Positions 1 to 31,764 of a DNA stretch of 31,764 nucleotides are shown in pieces. The DNA is taken from positions 1 to 31,764 of the forward strand of contig JAHILQ010000287.1 in NCBI GenBank assembly GCA_018896985.1, read 5' to 3'. Position 1 is the first letter of the stretch. Each line of letters starts with the position of its first letter. The notes beneath the pieces are model-generated. The model saw only the letters and a program-made list of their open reading frames with translations. It was not told where the DNA came from and ran no database searches. Made by a program: the position numbers and the translations under genes. This DNA comes from Nitrospinota bacterium (lineage in GTDB: Bacteria; Nitrospirota; Thermodesulfovibrionia; Thermodesulfovibrionales; UBA1546).

Positions 1-539
1 TCAAAGAAGGAGGACTGGCTGAGTTCTGCTATCCTTCTTGCTCTGTCTAAGGCATTCTGGCGGAGTTCCTGTCGTACGTCATCTGTAAGATTCGGAATCC
101 TTTCATAATCCTCGACAGTTCGAGAATACGTCTCGAAAAAACTTGTGATAACTGATTCAACGATGGCGTTGAGTTTCCCGGTCAAGGTGACAAGTGTCGT
201 TGTCACAAAGGCAGAACCTCTGATTTTCAAATCGGCCTTGTGGGTGTCAACATAGACAACGATGCAAGACGCCAACCCGTCAATAAGTTCTCTCCTGGCA
301 CGGACTGCGCTTGCTTTGGCATCCTCAATTGTCCTTTTCAGTTCCCGAGCACCGGGGGATGTTATTAAATCAAACAAAGCCGGCTCCGGTCCGAAGCCTG
401 CACTTTTCACCTGATCAATCTTGGCAAGAAGTTCCTCGACTGTGAAACTCATCTGCTGTGTTTGTGCAGGAAGGTGACTTTTTGTTGTAACGCTCCCCGT
501 ATTACCCGTTGTTGGCAGGTTAAAATTTGTTTTAGACAT
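1..539 (-). CDS. Hypothetical, mostly helical protein (>=179 aa, runs off the left edge); second gene of the putative sigma54 target operon
   Basis: Not in the ORF track. Manual translation MSKTNFNLPTTGNTGSVTTKSHLPAQTQQMSFTVEELLAKIDQVK...RARRIAELSQSSFF has no stop to position 1. ATG at 539 overlaps the upstream stop (ATGTCTAA) and has AAGGAGG 9 nt upstream. Confidence 0.8.
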   Translation of the reverse strand, partial: MSKTNFNLPTTGNTGSVTTKSHLPAQTQQMSFTVEELLAKIDQVKSAGFGPEPALFDLITSPGARELKRTIEDAKASAVRARRELIDGLASCIVVYVDTHKADLKIRGSAFVTTTLVTLTGKLNAIVESVITSFFETYSRTVEDYERIPNLTDDVRQELRQNALDRARRIAELSQSSFF

Positions 540-1692
540 GGCTCATTTCCTCCTTTACTGTTAGTTGCTGGTTTAATAAGTTATTAAGCTCATTGAGCAT
601 GTAGCTCTTTGAGTTCTCCTCTAACTTGCTCAATGCGATCTGCTCCTGAAGTCCCTTTACTTCGTTTATTATTTGTCTGATAAGCGAGGTATGAAGATTC
701 AGGGCGTCGTTTTCATTAAGGATCTTTTTGGAAGCCTTGAGAGCCGAAAGATAGGCATCCAAAGAAGGAACCAATAACTTTACATAATTGAAGTGCATGT
801 TTTCAGGAAGTGAGGCGGCATTGCGGAGATGTTCTTTCAAGTCAAATGATGAAAGCACTCCGGCATCTGCATTTGAATTTTTCGGCAATATGAAAGCGAC
901 CCCTAAAATACTTATTGGGAAAAGACTGACAAAAGCGGCTGCAAATCCGCCTTTGTAGGTGAAAACCTCTTTTACAATAAACTCGAGCTCCGATTTGTAT
1001 TTCAAACCCTTGTTTTCATCTTTGATGTAGGCTTCCAACTCACTTTGCTTCTTTTTAAGGTCATCATCAAGCACTCTCTTTTGCTTAATTAAATCATCTA
1101 TCTCTCGCTCACGTTTCTCGCGGAATCTTTCTTTGTTCTGTATCTCTACTCTTATGGGTTCTTTGTTTACAGAAATTTTCTCTTTACTCATCCGAGCCAA
1201 CCATTTGTCAATAGCGATGTCATTGCTGTCCCTGTCACGCCTGATTTTGTTTAATTCAGCAGAAACTGTTGCGGCTTGTTCTTTTAGCCCTGATACCGTA
1301 TTTCTCAGAGACTCAACAGATTCAGTTCTTGCGATGTCAACTGTATTTTTCATGGTCTGAAAATCTTTAATTCGGATGTCATAATATACGGATGTAACAG
1401 CAAATGCCTGACATGCTAAAAAGATGATGAGAATGAGATACCTATTAATATGATGCTTCATCGCCCAGAACGAACAGGCAAGTTGAATGCTGGCGAATTC
1501 AAAACAGACTAAAAAAACCGGAAGCATAAAGTTGTGAGCGTCCCCGAGAGGAATCATCAGCATCAGAGTTTCCGTTGACGACGGACTCGCAATGCTTTTG
1601 AGGAAGTTCACAGCAAACGGCAAAACTACAGCAGTATAAGAGACTGTAAAAACCGCTCTCCAGAAAAAATTGCTTAGCTTTCCTAATTGCAT
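532..1692 (-). CDS. Membrane protein: about 3 N-terminal TM helices, long coiled coil, further TM helix, helical tail (DUF4407-like architecture)
   Basis: ORF track 532..1743; start moved to ATG 1692 (MQLGKL), which has GGAGGAGG upstream. Hydrophobic segments AVFTVSYTAVVLPFAVNFL, FMLPVFLVCFEFASIQLACSFWAM, YLILIIFLACQAFAVTSVYY and GGFAAAFVSLFPISILGVAFIL flank a K/E/R-rich heptad region. The family name is an architectural guess. Confidence 0.7.
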   Translation of the reverse strand: MQLGKLSNFFWRAVFTVSYTAVVLPFAVNFLKSIASPSSTETLMLMIPLGDAHNFMLPVFLVCFEFASIQLACSFWAMKHHINRYLILIIFLACQAFAVTSVYYDIRIKDFQTMKNTVDIARTESVESLRNTVSGLKEQAATVSAELNKIRRDRDSNDIAIDKWLARMSKEKISVNKEPIRVEIQNKERFREKREREIDDLIKQKRVLDDDLKKKQSELEAYIKDENKGLKYKSELEFIVKEVFTYKGGFAAAFVSLFPISILGVAFILPKNSNADAGVLSSFDLKEHLRNAASLPENMHFNYVKLLVPSLDAYLSALKASKKILNENDALNLHTSLIRQIINEVKGLQEQIALSKLEENSKSYMLNELNNLLNQQLTVKEEMSHV

Positions 1693-1731
1693 ATTCCCTC
1701 CTCCTTTCTTTTTTGCCTTTACGCTACATAT

Positions 1732-1747
1732 AGAAAGAAACATGCCA
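1732..1747 (-). promoter_or_regulatory. Putative sigma54 (-24/-12) promoter of the 1692 operon
   Basis: Minus strand TGGCATGTTTCTTTCT against consensus TGGCACG-N4-TTGCW: -24 GG exact, T instead of G at -13. Predicted +1 near 1721, about 29 nt before the ATG, with the RBS in between. Confidence 0.65.
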
Positions 1748-1761
1748 GTATCTGGGCAATA

Positions 1762-1786
1762 AAAAACCCTGAAAAATTCAGGGTTT
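1762..1786 (-). terminator. Inverted repeat after the response regulator: possible intrinsic terminator and/or DNA-bending protein site
   Basis: AAAACCCTGAA-AAA-TTCAGGGTTTT, a perfect 11-bp stem; on the minus strand it ends in a T run. Confidence 0.5.
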
Positions 1787-1810
1787 TCATTTTCACTCCG
1801 TTTTTAAAAT

Positions 1811-1843
1811 TCTAAAAAATAGATTTTGTATCTAAATTATAGA
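1811..1843. promoter_or_regulatory. Tandem palindromic upstream activator sites (TCTA-N5-TAGA x2)
   Basis: TCTAAAAAATAGA (1811-1823) and TCTAAATTATAGA (1831-1843), centred about -96 and -116 from the predicted sigma54 start; the same pair recurs at 8457-8490. Confidence 0.7.
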
Positions 1844-1860
1844 AAGGCAACAAAAAGATG

Positions 1861-3384
1861 TTACTTGTTATTCAAGCCATACTCTTTTATTTTGTTATAG
1901 ACGTTTGCTCTACTAACTTCTGAGGTCTTGGCGACTTTGTCAACATTCCAATTATTTTGCTCAAGCAGGTATCTAAGATGTGCTTTCTCTACATCCTTAT
2001 AGGAACATTGTCCTTTGAATTCTACCATTGATATAATTGATTCTTGAGACAACCATTGCTTAAGATCGTCAGCAGTAATCTTATCTCCAGATGACAAAAC
2101 TACAAATCTTTCTATTATATTTTCAAGTTCTCTTACATTTCCGGGCCAGTCATAATTTGTAAGTGCATTTAAAGCATCAGATGCGATGGAGATAGATTTC
2201 AGGTTTTCTTTATTATATTTATCCAGAAAGTGATTCACAAGCAGAGGGATGTCTTCTCTTCTTTCCCTCAAAGGCGGCAGAAATATTGGGACTACATTTA
2301 AGCGGTAATAAAGGTCTTCTCTGAATCTCCCTGCCTTTATTTCTTCCTGTAAATTCTTATTTGTAGCAGCAATAATACGAACATCAATCTTTATAGGTTT
2401 ATTGCTACCAAGTCTCTCGAATTCCTTTTCCTGTAAGACACGAAGAACCTTAGCTTGAGTGGAAGGACTCATATCTCCTGCCTCGTCAAGGAAAATTGTT
2501 CCGTTTTTAGCATACTCAAATTTACCTATTCTTTCTTTTGCAGCACCTGTGAATGCACCTTTCTCATGACCAAAGAGTTCAGACTCAAGGAGTCCTTCAG
2601 GTATAGAGGCGCAGTTGAATTTTATAAACGGCCCCTTTGCCCTCGGGCTCATATAATGTATCGCCTTTGCAATAAGCTCCTTGCCTGTTCCGCTTTCCCC
2701 GCGCAAAAGCACATTTGCTTTTGAAGGCGCCACGCTGTGAACAGCCCCGAAGACCTCCTGCATCCTGTCTGACTGCCCTATGATGTTTTCTTGACCTTTC
2801 AATTCGTTCTTTTTAGGTTCTATTATTTTCAAGATAGCCTCAAATGTCTTGGAGTACAGTTCGTCTCTTGTTTCTTTCTCATGTTCCTCCTGCCACTTTG
2901 CTAAGGCTTCAGCTTGTATAGGAACTTCACTTTGTGGATAAGGTTTTTCTAGAAAGAAATAATCTTTGTTCTCATCCCATTGAAATTCATTTATGTCTCC
3001 ATTCCTGTAAGGCTTTATATGTTCATTATCATTATAATATGTAACAAGCAGAATGGTTACACACTCCTTAAGATATTTATCCCTGTTTACCTCATCTATT
3101 AACCAAAGACCCCCAAAAAGTTCAGCAAACGCTTCATTGCCATCACAATACGGCGGCATATACGCATCAGCGATAACAAGGAGGTGATAATCGTTTGTTT
3201 TCACATATTCTTTTATGTATTGTAAAGCAGTCTCGGCATCCTCACATTCCTCTACAGAATCCCATGTATTTTTTAATAGGTAATGCCCTTCTTGAGGGTC
3301 GCTCAGATACTCCTTATAGAGCTGTCGCTGTTTTGCATCATCATCAACAATCAAAAGTCCAAACTTTTTTGTATGCTTTTTCAC
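1861..3384 (-). CDS. Sigma54-dependent response regulator (NtrC family: REC + AAA+ + Fis-type HTH)
   Basis: REC residues LIVDDD, IADAYMP, LVT, EKP; Walker A GESGTGKE; GAFTGA loop; Walker B IFLDE; [10 protein letters not shown]; [10 protein letters not shown]; C-terminal [21 protein letters not shown] start with AAAGGAGG. Confidence 0.95.
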
Positions 3385-3386
3385 TT

Positions 3387-6300
3387 CTATTCCTCCTTTG
3401 GCACAGGCAGTTTAATAATGAACGCAGCACCTGCCCCATTTTCACTTTTGAAAATCTCAAATTCGCCTCTATAGTGGTTTACTATTTGTTGAATTATATT
3501 GAGCCCGATTCCTGTCCCTGTTCTTTGCTTGGAATTTATCATCAAATCTTTTACTTTATAACCGCTTGGCATACCAATACCATTATCAGAAAATAGAATC
3601 TCATAATTTTTCCCTTCTTTATGGAGGGAGATTTTAATTTCAGGCTTAAAGGTAGTATGGCGTAGTTTTTCATCTATTGCCTTATAAGCATTTGAAAGGA
3701 GGTTTCTAATAATATACTCTATATGCTCACGGTAACCCCTGAAAAGAAATATCTTATCCTTTTCAACCTCAAAAGTGGTATTTACCTGCAAATTTCTAAT
3801 TGGGATATGCCTGTATTCCACAACAGTATCTGCTATAGCTTTTATAGCTTTGTCAAGAGAAAAAACCTCCTCTTCTTTCTCTGTTTCTGAGTAACGAAAA
3901 CTTCTTAGAAAAAAGAACCTGTTTCTGAATGTCTCTTTGATATTGCGAATTTTTATTCTCATTTCATCATGAGTAAGTTTAGGATTGATAAGCTTTGGAA
4001 GTTCATGAGGCTCTTTCAGAAATAGGTTAAACTTATTCTTTGCCTTGGATAATAAAGTCCCTACTTGAGAGAGCAAGTGGCTTACAATCTTTTCCTGAAT
4101 ATTCAATTCTTCCAGTCTAATGTCCCTTTCTATATATTTGTAAACTTCACTAATCCTGGCAGGCGGCAATGGATAGCAGCTTTCAAGAAAATTCAGAATA
4201 TCGTTAAATTTAAAAGGCTCTAAAAATCTCTCTTTTCTCTCAAAGGGGATCCCTATGCTAAACCCATCGGCATGAGATTTAAAAGATACCTTTACACCCT
4301 TGTTATATAGTTCAGGATATTTTTTCTGAAAAATACCTTTAATATCTGAAATTATTATCGCCCGCTCCTCTTGTGAATCTTGAAATTCTGCAATAACTGA
4401 TAAGGAAACAATCTGTCTATCATGTTCCGCAATAAGTTTATACAATCCGCTGATGCCTGATTTCTTAGGAGTATCAATAATTTCAAAAATGAAATCATCA
4501 ACTTTTTTCCATGCAGTTTGTGAGACATAAACATCTTTAATCTCTGGTATATTTGCGATTAAGGTGATATTTTCGCCAAGGCGATTAAGATAAGTTCTTT
4601 GTTTCTCTCTGAGTATCCCGTAGATATCTACTGTCTCAGTGAAAGAAAATGAGATGTCATCCAATTTATCCTTAAGGTATGGAAGTTTTTGCTTTATTAA
4701 AGGAGCAGTTTGAAAAACACTATCAGACTTTTCTTCATCCAATGCCCAGACCAAATCCTCTAACTCTCTGATTTCAATGTAAGTTTTATCTCCCAAGAAC
4801 TCCAAATATGAAAGCATCTCCGAGCCTAAAAATTCCGATAAATATTCCACAGCATCCCCCTGTGCTTTCCTTTTTTTATAGGCTGGCATCAAGATTAGTT
4901 CAACAGCTTCTTTTATAAGGGTCTGCAACTCTCCCAAGCTGGCTGATTGGTAGCATCTGAAGATTATATGCTTCATTAAATACTGGCAGATAGTCTTTCG
5001 GATACCTTTACTTTGATTTTCTGAGAAGACATTTTTAAATTTATCCACAATGTGTTGCGAAAAAATGTTTTCGCCTTTGGCTATTTCAACAATTTCTTTC
5101 GCTATAAAAGAATGGGTAAAAGTGTCTAAATGTTCAATTAATTGACTTTTGCCTGAAAGTATTTTTGCAATCGTATCATCATAGTGTTTTGCCCAGAGAT
5201 AAAGAAGCTCTTTTATAACCTTGCAATCAATGTCTTTATGACTTATGTGGGACTTAGAACCAATATCTGATTTTAAAATGCCTATAAGACATTGTTTAGC
5301 TTTATAAATGTATCCATTTGTCAGAGGCTCCAGAAGATAGGATTTTGCAAGCCCATAGAGTGTGAATCTATTATCAGGCTGTTGATTAAGAATGGACTCA
5401 TAGCACTTAGTTGCCTTTTGCTTTATTTCTGCCTTTTCAGGTTCTGTTAATGTTGACTCCTTTGCCCATTCACGATAGGTTGCACCTATCTGGTCTAATG
5501 CATCTACTCTGCCATTAGAGGCTTTATAAGATCTTTCAAAATATTCAATTGCCTTAAGGAACTCCTTTTTACGCTTGAAGATTTTTCCCAGAAGAAAGAG
5601 TGCATGCGAGTCCTCCCCTTCAATTCTAATTATCCTATTTGCAACTTTTTCAGCATCATCAAATCTGTTCTCTGCAAAAAATATATTAGCTTCTGTCTGG
5701 AGATAGACCCTGTCATTTTGGAGGTTATACTTTCTACATCTTAATAACCTTCGGACATACCCATGGGCCCTTGAATAATAGCCATTCGTTGAATAATGAT
5801 TAGCAAGATAGTGCATCTCATACCGGAAGGTGTATATAGCTTCCTGAATTTTCTCTTCCTTATCTACATCAATTTCTTCTGTAAAGATTTCATCAGGGAT
5901 TGCCTTTTCTATAAAGTCTTCCATCTCTTTAACACAATTTAATTTAATGTGATAATGGCGATATAATCTTTTTCCACTGATAAGCTCCGCAATGGCTCTG
6001 AGATTCCTTAATCTTAAGTAAGGTTCAAGAGAGTCTAATGCATTGATTTTCTGTCGTGTCTTTATAGCTGAATCATATTGCTTCAGGTTTTCATAGATTT
6101 TGGCTGACTTCTCATAATAGTCATAGCTTTCAGGTTTATAAACGCTCTTAGGTAAGAACTTAAATGCCTTATTTGCATGTTGTTCGTCCTGTATACTAAT
6201 ATAGCGGGTTACAATTTCTGTAGCCAGATCAGGAGATGGAGATTTTTCGTATTGGCTTTCAAGTTCACTAACCCTTTCAATTAAAAATTGAGTTGGGACT

Positions 6301-8351
6301 ATCCCTGTATTTTTTCCAATTCTATCGTATATTTCAGTTTGCTCGGGTTTAATTCTAAGAGAGTTGTAATAGGCATCAATAGCAGGGCCTTTATCTTTAA
6401 GCTTCCAGTATAAATCCCCTAACCACTTATAATGTCCATCGGATTTTTCATCGCCTACTATCTCTATCATTTTCTTGACGAGTTCTACAGATTTACTATA
6501 CTGTTCTTTCAATTCGTGCCATTTTGCTATTCTCTGTAGAGATGAAAGTGCTGTAGGATCTATAGCAAGCGCCTTCTCATAATACTCAAATGCGGTAGAA
6601 TCATTATTTAGGGATAGATAACAATCACCTAACCGGCAATAATCCCACACCAATTTCGTTGATAGTTCTATCTTCTTTCCTAACCATTTAATAGCCTCCT
6701 GATAATCTTCAGACTCTTCTTTTAACATCAAAAGCGATATGAGGTGATCAAGTGATCTCAAGCTATCGGGCTGCCGTTCTGTAACAATGTATCTAAAGAT
6801 TTTAATTGCCTCTTCAACATTGCCCTTTTCTTCGTATAGAATTCCGAGACGGAAATATTGAAAGTCCAAATCCCCTAATCTAATCTCAATCATCTTTTTC
6901 TGCCATTCAATGGTGTCTTCATAATAGCCATGTTTTCTGTGGAGGTGAATGAGTTTGTCGTAGGCAGCAGGGTCGCTTTTACTAATCTTCAGGCATTCCA
7001 GATACCACACCTTAGCGCTCAAAAACTCTCCCATCGCATCATGAACATTGCCAAGACCTAAAGCAGCCTGATATTTTTTGGTGTCTGATTTCTCAAAAAG
7101 AATCTCATATTCCTTAATTGCAGATTTATAGTCGCTGCGGAAAAAGTAACATTCGGCTAATCGTTCAACATCCCAATCAAGGTATTTTTTATTAGTATAA
7201 ACCACATCTCCAAGAGCCTTAAAAAGTTCAATGCCTCTTTGATAATCCTCAGATGATGGCTGCTTTTTCTCTCTTTTAAGATTCCCCCTCAAATGATAAG
7301 CATCTGCAAGTGAACTATAAAATTTCGGTCCATTCCTGTCCTGTGGTTTGGTGTTTTTGATTGCTTCTTCACCCAGTAAAATGGCTTTTTCTATATATGC
7401 TTCATAATTCTCATAGTATTTCTTCGCATCATCAAGCAAGTGAAGATTCTGTTCTTTCGCAGCATTGAGGTCGTTCGCCATATCATAAAAGTTAGTAAAA
7501 TTATTGATGTCAGCTTCGCCTCTTTTTATAGATAGAATTTCAGAACACTTTATCCTTAGCAGTGTGCATTCATTTGAGAGTTCAGTCTCTCCCCTTTTTT
7601 TGCGGAATTCTTTGCTAGCGTTTGCCATGGATTTCCTTATTACTCCGTCGAAATATCCTGCATCAGCTTTGATTTGTTTGTCCTTAACCAATTGCCTCAT
7701 TCCATCTAACAAGCTATCTATCAAATCTCTTAAACGGAATAAAATCTCTGCATTATCCATGATTCTTGAGGCTAAATGTTGTGCATCGTTTCCAGTTAAA
7801 ATTTTAAGTTGTTCATAAATAACTTTAATTTCTATCGTTTTGAGTTGCTGGTCAATTATTTCCTTGTAATTGGCATTTTCCGTAAGAGCTTGAAAAACAA
7901 AGGCTGCCCTTTCTACTGGATTTTTAAATTGTTTCTCAGCGAGATGGCGATAGAAGTTACCAATTTTTTCTATAATAACTGGTGTATCCGTAGAAAAATG
8001 CAATGCCATTTTTATACATTCATCTGCTTTTTCGGGGTGTTCTATGTGTTCATAAAAATAAGCTGTATGTATTAGAATATAGTTTTTATCTGCGGCATTT
8101 TGCTGAAGGAGAGATTCAAAAATCGTAAGTCCTATTCCAAGAGATGAAACCTCACGGGTAGACTCAAATGTCCTCATAAAAAATCTTCTAATAGATTTTA
8201 AGAAGTCAAACTCATTATTCTCATACCACCGATTTTTTCTATATTCTTTATGCCAGGATTGAAATTTAGCGAAAGTTTCAGGCGGCAGTCTTTCTTCCAG
8301 AATTTTCTCTATATTCGGGAAACTCATATATTTATTTGGATAGTCAGCCAT
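3387..8351 (-). CDS. Very large soluble TPR-repeat protein with C-terminal HATPase_c (histidine-kinase-like) domain
   Basis: ORF track 3387..8366 (GTG); ATG 8351 fits the predicted +1 better. Many TPR-type helices (e.g. [26 protein letters not shown]). N box [11 protein letters not shown]1 DNGIGM, G2 GTGIGL, terminal GAAFIIKLP. No TM segment seen; the H box is unclear. Confidence 0.85.
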
Positions 8352-8378
8352 AAATAAAGTCACCACATTAATATATTA

Positions 8379-8394
8379 AGCAAATCTAATGCCA
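8379..8394 (-). promoter_or_regulatory. Sigma54 (-24/-12) promoter of the TPR-kinase/response-regulator operon
   Basis: Minus strand TGGCATTAGATTTGCT has both GG and GC at the correct spacing; predicted +1 near 8368. Confidence 0.8.
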
Positions 8395-8456
8395 GCATCC
8401 AGAAATAAAGAACTCTATGAAATATAAGGGTTTTAGATTTATCATTTGTGGAAATT

Positions 8457-8490
8457 TCTAAATATTAGATTTTCTGGTCTAAATTTTAGA
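8457..8490. promoter_or_regulatory. Tandem palindromic upstream activator sites (TCTA-N5-TAGA x2)
   Basis: TCTAAATATTAGA (8457-8469) and TCTAAATTTTAGA (8478-8490), centred about -95 and -116 from the predicted start. Confidence 0.7.
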
Positions 8491-8721
8491 CTTTATTTTT
8501 CTATCTGTAAAAGACCTTACTCAACTCATTTAAGCCTTCTTTAACCCCTATAAACCCACTCAACCATTACCACCAACATCTCCTTTTCCTTCTCAAGTGC
8601 GTGCTTTAAGGCTTTAGCACACATTTTACCGCAGGTCATAACCATAAGGTCTTCGACGAGATAAGTTCCATAGTCCCAAAGTCCAAAAGTGCCATAGAGC
8701 AGAAGTGCAAAATCCGTCTTT

Positions 8722-8829
8722 TTAAAAATCGAAAAGTTTCTCTATCTTCCTCCCTATATCCTTTGCTTCCATGAATGATGTCCCGATAAGCGCTGCGTCA
8801 ATGCCTGCTGATTAGAGACGCAAGATGTA
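8722..8829 (-). pseudogene. trpC: 3' remnant of indole-3-glycerol-phosphate synthase
   Basis: Manual translation YILRL*SAGIDAALIGTSFMEAKDIGRKIEKLFDF* resembles the TrpC C-terminus (D.xRL..AG.DA.L.G.s.M); internal TAA at 8812-8814; no upstream gene body. Confidence 0.65.
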
Positions 8830-8868
8830 AGTACTCCTTAATATCCCCCAACCCCTCTGCCAGTTCCT

Positions 8869-9297
8869 CTACTTATTTTCTGTTTTCAAGTATTTTAATA
8901 TTGCCTCTTCAAAATTCTTAAAATCTCCGATATGCTTTTTAATAATTGTCACTACAATTTCAGTATCAACATCTTCATATCTGTGGACAACAATATTCCT
9001 GAATTTAATCATCTTATCCATAATTGCATATAACTCCGGCTCAATAATATTGTTTTCAAGCAGGACATTAAAAGTGTCGGCATAACTTGTCGGCGGTCTC
9101 ATGTCCTTATCAGAGATGATGTGATGAGCTATGTCTACACATGTCTCTATCATCATCTGTAATGTCCTTTCAATAATTCGCTGAAGTTTCCAATCAGACT
9201 TATACTCCTGAATTGTTATATCAGAAAACTCCTCAATCTGTTTTTGATACGTCTCAAGTTCTGAAATCTTTCTCAGGACAACATTCTTATCAACCAA
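8869..9297 (-). CDS. hepT: HepT-like (DUF86, HEPN) ribonuclease toxin
   Basis: ERTLQMMIETCVDIAHHII, FRNIVVHRY (R-X4-H motif). Start reassigned to TTG 9297 (MVDKNVVLRK), which overlaps the MNT stop and has GGAG 8 nt upstream. Confidence 0.9.
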   Translation of the reverse strand: MVDKNVVLRKISELETYQKQIEEFSDITIQEYKSDWKLQRIIERTLQMMIETCVDIAHHIISDKDMRPPTSYADTFNVLLENNIIEPELYAIMDKMIKFRNIVVHRYEDVDTEIVVTIIKKHIGDFKNFEEAILKYLKTENK

Positions 9298-9712
9298 TTC
9301 CGTATCTCCTTGCAAAAAAGGCGTCTTCTTTGACCTTGAAATCAAAAAATTCCCTTAATGTTACTGATTCGTATATATGACGCCTGAATGGTTCCTTGTC
9401 AATAAGAAGTTTTTTGTTCTGAAGTATTCTGCCGGCAATGCTGAGAGACACGGTATTAAGCATCACAAGGTCAAGTTCTGATGTCCCAAGGGCGTTTGAA
9501 AGCCTGTCAAAAAGCTGGAGCTTATAGCCTGCGAGATTGCCGGTATCTTTCAAGTAGACTGCGATATCTATATCAGAAAGGTCTTTTACCTCTCCTTTGG
9601 TTAAACCGCCAAACAGATATGCAAACACAATATTGTCATCTTGAAGAAGGACATTCTTCAAATTCTGAATTCTTGATAAGATATTTTTGGGCAGCTTTTC
9701 ATACTTTATCAT
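9290..9712 (-). CDS. mntA: MntA-type minimal nucleotidyltransferase antitoxin
   Basis: YLFGGLTKG...SDIDIAV and ELDLVMLN motifs; directly upstream of and overlapping the DUF86 gene. Confidence 0.9.
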   Translation of the reverse strand: MIKYEKLPKNILSRIQNLKNVLLQDDNIVFAYLFGGLTKGEVKDLSDIDIAVYLKDTGNLAGYKLQLFDRLSNALGTSELDLVMLNTVSLSIAGRILQNKKLLIDKEPFRRHIYESVTLREFFDFKVKEDAFFARRYGIG

Positions 9713-9717
9713 GCCTA

Positions 9718-9746
9718 ATTATCACATAAGGCAGTAAAGCAGTCAA
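9718..9746 (-). promoter_or_regulatory. Sigma70-type promoter of the mntA-hepT pair (likely leaderless)
   Basis: TTGACT-17 nt-GATAAT with TG extension; only 5 nt separate the -10 box from the ATG at 9712, and there is no SD. Confidence 0.65.
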
Positions 9747-9768
9747 TGAAAATGAATTGAAATTGCCA

Positions 9769-10854
9769 TCACACATTAAACCTGAAATTGATTATATCCC
9801 CGTCTTTTACTTCGTAAGTTTTACCTTCAAGCCTCAGAAGCCCTTTTTCACGCGCGGCAGACATGCTGCCGTGTGATATGAAATCATCAAATGATACAAC
9901 CTCTGCCCTTATGAATCCGCGCTCAATGTCAGAATGAATTTTTCCTGCCGCCTTCTGCGCATCTGTGCCTTTCTTTATTGTCCATGCCCTGACCTCATCC
10001 TCTACAACTGTAAGAAATGAGATAAGACCAAGGAGGTCGTACGAGACATGGATTAATCTGTTTAATGCAGGCTCATGGATACCGAGGTCATTAAGAAATG
10101 CCTCTGCCTCTTCCGGAGACAACTGCGCAATCTCCATCTCAATCTTACCGCAGAGGGTTAATACTTTTACCTGTTTGCCTTTGAAGAATTTCTGAAGTTC
10201 GGAAGTTGTTCCAGCAGTCTCTTCAGAATTCAAATCTTTTTCCGAAACATTTAAAACAATAACCACAGGCTTTATTGACATGAACTGGAGGTTTCTTATG
10301 GTCTTTTGCTCTTCCTCTGAAAAGCCCATGTCTCTGAGAGCGGTCTCCTTTTCCAGCGCCTCTTTGCATTTAACAAGAACTTTCTTTTCTGTCTCATCAG
10401 GCTTCTTGCCTCTCTTTTTCCCCTGCTCCATCCTCTCAAGCCTTTTTTCAACAAGTTCAATATCTCCGAAAATCATCTCAAGCTCTACAGTCTCAGCATC
10501 ACGGACAGGGTTTACATTTGCCATCGGATGAACTATTGATTCATCCTCAAAACCTCTGACAACATGGACTACAGCATCAACGTCCTTTATGAGGTCAGAT
10601 ACTTTTCTGTTCTGCTCAATATCGCCTTTTGTAATGCCTATATAATCAATGTATTCTACTGTGGCGTATGTTGTTTTCTTCGGTTTATAAATCGCTGCCA
10701 GTTTTTCAATCCTTGAATCAGGGACCTTTACAACACCGGGATGAGGCTCTGCCGTGAGAGTTGGATATATTGTCGTCTCAAGGTTTAAGCCTGTCAGGGC
10801 ATTAAAGATTGTTGTCTTTCCTGAATTCGCAAGTCCGGTAATGGCTATTTTCAT
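9769..10854 (-). CDS. ychF: Redox-regulated ATPase YchF (Obg family)
   Basis: GLANSGKTTIFNALT, PHPGVVKVPDSR, EVRAWTIKKG, AAGKIHSDIERGFIRAEV, EGKTYEVKDGDIINFRFNV. Confidence 0.97.
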   Translation of the reverse strand: MKIAITGLANSGKTTIFNALTGLNLETTIYPTLTAEPHPGVVKVPDSRIEKLAAIYKPKKTTYATVEYIDYIGITKGDIEQNRKVSDLIKDVDAVVHVVRGFEDESIVHPMANVNPVRDAETVELEMIFGDIELVEKRLERMEQGKKRGKKPDETEKKVLVKCKEALEKETALRDMGFSEEEQKTIRNLQFMSIKPVVIVLNVSEKDLNSEETAGTTSELQKFFKGKQVKVLTLCGKIEMEIAQLSPEEAEAFLNDLGIHEPALNRLIHVSYDLLGLISFLTVVEDEVRAWTIKKGTDAQKAAGKIHSDIERGFIRAEVVSFDDFISHGSMSAAREKGLLRLEGKTYEVKDGDIINFRFNV

Positions 10855-10858
10855 TATT

Positions 10859-11911
10859 TCAGAACAGCCCCTTAGGTATATTTATCCCGAGATGCTGATA
10901 TGCATGCTTTGTGGCAAATCTGCCTCTCGGAGTTCTTTCAAGAAAACCTTCCTGAAGGAGATAAGGCTCATAGACATCTTCTATTGTCTCTTTGTCCTCT
11001 CTCAATGCTGCCGAAAGAGTATCTACGCCAACCGGCCCGCCGCTGAATTTCTCTATAATTATAGAGAGGAGTTTCCTGTCTATGTCATCAAGGCCCTTTT
11101 CATCAACATCAAGGGCAAGAAGAGAGTCTTTTGTTATCTTCATATCAATTGCACCGTCTCCTTTCACCTGCGCAAAATCCCTTATCCTTCTGAGAAGCCT
11201 GTTTGCAATCCTCGGCGTGCCTCTTGAGCGCAGTGCAATCTCAAGCGCGGCATCATCCTTAATCTCTATGCCGATAATCCCTGAAGACCTCAGCACGATT
11301 TTTTTAAGTTCAGAGTGCCCATAAAATTCAAGCCTGTTTATTACTCCGAATCTGTCTCGTAAGGGAGATGTGAGAAGCCCAGTCCTTGTTGTTGCGCCTA
11401 TCAAAGTAAATTTGGGCAGGCTTAATTTCAGTGTCCTTGCATTAGGCCCCTGCCCGATGATTATATCAAGCTGGTAATCCTCCATTGCTGGATAAAGAAC
11501 CTCTTCCACTATCCTCGGGAGGCGGTGTATCTCGTCTATGAAGAGGATGTCAAAGTCTGAAAGGTTTGTAAGTATTGCAGCGAGGTCTCCCTGCCTTTCA
11601 AGCACAGGTCCTGATGTTGACCTGATGTTTACCTTAAGCTCATTTGCGATTATCGTTGCAAGGGTCGTCTTTCCAAGCCCCGGAGGCCCGCAGAAAAGGA
11701 CATGGTCTAAAGGCTCATTCCTCTGCCTTGCAGCAGTGATGAATACTCCGAGATTTTCCTTTATCTTTTCCTGTCCTACAAAATCGCTGAATGCCTTTGG
11801 CCGCAGATTGAGTTCATAGGTTAAGTCTTCCTCTTTAATGACTCCGAGCTGTTCGGAGTCAGGCTGGTCGCCTCGGGCGACTCGCTGAGGTGAGTCATCT
11901 TTACGTATCAT
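10859..11911 (-). CDS. ruvB: Holliday junction branch migration helicase RuvB (with N-terminal insertion)
   Basis: [49 protein letters not shown]. Confidence 0.98.
11832..11903. mobile_element. 60-bp palindromic element (11838-11897) flanked by a 6-bp direct repeat TCTTTA, in frame in ruvB
   Basis: Hairpins TGACTCCGA/TCGGAGTCA (11839-11861), GTCGCC/GGCGAC (11867-11881) and GACTC/GAGTC (11879-11896); TGACTC/GAGTCA termini; TCTTTA at 11832-11837 and 11898-11903. Confidence 0.7.
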
Positions 11912-11946
11912 AAAATTAATCCCATGTTCTTAATTTTAATTCTCCT

Positions 11947-12525
11947 CTATGTCTGCTCACTCCCTGTAAGATATTTTAAAGATTCTTTTAGTAAAGTTTC
12001 TATATCCTTATATCCTTTTTTGTAAGCTATCTCAAGCGACTCTATCGCCTCTGATTTTTTATACCCGAGATTAACAAGCGCTGAAAGCGTGTCTTCAAAA
12101 AGCCTGTCTCTGGATTTCTCTGCCCGGGGGAGCTTTTCCCTCAGTTCAAGTATTAACCTGTGCGCTGTTTTCTTGCCAAGCCCGGGTATCCGGCATAAGA
12201 GCGCAACATCCTCTTTTTCCATTGCATGCATAAAATCATCATGTGATATTCCTGAGAGTATGTTTAACGCCATCTTCGGGCCTATGCCTGTTACGCCGAG
12301 AAGGGTGGTGAATATCCTTTTTTCATCCTCGGTTGCAAATCCGTATAACTGGAGCGCGTCTTCACGGACATGAGTATAGATATTCAGAAAAACTGTGCTA
12401 CCTTCTGCCGGAAGATTCGAGAGTATGCTTAAAGGGACATTTACCTGATACCCCACACCGCCGGCTTCCACGATGACATTATCGGGCCTTCTTGAAATGA
12501 GCTTTCCTCTTAATGAACCAATCAT
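11947..12525 (-). CDS. ruvA: Holliday junction DNA-binding protein RuvA
   Basis: MIGSLRG, GGVGYQV, HVREDALQLYGF, GIGPKMALNILS, PGLGKKTAHRLILEL, ALVNLGY. Confidence 0.98.
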   Translation of the reverse strand: MIGSLRGKLISRRPDNVIVEAGGVGYQVNVPLSILSNLPAEGSTVFLNIYTHVREDALQLYGFATEDEKRIFTTLLGVTGIGPKMALNILSGISHDDFMHAMEKEDVALLCRIPGLGKKTAHRLILELREKLPRAEKSRDRLFEDTLSALVNLGYKKSEAIESLEIAYKKGYKDIETLLKESLKYLTGSEQT

Positions 12526-12579
12526 GGTTTTAATTTTAACCTAAATTAGATTTTTATTTATTCTGCTATTTAGACAGTA

Positions 12580-13801
12580 TCATTTTACATCTCTTATGAT
12601 TTTCATTTCCACAAGTCTCTGCCTTTCATGCTCTATTTCTGCTTTTAAGAGTTTAGGGTTAGGCAGTTGTAATTTATACTTTGAGGCAAATATCATGTTG
12701 TTCATTCCGCCCAAAGCATACTCAACTACAGTTTTCTTTTTGCCTGTGCAGAGGATTAAACCCACAGGGTCGTTTTCTTCAGGAAGTTTTTCCTTGTCTT
12801 TAATATAATTGACATAAAGGTTCATCTGCCCTGCGTCAGCATGTGTAAATTCACCAATCTTCAAATCTATAGCAACAAGACATCTCAAAACTCTGTGATA
12901 AAGAAGAAGATCAAGGCGGTAATGACTTCCTTCAAGGGTTATTCTTTTTTGACGGGCAACAAAGGTGAAACCATTTCCTAATTCAAGAAGGAAATGCTCA
13001 AGGTGTCTGATTAAAGCATCTTCCAGTTGGGATTCAGAATATTCATCCTTCAATCCAAGGAATTCAAGAATATAAGGGTCTTTTATCTCATCTTCGGGTT
13101 TAAGGGTAATGGGTTTTTCATGGGCTTTGGCAATAACAGCCAATTTGCGTTTAGACAGGGCAGTTCTTTCATAAAGCATTGACTGAATCTGTCTGTCAAG
13201 CTGTCTTACTGACCAGTTGCCGCGGAACACTCTCTCCCTCATAGAATTCACGCTTAAAAGGTTCATCAAGACGCATAAGGAGGCAGTAATGTGACCACGA
13301 GAGGGGGAATTGTGCGCACAGCGTGTGCGAAATTTCAGATTGGCTATACAGTGTAGAGCCTTTCTTAGATTTTCCAGACACTGTCTGGGATTTTGGCGGC
13401 ATAAAAGATTCTTCAGACGGTGTATGAAGTATTGCTGATAATTCAGCAGACGGCGTCTGTCTTTTTTTTGTTTTTGAAGATTCTTCAGACATTGTCTGAA
13501 GAATCTTTTCCGATGGATAACCAAGATAAAACTGGCGCATTAAATTCAAATTTATATAGCCAAAGCCTTTACCAAATCTTTTAGTCAAATCTGAAGACAA
13601 TCTTCTTATAAGTTCTTTTCCATATTCTGCCCGTTCTTTCCCTTTTTGCTCATATTCAACAATCCTCCTGCCGATGAGCCAGTAGGTACCCACAAGCGCT
13701 GTATTCACATACCGCACCGCTGTCCTGCGTCCCTGATTGATGAGGGAGGCAACGTCAGTGATGAGAGAGGAGTATTTATTGCTCTTTGTAGGCTTTTTCA
13801 T
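12580..13801 (-). pseudogene. yhcG: DUF1016/YhcG-family PD-(D/E)xK nuclease split by a +1 frameshift near 13224
   Basis: N-half (13196..13801): YWLIGRRIVEYEQKG..RAEYG, LSWSHY. C-half (12580..13524): WSVRQLDRQI, IKDPYILEFL, FLLELGNGFTFVARQKR, DLKIG, GQMNLY. Removing one C from GTTCCGC joins them as YEGESVRGNWSVRQ. Confidence 0.85.
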
Positions 13802-13929
13802 TCGCTGCTCTTTTCAATCATTTCTTTACCCTTCCAACCTTGCCTGAAGTTCGGATTTAAATTCCCCGTGATTCTTTTCCCTCAATGCCTTGAAGAATAA
13901 ATCATACCTCATTGAGGAAAAATTATTTA

Positions 13930-14649
13930 CTACTTCCCGCCAAAAATTTTCTTGATCAATGGCTTTTTCAGTTCGCTCATGATTTCTTCCATTTTTGTTT
14001 TTATTTCGGCATTCTGAGAAGTTAGCGATTCAATTAGTTTTCTATGTTCCTCATGTGTGTTCTTTAGCCCTTCAATTTCTTTTACCTGAGCATTAAGATT
14101 GTCTTTCGTTGTCTCAATAAGTTTGTGATAGCTGTCTATCTGTTGATTGAGATTTGAGATAAGAGCATTCTGTTTGTATAAAAAGTCTGCAATTCCTTTT
14201 TCAGCTTTTTGCATGCTGCTATCTACATGGTCTTTAATTTGAGATTTAAACGACTCTAACTCATTTAATTTTGATTCTACAAACTGTAGTAATTCTTGTT
14301 TTGTATCAGATAAAAATTTATCAATTTCTTGTTTTCTTAGTTTGACAAAGAAATTTAAGGAATTTGCCTCGTTTGAATATTCCTCAATAAAATTTTTTAC
14401 TTCTTTTTCCGCTTTTATTTTAGAAGATTTTATTTCTTGGGTGACATTTTCTCCTTCAGCTAGTAACTCTTTTAATCTATCTTCAATGGCAGATATTTGT
14501 CCTTTCTTGTTTTGCATATCTGAGAACATTTTCTGAGCATCATCTTTAATCCTTTTTAATGCCTCTAAAGTTGCAATGGATTGCTGGATAAAATTATCAA
14601 AATCTTTGAGTTTTTGCCTGATTTTTTCGGAATCAATAATCTCAGCCAT
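13930..14649 (-). CDS. Soluble coiled-coil protein with basic amphipathic C-terminus
   Basis: 239 aa, heptad-rich with no TM; start overlaps the helicase stop; GAGGGGG upstream; ends KKPLIKKIFGGK. Confidence 0.75.
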   Translation of the reverse strand: MAEIIDSEKIRQKLKDFDNFIQQSIATLEALKRIKDDAQKMFSDMQNKKGQISAIEDRLKELLAEGENVTQEIKSSKIKAEKEVKNFIEEYSNEANSLNFFVKLRKQEIDKFLSDTKQELLQFVESKLNELESFKSQIKDHVDSSMQKAEKGIADFLYKQNALISNLNQQIDSYHKLIETTKDNLNAQVKEIEGLKNTHEEHRKLIESLTSQNAEIKTKMEEIMSELKKPLIKKIFGGK

Positions 14650-17600
14650 AATATGCCCCCTCTATTTGTTGCTTAAGTTCTCCAAATCTCTTTGAATAAG
14701 TAGCTTCAAGTTCATTACATAGAAAGAAAAATCCGAAGCGCTCCTTCATGTCATTCAACTTTTCATCATGGCCAGTTTTCAACAGCTCTCCAGCTTTCCC
14801 ATAAAGCCATTTCATTCCATCATCGTTGTTAAACCTGCCATACTCGTCATCCAAAATAAAAAGCAACTCTCTCTTGAACTCAGCTTCTGAAGACCTGTAG
14901 AGTTCAATTACTATATCCATATGCAAGAATTCATTGGCAGTTCGAATAAGGCGTTTTGTGTTTGCTTCCTTTTCATTCTCTGGTGAAAATTCCCTACAAA
15001 AGTACAATGCCACTAAATTATTTGGAGAGCCTTCGAGGACACCTCTTGATCGATAATAAATTCCTTTTGGATAATTACGGAAAGCATCTCTCAACCTTAC
15101 TAATCTGTAATAGTCAAAATGTCCTGATAATAAGACATCGTTCAACTCTTTTTGCAATTCTATGGCTTCTGCAGTTCCTTTTGGAGGTACCCTTGTATCC
15201 CTCTTAAAATGCAAATCTCCAACACAAACATCACAGAGTTCACATTTATAGTCTTCTTCAAAAGATTTTGGATTTGTATTGAAAAATCGTAATATTACCG
15301 GTCTTCTGCATTCTCTGTCTTTATTCCATATAACATAATGTAGGTTCCATAACATGTCATATCGCATTCTAACGACTTCTTTATAAATGTGGTTAAGAAT
15401 AACCAATAGATAATCAATTATTTTGTGGTAGAACCATTTGTATTCATCATAATGCTGAAGATTTCTCCGATCTATTCTTTTAATAATGTCAGCGTCATAT
15501 TGCTCTTTGCATTTATTAATTCTGCTTGAAATTGTCTCTGGATTTTCAATTTCTGAAACTTCATAGAGACTATTTCTTTTTAAATATTCTATCAATCTAT
15601 CTGTCATGCCCTCTGTATTTAGCTTTAACCTAATTTTATTTTCGGGAGTTGTTTCAGTATAGGGAGTTACTTCAAAAGAAGGTAATCGATGTTTATAAAA
15701 AACAGAAAACTCTTGCACTATACCTAATATTTTCAGCCTGAACAAAGCGAGTTCATCACTCTTAAGTCTTGAATTGGATGATTTAAAAATAATCGTACCA
15801 CCAAAACCTTCAAGAAACGAGCTGATTAATTTATCCAATGTAGTAATTATGCTGGCAACATCTGCCTCAACGCTTGGATAGCTTCTTTTTATGAATACAT
15901 GCTGCTTCCCGTAATCACATAAACTTCCCCTCCCATGAGAACAGTTCCCTCTATTATTACACATGGGAGTTTTAGCCTCATCAATTTTTTCCAGTCTATG
16001 AATGCAATCATCACTCGGTATTTCCGCTAATATCACGCAATGAGCTCTTTCGTTATCCCTACCTGCACGCCCTGCCTCTTGATACCAAGATTCAATTCCT
16101 GAGGCAAAAGATGTATGCAAAATAAACCGTACACTCCCTTTATCTATCCCCATTCCAAAACCTTTTGTAGCAACTAAGATATCAAATTTGCCACTTTTGA
16201 ACTCGTTTTGATTCCTAAAAGTAGCTTTTTGATATTTTGTTGGTCTGTTAGCATCCTGAGTATTTGTCTGGACAAATATGTGATCACAATAGAGACACCT
16301 TTTTCTTCCTCTTGGAATTTCATCTAAGTCGGAATCTTCCCCGATTTCAGAATAATCGTCTTCTTCTACACTTCGGTCACTAATGTATTGATAGCAATTG
16401 CAGTTAGGGCACAGAGTTGGTGATTTTGAGGAAAACGCCCTGACTCTACCGTTTCCGTAATCAGTCAGTTCGTAGTCGTTTTCTCTTTCAAAAAATATTT
16501 CGGGTTCAATAATTTTCTTTGTTTCATACAGATAATGGGAGATACCATCATAGATTGAATATCTGCCATGAGGGTCAGCGTAAATAGAATAAATTATGCC
16601 TACATTCTTTTCATCCCGCATATTAGAAGTGGTAACAACATCGTAAATATCTTTTTTCTTTAAGGATTTTGGGATTGATTTGGTCAAGATTTGTTTGAAC
16701 TTCTCCTGTTTTTCCTTGTGGTCTTTAACGGTTACAATCTGGTAGCTGAAACTTATCCTGTCAAAATCTGTTTCAGAGATTACATTTTCATCTTTAAGAT
16801 TGAGAATATTTACAATATCTCTTCTGACCATTCCGCCTGCAGTTGCCGTAAGCGATATTATTTGCAAATCATCATTCTTTGCCTTTAAGGCTTGAAAAAA
16901 GAATGGAATATTTAAATATGAGGGTCTGAAGTCATGTCCCCATTCTGATATGCAGTGTGCTTCATCAATTATCAAATAGTTGATTTTTCTGAATTCCTGT
17001 ATTTTAATTAAATGTTCCAGAAATTTTTTGATACGAATCCTCTCTGGTGCAACATAAAGCAGTTTAATCTTTCCTAATAAAACATCTGTTACTATTTGCT
17101 CCTGTTCTTCTGGGCTTACATCACTGTTTATAAATTCCATTGAAGATATACCATAATTCTGAAGGGTTGACTTCTGGTCACGCATTAAAGAACGCAAAGG
17201 ACATATCACGATTGAAAGTCCCGGCTTTAATAATGCAGGAAGCCAAAAGCAAAAAGATTTTCCGCTACCTGTTGGAGATATTCCCAATACATCTTTTCCA
17301 CTAAAAATATGTTTAAACACTCTTTCTTGAAATGAATACGTCCCGTCTCTGTATCTGAATATCGAATTAGAATAATAGTTCAGATATTCTTTAATATCTT
17401 CTATCTGCAAATCGTTTCTGAAATTAAAGTCATCTTTTTCGTTTACTGATAATCTCGCCTGCAAATTTGGGTCACTGATTGCTTGTGAATTAATTTCAAT
17501 TTCAGATGCGAGTTCCATATTTGTTATAGAGATTTTGGGGTGCAACTGGTATTCATTATTCAAATCGTGATGAATGATTTTTATGTAGGGCAGATTGAGA

Positions 17601-18502
17601 TCTATATTGAACAATCTCTCAATATCACCAAGAAATCTATACAGGCTGCTTAATGAAAGAGAGGCTAAAGAGAAAGAATAAGAAAGATTGTCCTTTATGA
17701 TAAGTTCACTGTCAATATTTTTTTCAGAGAAAATGTCAGCGATAAAATCCTGAACGAGATAAAAGTTATTAACTAAATCTATTGGATCTAATGCCTCACT
17801 GGCGTCAAAGGATTTCTGCGTCTGTTCAAAAAGGGCAGATTGTTTGTCTTTTAAAAGGTATCTTTTTAGCTCAGCATCTTTTGAAAAAATATCAAATATT
17901 TGCTTCCTTGTTTTTTCAGTGTTATATTTGATGTGTGTATAGCTGAATCTGCAAACCTGCCAGTCTAAGTTAATTATCTCATTCTGACGGAATAAAAAAT
18001 CATCCAGATTGCCTCTGTTTTCAAATTTTCCGAATCCATCAATTTCAAAGACATATTTCTTTTCACCGACTATGGCAAAATCTGCAAAATATTGAGCTAT
18101 CTGTTTTTGGGGTTCAACCTTTAATAAACCGTGCGGGGATAATACAGGCGATAATACTCTCTTTACAAATTCAGCTTCTAAATAATTATTATCATCAATC
18201 GGCTGAAAGTGTGGGTAACATTTAAAATACTCCTGATATTTTCTTTTGTTTTCAGCATTGGAACTGGTTGAATTCAATATCCTTTTGCCGATTGAACGAT
18301 CGAGTGTGAACTTTTCTAAATCAATGTATTTCTCTAAAAGCTTCTTGTATTCTTCAGGCAAAAAAAGTAATTTCAAATCAATAAAACTGCGTGCTTCTTC
18401 ATCACTTGTAATTTTCGATTTTGATGGATTATCGTCAAACTTGTAGACGCCTCTTATCCTGGAAGGTAGGAAATACTTTATTAGACAAGTATTAATCTCC
18501 AT
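14642..18502 (-). CDS. RecQ-family SF2 helicase fused to an N-terminal DUF559/Vsr-like endonuclease domain
   Basis: Nuclease-like QKQIAQYFADFAI..FEIDG..RQNEI..WQVCRFSY. Helicase motifs SPTGSGKS, DEAHCISEWGHDFRPSY, LTATA, ATKGFGMGIDK, YQEAGRAGRD. RQC-type zinc CRR...CELCDVC. Confidence 0.85.
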   Translation of the reverse strand: MEINTCLIKYFLPSRIRGVYKFDDNPSKSKITSDEEARSFIDLKLLFLPEEYKKLLEKYIDLEKFTLDRSIGKRILNSTSSNAENKRKYQEYFKCYPHFQPIDDNNYLEAEFVKRVLSPVLSPHGLLKVEPQKQIAQYFADFAIVGEKKYVFEIDGFGKFENRGNLDDFLFRQNEIINLDWQVCRFSYTHIKYNTEKTRKQIFDIFSKDAELKRYLLKDKQSALFEQTQKSFDASEALDPIDLVNNFYLVQDFIADIFSEKNIDSELIIKDNLSYSFSLASLSLSSLYRFLGDIERLFNIDLNLPYIKIIHHDLNNEYQLHPKISITNMELASEIEINSQAISDPNLQARLSVNEKDDFNFRNDLQIEDIKEYLNYYSNSIFRYRDGTYSFQERVFKHIFSGKDVLGISPTGSGKSFCFWLPALLKPGLSIVICPLRSLMRDQKSTLQNYGISSMEFINSDVSPEEQEQIVTDVLLGKIKLLYVAPERIRIKKFLEHLIKIQEFRKINYLIIDEAHCISEWGHDFRPSYLNIPFFFQALKAKNDDLQIISLTATAGGMVRRDIVNILNLKDENVISETDFDRISFSYQIVTVKDHKEKQEKFKQILTKSIPKSLKKKDIYDVVTTSNMRDEKNVGIIYSIYADPHGRYSIYDGISHYLYETKKIIEPEIFFERENDYELTDYGNGRVRAFSSKSPTLCPNCNCYQYISDRSVEEDDYSEIGEDSDLDEIPRGRKRCLYCDHIFVQTNTQDANRPTKYQKATFRNQNEFKSGKFDILVATKGFGMGIDKGSVRFILHTSFASGIESWYQEAGRAGRDNERAHCVILAEIPSDDCIHRLEKIDEAKTPMCNNRGNCSHGRGSLCDYGKQHVFIKRSYPSVEADVASIITTLDKLISSFLEGFGGTIIFKSSNSRLKSDELALFRLKILGIVQEFSVFYKHRLPSFEVTPYTETTPENKIRLKLNTEGMTDRLIEYLKRNSLYEVSEIENPETISSRINKCKEQYDADIIKRIDRRNLQHYDEYKWFYHKIIDYLLVILNHIYKEVVRMRYDMLWNLHYVIWNKDRECRRPVILRFFNTNPKSFEEDYKCELCDVCVGDLHFKRDTRVPPKGTAEAIELQKELNDVLLSGHFDYYRLVRLRDAFRNYPKGIYYRSRGVLEGSPNNLVALYFCREFSPENEKEANTKRLIRTANEFLHMDIVIELYRSSEAEFKRELLFILDDEYGRFNNDDGMKWLYGKAGELLKTGHDEKLNDMKERFGFFFLCNELEATYSKRFGELKQQIEGAYYG

Positions 18503-19006
18503 TTACTTTTTAATAAATTCCAATCTCTGTTCATTAAAGAATTCAAAAAGGTTTATACATGGGATCTGATAATATCCCGCAATCATCGGAATTTTATTCG
18601 GATTGGTTTTGCTCTCTTGAGTTATGATTATAGCTCCCCTTGAATAAGCTAAAGCAATTAAAAAAGGATCAGCTTCCGGTTCATTGTTTGCCAACTTCTT
18701 TTGGTCAAGGAGTTCGGGATGTTCACGTATAATCTTTTGTCCAGCTTCCCAAATCTCACCATTCACAGGAACAATAAAATGTTTTTTACGTGCTTTTACC
18801 CATTTCTTCAAAAAATCATCCTTCCCCTGATATTTTTCTATTTCTTCTTCAACAAATTTTATGGTAAACATATTTCCTTCTTTAATAAGTTTTTCTATTT
18901 CTTCCCATATCGCTTTAAATGCAGGCTCTTTCTTAGGGTAAAATGTTTTTAAAATAATTAAGGCATCTGTATCAATACAAAATGATTTAATAAAAGGCAG
19001 TTTCAT
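18503..19006 (-). CDS. DUF4411-like PIN-domain protein (putative RNase toxin)
   Basis: CIDTDALI, EVxEE-like FVEEEI, ADPFLIALA, IITQES, KIPMIA..IPCINLFEFF pattern; follows an XRE-ImmA gene. Confidence 0.8.
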   Translation of the reverse strand: MKLPFIKSFCIDTDALIILKTFYPKKEPAFKAIWEEIEKLIKEGNMFTIKFVEEEIEKYQGKDDFLKKWVKARKKHFIVPVNGEIWEAGQKIIREHPELLDQKKLANNEPEADPFLIALAYSRGAIIITQESKTNPNKIPMIAGYYQIPCINLFEFFNEQRLEFIKK

Positions 19007-19012
19007 TATTTG

Positions 19013-20161
19013 TTACTTTGAAAGCATCTCATGAACTTTCGGAATCTGATCGATTTTTACCCCTAAATAATCCGCTGTATCCAAAACACTAATCTTTGTC
19101 TGATCATAAGCTTTAAAAACCATAGATATATATTTTTTGCCCCGTTCTTCTACGCAGGCTTTTACAGGATTCCTCCCGCCTCTGCCGAATGGGTGATACT
19201 CTTTTACATTTTCCTCTCTCCATTTTTTATAGAATTGTCCCGAAGTCCTTCCAAGAGTTAATAGTCGCCTCAAGATAACTTCCCTGCTGACCCTGAATTC
19301 ATCAGCGATTGTTTTTAAGGTCTTATTGTCCCAAACATCTGTCTGCTTATTTTGCTTGACTAACGCATTATTGAGAAGTTTTTCGGATGGAACTAAAAAC
19401 GCCCCGGCAAAATGATTACAAAACTTTTCAATTTGCGGGGAATGAGCATCTTCAACCATGTCACATATACCACTTTCGTTCAGAAGGATGTGTGCCAACT
19501 CATGAAATAATGAAAATATTTTCGAGTTTGCTTCATCAGCTTTATTCACAACGATAGCGGGTAATTCTCCTTCAATAATTGAAAACCCTTTTATTTCACG
19601 CTGCTGAATACTTAGTTGAAAAACAAGGACACCATTATCTTCCAAAATACTTTTCCAGCTTTCAAACGCTTCCTCACTGCTGTTAAAGACCGAAATGTTA
19701 AAATCCCTTGAAAAAACTGCTCCTCTGACCATTTCAGCAATTTTTTCAGGTTTATCAGATAATGTTGTTCTGATAGAAAAAGGTCTTATAGGATTGCCTA
19801 ATTCTTTATTCAATTCTATTGCCGATACCTGCAATCTTCTCGCTTTTCTGATTATCAGTAAAGTTTTAGGCGTTAGAGGTTTATGTTTTACTGATAATTC
19901 CGTCCTGAAATCCATGGGTAATGGTAGTTCCTGCGGAGGTTCTGACAACAGAAATGCTGCTAAAGGTCTCTTATATACAGTAGCTAATTTTTCAATTTGA
20001 ACAAAGGTAGGTTTTACCCGCCCTGCTTCCCATTTAGATACAGTGTCCTCACTTACCTTTAGCCTTTTAGCGACTTCTTCTCTATTTCTGCCTATGCTTT
20101 TTCTTGCCCATATCAGCACTCTCGGCTCTACACTAACAGATAAGGATTTATGAGACATCAT
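19013..20161 (-). CDS. XRE HTH + ImmA/IrrE (peptidase M78) protein
   Basis: N-terminal HTH EEVAKRLKVSEDTVSKWEAG; HExxH in FSLFHELAHIL; EKFCNHFAGAFLVP; FRVSREVILRRL; GAGGAGGA RBS. Confidence 0.9.
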   Translation of the reverse strand: MMSHKSLSVSVEPRVLIWARKSIGRNREEVAKRLKVSEDTVSKWEAGRVKPTFVQIEKLATVYKRPLAAFLLSEPPQELPLPMDFRTELSVKHKPLTPKTLLIIRKARRLQVSAIELNKELGNPIRPFSIRTTLSDKPEKIAEMVRGAVFSRDFNISVFNSSEEAFESWKSILEDNGVLVFQLSIQQREIKGFSIIEGELPAIVVNKADEANSKIFSLFHELAHILLNESGICDMVEDAHSPQIEKFCNHFAGAFLVPSEKLLNNALVKQNKQTDVWDNKTLKTIADEFRVSREVILRRLLTLGRTSGQFYKKWREENVKEYHPFGRGGRNPVKACVEERGKKYISMVFKAYDQTKISVLDTADYLGVKIDQIPKVHEMLSK

Positions 20162-20209
20162 TCCTCCTCAAGTCTGTATAAAATATCTGAATAATATTTA
20201 CGTATCAAA

Positions 20210-20395
20210 TTATAAATATATTGTCTTTATCTTCTTTTTGCCTGTAAGCATAGCCTTGACCTCTGATACAGCCTCCTTTAAACCGAGCAAGATCCTCTGT
20301 TTCTGTATTTCCTTCATAAGATGTTCCCATTCCTTATAAGGTATCACCACATTTGTTTTATGTCCCTTTTTATCTGTTATATACTGTATCTGCAT
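20210..20395 (-). CDS. Small antitoxin-like protein with no adjacent toxin
   Basis: QYITDKKGHKTNVVIPYKEW...GLKEA resembles the 25972 protein (QYLTDRKGYKVAAVIDMDEF...GLKEA); AAGGAGG RBS. Confidence 0.6.
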   Translation of the reverse strand: MQIQYITDKKGHKTNVVIPYKEWEHLMKEIQKQRILLGLKEAVSEVKAMLTGKKKIKTIYL

Positions 20396-20527
20396 TTGCT
20401 TTCCTCCTTTCTTATAAATTTTCAGTTTACAATATTATTACAGGTTTTCATATTGTCCCGCAATAGCCGCAGTTATTTATGTAAGCTAAAGAACTTCTTG
20501 CAGCGCAATCTAATTGCCATATTCGTA

Positions 20528-23500
20528 TCATGCCTCTGCAAGCTGCATTGAGATAACCTTTGACACTCCAGGCTCTTCCATCGTTATCCCGTAGATGTAG
20601 TCGGATGCCTCCATGGTCACCCTGTTATGCGTTATCACTATGAACTGGATGTTTGTTGAAAGTTCTCTCAGCATTCTGCTGAATCTTCCGGTATTGGAGT
20701 CGTCCAGCGGTCCATCTGCCTCATCAAGAATGCAGAGCGGAGTTGGCTTTATCAGGAAGCTTGCAAATAAAATAGACAGGGCAGTCAGCGCTTTTTCTCC
20801 GCCTGAAAGAAGACTTATGTTCTGCAATTTTTTACCCGGAGGCTGTGCAATTATGTCTATTCCAGTTTCAAGGATATTATTTTCATCTGTAAGGATGAGT
20901 TCTGCCCTTCCGCCTTCAAAGAGTGAGATGAAGACCTCCGAAAACTTTATCTTTAGCGCCTCAAATGCCTCTCTGAGTTTTTTCCTTGTTGTGCTGTTTA
21001 TCTTTGTTATTGCCTCTTCAAGTTCGGCAATTGACCTGTTGAGGTCGTCCTGCTGTTTTGAAAGAAACTCATACCTTGTTGTTAATTCTTCATATTCTTC
21101 AAGTTTGCCGAGGTTTACAGGCCCGAGTTCCTGTATCTTTTCCTTAAGTTCAGCCAGCCGCTCTTCATCTTCAGGCAAAAGCGGTTCTGTTTCAAGCGAA
21201 TCTATTTCTGTCCCGTAATTCTGCCTTATATTTTCAGTGAGGTTTTCAATCTTCAGCCTGTGCTCTGCTCTCTCTACATCAAGCCTTGAGACTTTAGATG
21301 TGAGAGCATCTATTTCATGCCTGAGCGCCTTGACCGCCTGCTCATATGAGAGCATCTGCTGGTTTTCCTGCTCAAGCGCCTCTTTCCTTGCAGATATGTC
21401 CTCCCTAAGCCTGTCCGCATTTAAAACCATACCCTTTACCTTCTCTTCGTTTTCGACTGATTCTGCCTCTCTCTGTGAGATGCGCTCCTCAACAGACTTT
21501 ATTTCGCCATTCAAAGAATTGTCTTTCTGCAGAAGCTCTTCAGTTGCGTTGTTTGCCGCCTCAATTTCTTTCTGTACCGCTTCTATCTTTTCTTTGTGAG
21601 CTGTTATTGACAGCCTGAGGTCTGTTATATGCGAGCGATCTTCTTCATACCTAATCTTCTTCTGGATTATCTCTTCCAATAGGTCTGCCATATCTTTTTC
21701 TATGGCGCTCTTTTCTGATTCTCCTGCATTTATTGCTTTTTCCTTTTCGCTTATCATGTTTTTGAGTGATTCTTTTTCCCTGACAATCTCTTCAACTTCT
21801 ATTGAAAGATAGGCAAGTTTTCTGTCTGTCCGCTCTTTTTCATCCTGATAGTTTGCAGAGGTAAACTTTGAAAGCGACATCTCTTTTTCTGCATTAACCA
21901 CCGCAGTCTCAATATCCCTGATGCCTGATTCTTTATCTGAAAGTTCCTGCTGAAGCCTGTTGATGTCTTCCTGCAGCATAGATATTGAATCTGTTTTCTG
22001 TCCTATTAACTCTTCAATCTCCCTTAACTCTCTCTTCCTCTTTAAAACTCCTCTGCCTTCTCCGCCTATGACTGCGCCCGAAGGCTCAACAATCTCACCG
22101 TCAAGAGTTACAAAAACTGTTGAATGTTGAATGTTGAATGTTGAATGAAGTTCAATGGCTGTCTTCAGGTCTTTTACAATAAAAATATTTTTAAGAAGAT
22201 TTTTTGCTATGCCTGCAAACTCTGCATCAACCCTTACAAAATCTACTGCCCTTCCGATTATGCCGGCGGGGACATCAGATAATTCATCAGTTGTTCTGGA
22301 ATCAAGCGGGATGAAGGACATCCTGCCGCTGCCCTTTGTCTTCAATATGGAAATGGCAACCTCAATGTCAGCAAGGGATTTAAGTATGAACGAATTGATT
22401 TTTTCTGAGAGGGCGTTTTCAACCGCCTTTTCATATTCAGGTTCAACATTGAGTATATCTGACAGCGAAGAGACAATATGGAGATTAGGCCCGTCCTGGA
22501 GTATTTCACGGGTAGGCGCATCAAGGACAAGTTCCTTCAAAGATCCCATGCGCGATATGTTTGATGCAAGGTCTTCTTTTGTTTTTGACAGCTCATCCCT
22601 GAGATGTTCAATCTTCCCCCTAAGAGAAGCGGCCTCTGATGTATAGACGCTCTTTTTTTCACTGAGCAGAAGGACCTCGGCGTTTCTGTCCCTGAGCGAA
22701 CCCTCCACGTCCCTGATTGATAAATCAATCTCGCCTAAAACTTTCTTTGAATCATCGGCGTCTTTTATCAGCGAAACCTCTTTACGCTCCAGCGCCTCAA
22801 GAGACGCCTGCATCCTGCCTGTCTCGTTTCTAAGTGTGCTCAGTTCCTCTGACACGCTGAATACATTTCTACGTTTTGAATCTACAGCGCTTTCTTTTTC
22901 TGAGAGTTCGTTTTCCACCGACTCAATAAGCTCATTTTTCAGCCTTAGCTCTTCCTTAAGCCCTTCCATATCACCGGAAAGCCTTGCCTCTGTCCCGTTC
23001 ATCTCGCCAAGTTTTTCAGACAACTCTTTTTTCTTGGTTTCGAACTCTTCTCTCTGAGCAAAGAGTTTTGCCAGATATTCTTTCAGGTTGTCCCTGTCCG
23101 TATTCAGCACAGCGATTACTCTTTCGGTTTCCGCTATCATCTTCTCCGCATCTCTGAATTCCTGCTGTATTACCTCAAGGGATTTTTCTTTTTCAAAGAT
23201 GCCAAGCCGGTTTGTTTCTGAAATGTTTTCAATCTTTGTGAGTTCAGCCTTCTTCATGGCCTCGTTCTCTTTAAGGACAGTGTATTCTGCAAGTATCCTT
23301 TCCAGAGATTCTCTTAGCGTCTGATAATCTCTCTTTGCAATCTTGAGTTCTATTGTCCTCATCTCTGCCGAGAGTTTTTTATACCTCTCAGCCTTTTTGG
23401 CCTGCCTATCAAGCGCATTGATCTGCCTTTTTACTTCTAAAACAATATCGTTTATCCTCTGCAGGTTTAATCTTGATGCCTCAAGTTTATTCTGAGCCTC

Positions 23501-24037
23501 TGTCTTCCTGACCTTATATTTCATCACGCCGGCTACTTCCTCTATGATGAACCTTCTGTCCTGTGGTTTGGAATTAAGTACCGCTGCTATCCTGTCCTGT
23601 TCAAGTATTGAATAGCTCTTAACTTCAAGCCCCGTGTCAAGGAACAGGTCTTTTATGTCCTTAAGCCTGCATACGGATTTGTTTGCCATATACTCGCTCT
23701 CGCCGGATCTGTAGAGCCTTCTTGTCACGGATGTGAAGTTCTGGGGGTCATTGCCATTGTCCTGCGTGGGGTCTCCCATGCCTGATACAACAAGCGTTAC
23801 CTCTGCCATCCCTTTTGGTTTTTTTGTTGAAGAGCCGTTGAATATCACTTCCTCCATCTTTTCACCCCTCAGGCTCTTTGCGCTCTGCTCGCCTAATGCC
23901 CATCGGAATGCATCCACTATATTGCTCTTTCCGCAGCCGTTGGGCCCGACTATGCACGTAATCCCGGGATGGAGATTAAACGCAGTTCTTTCGGAGAAAG
24001 ACTTAAAACCTATGAGTTCGATTTTTTCTATACGCAT
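20528..24037 (-). CDS. smc: Chromosome segregation protein SMC
   Basis: GFKSF, GPNGCGKSNIVDA, long coiled coils, hinge VTLDGEIVEPSGAVIGG, LSGGEK, LDEADGPLD, FIVITH. Confidence 0.98.
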   Translation of the reverse strand: MRIEKIELIGFKSFSERTAFNLHPGITCIVGPNGCGKSNIVDAFRWALGEQSAKSLRGEKMEEVIFNGSSTKKPKGMAEVTLVVSGMGDPTQDNGNDPQNFTSVTRRLYRSGESEYMANKSVCRLKDIKDLFLDTGLEVKSYSILEQDRIAAVLNSKPQDRRFIIEEVAGVMKYKVRKTEAQNKLEASRLNLQRINDIVLEVKRQINALDRQAKKAERYKKLSAEMRTIELKIAKRDYQTLRESLERILAEYTVLKENEAMKKAELTKIENISETNRLGIFEKEKSLEVIQQEFRDAEKMIAETERVIAVLNTDRDNLKEYLAKLFAQREEFETKKKELSEKLGEMNGTEARLSGDMEGLKEELRLKNELIESVENELSEKESAVDSKRRNVFSVSEELSTLRNETGRMQASLEALERKEVSLIKDADDSKKVLGEIDLSIRDVEGSLRDRNAEVLLLSEKKSVYTSEAASLRGKIEHLRDELSKTKEDLASNISRMGSLKELVLDAPTREILQDGPNLHIVSSLSDILNVEPEYEKAVENALSEKINSFILKSLADIEVAISILKTKGSGRMSFIPLDSRTTDELSDVPAGIIGRAVDFVRVDAEFAGIAKNLLKNIFIVKDLKTAIELHSTFNIQHSTVFVTLDGEIVEPSGAVIGGEGRGVLKRKRELREIEELIGQKTDSISMLQEDINRLQQELSDKESGIRDIETAVVNAEKEMSLSKFTSANYQDEKERTDRKLAYLSIEVEEIVREKESLKNMISEKEKAINAGESEKSAIEKDMADLLEEIIQKKIRYEEDRSHITDLRLSITAHKEKIEAVQKEIEAANNATEELLQKDNSLNGEIKSVEERISQREAESVENEEKVKGMVLNADRLREDISARKEALEQENQQMLSYEQAVKALRHEIDALTSKVSRLDVERAEHRLKIENLTENIRQNYGTEIDSLETEPLLPEDEERLAELKEKIQELGPVNLGKLEEYEELTTRYEFLSKQQDDLNRSIAELEEAITKINSTTRKKLREAFEALKIKFSEVFISLFEGGRAELILTDENNILETGIDIIAQPPGKKLQNISLLSGGEKALTALSILFASFLIKPTPLCILDEADGPLDDSNTGRFSRMLRELSTNIQFIVITHNRVTMEASDYIYGITMEEPGVSKVISMQLAEA
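22118..22145 (+). repeat. Heptamer tandem repeat (TGTTGAA)x4 inside smc
   Basis: Four exact copies; encodes HSTFNIQHST on the minus strand. Confidence 0.9.
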
Positions 24038-24064
24038 AAGAAAAATTAGGAGCGAGTTTCATGT

Positions 24065-24093
24065 AGTATAACTTAAGAATATGTTCATGACAA
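24065..24093 (-). promoter_or_regulatory. Sigma70-type promoter of smc
   Basis: TTGTCA-17 nt-TATACT, about 28 nt upstream of the smc ATG. Confidence 0.7.
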
Positions 24094-24200
24094 GCTAATA
24101 TTTGAGCGGCAAATTTAAAATAAGACAGGTATTTCTTTGTTTCAGAGACAGGCGGCTTTTCTGCATCAGGAGCCTGCTCTACTGATGGTTTTTCTGCTTC

Positions 24201-24524
24201 TCAGTGTTTAGCTTCAGGCATTTTCTTTATCAGCCCTGCTTTCTCAAGCGAAAACTCAGGATCAAGCAGGTATGCTTGTTTAAATGATTCATTTGCCTCT
24301 TCAAATTTCCTGAGTTTATAAAGCGCATAGCCCATCAGGTAATAGCCTGACGGGGTTGGATTCTTTTGCGCCTGCTCTTTTAAAAGCTCAACAGCCTCTT
24401 TGAATTTTTTGCTGTTGTAATATTTAAGAGCCTCTGCGAATTCCGAGTTTTCTGCTGCAAAAGTTGTGTCATACACTGCAGATAAGGTAAAAACCATAAG
24501 GACGACAAAAATAAGCTTTTTCAT
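24201..24524 (-). CDS. Exported short TPR protein
   Basis: Start moved to MKKLIF (ATG 24524, GAGGAG RBS); signal-peptide-like N-terminus ending TTFA; TPR motif YYLMGYALYKLRKFEEANESFKQAYLLDP. Confidence 0.8.
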   Translation of the reverse strand: MKKLIFVVLMVFTLSAVYDTTFAAENSEFAEALKYYNSKKFKEAVELLKEQAQKNPTPSGYYLMGYALYKLRKFEEANESFKQAYLLDPEFSLEKAGLIKKMPEAKH

Positions 24525-24843
24525 AAGCGTCTCCTCACCCAATAAAACATTTTAAATTATATCAGCATAAGCAGTTATCCTGCATCCCGCCTGTTTCACT
24601 GTGTCTCAGCAATAGGATAATCCCAGTTGTAAAATTTTTCAAGCTATATTCTGCTTAATCCACATTCCCTGTCTGTGCAGAGAAGAATCGCTCATTTATA
24701 TCTTCTCACTCCGAACCCTTTTATCTTAAGGTCAGAAAGTATCTTATCCAGATGCTCCCTAGATGCTATGCCTGAGATAAGCCCGCTCATTAATTCATGT
24801 TAAAATAGATTAATGTGATTTTGAATAAGGAAAGAAATTAACG

Positions 24844-24874
24844 AAAAGGCTCCCTCAGCATGAGGGAGCCTTTT
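24844..24874. terminator. Intrinsic terminator downstream of the cold-shock gene
   Basis: AAAAGGCTCCCTCA-GCA-TGAGGGAGCCTTTT, a perfect 14-bp stem with T runs on both strands. Confidence 0.9.
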
Positions 24875-24882
24875 CCATCTAA

Positions 24883-25083
24883 TTACAGTTTAACTACATT
24901 GATTGCCTTGGGGCCTTTCGGGCCTTTTTCAGTATCAAAGCTGACCTTGTCACCCTCGGCAAGGCTCTTAAAGCCGTTGCCCTGGATTGAAGTGTGGTGG
25001 ACAAATACATCACTGCCGTCTTCGCTTGTGATAAAGCCAAAACCCTTTGAATCATTGAACCACTTTACTGTTCCATTAGCCAT
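24883..25083 (-). CDS. csp: Cold-shock protein (CspA family)
   Basis: [16 protein letters not shown] (RNP1), DVFVHHTSI (RNP2); 66 aa; AAGGAGG RBS. Confidence 0.97.
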
Positions 25084-25265
25084 TTCTTTTACCTCCTTTT
25101 CTGTAAACTTAAATCCCAGAAGGTCTCAACAAATAAAAAAGGCCGCAAAGTTAAAAAGTCTTTGTGGTCTCATAAACTGCAAAAACTTCTAAAATTCTGC
25201 TGTTAAATTAACACATCCTCGAACAGTTAGTAAAGATAATAACAACCGCGTTCCGTCCTTCAGCG

Positions 25266-25796
25266 CTATTGCACTCTTGAACTTTTGCTCTTTTTGGCGT
25301 TAGGGTAACGTATGGATGTCACAACAAAAACAGCATTACCATTAGGTCTTCTCACAACAACTTCGTCTCCCTCTGTCCTGCTTAACAATGCTTTAGCCAT
25401 AGGTGAATCAATACTTATAAAATCCTTCTCAGGATCAAATTCATCAGGACCTACAATACGATACCGGTTCACGTTCCCATCTGTATCCTCAATTTCAACC
25501 CATGCGCCAAAAAATACCTTTGAAGTGTCTTTTGGTATCCTGTCCACTACAATCAACTCGCTCAATCTCTTTGCAAGAAAACGGATACGGGAATCAATCT
25601 GCTTTAACTGTTTTTTACCATAAATATACTCTGCATTCTCAGAACGATCCCCCATGGCAGCAGCTTCAGCAACAGCCCGAGTAACCTGGGGGCGCTTAAC
25701 CTTCCACAGATATGACAGTTCCCCGCTTAAACGCTTTTGCCCCTGAGGTGTAATATATGGTGCGATTTTTGTTTTACTCTGCAATGGCTTTTTCAT
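25266..25796 (-). CDS. greB: Transcription elongation factor GreB
   Basis: YITPQG, RPQVTRAVAEAAAMGDRSENAEYIYGKKQL, VFFGAWV, ISIDSPMAKALL. Confidence 0.93.
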   Translation of the reverse strand: MKKPLQSKTKIAPYITPQGQKRLSGELSYLWKVKRPQVTRAVAEAAAMGDRSENAEYIYGKKQLKQIDSRIRFLAKRLSELIVVDRIPKDTSKVFFGAWVEIEDTDGNVNRYRIVGPDEFDPEKDFISIDSPMAKALLSRTEGDEVVVRRPNGNAVFVVTSIRYPNAKKSKSSRVQ

Positions 25797-25861
25797 ATCT
25801 TGTTCAGTTTATTATACCTGAATCAAGCCATCGCTTCCATTCTTTCACGGAGTGACTCGTT

Positions 25862-25913
25862 CACCCCAGCGAATCCGTCCGGGCGCGGACAGAGGAGAAC
25901 GGATTTTGGGGTG
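25862..25913. repeat. Composite hairpin (REP-like) between divergent greB and the TA pair
   Basis: Nested inverted repeats CACCCCA/TGGGGTG, AATCCGT/ACGGATT and GTCCG/CGGAC. Confidence 0.65.
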
Positions 25914-25929
25914 GATGTATTGGGTATTG

Positions 25930-25938
25930 TGGTATAAT
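25930..25938 (+). promoter_or_regulatory. Extended -10 promoter of the TA operon
   Basis: TG-G-TATAAT, 33 nt upstream of ATG 25972; AAAGGAG RBS; no clear -35. Confidence 0.5.
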
Positions 25939-25971
25939 AATTTAAGCAACGAGCTTTGAAAGGAGAACATT

Positions 25972-26220
25972 ATGCCAACTGCTTTAAAACAAGAATCCGA
26001 GCTTATTAAAGTAAAGCAGTACTTAACCGACAGGAAAGGCTATAAGGTTGCTGCTGTTATCGATATGGATGAGTTCAACAGATTAGCAATGCTGCTGGAA
26101 ACCATTCCGCCTTCCGAGAGATGGCTTTATAAAAATAAAGCTGCGCTCAAAAGTGTCCACAAAGGATTAAAAGAAGCCGCTCAGGGCAAGATTTCAAAGC
26201 TCTATATAAAAGAGTTATAG
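25972..26220 (+). CDS. Putative type II antitoxin
   Basis: 82 aa, upstream of a RelE-like gene; same pattern as the 20210 protein. Confidence 0.7.
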   Translation: MPTALKQESELIKVKQYLTDRKGYKVAAVIDMDEFNRLAMLLETIPPSERWLYKNKAALKSVHKGLKEAAQGKISKLYIKEL

Positions 26221-26229
26221 GGTCAAATC

Positions 26230-26523
26230 TTGTTTGATATATTTCTGACCGATGAGGCAAGGGAGCAGTTAAACAGACTCAAGGCTGACAAGGGACTTTC
26301 AAAAAGATACAAGGCCGTAAAGAAAGCACTCCTGTTTCTATCTCAAAATCCGAGACATCCAGGGCTTAAGACGCACGAATTCACTTCGCTCAAAGGCCCT
26401 AACGGAGAAAAAGTATTTGAGGCATATGCTGAACAGTCCACTCCTTCTGCATACAGAATCTTCTGGTATTACGGTCCAGGAAACAAACAGATAACCATTA
26501 TAGCCGTAACACCCCATCCTTAA
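26230..26523 (+). CDS. RelE/ParE-superfamily toxin
   Basis: IFLTDEAREQLNRL, NPRHPGLKTH, YRIFWYYG..ITIIAVTPHP; 97 aa. Confidence 0.8.
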   Translation: MFDIFLTDEAREQLNRLKADKGLSKRYKAVKKALLFLSQNPRHPGLKTHEFTSLKGPNGEKVFEAYAEQSTPSAYRIFWYYGPGNKQITIIAVTPHP

Positions 26524-26541
26524 AATATCTGCTATTCCCCC

Positions 26542-26567
26542 TTCCCTTTAAACTCCAGAATTCCTTT
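26542..26567 (+). repeat. 26-bp direct repeat, copy 1 (downstream of the NERD gene)
   Basis: TTCCCTTTAAACTCCAGAATTCCTTT; 24/26 identical to 27404-27429. Confidence 0.8.
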
Positions 26568-26622
26568 GTAGTCTTCCGAGCTTCTCGCAGCGTCAGCGAA
26601 GAGTCGCTGGGGCGGAGGGGGA

Positions 26623-27363
26623 TTATTTTTTATCTTCGAATCCAGTGTCCATTCGGGCGAGGGCAAGAAAAGCTTGTGAAATGGAATCTATTTCTTTTTT
26701 ACTGAGCTTATTAGGTTTTTTATTTTCCACAATATAATCGTAAAGTCGATCATCTTTTACGCAATGCACCGCTTTTGTTGTTCCCCATCTCGCATCAACA
26801 CGAGCCGACGGAAAGACTAAGACGCCCTGAATATAAGGGTCGAGATGGCAAAGAGTTTTTACTTTCTCTTTAATATTCATGACTCTGCTTGTTAGAATCT
26901 TAACCTCAGGTTTATTTGTTGGTTTTCCATTAAGAAGAATCTCTCCATTTTCATCCGCCGTAATAATTCCCCTCCAGTTTTTAGCATCGAGAACATAAAC
27001 GCCTGTCGGCCCTACAACAACATGGTCTATATTTCCAAAATCTGTTTTCAAATCATTAAGAACATTGTATTCATCCGGGAAAAGACCGAGGGCATTGCCA
27101 ACGCGAAACTCGCCATCAGCACCCCGTCTATAGTTAAAACGATACCTTTCATGTTTCAAAGCTTTTCGATAAAAAAAATAAAATATTATGCCCCCACCAA
27201 GTAAAAACATTATGCTAAATAAAAAGTTATTTTTTGCGATTGAGTAACCTACTAATGCAGACATCAGTAATAATCCGATAAGGAATGACGAAATAGTTTT
27301 CCCAAACCGTTTTATCGATTCTTCTGATGTATATCTCCCACTTTGACCTAAGACCTTAGCCAT
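26623..27363 (-). CDS. Membrane-anchored NERD (nuclease-related) domain protein
   Basis: Two TM helices, then RGADGEFRV, NIDHVVVGPTGVYVLDAKNWRG; ATG 27363 with AGGAG RBS. Confidence 0.85.
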   Translation of the reverse strand: MAKVLGQSGRYTSEESIKRFGKTISSFLIGLLLMSALVGYSIAKNNFLFSIMFLLGGGIIFYFFYRKALKHERYRFNYRRGADGEFRVGNALGLFPDEYNVLNDLKTDFGNIDHVVVGPTGVYVLDAKNWRGIITADENGEILLNGKPTNKPEVKILTSRVMNIKEKVKTLCHLDPYIQGVLVFPSARVDARWGTTKAVHCVKDDRLYDYIVENKKPNKLSKKEIDSISQAFLALARMDTGFEDKK

Positions 27364-27403
27364 TAGCAACTCCTTCCATTTTCAAATAAAGCTATATTCT
27401 CCA

Positions 27404-27429
27404 TTCCCTTTAAACTTTAGAATTCCTTT
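27404..27429 (+). repeat. 26-bp direct repeat, copy 2 (upstream of the NERD gene)
   Basis: TTCCCTTTAAACTTTAGAATTCCTTT. Confidence 0.8.
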
Positions 27430-27475
27430 ATCTCTCAAAATCTGCAACTGCTGACAAATTTTCGGGCGGATGTGG

Positions 27476-28360
27476 TTAAGCACGTTTTTTAAAGGGATGC
27501 TTCTTAGTTGTTCTACGATATTTTGCAGGTGGCTCAAGTATCAACATCTGCTGGTCATGGAAGATTTGGTTGTACTGCCGAAGTTTGAGTTTATATTCCT
27601 TGCCAATAAATCCTTTTTCAAGTCTGTCTATAATCATCCTATGATATTTTTCATCTAGCTCAGCAGATATAAAATTTCGCCCTAACTCTTTACAAAGACA
27701 TATTTCCGAACCACTACCACCAAAAAGTACTAAAACTGTATCACCTTTAAGTGTGCAAGATTTTATCAGCATTTCTGATAACTTCTGAGGTATCTGACAC
27801 GCATGAAAAGTTTTTTCTTTGCTTACATTTTTTACTAGATCAAAGTAGAACCAGCTATAAGGCATCCTTCCCTTTGAACCATTAGCAATATTACTAAGAA
27901 TTCTTTTATCAGTAGGATTCTTGTATGGTTCTGCCACATTGTCTTTATAAAACTTATTATACTTTGATTTTCTGCAATGGAGTATGCTCCTGTGTGCAGT
28001 TGTAAACCTCTTAGGGGTATGACCAACATTAGTATTATATAGCCAAATATATTCATGCGCATCATAACATGCGCTATCCAAATATTTGACTCTGAGATAG
28101 GCGTTTTGTTTAGGATAGTTCATTAAAAATATATTCCCTTCTTTTTTTAGAACTCTCAAGCATTCCTTCGACAACTCTGTATACCATTCTATATATTCAT
28201 CAAACCCTCGGGTGTAAGATTTATCATTGTATTTTATTCCTACATTATAGTCAGGGTCACCAAAAACCATATCGATGCTTTCCGAAGGAAGAATCCTGAG
28301 CAACTCCATGATGTCTACATTAAAAACTTTGTTTAAGAATTGATTAATATCATTTCTCAT
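27476..28360 (-). CDS. Beta-class amino (N4-C/N6-A) DNA methyltransferase with variant motifs
   Basis: SIDMVFGDPDYN (motif IV variant) near the N-terminus, HACQIPQKL, VLVLFGGSGS (motif I variant), RNFISAELD. Confidence 0.85.
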   Translation of the reverse strand: MRNDINQFLNKVFNVDIMELLRILPSESIDMVFGDPDYNVGIKYNDKSYTRGFDEYIEWYTELSKECLRVLKKEGNIFLMNYPKQNAYLRVKYLDSACYDAHEYIWLYNTNVGHTPKRFTTAHRSILHCRKSKYNKFYKDNVAEPYKNPTDKRILSNIANGSKGRMPYSWFYFDLVKNVSKEKTFHACQIPQKLSEMLIKSCTLKGDTVLVLFGGSGSEICLCKELGRNFISAELDEKYHRMIIDRLEKGFIGKEYKLKLRQYNQIFHDQQMLILEPPAKYRRTTKKHPFKKRA

Positions 28361-28366
28361 ACTGCA

Positions 28367-29143
28367 TTACCGTTTAATCATATTATATTGAGCACTCTTT
28401 AGTATTTTTATTGAACTCATATCGTTTTCATCTTCAAATGTGTAGTTATACAATCTCAGGACAGAGTTTCCTCTGTCTCTTTTCCTTAGAACATAACAGC
28501 ATGTAATCATTTCTACTTCCAATTTCTTTTCACGCTTCAACATAGAATAATATTTAAAGGGGTGAAATAGTTGATAAACTGCAAAATCTCTTGGGAATCC
28601 GTTTTTCCCTTCAAAAATTGTCACCACTCCATGCAACTCCATTGTTAAATCTATTTCCATTTGAAGATTTCTTGTTGAAATTTTTTGTTTTCCAACACGA
28701 TAAGATATGGTCATTTTAGTCCTTCTTGCGTTATAAACTTTTGGGCTGGCAACAATGTCCTCATAAAGAAAATCGTGTATTATCCTCTGGTTGCTCGCAA
28801 CAGACAATATATTTGATTCGCTTGTATCAAATTCATTTAAAATGCTTTTACGATATTTCCAGTCAACGATTTTATTTTCATCAATTTCCTCAAAAATATG
28901 AAAGCCATTACTTATACCTTTGACAAACTTATGCCTGCCTTCTCCCAAATGCAGGATAAAGCAATCTTTATCTATAAGCAGTTCTGGTAATTTAGTAGTA
29001 TCGTCAAATTTTGTAGCATCAAAAGGATTTGCAAAATTGAATTTTTTACAGACTTGTTTCACTAAATCATTATCAAAGACGGTATCTTGTTTATCTTTGC
29101 AGAGTTTATAAATCTTTGTAATTACATCCTGCTTAGTTCCCAT
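28367..29143 (-). CDS. Putative PD-(D/E)xK restriction endonuclease
   Basis: QMEID...IFEGKN pattern; 6 nt upstream of the MTase; ATG 29143 with GAGGAG RBS. Confidence 0.65.
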   Translation of the reverse strand: MGTKQDVITKIYKLCKDKQDTVFDNDLVKQVCKKFNFANPFDATKFDDTTKLPELLIDKDCFILHLGEGRHKFVKGISNGFHIFEEIDENKIVDWKYRKSILNEFDTSESNILSVASNQRIIHDFLYEDIVASPKVYNARRTKMTISYRVGKQKISTRNLQMEIDLTMELHGVVTIFEGKNGFPRDFAVYQLFHPFKYYSMLKREKKLEVEMITCCYVLRKRDRGNSVLRLYNYTFEDENDMSSIKILKSAQYNMIKR

Positions 29144-29157
29144 TTTCAACTCCTCAT

Positions 29158-29262
29158 TTACTCAGGGCTCATGTCTTCAACGATTTCTATGTCCTCTTCT
29201 TCGCCGTGAGCCGCTACCTCAACGCGACCAGCAAATTTAAAATCTATAAAGAATCTGGACAT
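29158..29262 (-). CDS. 34-aa small ORF
   Basis: MSRFFIDFKFAGRVEVAAHGEEEDIEIVEDMSPE; CAGGAGG 6 nt before the ATG; fills the gap between two co-oriented genes. Confidence 0.45.
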   Translation of the reverse strand: MSRFFIDFKFAGRVEVAAHGEEEDIEIVEDMSPE

Positions 29263-29278
29263 GGACAACCTCCTGCAT

Positions 29279-29548
29279 TCATTTACATCCGCCATTCTCA
29301 GAACTGTCTTTATAATCATCTATGTAGAAGTATGTTCTTTCCTCATTCCTCAATTGTAAGCAGAATACTTCGTTAAAATTTGTTTCTAATAAGTAATCAT
29401 TCCCTTTTAGCATATTTTCAAACGCCTCTGGCGCATCATTACCTTTACCAAATCCTACAACCTGACAATTTTCTATATCAGGCTCAGCAAAATCACTATC
29501 TGGCTGAAAAGTGTAACCTTCGGTTGTAATAAAAATATACGATTTCAT
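29279..29548 (-). CDS. Small acidic hypothetical protein
   Basis: 89-aa ORF starting 2 nt after the upstream stop. Confidence 0.65.
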   Translation of the reverse strand: MKSYIFITTEGYTFQPDSDFAEPDIENCQVVGFGKGNDAPEAFENMLKGNDYLLETNFNEVFCLQLRNEERTYFYIDDYKDSSENGGCK

Positions 29549-29550
29549 AA

Positions 29551-30285
29551 TTAAAAATTTAGGTTCTCTTCTAATCTTGTAATTTCATGTGTTTTTGTAT
29601 GCCACTCGGACAAATGAAGATAACTCAGAAATTGTGTTCTCTTCTGAATTGGGACAAATGCATTCAAAGACACTTTTTCTTCAAATTCTCTCTTTCTTAC
29701 TTCATCAGCCACAATATAAAATTTCACACTAAAATCTTGAATTTCCAAAAATTTTAACAGGGAGTTTTGAATAGTGGTTGAGTATTCAATTTCAAATAAC
29801 GCGTATGGCATTTTTCTTATATTAAACCAGCTAACATCAATTGTTTTAGCTTTTCGCAATATGCTATCGTATGTAAATTTATAAAACTCTTCAACAGTAG
29901 ATATTTCACCCAGTTTTTTGTTTAAATAAATTTTATTCTTGTCCTGGTTTGGGACAAAGGTTTGAAATCTTTTCAGGTTCCCAATTTCAACGAGTAGTCC
30001 TTGATAATAGGTGTGAGTAAATTCTTCCTGTTTCGGTTTGGATATTTCTTTTGTTGGTAAGATATTGGAAGGTAACCTATCTTTATATGTTTTTAAAGCC
30101 CATAAGCCAGGTCTTATTTTAAAGAAGAATCTTTCATCCTGAACAATACGACGAATGGTTGCAAATGGTGTTTTTGTTTTCCATTCACAAGCTCTTATTT
30201 TCAGTGCATTTTGATAAAGATATCCCAAAGTTGCATAGCCACCATTTCCCTCCATTGCTTTAATTACAGCTTCATACTGATGCAT
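29551..30285 (-). CDS. N-terminal winged-HTH (HARE-HTH-like) + restriction-endonuclease-like domain
   Basis: KTPFATIRRIVQ..FFKIRPGLWAL (wHTH); HTYYQGLLVEIG, IDVSW..FEIEYST (PD-ExE-type motif); TAATG coupling with the upstream gene. Confidence 0.65.
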   Translation of the reverse strand: MHQYEAVIKAMEGNGGYATLGYLYQNALKIRACEWKTKTPFATIRRIVQDERFFFKIRPGLWALKTYKDRLPSNILPTKEISKPKQEEFTHTYYQGLLVEIGNLKRFQTFVPNQDKNKIYLNKKLGEISTVEEFYKFTYDSILRKAKTIDVSWFNIRKMPYALFEIEYSTTIQNSLLKFLEIQDFSVKFYIVADEVRKREFEEKVSLNAFVPIQKRTQFLSYLHLSEWHTKTHEITRLEENLNF

Positions 30286-30590
30286 TATTGAAACTCCATG
30301 ATTAAATCTTCAAGGTTATTATCTTTTATATACAATGTCCCCGAGACATTATTAAGACTTGTATTTATTTGTATTGGGTTAGACAAATCCGCATATATAG
30401 CTTTTTCTTCTATAAAGTTGCCTATAAAGTCTATCTCGGTTGTATCAAAAACTTTTCTAATTTGTGATACTTGAATATCTTCCTTTCTCTTATAGGTAAG
30501 ATTTATTTCTTGGACGGGTCCCGCTTCTTTACAATATTTTTTATGAAGCCCTTCGTTAAGTAATTTATAAAAAACATTCCTATCCATCAT
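30285..30590 (-). CDS. Hypothetical protein
   Basis: ORF track 30285..30605; ATG 30590 with AGGTGGG upstream; stop overlaps the next start. Confidence 0.6.
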   Translation of the reverse strand: MMDRNVFYKLLNEGLHKKYCKEAGPVQEINLTYKRKEDIQVSQIRKVFDTTEIDFIGNFIEEKAIYADLSNPIQINTSLNNVSGTLYIKDNNLEDLIMEFQ

Positions 30591-30716
30591 ATTCCCACCT
30601 TTCAATTACCCCTTCCCAGTATGATGCCCCTACTGATTTAATTTTATACTAATACATATTAATTCTACAATTATAAAAGCAGGGTTCATTTTAAAGGGAG
30701 GACATCATCAAGGTTC

Positions 30717-30732
30717 AGCACAACTGCAAGGC
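30717..30732 (+). repeat. 16-bp direct repeat, copy 1
   Basis: AGCACAACTGCAAGGC, identical to 31603-31618. Confidence 0.8.
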
Positions 30733-30904
30733 AACGGGCTTCTGGGTCAAGAAATCAAAGCTCTACAACTTTCTCCTCATCATGCATGAGCATCTGTTTG
30801 TGTTTCAGAAAAATAGCGCCGTAGTGCCATAGAACCTTAGCCCTATAGCGCAGAAGTGTCAGCCTGTCAAAAGGTCATGTCAGCACACATTATTAAATTT
30901 CCAC

Positions 30905-30952
30905 TTGATTTTTTGATACACGCGGTATATTATTTGATACAAATGTATCAAA
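30905..30952 (+). promoter_or_regulatory. Sigma70 promoter plus palindromic operator overlapping the start codon
   Basis: TTGATT-17 nt-TATTAT (30905-30933); palindrome TTTGATACA-AA-TGTATCAAA (30933-30952) covers ATG 30943; extra half-site TTTGATACA inside the spacer. Confidence 0.7.
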
Positions 30953-31491
30953 AACTAACACAGCTCAATGTCCTTTCACTTTTTATGGACAACCCTTATG
31001 AGAAGTACTATCTCAGGGAGGCTGCGCGGCTGCTCAATATGAGCCCAATGACTCTTAAACGTACGCTTGAACTCCTCTTAAAGAGTAAACTTATCCGGAA
31101 AGAAAAAACAAAGAATCAGATTCTGTATTCAGCAAACACGCAAAATCTCGCATTCAGGCATCTCAAAATTTCCCGCAGCCTCTCGTGGCTTGAGGATAAA
31201 AATCTCATCGAATTTCTGAAAAAACGCATACCCGGAATCAGTTCAATAGTGCTTTACGGCAGTTATGCAAAAGGAGAGGATGATAAGAAAAGCGATATAG
31301 ATATTATGGTTATCTCTCCTGCGAAAAAAGACTTGCTTCCTGAACTTGACAAGCTCCTCGGAAAAGAGGTGAACCTCTCTGTTTTCAGTGCTGCGGAATG
31401 GAGCAGACAGGCTAAAGCAAACAGGGCTTTTTATCTTGATGTTATAACAGAGGGGATTGTGCTCTATGGAACAAGGCCAGTGGTTGAATGA
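30943..31491 (+). CDS. wHTH + minimal nucleotidyltransferase (MntA-like antitoxin/regulator)
   Basis: Start moved to MYQKLTQ; HTH YLREAARLLNMSPMTLKRTLELL; GSYAKG..SDIDIMVI; KEVNL. Confidence 0.88.
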   Translation: MYQKLTQLNVLSLFMDNPYEKYYLREAARLLNMSPMTLKRTLELLLKSKLIRKEKTKNQILYSANTQNLAFRHLKISRSLSWLEDKNLIEFLKKRIPGISSIVLYGSYAKGEDDKKSDIDIMVISPAKKDLLPELDKLLGKEVNLSVFSAAEWSRQAKANRAFYLDVITEGIVLYGTRPVVE

Positions 31492-31604
31492 ATATCAAAG
31501 AATGTTTTGAAAAAAGGCTCTTAAGAAAAGGCAGGGCAGATGATTCAATAGAAAAAGCAATGTCATTCATCAATAAAATTTCCCATATTCTCAATAAAAA
31601 TTAG
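31488..31604 (+). pseudogene. HEPN toxin remnant (N- and C-termini fused, core missing)
   Basis: 38 aa MNIKECFEKRLLRKGRADDSIEKAMSFINKISHILNKN; ATGA overlap with the MNT stop; no R-X4-H motif. Confidence 0.65.
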
Positions 31605-31618
31605 CACAACTGCAAGGC
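31603..31618 (+). repeat. 16-bp direct repeat, copy 2
   Basis: AGCACAACTGCAAGGC. Confidence 0.8.
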
Positions 31619-31683
31619 GCCCGGATGTAGTTTTATCTATTGCCATCTTTAGGGTATAATGTAATTAAGACAGAGGTGAAAAT

Positions 31684-31764
31684 TTGAAAAAGCAGCCACT
31701 AAAACCAAACGGCAAAAATATCGAGATTGCACTTGAGCTTCTCGAACTCTCCTTAACCCTGAAA
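31684..31764 (+). CDS. 5' end of a gene truncated by the window edge
   Basis: TATAAT at 31655-31660, GAGGTG RBS, TTG start, open frame MKKQPLKPNGKNIEIALELLELSLTLK to the end. Confidence 0.5.
   Translation, partial: MKKQPLKPNGKNIEIALELLELSLTLK

What the first reader, a model, noticed from the sequence alone, without database searches (positions are those of the whole stretch)
1..8490. Candidate novel sigma54 positive-feedback system: giant TPR sensor kinase, enhancer-binding regulator and membrane coiled-coil effector operon
Seen: two co-oriented operons, [TPR-HATPase, REC-AAA-HTH] and [multi-TM coiled-coil, unknown helical protein, ...], each behind the same sigma54 promoter layout. Established: NtrC-family proteins activate sigma54 promoters from palindromic sites about 80-150 bp upstream. 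Inference: the regulator activates both its own operon and the effector operon, forming a switch triggered by whatever the roughly 1,200-residue cytoplasmic TPR region binds. Large TPR arrays act as pattern receptors in Avs-type antiphage proteins, so phage or damage sensing that induces a membrane effector is one hypothesis; a developmental or envelope switch is another. I do not recognise this combination as a named system.
Basis: partly seen in the sequence, partly recalled or inferred. Interest (0 to 1): 0.85.

Follow-up and report, generated by a model that had tools for sequence, protein, structure and literature searches.

The report
Sigma-54 sensor pair driving membrane module
A rare inserted gene island in a groundwater Thermodesulfovibrionales bacterium carries a giant soluble TPR sensor kinase and its sigma-54 activator, which appear to switch on both themselves and a small membrane-protein operon of unknown function; the wiring can be read clearly from the DNA, but the four genes are not a fixed, conserved system.

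Summary
On the minus strand lie a 1,654-aa TM-less TPR/HATPase kinase (8351..3387), a REC-AAA+-HTH sigma-54 activator (3384..1861), a terminator, then a 4-TM coiled-coil protein P3 (1692..532) and its overlapping partner P4 (539..<1). Each unit sits behind a GG-N10-(G/T)C promoter. Each promoter is preceded by two TCTA-N5-TAGA palindromes 20-21 bp apart, and the nearer one is centred 70-71 bp from the GG. Four of the six such palindromes in the 1.85-Mb genome are these. The kinase's only homologue in 5.8 billion proteins (L013) shows the same geometry. Autoregulation plus control of a second operon is therefore well supported by sequence.

The "four-gene system" is not supported. In L013 the same kinase-activator cassette drives a radical-SAM plus peptide operon instead. 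The P3-P4 pair occurs elsewhere behind other activators or none, and distantly next to TIR or HerA-like genes. The locus is an accessory insertion between guaB and ychF, which are adjacent in three of four congeners checked; a fourth has only the MNT-HepT pair between them. P3 and P4 match no Pfam, PADLOC or solved-structure family. The kinase has no STAND NTPase, so it is not Avs-like. The function of P3-P4 stays open. The effector promoter's -12 element is TC, not GC.

The parts
8457..8490 (-). Upstream activator sites of the kinase promoter: two 13-bp palindromes, TCTAAAATTTAGA (8490-8478) and TCTAATATTTAGA (8469-8457), with centres 21 bp apart. The nearer centre lies 70 bp from the promoter GG.
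   Evidence: The same pair stands before the L013 kinase gene.
8379..8394 (-). Sigma-54-type promoter pHK, TGGCAT-N5-TTGCT (1 mismatch to TGGCAC-N5-TTGCW). The predicted transcription start is near 8368. A GGTGA Shine-Dalgarno-like box lies at 8364-8360.
   Evidence: It aligns with the L013 promoter TGGCATTAAACTTGCT.
3387..8351 (-). Giant soluble sensor histidine kinase, 1,654 aa. The N-terminal helical/TPR region spans about 1,030 residues, followed by an unassigned middle region and then a C-terminal kinase core. In ORF numbering from GTG 8366 (subtract 5 for the 1,654-aa protein), the candidate phospho-accepting His is in PHEL at residue 1454, 106 residues before the N-box Asn. N (NLLSNAY), G1 (DNGIGM) and G2 (GTGIGL) boxes are intact.
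1861..3384 (-). Sigma-54 enhancer-binding response regulator, 507 aa. It has a divergent REC domain (DDD 14-16, D73, T115, K147), an AAA+ domain with an intact GAFTGA loop (276-281), and an HTH_8 domain.
1811..1843 (-). Upstream activator sites of the P3 promoter: TCTATAATTTAGA (1843-1831) and TCTATTTTTTAGA (1823-1811), with centres 20 bp apart. The nearer centre lies 71 bp from the promoter GG.
   Evidence: The block is near-identical before the radical-SAM gene of L013.
1763..1787 (-). Intrinsic-terminator hairpin (11 pairs) followed by TTTTTTATT. It ends the kinase-activator transcript and lies between the activator sites and the -24 box of pP3.
1732..1747 (-). Sigma-54-type promoter pP3, TGGCAT-N5-TTTCT. 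The -24 box is canonical, but the -12 dinucleotide is TC instead of GC. It looks like a hybrid: upstream of the -24 box it resembles L013's radical-SAM promoter, and downstream it resembles the P3 promoter of L009.
532..1692 (-). P3, 386 aa. It has three TM segments, a helical hairpin of about 140 residues (predicted periplasmic by the positive-inside rule), a fourth TM, and a conserved C-terminal helical domain of about 110 residues.
1..539 (-). P4, a soluble helical-bundle protein. 179 of its 199 aa are in the window. Its start overlaps the P3 stop by 8 nt.

Best explanation
The region is an accessory island inserted between guaB and ychF. It encodes a positively autoregulated, sigma-54-dependent two-component switch and one target operon.

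Proposed mechanism:
1. The cytoplasmic TPR kinase senses an unknown intracellular ligand or protein (inferred).
2. It autophosphorylates, probably on the conserved His in PHEL, and transfers the phosphate to D73 of the activator (inferred from motifs).
3. The activator binds the paired TCTA-N5-TAGA palindromes about 95 and 116 bp upstream of two sigma-54 promoters (strong sequence evidence).
4. It remodels RNA polymerase-sigma-54 through its GAFTGA-bearing AAA+ ring (established family mechanism).
5. This raises transcription of its own operon and of P3-P4-P5.

P3 is an inner-membrane protein with a long helical hairpin on one face and a conserved domain on the other. P4 is its translationally coupled, always co-occurring soluble partner. 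P5 is a 60-aa hydrophobic peptide.

The P3-P4 pair is a portable module. Evolution has attached it to different activators or to other promoters. The kinase-activator cassette can equally drive a different cargo, a radical-SAM plus peptide operon. So this is a modular sensor-plus-cargo arrangement and not a dedicated four-gene system. What P3-P4 does is not known. An inducible envelope-associated accessory function is the most I can commit to.
For: - Domains and motifs.
- Promoter and activator-site layout: 4 of 6 genome-wide palindromes lie at the two promoters, with 70-71 bp geometry repeated in four promoters of two loci.
- Orthologous cassette L013: the activator is 56% identical overall, with a near-identical HTH region.
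- rpoN is present.
- A terminator separates the two units.
- The junction is confirmed in four runs and in a second MAG.
- Island status: guaB and ychF are 6 nt apart in G001, G008 and G010. Only MNT-HepT lies between them in G003. GC is 35-37% here against 42-45% in the ruvB region.
- P3-P4 co-occur in every locus examined.
- Sigma-54 promoters with canonical GC precede P3 in G006, L009 and L007, each near an activator gene.
Against: - Nothing was measured. No RNA run holds the locus, so transcription starts, RpoN dependence and activator dependence are all inferred.
- The effector promoter lacks the near-invariant -12 G, so it may be weak or differently controlled.
- Pfam detects neither a HisKA/DHp domain nor a REC domain above cut-off (REC 18.7 bits against 30.2).
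- The kinase C-terminal half is only 30-45% identical to its one homologue.
- P3-P4 binding is unsupported by modelling (one search gave no verdict).
- The P3 model is of low confidence outside the hairpin (pLDDT 64).
Confidence: 0.62

Rival explanations
1. Inducible conflict or antiphage module. The TPR kinase detects a phage or mobile-element protein, and the induced P3-P4-P5 complex damages or seals the membrane (abortive infection or exclusion).
For: - The locus is an accessory island at a hotspot, next to an MNT-HepT toxin-antitoxin pair.
- Distant P3-P4 pairs lie next to a TIR protein and SIR2 (L019), next to a HerA/TrwB-like ATPase with a PADLOC mad8 hit (L008), near NACHT-Lon (L010), and near MNT-HepT, MazE-PIN and an integrase fragment (L011).
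- Distribution is patchy and rare: 2 of 301 genomes of the order and 2 of about 185,000 species.
- The P3 sequence is mosaic.
Against: - P3 and P4 have no hit in PADLOC or PHROGs beyond a coiled-coil Rz-like match at E 2.7e-4.
- Other contexts (L021, L023, ECF transporter flanks) are not defence-like.
- Transcriptional induction through a two-component system is slow for defence.
- TPR without a STAND NTPase is not Avs-like.
- Neighbourhood evidence comes from about 10 loci only, with no statistics.
Confidence: 0.15
2. Envelope-stress or envelope-remodelling response of the Psp/Lia type. A sigma-54 activator induces a membrane-anchored scaffold (P3) that recruits a soluble helical protein (P4) to stabilise or reshape the membrane.
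For: - The logic resembles PspF-pspABC: a sigma-54 activator plus small membrane proteins plus a soluble helical effector.
- P4 is a confident all-helical bundle (pLDDT 82). Its best shape matches are lipid- or membrane-associated bundles such as the apolipoprotein E N-terminal domain and a PHA_synth_III_E-annotated cluster, with TM 0.58/0.64 at best.
Against: - P4 has no PspA_IM30 or any other Pfam hit.
- No fold match reaches significance (best Foldseek E 0.14).
- The activator scores below the PspF cut-off (277.8 against 443.55).
- A core stress response would not be an accessory island that is missing from most congeners.
Confidence: 0.13
3. In this genome the wiring is a recombination relic. 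P3-P4-P5 was joined to the cassette by a deletion between two sigma-54 promoters that removed a radical-SAM/peptide operon. The resulting promoter (-12 TC) is weak or dead, so the module is silent or expressed by other means.
For: - pP3 matches L013's radical-SAM promoter up to the -24 box. From TGGCATGTTT onward it matches L009's P3 promoter.
- L007 shows the arrangement activator, sigma-54 promoter, radical SAM, sigma-54 promoter, P3.
- G000 lacks an orthologue of the L013 radical-SAM gene.
Against: - The activator sites, spacing, -24 box and -12 C are all intact.
- P3, P4 and P5 are open and under evident constraint: 92-94% identical to G006, with 1 mismatch in 1.9 kb between strains.
- Sigma-54 promoters with a degenerate -12 element can still function (general knowledge, not tested here).
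Confidence: 0.1

Closest known systems
NtrB-NtrC-type two-component systems with sigma-54 enhancer-binding response regulators (NtrBC, ZraSR, AtoSC) and positive autoregulation
   Same: REC-AAA+(GAFTGA)-HTH_8 architecture. Kinase and regulator are co-transcribed. Tandem palindromic activator sites lie about 100 bp upstream of a GG-N10-GC promoter. The operon has its own sigma-54 promoter.
   Different: The kinase is a 1,654-aa soluble protein with a helical/TPR input of about 1,000 residues and no recognisable HisKA domain. It has a single homologue in 5.8 billion proteins. The REC domain carries large insertions and falls below the Pfam cut-off. The regulator scores below every NCBIfam equivalog cut-off.
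PEP-CTERM/exosortase regulators PrsK (kinase), PrsR (sigma-54 response regulator) and PrsT (TPR protein) (PMC1569441)
   Same: This is the only named combination of a TPR protein, a histidine kinase and a sigma-54 response regulator that I found. The best NCBIfam TPR hit is PrsT, and PrsR and PrsK are also hit.
   Different: All scores are far below cut-off: PrsT 79.6 against 312, PrsK 35 against 300, PrsR 346 against 503. Here the TPR region and the kinase are one soluble polypeptide. I noted no exosortase or PEP-CTERM gene among the window ORFs scanned, but did not search for them specifically.
PspF-pspABCDE phage-shock system
   Same: A sigma-54 activator induces a small operon of membrane proteins plus a soluble helical protein.
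   Different: P4 is not a PspA/IM30 protein and the activator is not PspF-like (it has a REC domain and scores below cut-off). The module is accessory and rare.
Avs/STAND antiviral pattern receptors with TPR sensors
   Same: A long TPR-type array could serve as a protein-recognition surface.
   Different: There is no STAND/NACHT/NB-ARC NTPase and no fused effector domain. The output is a histidine kinase. There is no PADLOC Avs hit.

Membership tests
Bacterial sigma-54 enhancer-binding protein (NtrC family) | AAA+ Sigma54_activat domain above the curated cut-off | tested here: met
   PF00158 scores 248.3 bits against a cut-off of 20.2, and AAA_lid_14 scores 102.5 bits.
Bacterial sigma-54 enhancer-binding protein (NtrC family) | GAFTGA sigma-54-contact loop | tested here: met
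   GAFTGA lies at residues 276-281 and is conserved in L013. It is degenerate in the G006 and L007 neighbours.
Bacterial sigma-54 enhancer-binding protein (NtrC family) | C-terminal Fis-type HTH, and sigma-54 encoded in the genome | tested here: met
   HTH_8 scores 29.6 bits against a cut-off of 22. rpoN (TIGR02395) scores 390.6 bits, over its cut-off.
Bacterial sigma-54 enhancer-binding protein (NtrC family) | Phospho-accepting receiver domain | tested here: inconclusive
   Response_reg scores 18.7 bits against a cut-off of 30.2, and no PDB sequence match was found. DDD14-16, D73, T115 and K147 sit in the expected order and are shared with L013, G006 and L009.
Sigma-54 promoter | GG at -24 and GC at -12, spaced N10 | tested here: met
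   pHK is TGGCATTAGATTTGCT at 8394-8379. The motif is conserved in L013.
Sigma-54 promoter | The same GG/GC spacing for the P3 (effector) promoter | tested here: not met
   pP3 is TGGCATGTTTCTTTCT. GG is present, but -12 reads TC. The orthologous positions in L013, L009, G006 and L007 read GC.
Two-component histidine kinase | HATPase_c catalytic domain with N, G1 and G2 boxes | tested here: met
   PF02518 scores 55.6 bits against a cut-off of 26.4. It aligns to SrrB, KdpD and NtrB catalytic domains. The boxes were located.
Two-component histidine kinase | DHp/HisKA domain with a phospho-accepting His | tested here: inconclusive
   There is no HisKA Pfam hit. In ORF numbering, His1454 (PHEL) is conserved as PHDL in L013 and lies 106 residues before the N-box Asn. 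His1430 (VSH) is also conserved. THDEM is not conserved.
PEP-CTERM PrsK/PrsR/PrsT regulators | Scores above the NCBIfam equivalog cut-offs | tested here: not met
   Scores are 35.1 against 300, 345.9 against 502.6, and 79.6 against 312.2.
Psp system (PspF/PspA) | PspA_IM30 effector and PspF equivalog | tested here: not met
   P3 and P4 have no Pfam or NCBIfam hit. PspF TIGR02974 scores 277.8 against 443.55.
Avs/STAND receptors and other catalogued defence systems | STAND NTPase domain, or any PADLOC model hit for the components | tested here: not met
   No NACHT/NB-ARC domain was found. In PADLOC the kinase gives only a TPR hit at E 3.3e-4, the activator hits only through its AAA+-HTH part (RtcR/PspF models), and P3 and P4 give nothing.

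The most novel reading that the evidence does not exclude
P3-P4 (with P5) is a new family of inducible membrane effectors of inter-genomic conflict. In Thermodesulfovibrionales it is gated at the transcriptional level by sigma-54 activators with interchangeable giant cytoplasmic TPR sensors: a TPR kinase here, and a NusA_N-TPR protein plus an alpha-CTD-like protein in L009. On this reading the TPR array acts as an intracellular pattern receptor that signals through phosphotransfer and not through a STAND NTPase.
Probability: 0.12. Interest if true: 0.8.

Novelty: new variant of a known kind. Interest (0 to 1): 0.45.

Why it matters
The regulatory part gives a complete, directly testable circuit read from sequence alone: sensor, regulator, binding motif, two promoters, and a regulon that appears limited to those two promoters in the assembled genome. 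It comes from an uncultivated groundwater lineage.

The locus also illustrates how sigma-54 wiring can be modular. The same sensor-regulator cassette drives different cargo in two lineages. The same cargo is attached to different activators elsewhere. In this genome the join appears to lie inside the core promoter.

The kinase is close to an orphan architecture. P3-P4 is an uncharacterised family of about 80 representative clusters with no structural or family assignment. If its occasional neighbours (TIR, SIR2, HerA-like) reflect function, it could be a new conflict module. As it stands the biological role is unknown, and the find is of moderate interest.

Tried and rejected
- P3 and P4 gave no informative hit in Pfam, NCBIfam, PHROGs or PADLOC. 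The only hit was a coiled-coil Rz-like match.
- The P4 model (pLDDT 82) was searched against PDB, AFDB clusters and the ESM Atlas. Only generic helical bundles came back, none significant.
- The P3 model is poor (pLDDT 64). Its Atlas matches only reflect the hairpin.
- Profile searches of P3 and P4 against PDB sequences returned coiled-coil noise only.
- The ESM Atlas feature search for P3 pointed to unnamed, partly viral clusters at a recognition level too low to use.
- The predicted P3+P4 complex returned no verdict, so it counts neither for nor against binding.
- The giant TPR protein of L009 is not homologous to this kinase beyond generic TPR similarity. The shared "giant TPR plus activator" look of the two loci is therefore not orthology.
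- The two other genomic TCTA-W5-TAGA sites (C2:6593 and C295:10155) are single and have no sigma-54 motif nearby, so I do not count them as targets.
- No P4 relative was found in IMG/VR viral contigs.
- The search for related loci with the broad P3 alignment failed because no stretch was conserved enough.
- All sequencing runs that hold the locus are DNA, so there is no expression evidence.
- One literature search turned up only the PEP-CTERM PrsKRT combination.

Full report
**What is there.**

All genes in 1-8490 are on the minus strand.
- The 1,654-aa protein (8351..3387) has TPR-class Pfam hits between about residues 400 and 1035 and a C-terminal HATPase_c domain (55.6 bits). It has no hydrophobic segment.
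- Two nucleotides downstream starts a 507-aa protein with Sigma54_activat (248 bits), AAA_lid_14, HTH_8 and a weak receiver hit.
- A hairpin at 1763-1787 followed by a T-run ends this unit.
- P3 follows (1692..532, 386 aa). It starts after AAAGGAGG, not at the ATG inside the promoter that the mechanical ORF list gives.
- P4 follows (539..<1), overlapping P3 by 8 nt.

The window is a whole MAG contig. A near-identical strain (L024, 1 mismatch in 1,936 nt) shows that P4 is 199 aa. There it is followed by a 60-aa hydrophobic ORF (P5, about two membrane spans by inspection) and then convergent guaB.

**The promoters.**

The core sigma-54 motif on its own is not significant in this AT-rich window: 16 matches with up to 2 mismatches against 13.8 expected. 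The architecture is what carries the evidence.
- Each promoter (8394-8379 and 1747-1732) is preceded by two TCTA-N5-TAGA palindromes 20-21 bp apart. The nearer one is centred 70 bp (pHK) or 71 bp (pP3) from the GG.
- In the whole 1.85-Mb assembly the pattern TCTA-W5-TAGA occurs six times. Four of those are these sites. The other two are single sites with no sigma-54 motif nearby.
- rpoN is present.

**Independent support from the only homologue.**

The kinase has one real homologue among 5.8 billion proteins (P0027, locus L013).
- The two kinases are 70-94% identical over the first 900 residues or so, and 30-45% identical after that.
- The adjacent activator is 56% identical overall. Its last 80 residues or so, which include the HTH, are almost identical.
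- L013 has the same paired palindromes at the same distance before its kinase gene and again after its activator gene.
- The four promoter regions align along their length.
- None of the other loci fetched contains the palindrome.

I take this as strong sequence evidence that the activator binds these sites and controls both promoters. That means positive autoregulation plus one target operon.

**Kinase and receiver competence.**

- The N, G1 and G2 boxes are intact, and the catalytic domain aligns to solved kinases.
- Pfam sees no HisKA domain.
- In ORF numbering from GTG 8366, a His in PHEL (residue 1454; PHDL in L013) lies 106 residues before the N-box Asn. That is a typical distance by my knowledge of EnvZ- and HK853-type kinases.
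- A second conserved His (VSH, residue 1430) is 130 residues before the N-box Asn.
- The receiver is divergent and carries insertions, but it keeps DDD14-16, D73, T115 and K147.
- Phosphotransfer is plausible but not shown.

**The four genes are not a unit.**

- In L013 the second promoter (TGGTAT-N5-CTGCA) drives a MoaA-like radical-SAM gene and a 48-aa Cys-rich ORF, followed by a terminator. There is no P3-P4.
- P3 has only 21 relatives in the word-indexed search and 81 representatives in the exhaustive profile search. P4 accompanies it in every locus I could read.

In Thermodesulfovibrionales the fuller form of the core is [64 aa]-P3-P4-[about 65 aa]-[HTH_3]. This window's lineage has only P3-P4-P5. 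Its upstream context varies:

| Locus | Upstream context of P3-P4 |
|---|---|
| G006 | Paralogous activator, 35% identical, degenerate GAFTGA |
| L009 | Alpha-CTD-like ORF, a NusA_N-TPR protein of 1,536 aa that is not homologous to this kinase, and an activator |
| L007 | Activator-like protein and a B12 radical-SAM operon |
| L010 | Divergent NACHT-Lon genes |
| L011/L012 | Divergent ECF transporter genes |

- Canonical sigma-54 promoters precede the module in G006, L009 and L007, but not in L011/L012.
- More distant pairs lie next to a 189-aa ORF and a TIR protein, with SIR2 nearby (L019), next to a HerA/TrwB-like ATPase (L008), next to a P4 paralogue (L021), or in an unremarkable Ignavibacteriaceae neighbourhood (L023).

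**The junction in this genome.**

- pP3 is nearly identical to L013's radical-SAM promoter region from the palindromes to the -24 box.
- From TGGCATGTTT onward it resembles L009's P3 promoter, except that the -12 reads TC instead of GC.
- L007 shows two successive sigma-54 promoters in the order activator, radical SAM, P3.
- G000 has no orthologue of the L013 radical-SAM gene.
- A deletion or recombination between two sigma-54 promoters would explain this. That is inference.
- The junction itself is real. Contigs from four groundwater runs and a second MAG span it.

**Island status.**

- In congeners G001, G008 and G010, guaB and ychF are convergent with a 6-nt gap.
- In G003 only an MNT-HepT pair lies between them.
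- Here the interval holds MNT-HepT plus the kinase, activator, P3, P4 and P5.
- GC is lower than in the flanking core genes.
- P4 was found in 2 of 301 genomes of the order, in 2 of about 185,000 species genomes, and in no IMG/VR contig.

**What P3-P4 might do.**

- P3 has three TM segments, a confident helical hairpin of about 140 residues, a fourth TM and a C-terminal helical domain. The positive-inside rule puts the hairpin outside and the C-terminal domain inside (the topology is inferred).
- The P3 C-terminal domain and P4 are much more conserved than the hairpin, which suggests mosaic evolution.
- P4 folds confidently as a helical bundle but has no significant structural relative.
- No family, defence or phage library recognises either protein.
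- Complex modelling gave no verdict.
- I commit only to an inducible, membrane-anchored two- or three-protein complex. Conflict or defence, envelope stress, and a relic arrangement are listed as rivals.

**Comparison and verdict.**

The regulatory logic is that of NtrBC-type autoregulated sigma-54 two-component systems. Membership of the enhancer-binding protein family is met on all core features. The PrsKRT, PspF/PspA and Avs readings fail their tests.

What is new is the near-orphan giant soluble TPR kinase, the cleanly predicted two-promoter regulon, and the uncharacterised portable P3-P4 cargo. Its circuit inference is supported by sequence. Its idea of a dedicated four-gene system with Avs-like sensing is not supported.

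The scan has no note of this module on other DNA.

Noticed in passing
window 8869-9712 (- strand); L026: An MNT (140 aa) and HepT (158 aa) toxin-antitoxin pair lies directly upstream of the kinase promoter region. In congener G003 the same pair is the only insert between guaB and ychF. This suggests stepwise growth of the island at this hotspot.
   Followed up: partly
window 13930-20161 and 20504-20519 (- strand): There is an operon of HTH-IrrE/M78 peptidase, DUF4411, a 1,286-aa DUF559-nuclease/DEAD-helicase, and a coiled-coil protein. A sigma-54-like motif TGGCAATTAGATTGCG sits just upstream, at 20519-20504. It has no TCTA-N5-TAGA sites, so it is not predicted to belong to this regulon.
   Followed up: no
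L009:1581-7997: A standalone RNA-polymerase alpha-CTD-like ORF (73 aa), a 1,536-aa protein with a NusA N-terminal domain fused to TPRs, and a GAFAGA activator lie upstream of a P3-P4 module. CCTTACA repeats precede its sigma-54 promoter. A similar alpha-CTD-like ORF is in L010.
   Followed up: partly
L013:8446-9680; L007:7210-9426: Sigma-54 promoters directly after activator genes drive radical-SAM enzymes paired with small ORFs: a 48-aa ORF with Cys residues in L013, and a 54-aa ORF in L007. These may be peptide-modification operons under enhancer-binding-protein control.
   Followed up: no
L019:8001-12084 and 15269-16171; L008:2030-7677: Distant P3-P4 pairs are followed by a 189-aa ORF that overlaps a TIR-domain gene, with SIR2_2 and several transposases nearby (L019). 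In L008 they are followed by a 187-aa ORF and a 1,014-aa DUF87/TrwB-like ATPase that hits the PADLOC mad8 and HerA models.
   Followed up: partly
alignment A1 (P3 family): Conservation is mosaic. The last 110 residues or so of P3 are nearly identical among proteins that are only 57-60% identical overall, and P4 is 80-94% identical across the same loci. This suggests recombination or strong constraint on a P3 C-terminus/P4 interface.
   Followed up: partly
window 8483-8511 and 1836-1864 (- strand): Sigma-70-like -35/-10 pairs (TTTACA-17-TAAAAT and GTAACA-17-TATAAT, 10 of 12 matches) have their -10 boxes inside the distal palindrome of each promoter. They could give basal transcription that is modulated by activator binding. 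These are consensus matches only.
   Followed up: no
window 26623-29149 (- strand): A NERD nuclease-related protein, an N6/N4 DNA methylase and a DUF6996/DUF6997 protein lie between core genes. This is probably a restriction-modification-type cluster.
   Followed up: no

Follow-up and report, generated by a model that had tools for sequence, protein, structure and literature searches.

Two intergenic regions lying 6.6 kb apart on one contig of an uncultured subsurface Nitrospirota bacterium appear to carry the same promoter twice: a −24/−12 element of the sigma-54 type, an eight-base box at a fixed offset from it and a pair of TCTA-N5-TAGA dyads. This raises the question of whether the dyads are the enhancer of a locally encoded activator, the operators of some other protein, or the leftover of a duplication. 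We favour the first answer and assign a probability of about 0.8 to the reading that both regions are sigma-54 promoters whose tandem dyads serve as the enhancer of the local NtrC-type activator, with promoter B providing feedback and promoter A driving a pair of cargo genes.

Gene order and the two promoters

The window analysed here is an entire contig (C239; 31,764 nt) of a 1.85-Mb genome that is about 90% complete and split into 305 contigs. The sequencing runs holding the contig are groundwater metagenomes, and no RNA runs were found among them. Close homologues of the window's proteins are labelled Thermodesulfovibrionales.

All genes around both promoters lie on the minus strand. Promoter B precedes a gene for a soluble, 1,654-residue protein with TPR and HATPase_c domains, presumed to be a sensor kinase (3387..8351), which is followed by the gene for a 507-residue NtrC-type regulator (1861..3384); by Pfam, the latter combines an atypical receiver (REC) domain, a sigma-54 AAA+ domain with the GAFTGA loop and an HTH_8 domain. 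Promoter A precedes cargo gene 1 (532..1692), which encodes a 386-residue membrane protein with a coiled coil, and cargo gene 2 (3..539), which encodes its partner protein, shares 8 nt with gene 1 and is truncated where the contig stops. Two start sites had to be corrected. The longest open reading frame of cargo gene 1 begins at 1743, inside the −24 box; its true start is the ATG at 1692, behind GGAGGAGGG, as in all homologues. These are 381–389 residues long, and the related loci L017 and L022 have kept both the start and the ribosome-binding site. For the kinase, the start is the ATG at 8351, conserved with locus L020, whereas the stored call leaves out 58 codons. Full-length partner proteins of 198–199 residues follow the homologue of cargo gene 1 in L014, L015, L016, L018 and L019. 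Searches with Pfam, PADLOC and Atlas returned nothing on cargo function. A match to Rz-like spanins in PHROGs was rejected; it is weak and would fit any protein with a transmembrane segment and a coiled coil.

The core promoters were compared with the consensus TGGCAC-N5-TTGCW, in which GG and GC doublets stand ten bases apart, and transcription starts were predicted by counting from the C of the −12 element, taken as −12. Promoter B (8380..8394, minus strand; TGGCAT-N5-TTGC, predicted start ~8368) matches the full consensus with TGGCATTAGATTTGCT; the genome contains 13 strict TGGCAY-N5-TTGC matches, this one included. Promoter A (1733..1747, minus strand; TGGCAT-N5-TTTC, predicted start ~1721) has a perfect −24 box and spacing, and its −12 element reads TC, not GC. 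The variant TGGCAY-N5-TTTC has 21 matches in the genome, and the core of promoter A is not significant on its own. Within the window, TGGCAT-N5-TTKC was observed twice against 0.23 expected. Both pairs of boxes are present on the minus strand where the sequence-only reading had placed them. The genome also encodes RpoN (PF04552, 205.7 bits; a 402-residue open frame on contig C79), about nine sigma-54 activators and IHF-like proteins, one of them IHF-alpha-like. The linkers of A and B contain no match to the IHF consensus at one mismatch or fewer.

The distal and proximal dyads of promoter A, TCTATAATTTAGA (1831..1843) and TCTATTTTTTAGA (1811..1823), are centred at −116 and −96, and those of promoter B, TCTAAAATTTAGA (8478..8490) and TCTAATATTTAGA (8457..8469), at −116 and −95. 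These centres agree to the base with those proposed earlier. Within each pair the centres are 20–21 bp apart, which corresponds to two helical turns and places both dyads on the same face of the DNA. All four centres fall within the ~80–150 bp upstream range expected of sigma-54 enhancers. The window contains exactly four TCTA-N5-TAGA dyads; shuffles that preserve dinucleotides contained 0.71 on average and reached at least four in 1 of 100 cases. Across the genome, 17 such dyads occur against 13.5 expected. In the whole 1.85-Mb genome, pairs less than 60 bp apart are confined to A and B, at either end of the regulator's own operon. A genome-wide scan had been suggested as a way to find further regulon members; the motif pair is not common at random. 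A relaxed scan (up to two mismatches, gaps of 6–9 nt) found no tandem sites elsewhere in the genome and added only a degenerate third dyad with two mismatches, 9 nt upstream of the B1 dyad of promoter B, which is not conserved. The pairing and register of the dyads are far beyond chance; single motifs are not.

A four-way alignment of A and B from both the window and L020 is collinear over ~135 nt, with A and B 59% identical; in the linker, which joins the proximal dyad to the −24 box, they share 57% (35/61). AT-rich composition would yield far less identity, and the alignment thus marks A and B as paralogous copies of one enhancer–promoter unit. The claim that their architecture is equal to within 1 bp is true, and the shared eight-base box and the 1-bp register are best explained by common descent together with a constraint on spacing.

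The dyads and the regulator's recognition helix

The regulator has an AAA+ domain (PF00158, 4e-74), with the GAFTGA loop and an AAA lid, and its HTH domain scores 29.6 bits against PF02954 (HTH_8; cut-off 22). The receiver domain contains a long insert and gives a weak Pfam match below the cut-off (E = 0.002); five homologues all retain D15, D73, the K-P position and the acidic pocket. Against 25 NCBIfam equivalog models, including NtrC, AtoC, ZraR, GlrR, NifA and NorR, the regulator fell far below every cut-off (ntrC, 354.7 versus 558.6; AtoC, 384 versus 714). The kinase has a HATPase_c domain at residues 1541–1651 (PF02518, 8.2e-15). Its residues ~1370–1540 can be aligned with the part of ordinary kinases from relatives that precedes the ATPase domain. 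As Pfam found no HisKA domain in the protein, phosphotransfer from the kinase to the regulator is something that we infer. The kinase family is rare, with six true homologues among 5.8 billion proteins and no orthologue in 60 genomes of the same genus, family and order.

The best kinase homologue (59% protein identity) is encoded at L020, where the accompanying regulator has a 15-residue recognition helix identical to that of the window's regulator. Upstream of the L020 kinase gene, TCTAAAATTTAGA occurs as two dyads, again 8 nt apart, and TGGCATTAAACTTGC comes after them; the distal dyad is identical to that of promoter B, and the proximal dyad differs by one change in the spacer. DNA homology between the two loci begins exactly at the distal dyad (8490), and the sequences farther upstream are unrelated. 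From there on, the dyads and the core boxes are the best-kept blocks, while the linker is only ~70% identical. On the 3′ side of its regulator gene, L020 has enhancer A, with the distal dyad present and the proximal dyad identical, then a terminator and TGGTAT-N5-CTGC. This copy of enhancer A is ~95% identical to the window's throughout and therefore holds no footprint information of its own. L020 is the only independent locus with both the window's helix and its dyads. Among five relatives found by a receiver-domain search, one of them truncated, none has the same helix.

Other helices go with other repeats. The regulators at L017, L019, L021 and L022 have different C-terminal helices, and all four loci have a sigma-54 promoter at the equivalent place. 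TCTA dyads are absent from L017 and L022, and the repeats are CCTTACA in L019 and ATCGA-N5-TCGAT in L021. The cargo does not go with the dyads: in L020 a radical-SAM gene lies behind enhancer A, and L022, L017 and L019 have the membrane-pair cargo without TCTA dyads. Comparison of these loci indicates that the dyads follow the kinase–regulator cassette, not the cargo. The assignment of the motif to the local regulator is well supported by the conservation in L020, by the uniqueness of the dyad pairs in the genome and by the different repeats that accompany other helices. The regulator encoded at 1861–3384 very probably recognises TCTA-N5-TAGA through its HTH_8 domain.

Public genomes and metagenomes were then searched for a dyad pair followed by TGGYAT at the observed spacing. 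The scan returned 119 loci, one of which (L135) represents the window's own population. Coherent families with the longer dyad GTCTA-N5-TAGAC account for 106 of the 119; most of these are Bacteroidales, with the promoter in front of ABC and MacB/FtsX transporter genes. The adjoining Bacteroidales regulators are of the REC-AAA-HTH_8 type, with helices ITRQTLYNKMKK, ending ...RQTLYNKMKK... A second lineage comprises a Candidatus Parabeggiatoa MAG and several environmental contigs, in which GTCTAAATTTTAGAC occurs twice and is followed by TGGTAT-N5-TTGC or TGGCAT-N5-TTGC. L091, the only locus of this lineage that holds an activator, encodes the helix ISKATIFNKLK. The Y/F-N-K triad is absent from the other activators of the window's genome. 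In these sequence comparisons, the helix [RK]xx[VIL][YF]NK goes with TCTA-N5-TAGA in three lineages, which is an association.

The resemblance to the Bacteroidia FtsX/MacB loci is close in the DNA: both have a tandem (G)TCTA-N5-TAGA(C) core with the same 8-nt gap, and TGGCAT follows 56–58 nt on. Their regulators share the R-x-x-L-Y-N-K-M-K helix pattern with the window's regulator. They differ in phylum, sensor and cargo and have a longer dyad, TGTCTAA-N3-TTAGACA; the regulators are only ~40% identical to the window's, over the AAA and HTH parts. A 2025 survey predicted sigma-54 promoters in front of FtsX-type permease genes in Bacteroidia (PMC12316311). We found no description of the enhancer of these promoters in that survey or in the searchable literature, which also gave no match to the window's cassette, its motif or the exact dyad strings.

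With these comparisons in hand, two other explanations of the dyads can be weighed. They might be operators of another protein, such as an XRE-type repressor of the cargo or a global factor, instead of the activator's enhancer. AT-rich palindromes of 13 bp are typical of operators, the cargo modules of relatives carry an XRE-type HTH gene, and sigma-70-like −10 hexamers overlap the distal dyads, in B as part of TTTACA-17-TAAAAT. However, the dyads travel with the cassette, being present with different cargo in L020 and missing beside the same cargo in L022, L017 and L019; their −95/−116 position and two-turn spacing suit an enhancer rather than an operator, and three lineages pair the motif with one type of HTH_8 helix. 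We consider an operator role improbable. As candidates in their own right, sigma-70-like promoters over the distal dyads were rejected: they do not exceed shuffled sequence, and the −35 element in B is not conserved in L020.

The other explanation is that the resemblance of A and B is a duplication leftover, or an accident of AT-rich sequence, and that the dyads have no present function. Common descent does account for part of the shared register, A and B align at 59% over their whole length, and single dyads occur at chance frequency genome-wide. Set against this are the preferential retention of dyads and core boxes within B in the comparison with L020, where the flanks have diverged or are unrelated, the restriction of tandem pairs to this one locus in the genome, and the rarity with which shuffles reach four sites in the window. 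A functionless leftover is, in our judgement, highly improbable.

The terminator and the −12 element of promoter A

The third shared element of the earlier proposal, the box AGGGTTTT, has a different origin. On the plus strand it occurs only at 1780–1787 and 8427–8434, at an equal offset from TGGCAT. On the transcribed strand it reads AAAACCCT, and in A it forms the 5′ arm of a 12-bp hairpin (−18.2 kcal/mol, z = −4.2). Folding and a terminator scan both identify this hairpin, with its U-run, as an intrinsic terminator (1757..1790, minus strand), and its location directly 3′ of the regulator's stop codon marks it as the terminator of the kinase–regulator operon. The AAAACCCT box of promoter B (8427..8434, minus strand) is homologous to the terminator arm in A and belongs to no hairpin: the same stretch in B does not fold (z = −1.2). 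Promoter B of L020 also has no hairpin (z = +0.5) and has not kept the 8-mer, which there reads GTAACCCA. The observation of two copies at the same offset stands; the view of the box as an independent element does not, since it is a terminator arm in A, unfolded in B and unconserved in promoter B of L020. The test for a hairpin in B brought up one possible compensatory change (AACCCT/AGAGTT versus AACCCA/TGAGTT), which is too slight to argue from. Known RNA families reached no gathering score within positions 1–9500, and the sub-threshold matches all overlap the terminator hairpin region.

In A, the terminator separates the enhancer from the core promoter. The order of enhancer, terminator and core promoter is also found at L021, with a hairpin of unrelated sequence. 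The recurrence of this layout in a distant locus speaks for a structural role, in which the terminator would insulate the cargo from read-through.

Promoter A is collinear base for base with TGGCATTTTACTTGC of L022, in which the −12 element is TTGC. The GC at −12 is kept in all the related promoters: CTGC in promoter A of L020, TTGC in L022 and L017, TCGC in L019, and ATGC in L014 and L021. The T at 1734 is therefore a derived, single G-to-T change. A short deletion in the −12 element was ruled out by the collinear L022 alignment, which shows one G/T difference. Contigs from three other groundwater runs, which may sample one population, match positions 1487–2215 without a difference, so an assembly error does not explain the T.

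The −24 box dominates recognition of sigma-54 promoters, and the GC at −12 governs the stability of the closed complex and the lock that makes the promoter dependent on its activator (PMC5095919). The G-to-T change could accordingly weaken promoter A or make it leaky. It probably alters the strength or the tightness of A, in a direction that is unreadable from sequence. The sequence-only reading had suggested, from the two −12 elements, a threshold order, with autoregulation first and effectors later. Such an order is possible. A different outcome would follow if A were a decayed promoter, in which the −12 change stops closed-complex formation: the cargo would be silent or under another signal, only B would work and there would be no threshold order. 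The window's A is alone in reading TTTC where six related promoters have GC, matches to TGGCAY-N5-TTTC are not rare (21 in the genome), and the stability of closed complexes depends in large part on the −12 element (PMC5095919). On the other hand, the dominant −24 box of A, its spacing, both dyads and the terminator are all perfect, the T is fixed in the contigs from three other runs, the cargo reading frames are intact, and many natural promoters among the Bacteroidales relatives of this architecture also lack GC, reading CTGT. We regard the decay of A as unlikely.

Circuit, cassette and known systems

The core elements, their spacing and the paired dyads support the reading of A and B as putative sigma-54 promoters with an NtrC-type tandem enhancer, and they support promoter B as the element that would make the kinase–regulator operon autoregulated. 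In the circuit that we favour, the TPR/HATPase_c protein would phosphorylate Asp73 of the regulator, by analogy with the NtrC family. Regulator dimers would bind both dyads on one face of the helix through their HTH_8 domains and assemble into an active AAA+ hexamer. The hexamer would reach the sigma-54 holoenzyme by looping out the 62–63-nt linker, which is rich in A/T tracts, and would open the promoter at the expense of ATP, as in the general mechanism of the NtrC family (PMC7057263). Promoter B would then drive the kinase–regulator operon in a positive feedback loop, and promoter A would switch on the two cargo proteins. Because the terminator would block read-through from the regulator operon, expression of the cargo would depend on activation alone.

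The boundaries of homology place a breakpoint at the core promoter. Between the window and L020, identity is ~95% over the stretch that begins where the regulator gene ends and closes with the CTGG of the −24 box; past that point there is none. The window and L022 show the converse, with no identity before TACTGGCAT and ~85% from TACTGGCAT onward; their cassettes are unrelated, and the L022 cargo is 85% identical to that of the window. As judged from these alignments, the core promoter is the joint between regulatory cassette and cargo. The cargo behind related cassettes is varied and includes the membrane pair as well as radical-SAM or SPASM enzymes with small open reading frames. Tentatively, the unit that runs from enhancer B and promoter B through the TPR kinase and the activator to enhancer A, the terminator and the −24 box might be a portable sensor–amplifier cassette, recombined onto different cargo operons with the sigma-54 core as the joint; we hold this to be possible.

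The closest textbook parallel is the glnALG operon of enteric bacteria, in which NtrB and NtrC act on glnAp2 through two strong dimer sites ~100–140 bp upstream. As in that system, a kinase and a REC-AAA-HTH_8 activator are encoded together, two same-face sites precede a −24/−12 promoter, the activator's own operon would be subject to positive feedback, and a second, remote promoter uses the same sites. The sigma-70-like hexamers over the distal dyad of B recall the glnAp1/p2 arrangement. Unlike NtrC, the regulator has TCTA-N5-TAGA as its predicted motif, not the NtrC site, and a receiver domain with a long insert; in place of NtrB there is a 1,654-residue soluble TPR protein without a recognisable HisKA domain, and the cargo is not linked to nitrogen.

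Regulon reconstructions of enhancer-binding proteins in Desulfovibrio vulgaris (PMC4641369) and Clostridiales (PMC6615313) have drawn the same kind of inference in other phyla and for other regulators, combining a local activator with a conserved sigma-54 promoter and a conserved upstream palindrome, with autoregulated cases among those described. NorR at norVW likewise uses several enhancer dyads upstream of a sigma-54 promoter; it is a one-component sensor and needs three enhancer sites to build its hexamer (PMC2831303), whereas the window has two clear dyads.

In this reading, the locus is an ordinary NtrC-type autoregulated sigma-54 circuit with a new motif and a rare cassette. Its logic is that of the textbook and will not surprise specialists. 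The analysis provides a precise, predicted binding motif for one activator of an uncultured Nitrospirota bacterium from the subsurface, a predicted regulon of two promoters under it and corrected start sites for both downstream genes. It also shows how a terminator placed inside the looping region of a sigma-54 promoter could insulate the cargo. The wider value lies in the motif–helix pairing, which recurs in gut Bacteroidales in front of MacB/FtsX genes, and in the clean breakpoints at the −24 box. If the portable cassette is real and the motif–helix rule is transferable, sigma-54 circuits would be rewired through the swapping of modules at the level of the promoter.

Cassette, cargo and the giant TPR-HATPase family

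The giant TPR-HATPase protein (window 3387–8351) belongs to a very rare family: a search of 5.8 billion proteins yielded six homologues. Members of the family are encoded in the window, in the homologous loci L019, L020 and L021, and on the contig of P0025. An activator gene comes after the giant gene in every case, and its product has the same unusual receiver domain throughout. At several of these loci, a radical-SAM or SPASM enzyme makes up the cargo together with ORFs of 48–75 aa, a combination that looks like a peptide-modification module. Small genes with similarity to the C-terminal domain of RNA polymerase alpha occur upstream of the TPR gene in L019 (1581–1802) and near the cargo pair in L015 (1953–2147); the window has no counterpart of this small gene.

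The −24 box of the sigma-54 promoter forms the exact joint between cassette and cargo (window 1728–1760; L020:8430–8470; L022:2040–2060). By sequence comparison, L020, which holds the closest kinase relative, has everything upstream of CTGG in common with the window, while its cargo is radical-SAM. In L022, everything from TACTGGCAT onward is common to the window, and the regulator and enhancer are unrelated. If the longest ORF is taken, the cargo gene starts at 1743, within the −24 box; its conserved start lies at 1692 (window 1692–1743). For the kinase, we found a conserved ATG at 8351; the stored gene call is 58 codons shorter (window 8177–8351).

Additional signals in promoter regions A and B

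The distal dyads of the window contain the −10 hexamers of two sigma-70-like promoters on the minus strand, TTTACA-17-TAAAAT (8483–8511) and GTAACA-17-TATAAT (1836–1864), which show no excess over shuffles. This arrangement resembles glnAp1, which lies under NtrC sites, and the predicted promoters overlapping the distal dyads could provide basal expression. The promoter B linker also carries an imperfect inverted repeat, AACCCT...AGAGTT (window 8397–8434), for which prediction gives no stable hairpin. Its counterpart in L020 (1718–1745) reads AACCCA...TGAGTT, and the pair may represent one compensatory change.

Related dyads in other lineages

A pattern scan identified Bacteroidales-type dyad loci among L025–L134 (e.g. 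L056:3605–3700, L043:7815–7910 and L053:1279–1374). Two TGTCTAA-N3-TTAGACA dyads are located 56–58 nt upstream of TGGCAT-N5-CTGC or CTGT in numerous Bacteroidales genomes and gut metagenomes. Downstream of these units stand ABC and MacB/FtsX transporter genes. The adjoining REC-AAA-HTH_8 regulators have the recognition-helix pattern R-x-x-L-Y-N-K-M-K in common with the window's regulator.

In a second lineage, GTCTAAATTTTAGAC is present twice upstream of a sigma-54 box (L048, L067, L084, L091, L118, L129 and L136). One member is a Candidatus Parabeggiatoa MAG. In L091, frameshifts split the activator adjoining the dyads, and its terminal helix is ISKATIFNKLK.

Genomic neighbourhood and possible mobility

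Directly upstream of the cassette, overlapping minus-strand genes (window 8869–9712) encode a HepT-like RNase and an MNT-type nucleotidyltransferase, a toxin–antitoxin-type pair. The ~380 bp between this pair and enhancer B contain no convincing ORF. At one distant locus, L016, a 1014-aa TraG/VirD4/HerA-like ATPase (4633–7677) is encoded after the homologues of the cargo pair, a neighbour which hints that this pair can be part of a module linked to mobility or transfer. The G+C content is 38% in the whole window and 42.5% in the genome, and no kinase orthologue was found among 60 related genomes. The low G+C and the absence of kinase orthologues in these relatives each fit the window being an acquired accessory region.

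Follow-up and report, generated by a model that had tools for sequence, protein, structure and literature searches.

The island inserted between smc and ruvA in the window (the whole stretch of DNA analysed, 31,764 nucleotides) is likely a mosaic of defence-type genes, in which two autonomous modules were joined by recombination, rather than one obligate four-part machine. The first module (module A) pairs an HTH-ImmA antitoxin with a DUF4411 toxin, both assigned by homology, and the second (module B) pairs a nuclease-RecQ helicase fusion with a coiled-coil partner. The features of the locus are the following.

12526 to 20527, no strand assigned: accessory insertion (island) of about 8 kb that separates the smc stop from the ruvA start, delimited by the smc-ruvA abutment, the junctions and the GC content.
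20210 to 20395, minus strand: RelB-like antitoxin remnant, 61 aa (Pfam RelB-like, 27.4 bits).
19013 to 20161, minus strand: gene 1, HTH-ImmA/IrrE (M78) protein, predicted VapB52-type antitoxin and repressor, 382 aa (HTH_3 and Peptidase_M78 in Pfam).
18503 to 19006, minus strand: gene 2, DUF4411 PIN-like nuclease, predicted VapC52-type toxin, 167 aa (Pfam DUF4411, 1.8e-28; the PIN match is weak).
14642 to 18502, minus strand: gene 3, fusion of a DUF559/Vsr-like nuclease and a RecQ-family helicase, 1286 aa (Pfam, NCBIfam).
13930 to 14649, minus strand: gene 4, coiled-coil partner of the RecQ fusion, 239 aa, which follows the helicase in 18 of 18 non-redundant loci.
12580 to 13801, minus strand: frameshifted yhcG, last gene of the island (DUF1016_N and YhcG_C PD-(D/E)XK nuclease).

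In each of the five same-genus genomes compared, the smc stop lies directly against the ruvA start, and positions 12526 to 20527 therefore represent an insertion of about 8 kb. The break points are visible in the junction alignment (A5), with CATGAT at both junctions. An earlier note on this DNA, made from the sequence alone, had described four closely spaced, AT-rich genes between core genes and had proposed a defence-type locus. The four genes are indeed intact minus-strand ORFs with the same spacing (6 nt between genes 1 and 2, 0 nt between DUF4411 and the RecQ fusion, and -8 nt before gene 4), their GC content is 0.33 to 0.37 versus 0.40 to 0.45 in the smc and ruvAB flanks, and Pfam agrees with the domain assignments; the smc-ruvA comparison makes the case stronger than the note had put it and supports an acquired, defence-type island. 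No terminator-like site was found on the minus strand between 12300 and 20700, and a single transcription unit is therefore consistent with the data; judging from this and from the gene spacing, the four genes are probably co-transcribed in this genome. The RelB-like remnant is 80% identical at the nucleotide level to positions 67-279 of locus L137, where this stretch is followed by a 112-aa RelE-like gene and a mod methylase, neither of which is present in the island. The domains of yhcG are split over two overlapping frames (13196-13801 and 12580-13524); a palindrome within this gene is unrelated to the element in ruvB. No methyltransferase is encoded in the island, which lacks the mod gene of the related L137 cassette, and a type I or type III restriction-modification system was ruled out on that ground.

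The two halves of the operon have different nearest relatives. Positions 18492-20168 are 79% identical at the nucleotide level to L137, a mod-ImmA-DUF4411-res operon (type III restriction), and positions 13928-18525, which carry the RecQ fusion and its partner, are 78% identical to locus L089. The same order of four genes is seen in one other case, L089/L093, where the ImmA-DUF4411 allele differs: the L089 ImmA and DUF4411 proteins are only 46% and 42% identical to those of the window. Recombination has probably joined modules A and B at the boundary between the DUF4411 stop and the RecQ start. The earlier note had favoured a single module triggered by damage, with a PIN toxin coupled to a nuclease-helicase and a coiled-coil scaffold as one defence machine. 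The tight gene spacing and the identical gene order in L089/L093 speak for such an obligate system, and that second occurrence answers the objection that the helicase pair might never co-occur with the ImmA/PIN pair. However, among the 18 non-redundant lineages that make up the RecQ and partner set, ImmA-DUF4411 lies upstream in only two, the helicase pair occurring alone in the other 16; among the 401 genomes of the phylum, 58 contain DUF4411 and one contains the RecQ fusion; the window is a mosaic; and the coiled-coil gene tracks the helicase only, with nothing to mark its product as a scaffold for all four proteins. The obligate four-gene system is already contradicted by this distribution and largely refuted, and we consider it very improbable. 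The comparative data agree instead with the fallback offered in the same note, two adjacent two-gene modules, each pair holding together: in 35 of 36 DUF4411 loci the gene immediately before encodes an ImmA homologue, and helicase and partner stay together in 18 of 18.

By homology, genes 1 and 2 are a toxin-antitoxin pair of the VapBC52 type, a kind that has been characterised. In Mycobacterium tuberculosis, VapBC52 consists of a self-cleaving antitoxin triggered by ssDNA and a tRNA-cutting toxin (PMC13273310). Residues 11-378 of gene 1 align with residues 2-385 of VapB52 (9VZY_A, E 5e-51), and its H220-E221-x-x-H224 (HExxH) and F85-R86 (the FR of DFR, in the linker that follows the HTH) coincide with the motifs of VapB52 in this alignment; the roles of the HExxH zinc site and of the linker FR motif are those given in the VapB52 work (PMC13273310). 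The best match of gene 1 to the PADLOC RmrA models is 5.9e-29. Gene 2 matches VapC52 (PDB 9VZY_D and 9VZZ_A, E 1.5e-12) and keeps four acidic residues, D12, E55, D113 and E131, which are conserved in 31-32 of 32 sequences; no PADLOC model matched it, RmrT included. The pairing of ImmA with DUF4411 had been predicted previously (PMC2701414, PMC5499597). By extension from the M. tuberculosis pair, the HTH-ImmA protein would bind and neutralise the DUF4411 PIN-like RNase and, on meeting ssDNA, would cleave its own linker behind the HTH domain, freeing the toxin for tRNA cleavage. The damage trigger once proposed for the whole locus fits genes 1 and 2, which are full-length homologues of VapB52 and VapC52, the former self-cleaving on ssDNA.

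The large protein encoded by gene 3 carries its nuclease domain at the N-terminus (about residues 107-208). Pfam places DUF559/MTES_1575 at residues 124-204, DEAD at 390-556 and Helicase_C at 763-816, with a weak RecQ_Zn_bind match; three Cys4 clusters are present, and the N- and C-terminal domains are family-specific. With 271.7 bits against the NCBIfam model TIGR00614 recQ_fam (cut-off 219.8), the protein belongs to the RecQ family, and it matches Escherichia coli RecQ (1oyw) at 5.4e-82. D141, E153, D155, K159, Walker A (K415), the DEAH motif (513-516) and motif VI are invariant across 20 homologues. The nuclease domain in an AF2 model of the N-terminus matches I-Bth0305I (3r3p, prob 1.0); a Foldseek search of the C-terminal model against the PDB gave no significant match, and ESM Atlas look-ups of this domain and of the partner returned nothing usable. 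Canonical RecQ (the TIGR01389 equivalog) was rejected at 285 bits against a cut-off of 640, and matches to RQC and HRDC (PF09382, PF00570) were absent at E values up to 0.1. A housekeeping RecQ was ruled out, the gene being absent from all relatives and sitting in the insertion. DpdF of the Dpd system was also rejected (NF041063, 156 bits versus a cut-off of 550); no dpd-like neighbours were found among the annotated genes of the island or of the remaining window.

Gene 4 gave only generic coiled-coil matches in Pfam, PADLOC and NCBIfam, and its profile returned only generic coiled coils from the PDB. The partner is present in 10 of the 10 loci reached via the helicase; conversely, in the partner-derived metagenome loci with at least 1.5 kb of upstream sequence, the helicase lies directly upstream in all except the decayed L112. 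Twenty of 22 junctions inspected preserve the 8-nt overlap of the two genes. Gene order and overlap mark gene 4 as a conserved partner translationally coupled to the helicase only, and this coupling suggests that the two proteins may bind physically; a complex prediction with the partner and helicase residues 1-390 and 961-1286 scored 0.00, which speaks neither for nor against binding.

The nuclease-RecQ and coiled-coil pair is conserved and found in several phyla, and it spreads horizontally. It behaves as an accessory, mobile unit, being rare in the phylum (one of 401 genomes), inserted between smc and ruvA here and carried by a P4-like integrase/primase element in L121. The first partner alignment (A1) was too divergent for pattern scans; a trimmed version (A4) worked in metagenomes and did not find module B in viral contigs. 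A scan of genome contigs with the full-length helicase alignment keyed on motifs common to RecQ proteins, and nearly all the loci it retrieved were canonical RecQ. Several copies have toxin-antitoxin or defence neighbours: the fusion adjoins Gabija-like OLD and UvrD together with Fic in L005, PemK in L003, SIR2 in L002 and an AAA-HNH fusion in L104. We found no name or description of the RecQ/DUF559/coiled-coil combination in the literature, and no PADLOC system model fits it. This genomic context suggests that module B is probably a two-gene anti-phage or anti-plasmid system. The conserved stop/start overlap would allow the nuclease-helicase and its partner to be made in a fixed ratio; the large protein, with its predicted RecQ-type 3'-5' DNA helicase motor, may load on foreign or damaged DNA, unwind it and nick or degrade it, and the partner may be a regulatory subunit, present in stoichiometric amounts, that restrains the enzyme or directs it to its target, much as HamA is held back by HamB in Hachiman and RqlH by RqlI.

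Module B could alternatively be a DNA repair or recombination enzyme, or serve mobile-element maintenance or addiction, with a genotoxic RecQ-like helicase that the partner keeps under control in the manner of RqlH/RqlI. Such a role would fit the true RecQ-family core, the absence of canonical RecQ from the genus, the relatives P0106 and P0108, which add a DnaQ-like exonuclease in a WRN-like architecture, the copy in L121, which is carried within an integrative P4-like integrase/primase element, and the small overlapping downstream partner, a layout reminiscent of toxin-antitoxin pairs. However, the RecQ fusion is sporadic in the phylum and absent from all close relatives (none of five same-genus genomes), and is therefore dispensable for housekeeping; in addition, it lacks RQC and HRDC domains and has the toxin-antitoxin and defence neighbours listed above. 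We regard a role outside immunity as rather improbable, and retain immunity as the probable function of module B.

The ImmA-DUF4411 cassette is itself frequently found with restriction genes: of the 36 DUF4411 loci in the phylum, at least 13 belong to a restriction operon or adjoin one. The gene directly after DUF4411 encodes HsdR (L178, L184, L208), Res (L188, L207) or a type ISP enzyme (L185), and the closest ImmA relatives of gene 1 are located between mod and res (L137, L140). Because the cassette recurs beside restriction genes, often just upstream of a helicase-type subunit, there is room for functional coupling with the downstream genes. ImmA-DUF4411 could be a portable guard or regulator that senses ssDNA and is placed before helicase-nuclease effectors (HsdR, Res, type ISP, RecQ and partner), forming a two-layer system. 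Self-cleavage of the antitoxin would be provoked by ssDNA or DNA fragments that the effector generates, or else the HTH domain would control effector transcription, and a first-line attack on DNA would be followed by abortive infection through tRNA cleavage. Besides the restriction contexts, this reading can draw on the two different cassette alleles that precede closely related RecQ genes, on the 0-nt gap to RecQ and on the nature of the VapB52 trigger, ssDNA being a helicase product. The four-gene order with a different allele in L089/L093 and the cassettes before restriction helicases mean that speaking of independent modules may understate a functional link. Against this, toxin-antitoxin genes cluster generally with defence genes (PMC5499597), the pairing is absent from 16 of 18 RecQ lineages and from most DUF4411 loci, no experiment or co-variation links the proteins, and in L139 the ImmA-DUF4411 pair stands alone and is decaying. 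We therefore hold a coupled two-layer system to be possible but on the whole unlikely, and keep two autonomous modules as the preferred interpretation.

If module B defends cells, the immune systems of the nuclease-helicase class would gain a member built on RecQ. The locus is also a natural experiment on defence-operon assembly: a characterised type of ssDNA-sensing toxin-antitoxin cassette appears to have moved by recombination out of a restriction operon and to have been joined, exactly at a gene boundary, to a different helicase-nuclease, which makes second-layer sensing of DNA processing directly testable. The fullest version of the proposal, that the DUF559-RecQ fusion and its partner are a new stand-alone anti-phage or anti-plasmid system and that VapBC52-type cassettes are portable ssDNA-sensing second layers repeatedly docking immediately upstream of helicase-nuclease effectors, is speculative and unlikely to hold in both its parts; were it true, an abortive response through tRNA cleavage would be set off when the first layer processes DNA, or when this fails.

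Among known systems, module A is closest to VapBC52 (Rv2515c/Rv2514c of M. tuberculosis; PDB 9VZY/9VZZ; PMC13273310). Genes 1 and 2 share its architecture and order, with an antitoxin composed of an HTH, a linker with the FR motif, an IrrE/ImmA peptidase with HExxH and a C-terminal domain, and a DUF4411 toxin with a conserved acidic site. The homology is distant, however, and crosses phyla, and the pair is here part of a larger operon, with a helicase-nuclease gene immediately downstream. RosmerTA, with its RmrA Zn-peptidase antitoxin and variable RmrT toxins (10.1101/2022.05.11.491447, PMC10440598), likewise combines an ImmA-type antitoxin with an adjacent toxin, gene 1 matches the RmrA models, and ImmA proteins have been noted to associate with PIN-like toxins. 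The validated RmrT toxins are of other kinds, e.g. membrane-depolarising, and gene 2 has no PADLOC match.

For module B, PsyrTA/RqlHI offers a RecQ-family helicase with a small adjacent partner, and gene 3 matches the PADLOC PsyrT model at 7.1e-66. The best matched stretch is only the N-terminal helicase core (query 389-608), though, and gene 3 has a Vsr-like nuclease and other domains besides; the antitoxin of PsyrTA is DprA-like, whereas gene 4 is a plain coiled coil without a PsyrA match, and PsyrTA/RqlHI was rejected for want of a DprA-like partner beside the RecQ-like protein. Hhe (Gao et al. 2020, as described in 10.1101/2022.06.16.496414) also joins a helicase and a Vsr/DUF559-type endonuclease in one polypeptide, the active site of which is needed for defence. 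Hhe is a single gene with its nuclease near the C-terminus (E1731), and the N-terminal nuclease, RecQ-type motor and constant partner gene of module B set the two apart. In Hachiman HamAB, according to 10.1101/2024.02.29.582594, a helicase governs the release of a nuclease upon DNA damage, which provides a working analogy. Hachiman itself was rejected: a DUF1837/HamA match is absent, the HamB match is weak and partial (1.6e-5), and nuclease and helicase are fused here.

PrrC-EcoprrI is an example of a toxin lodged in a restriction operon. The toxin family and its control differ from those of module A, which relies on a predicted protease-antitoxin, and the effector downstream of the cassette in the window is not a restriction subunit and is not accompanied by a methyltransferase. 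PIN toxins coupled to type I restriction subunits have been noted (PMC5499597), and the cassettes of L137, L140, L184, L188 and, by analogy, the window would resemble PrrC-EcoprrI in placing an RNA-cutting toxin inside the operon of a DNA-targeting helicase-nuclease.

The four genes lie on the minus strand between smc on one side and ruvA, ruvB and ychF on the other. The earlier note had described them as a candidate four-gene defence operon placed between core genes; its open reading frames and their spacing (6, 0 and -8 nt from gene 1 to gene 4) were reproduced exactly, each of its domain calls is backed by Pfam, and the AT-richness that it reported corresponds to a GC content of 0.33-0.37 in the four genes versus 0.40-0.45 in the flanks. 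The features of the region are:

Downstream of the four genes: ruvA, ruvB and ychF
12580-13801: yhcG (DUF1016_N and YhcG_C nuclease), split across two overlapping frames
13930-14649, minus: gene 4 (P0004), partner, 239 aa, generic coiled-coil Pfam matches only
14642-18502, minus: gene 3 (P0003), RecQ fusion, 1286 aa, Pfam DUF559/MTES_1575, then DEAD and Helicase_C, weak RecQ zinc-binding match
18503-19006, minus: gene 2 (P0002), DUF4411 protein, 167 aa, Pfam DUF4411, weak PIN match
19013-20161, minus: gene 1 (P0001), HTH-ImmA protein, 382 aa, Pfam HTH_3 and Peptidase_M78
20210-20395: orphan RelB-like antitoxin gene, 61 aa
20528-24037, upstream of the four genes: smc

Because the smc stop abuts the ruvA start in 5/5 same-genus genomes searched, and because the break points are fixed by junction alignment, with CATGAT at both junctions (window 12520-12530 and 20520-20530), we read positions 12526-20527 as an insertion of ~8 kb, lodged exactly where the smc stop would otherwise meet the ruvA start. 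This island holds six items, namely the 61-aa RelB-like ORF, the four genes and the yhcG nuclease gene in its two frames; no integrase was found within its 8 kb, and no tRNA or Rfam family in the window. The gene spacing is compatible with one transcript. The minus strand is devoid of terminator-like sites from smc to ruvA, and therefore transcription of ruvAB may now rely on read-through of the island. Given its split over two overlapping frames, yhcG is probably a pseudogene. Its frame-overlap zone contains a perfect 15-nt palindrome (13477-13507) inside a longer inverted repeat (13403-13509); identity with the palindromic element reported in ruvB was rejected, the two being unrelated. The window also contains, at 8869-9712 and 26623-29149, further genes of defence type. 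These are an MNT-HepT toxin-antitoxin pair, a gene with a NERD domain, and a DNA methylase accompanied by a DUF6996/DUF6997 protein.

The first two genes resemble the VapBC52 pair of Mycobacterium tuberculosis. P0001 matches the VapB52 antitoxin over its whole length (PDB 9VZY chain A, E 5e-51), and its HExxH site (H220, E221, H224) and the FR motif of the post-HTH linker (F85-R86) align with those of VapB52; PADLOC RmrA models match it as well. P0002 matches the toxin VapC52 (9VZY_D, 9VZZ_A; E 1.5e-12) and retains four acidic residues conserved in 31-32 of 32 DUF4411 proteins. Among loci fetched from same-phylum genomes, an ImmA homologue stands directly upstream of DUF4411 in 35/36. Predictions published in 2009 and 2017 (PMC2701414, PMC5499597) had already paired Xre-COG2856 proteins with PIN toxins. 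VapC52 cleaves tRNAs and, when overexpressed, shields M. smegmatis against phage D29; ssDNA is the reported trigger of the antitoxin family (PMC13273310). Genes 1 and 2 (module A) are thus assigned, by homology, to an already characterised type of toxin-antitoxin pair.

This cassette is found inside or beside restriction operons in at least 13 of the 36 loci, and a general link of PIN toxins with type I restriction operons has been described (PMC5499597). DUF4411 is directly followed by HsdR in L178, L184 and L208, by Res in L188 and L207 and by a type ISP enzyme in L185; a methylase gene separates the cassette from Res in L177, and HsdS or methylase genes precede it in L184, L197, L200 and L203-L206. 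The closest ImmA relatives of the window lie between mod and res (L137, L140). The slot of a restriction subunit elsewhere is taken by the RecQ fusion in the window. ImmA-DUF4411 cassettes also adjoin reverse transcriptase and Schlafen/AlbA_2 genes (L173:6754-8340; L204:5594-6805; L209:5499-6251).

P0003 is a true RecQ-family enzyme, as it exceeds the TIGR00614 cut-off (271.7 versus 219.8 bits) and matches E. coli RecQ (1oyw) at E 5.4e-82. A canonical RecQ was rejected, the protein falling under the TIGR01389 cut-off and having neither an RQC nor an HRDC domain. Alignment of 20 homologues from several phyla (36-77% identity) revealed an invariant nuclease site (D141, E153, D155, K159), Walker A (K415), DEAH box (513-516) and three Cys4 clusters. 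In the AF2 model of residues 1-390 (pLDDT 82), the nuclease domain gives a match to I-Bth0305I, a homing endonuclease of the Vsr-like type (3r3p, probability 1.0); the model of residues 826-1286 (pLDDT 82), taken whole, has no fold match in the PDB. Some longer family members (P0106, P0108; 1458-1479 aa) carry an additional DnaQ-like exonuclease domain (PF00929), and their layout is therefore that of a WRN-like exonuclease-RecQ.

All ten loci reached via helicase homologues have, after the helicase, a gene for a 246-406 aa protein without strong Pfam match; these proteins are homologous to P0004, with a common N-terminus, a core motif at about residues 150-175 and a short basic tail. The reverse search, starting from the partner, led to 34 metagenome loci; wherever 1.5 kb or more of upstream DNA is available, the helicase is directly upstream, with L112 as the one exception. 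This locus (L112:7394-8838) keeps the partner gene and a mere remnant of the helicase C-terminus, and therefore represents a decayed copy. Together, the loci represent 18 lineages at 90% identity. Of 22 helicase stop/partner start junctions, 20 overlap by 8 nt and two by 13 nt, and the two genes are translationally coupled; from this coupling, their products are predicted to bind each other. Genes 3 and 4 thus are a conserved two-gene module (module B).

The RecQ-fusion family is small and patchy: its N-terminal profile retrieves ~40 clusters (50% identity) at E 1e-30 among 1.84 billion representatives, and the fusion is present in 1/401 phylum genomes and 0/5 same-genus genomes. No canonical RecQ was found in the window's own genome and eight same-genus genomes, where the recQ model was matched weakly, by DEAD-box-type helicases only; the acquired fusion is the sole RecQ-family gene of the window's genome. 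Viral contigs gave no match to module B. In L121-L125 (e.g. L121:1216-12312), it sits inside a P4-like integrative element, just downstream of a tyrosine integrase, a D5_N/Toprim primase and a SNase-domain gene. Neighbours elsewhere include a Toprim/AAA_25 gene (L106), PemK (L003), SIR2 (L002), and a Gabija-like OLD and UvrD pair with Fic (L005). Directly after helicase and partner, L104:10171-12120 encodes a 649-aa protein in which FtsK-gamma, Sel1 repeats, a RuvB-like AAA domain and an HNH nuclease are fused; it looks like another defence-type gene.

The single four-gene system favoured by the earlier note is not borne out: ImmA-DUF4411 lies upstream of the helicase only in the window and L089/L093, and the two halves have different nearest relatives. 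The note had held that the two pairs never co-occurring would speak against one system; they do co-occur in L089/L093, in the same four-gene order, but neither ImmA nor DUF4411 was seen in the upstream genes of the other scanned helicase lineages, and L001, the next relative at 68% identity, carries an unrelated gene at that position. DUF4411 occurs in 58 of the 401 phylum genomes versus one for the RecQ fusion. Between the window and L089, protein identity is 76% for the helicase, 55-63% for the partner, 46% for ImmA and 42% for DUF4411, and many proteins from other contexts are nearer to the window ImmA (up to 89% identity). Nucleotide identity to L137, a RelB-RelE-mod-ImmA-DUF4411-res operon, is 79-80% across window 18492-20168 and 20220-20431, and identity to L089 is 78% across window 13928-18525; one tract gives way to the other at the DUF4411 stop/RecQ start. 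Behind its RelB-like gene, L137 has genes for a 112-aa RelE-like toxin and a mod methylase of type III; the window has lost both, and ~50 nt are left in their place. Distribution, identity contrast and mosaic tracts all favour the note's fallback of two adjacent two-gene modules, and point to two systems joined by recombination.

By sequence, both modules are intact, with catalytic residues in place. By homology, HTH-ImmA would neutralise the DUF4411 RNase and would cleave itself on ssDNA; by analogy, the nuclease-helicase would attack foreign or damaged DNA, restrained or directed by the coiled-coil subunit. The adjacency of cassette and RecQ fusion may be functional, a putative two-layer arrangement being plausible because a helicase makes ssDNA, the reported antitoxin-family trigger. 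Compared with known systems, module A is a further member of an already known family; module B, for which no name was found among PADLOC system models or in the literature on its domain combination, belongs, as an uncharacterised variant, to the nuclease-helicase class, and its combination with the ImmA-DUF4411 cassette is new in detail.
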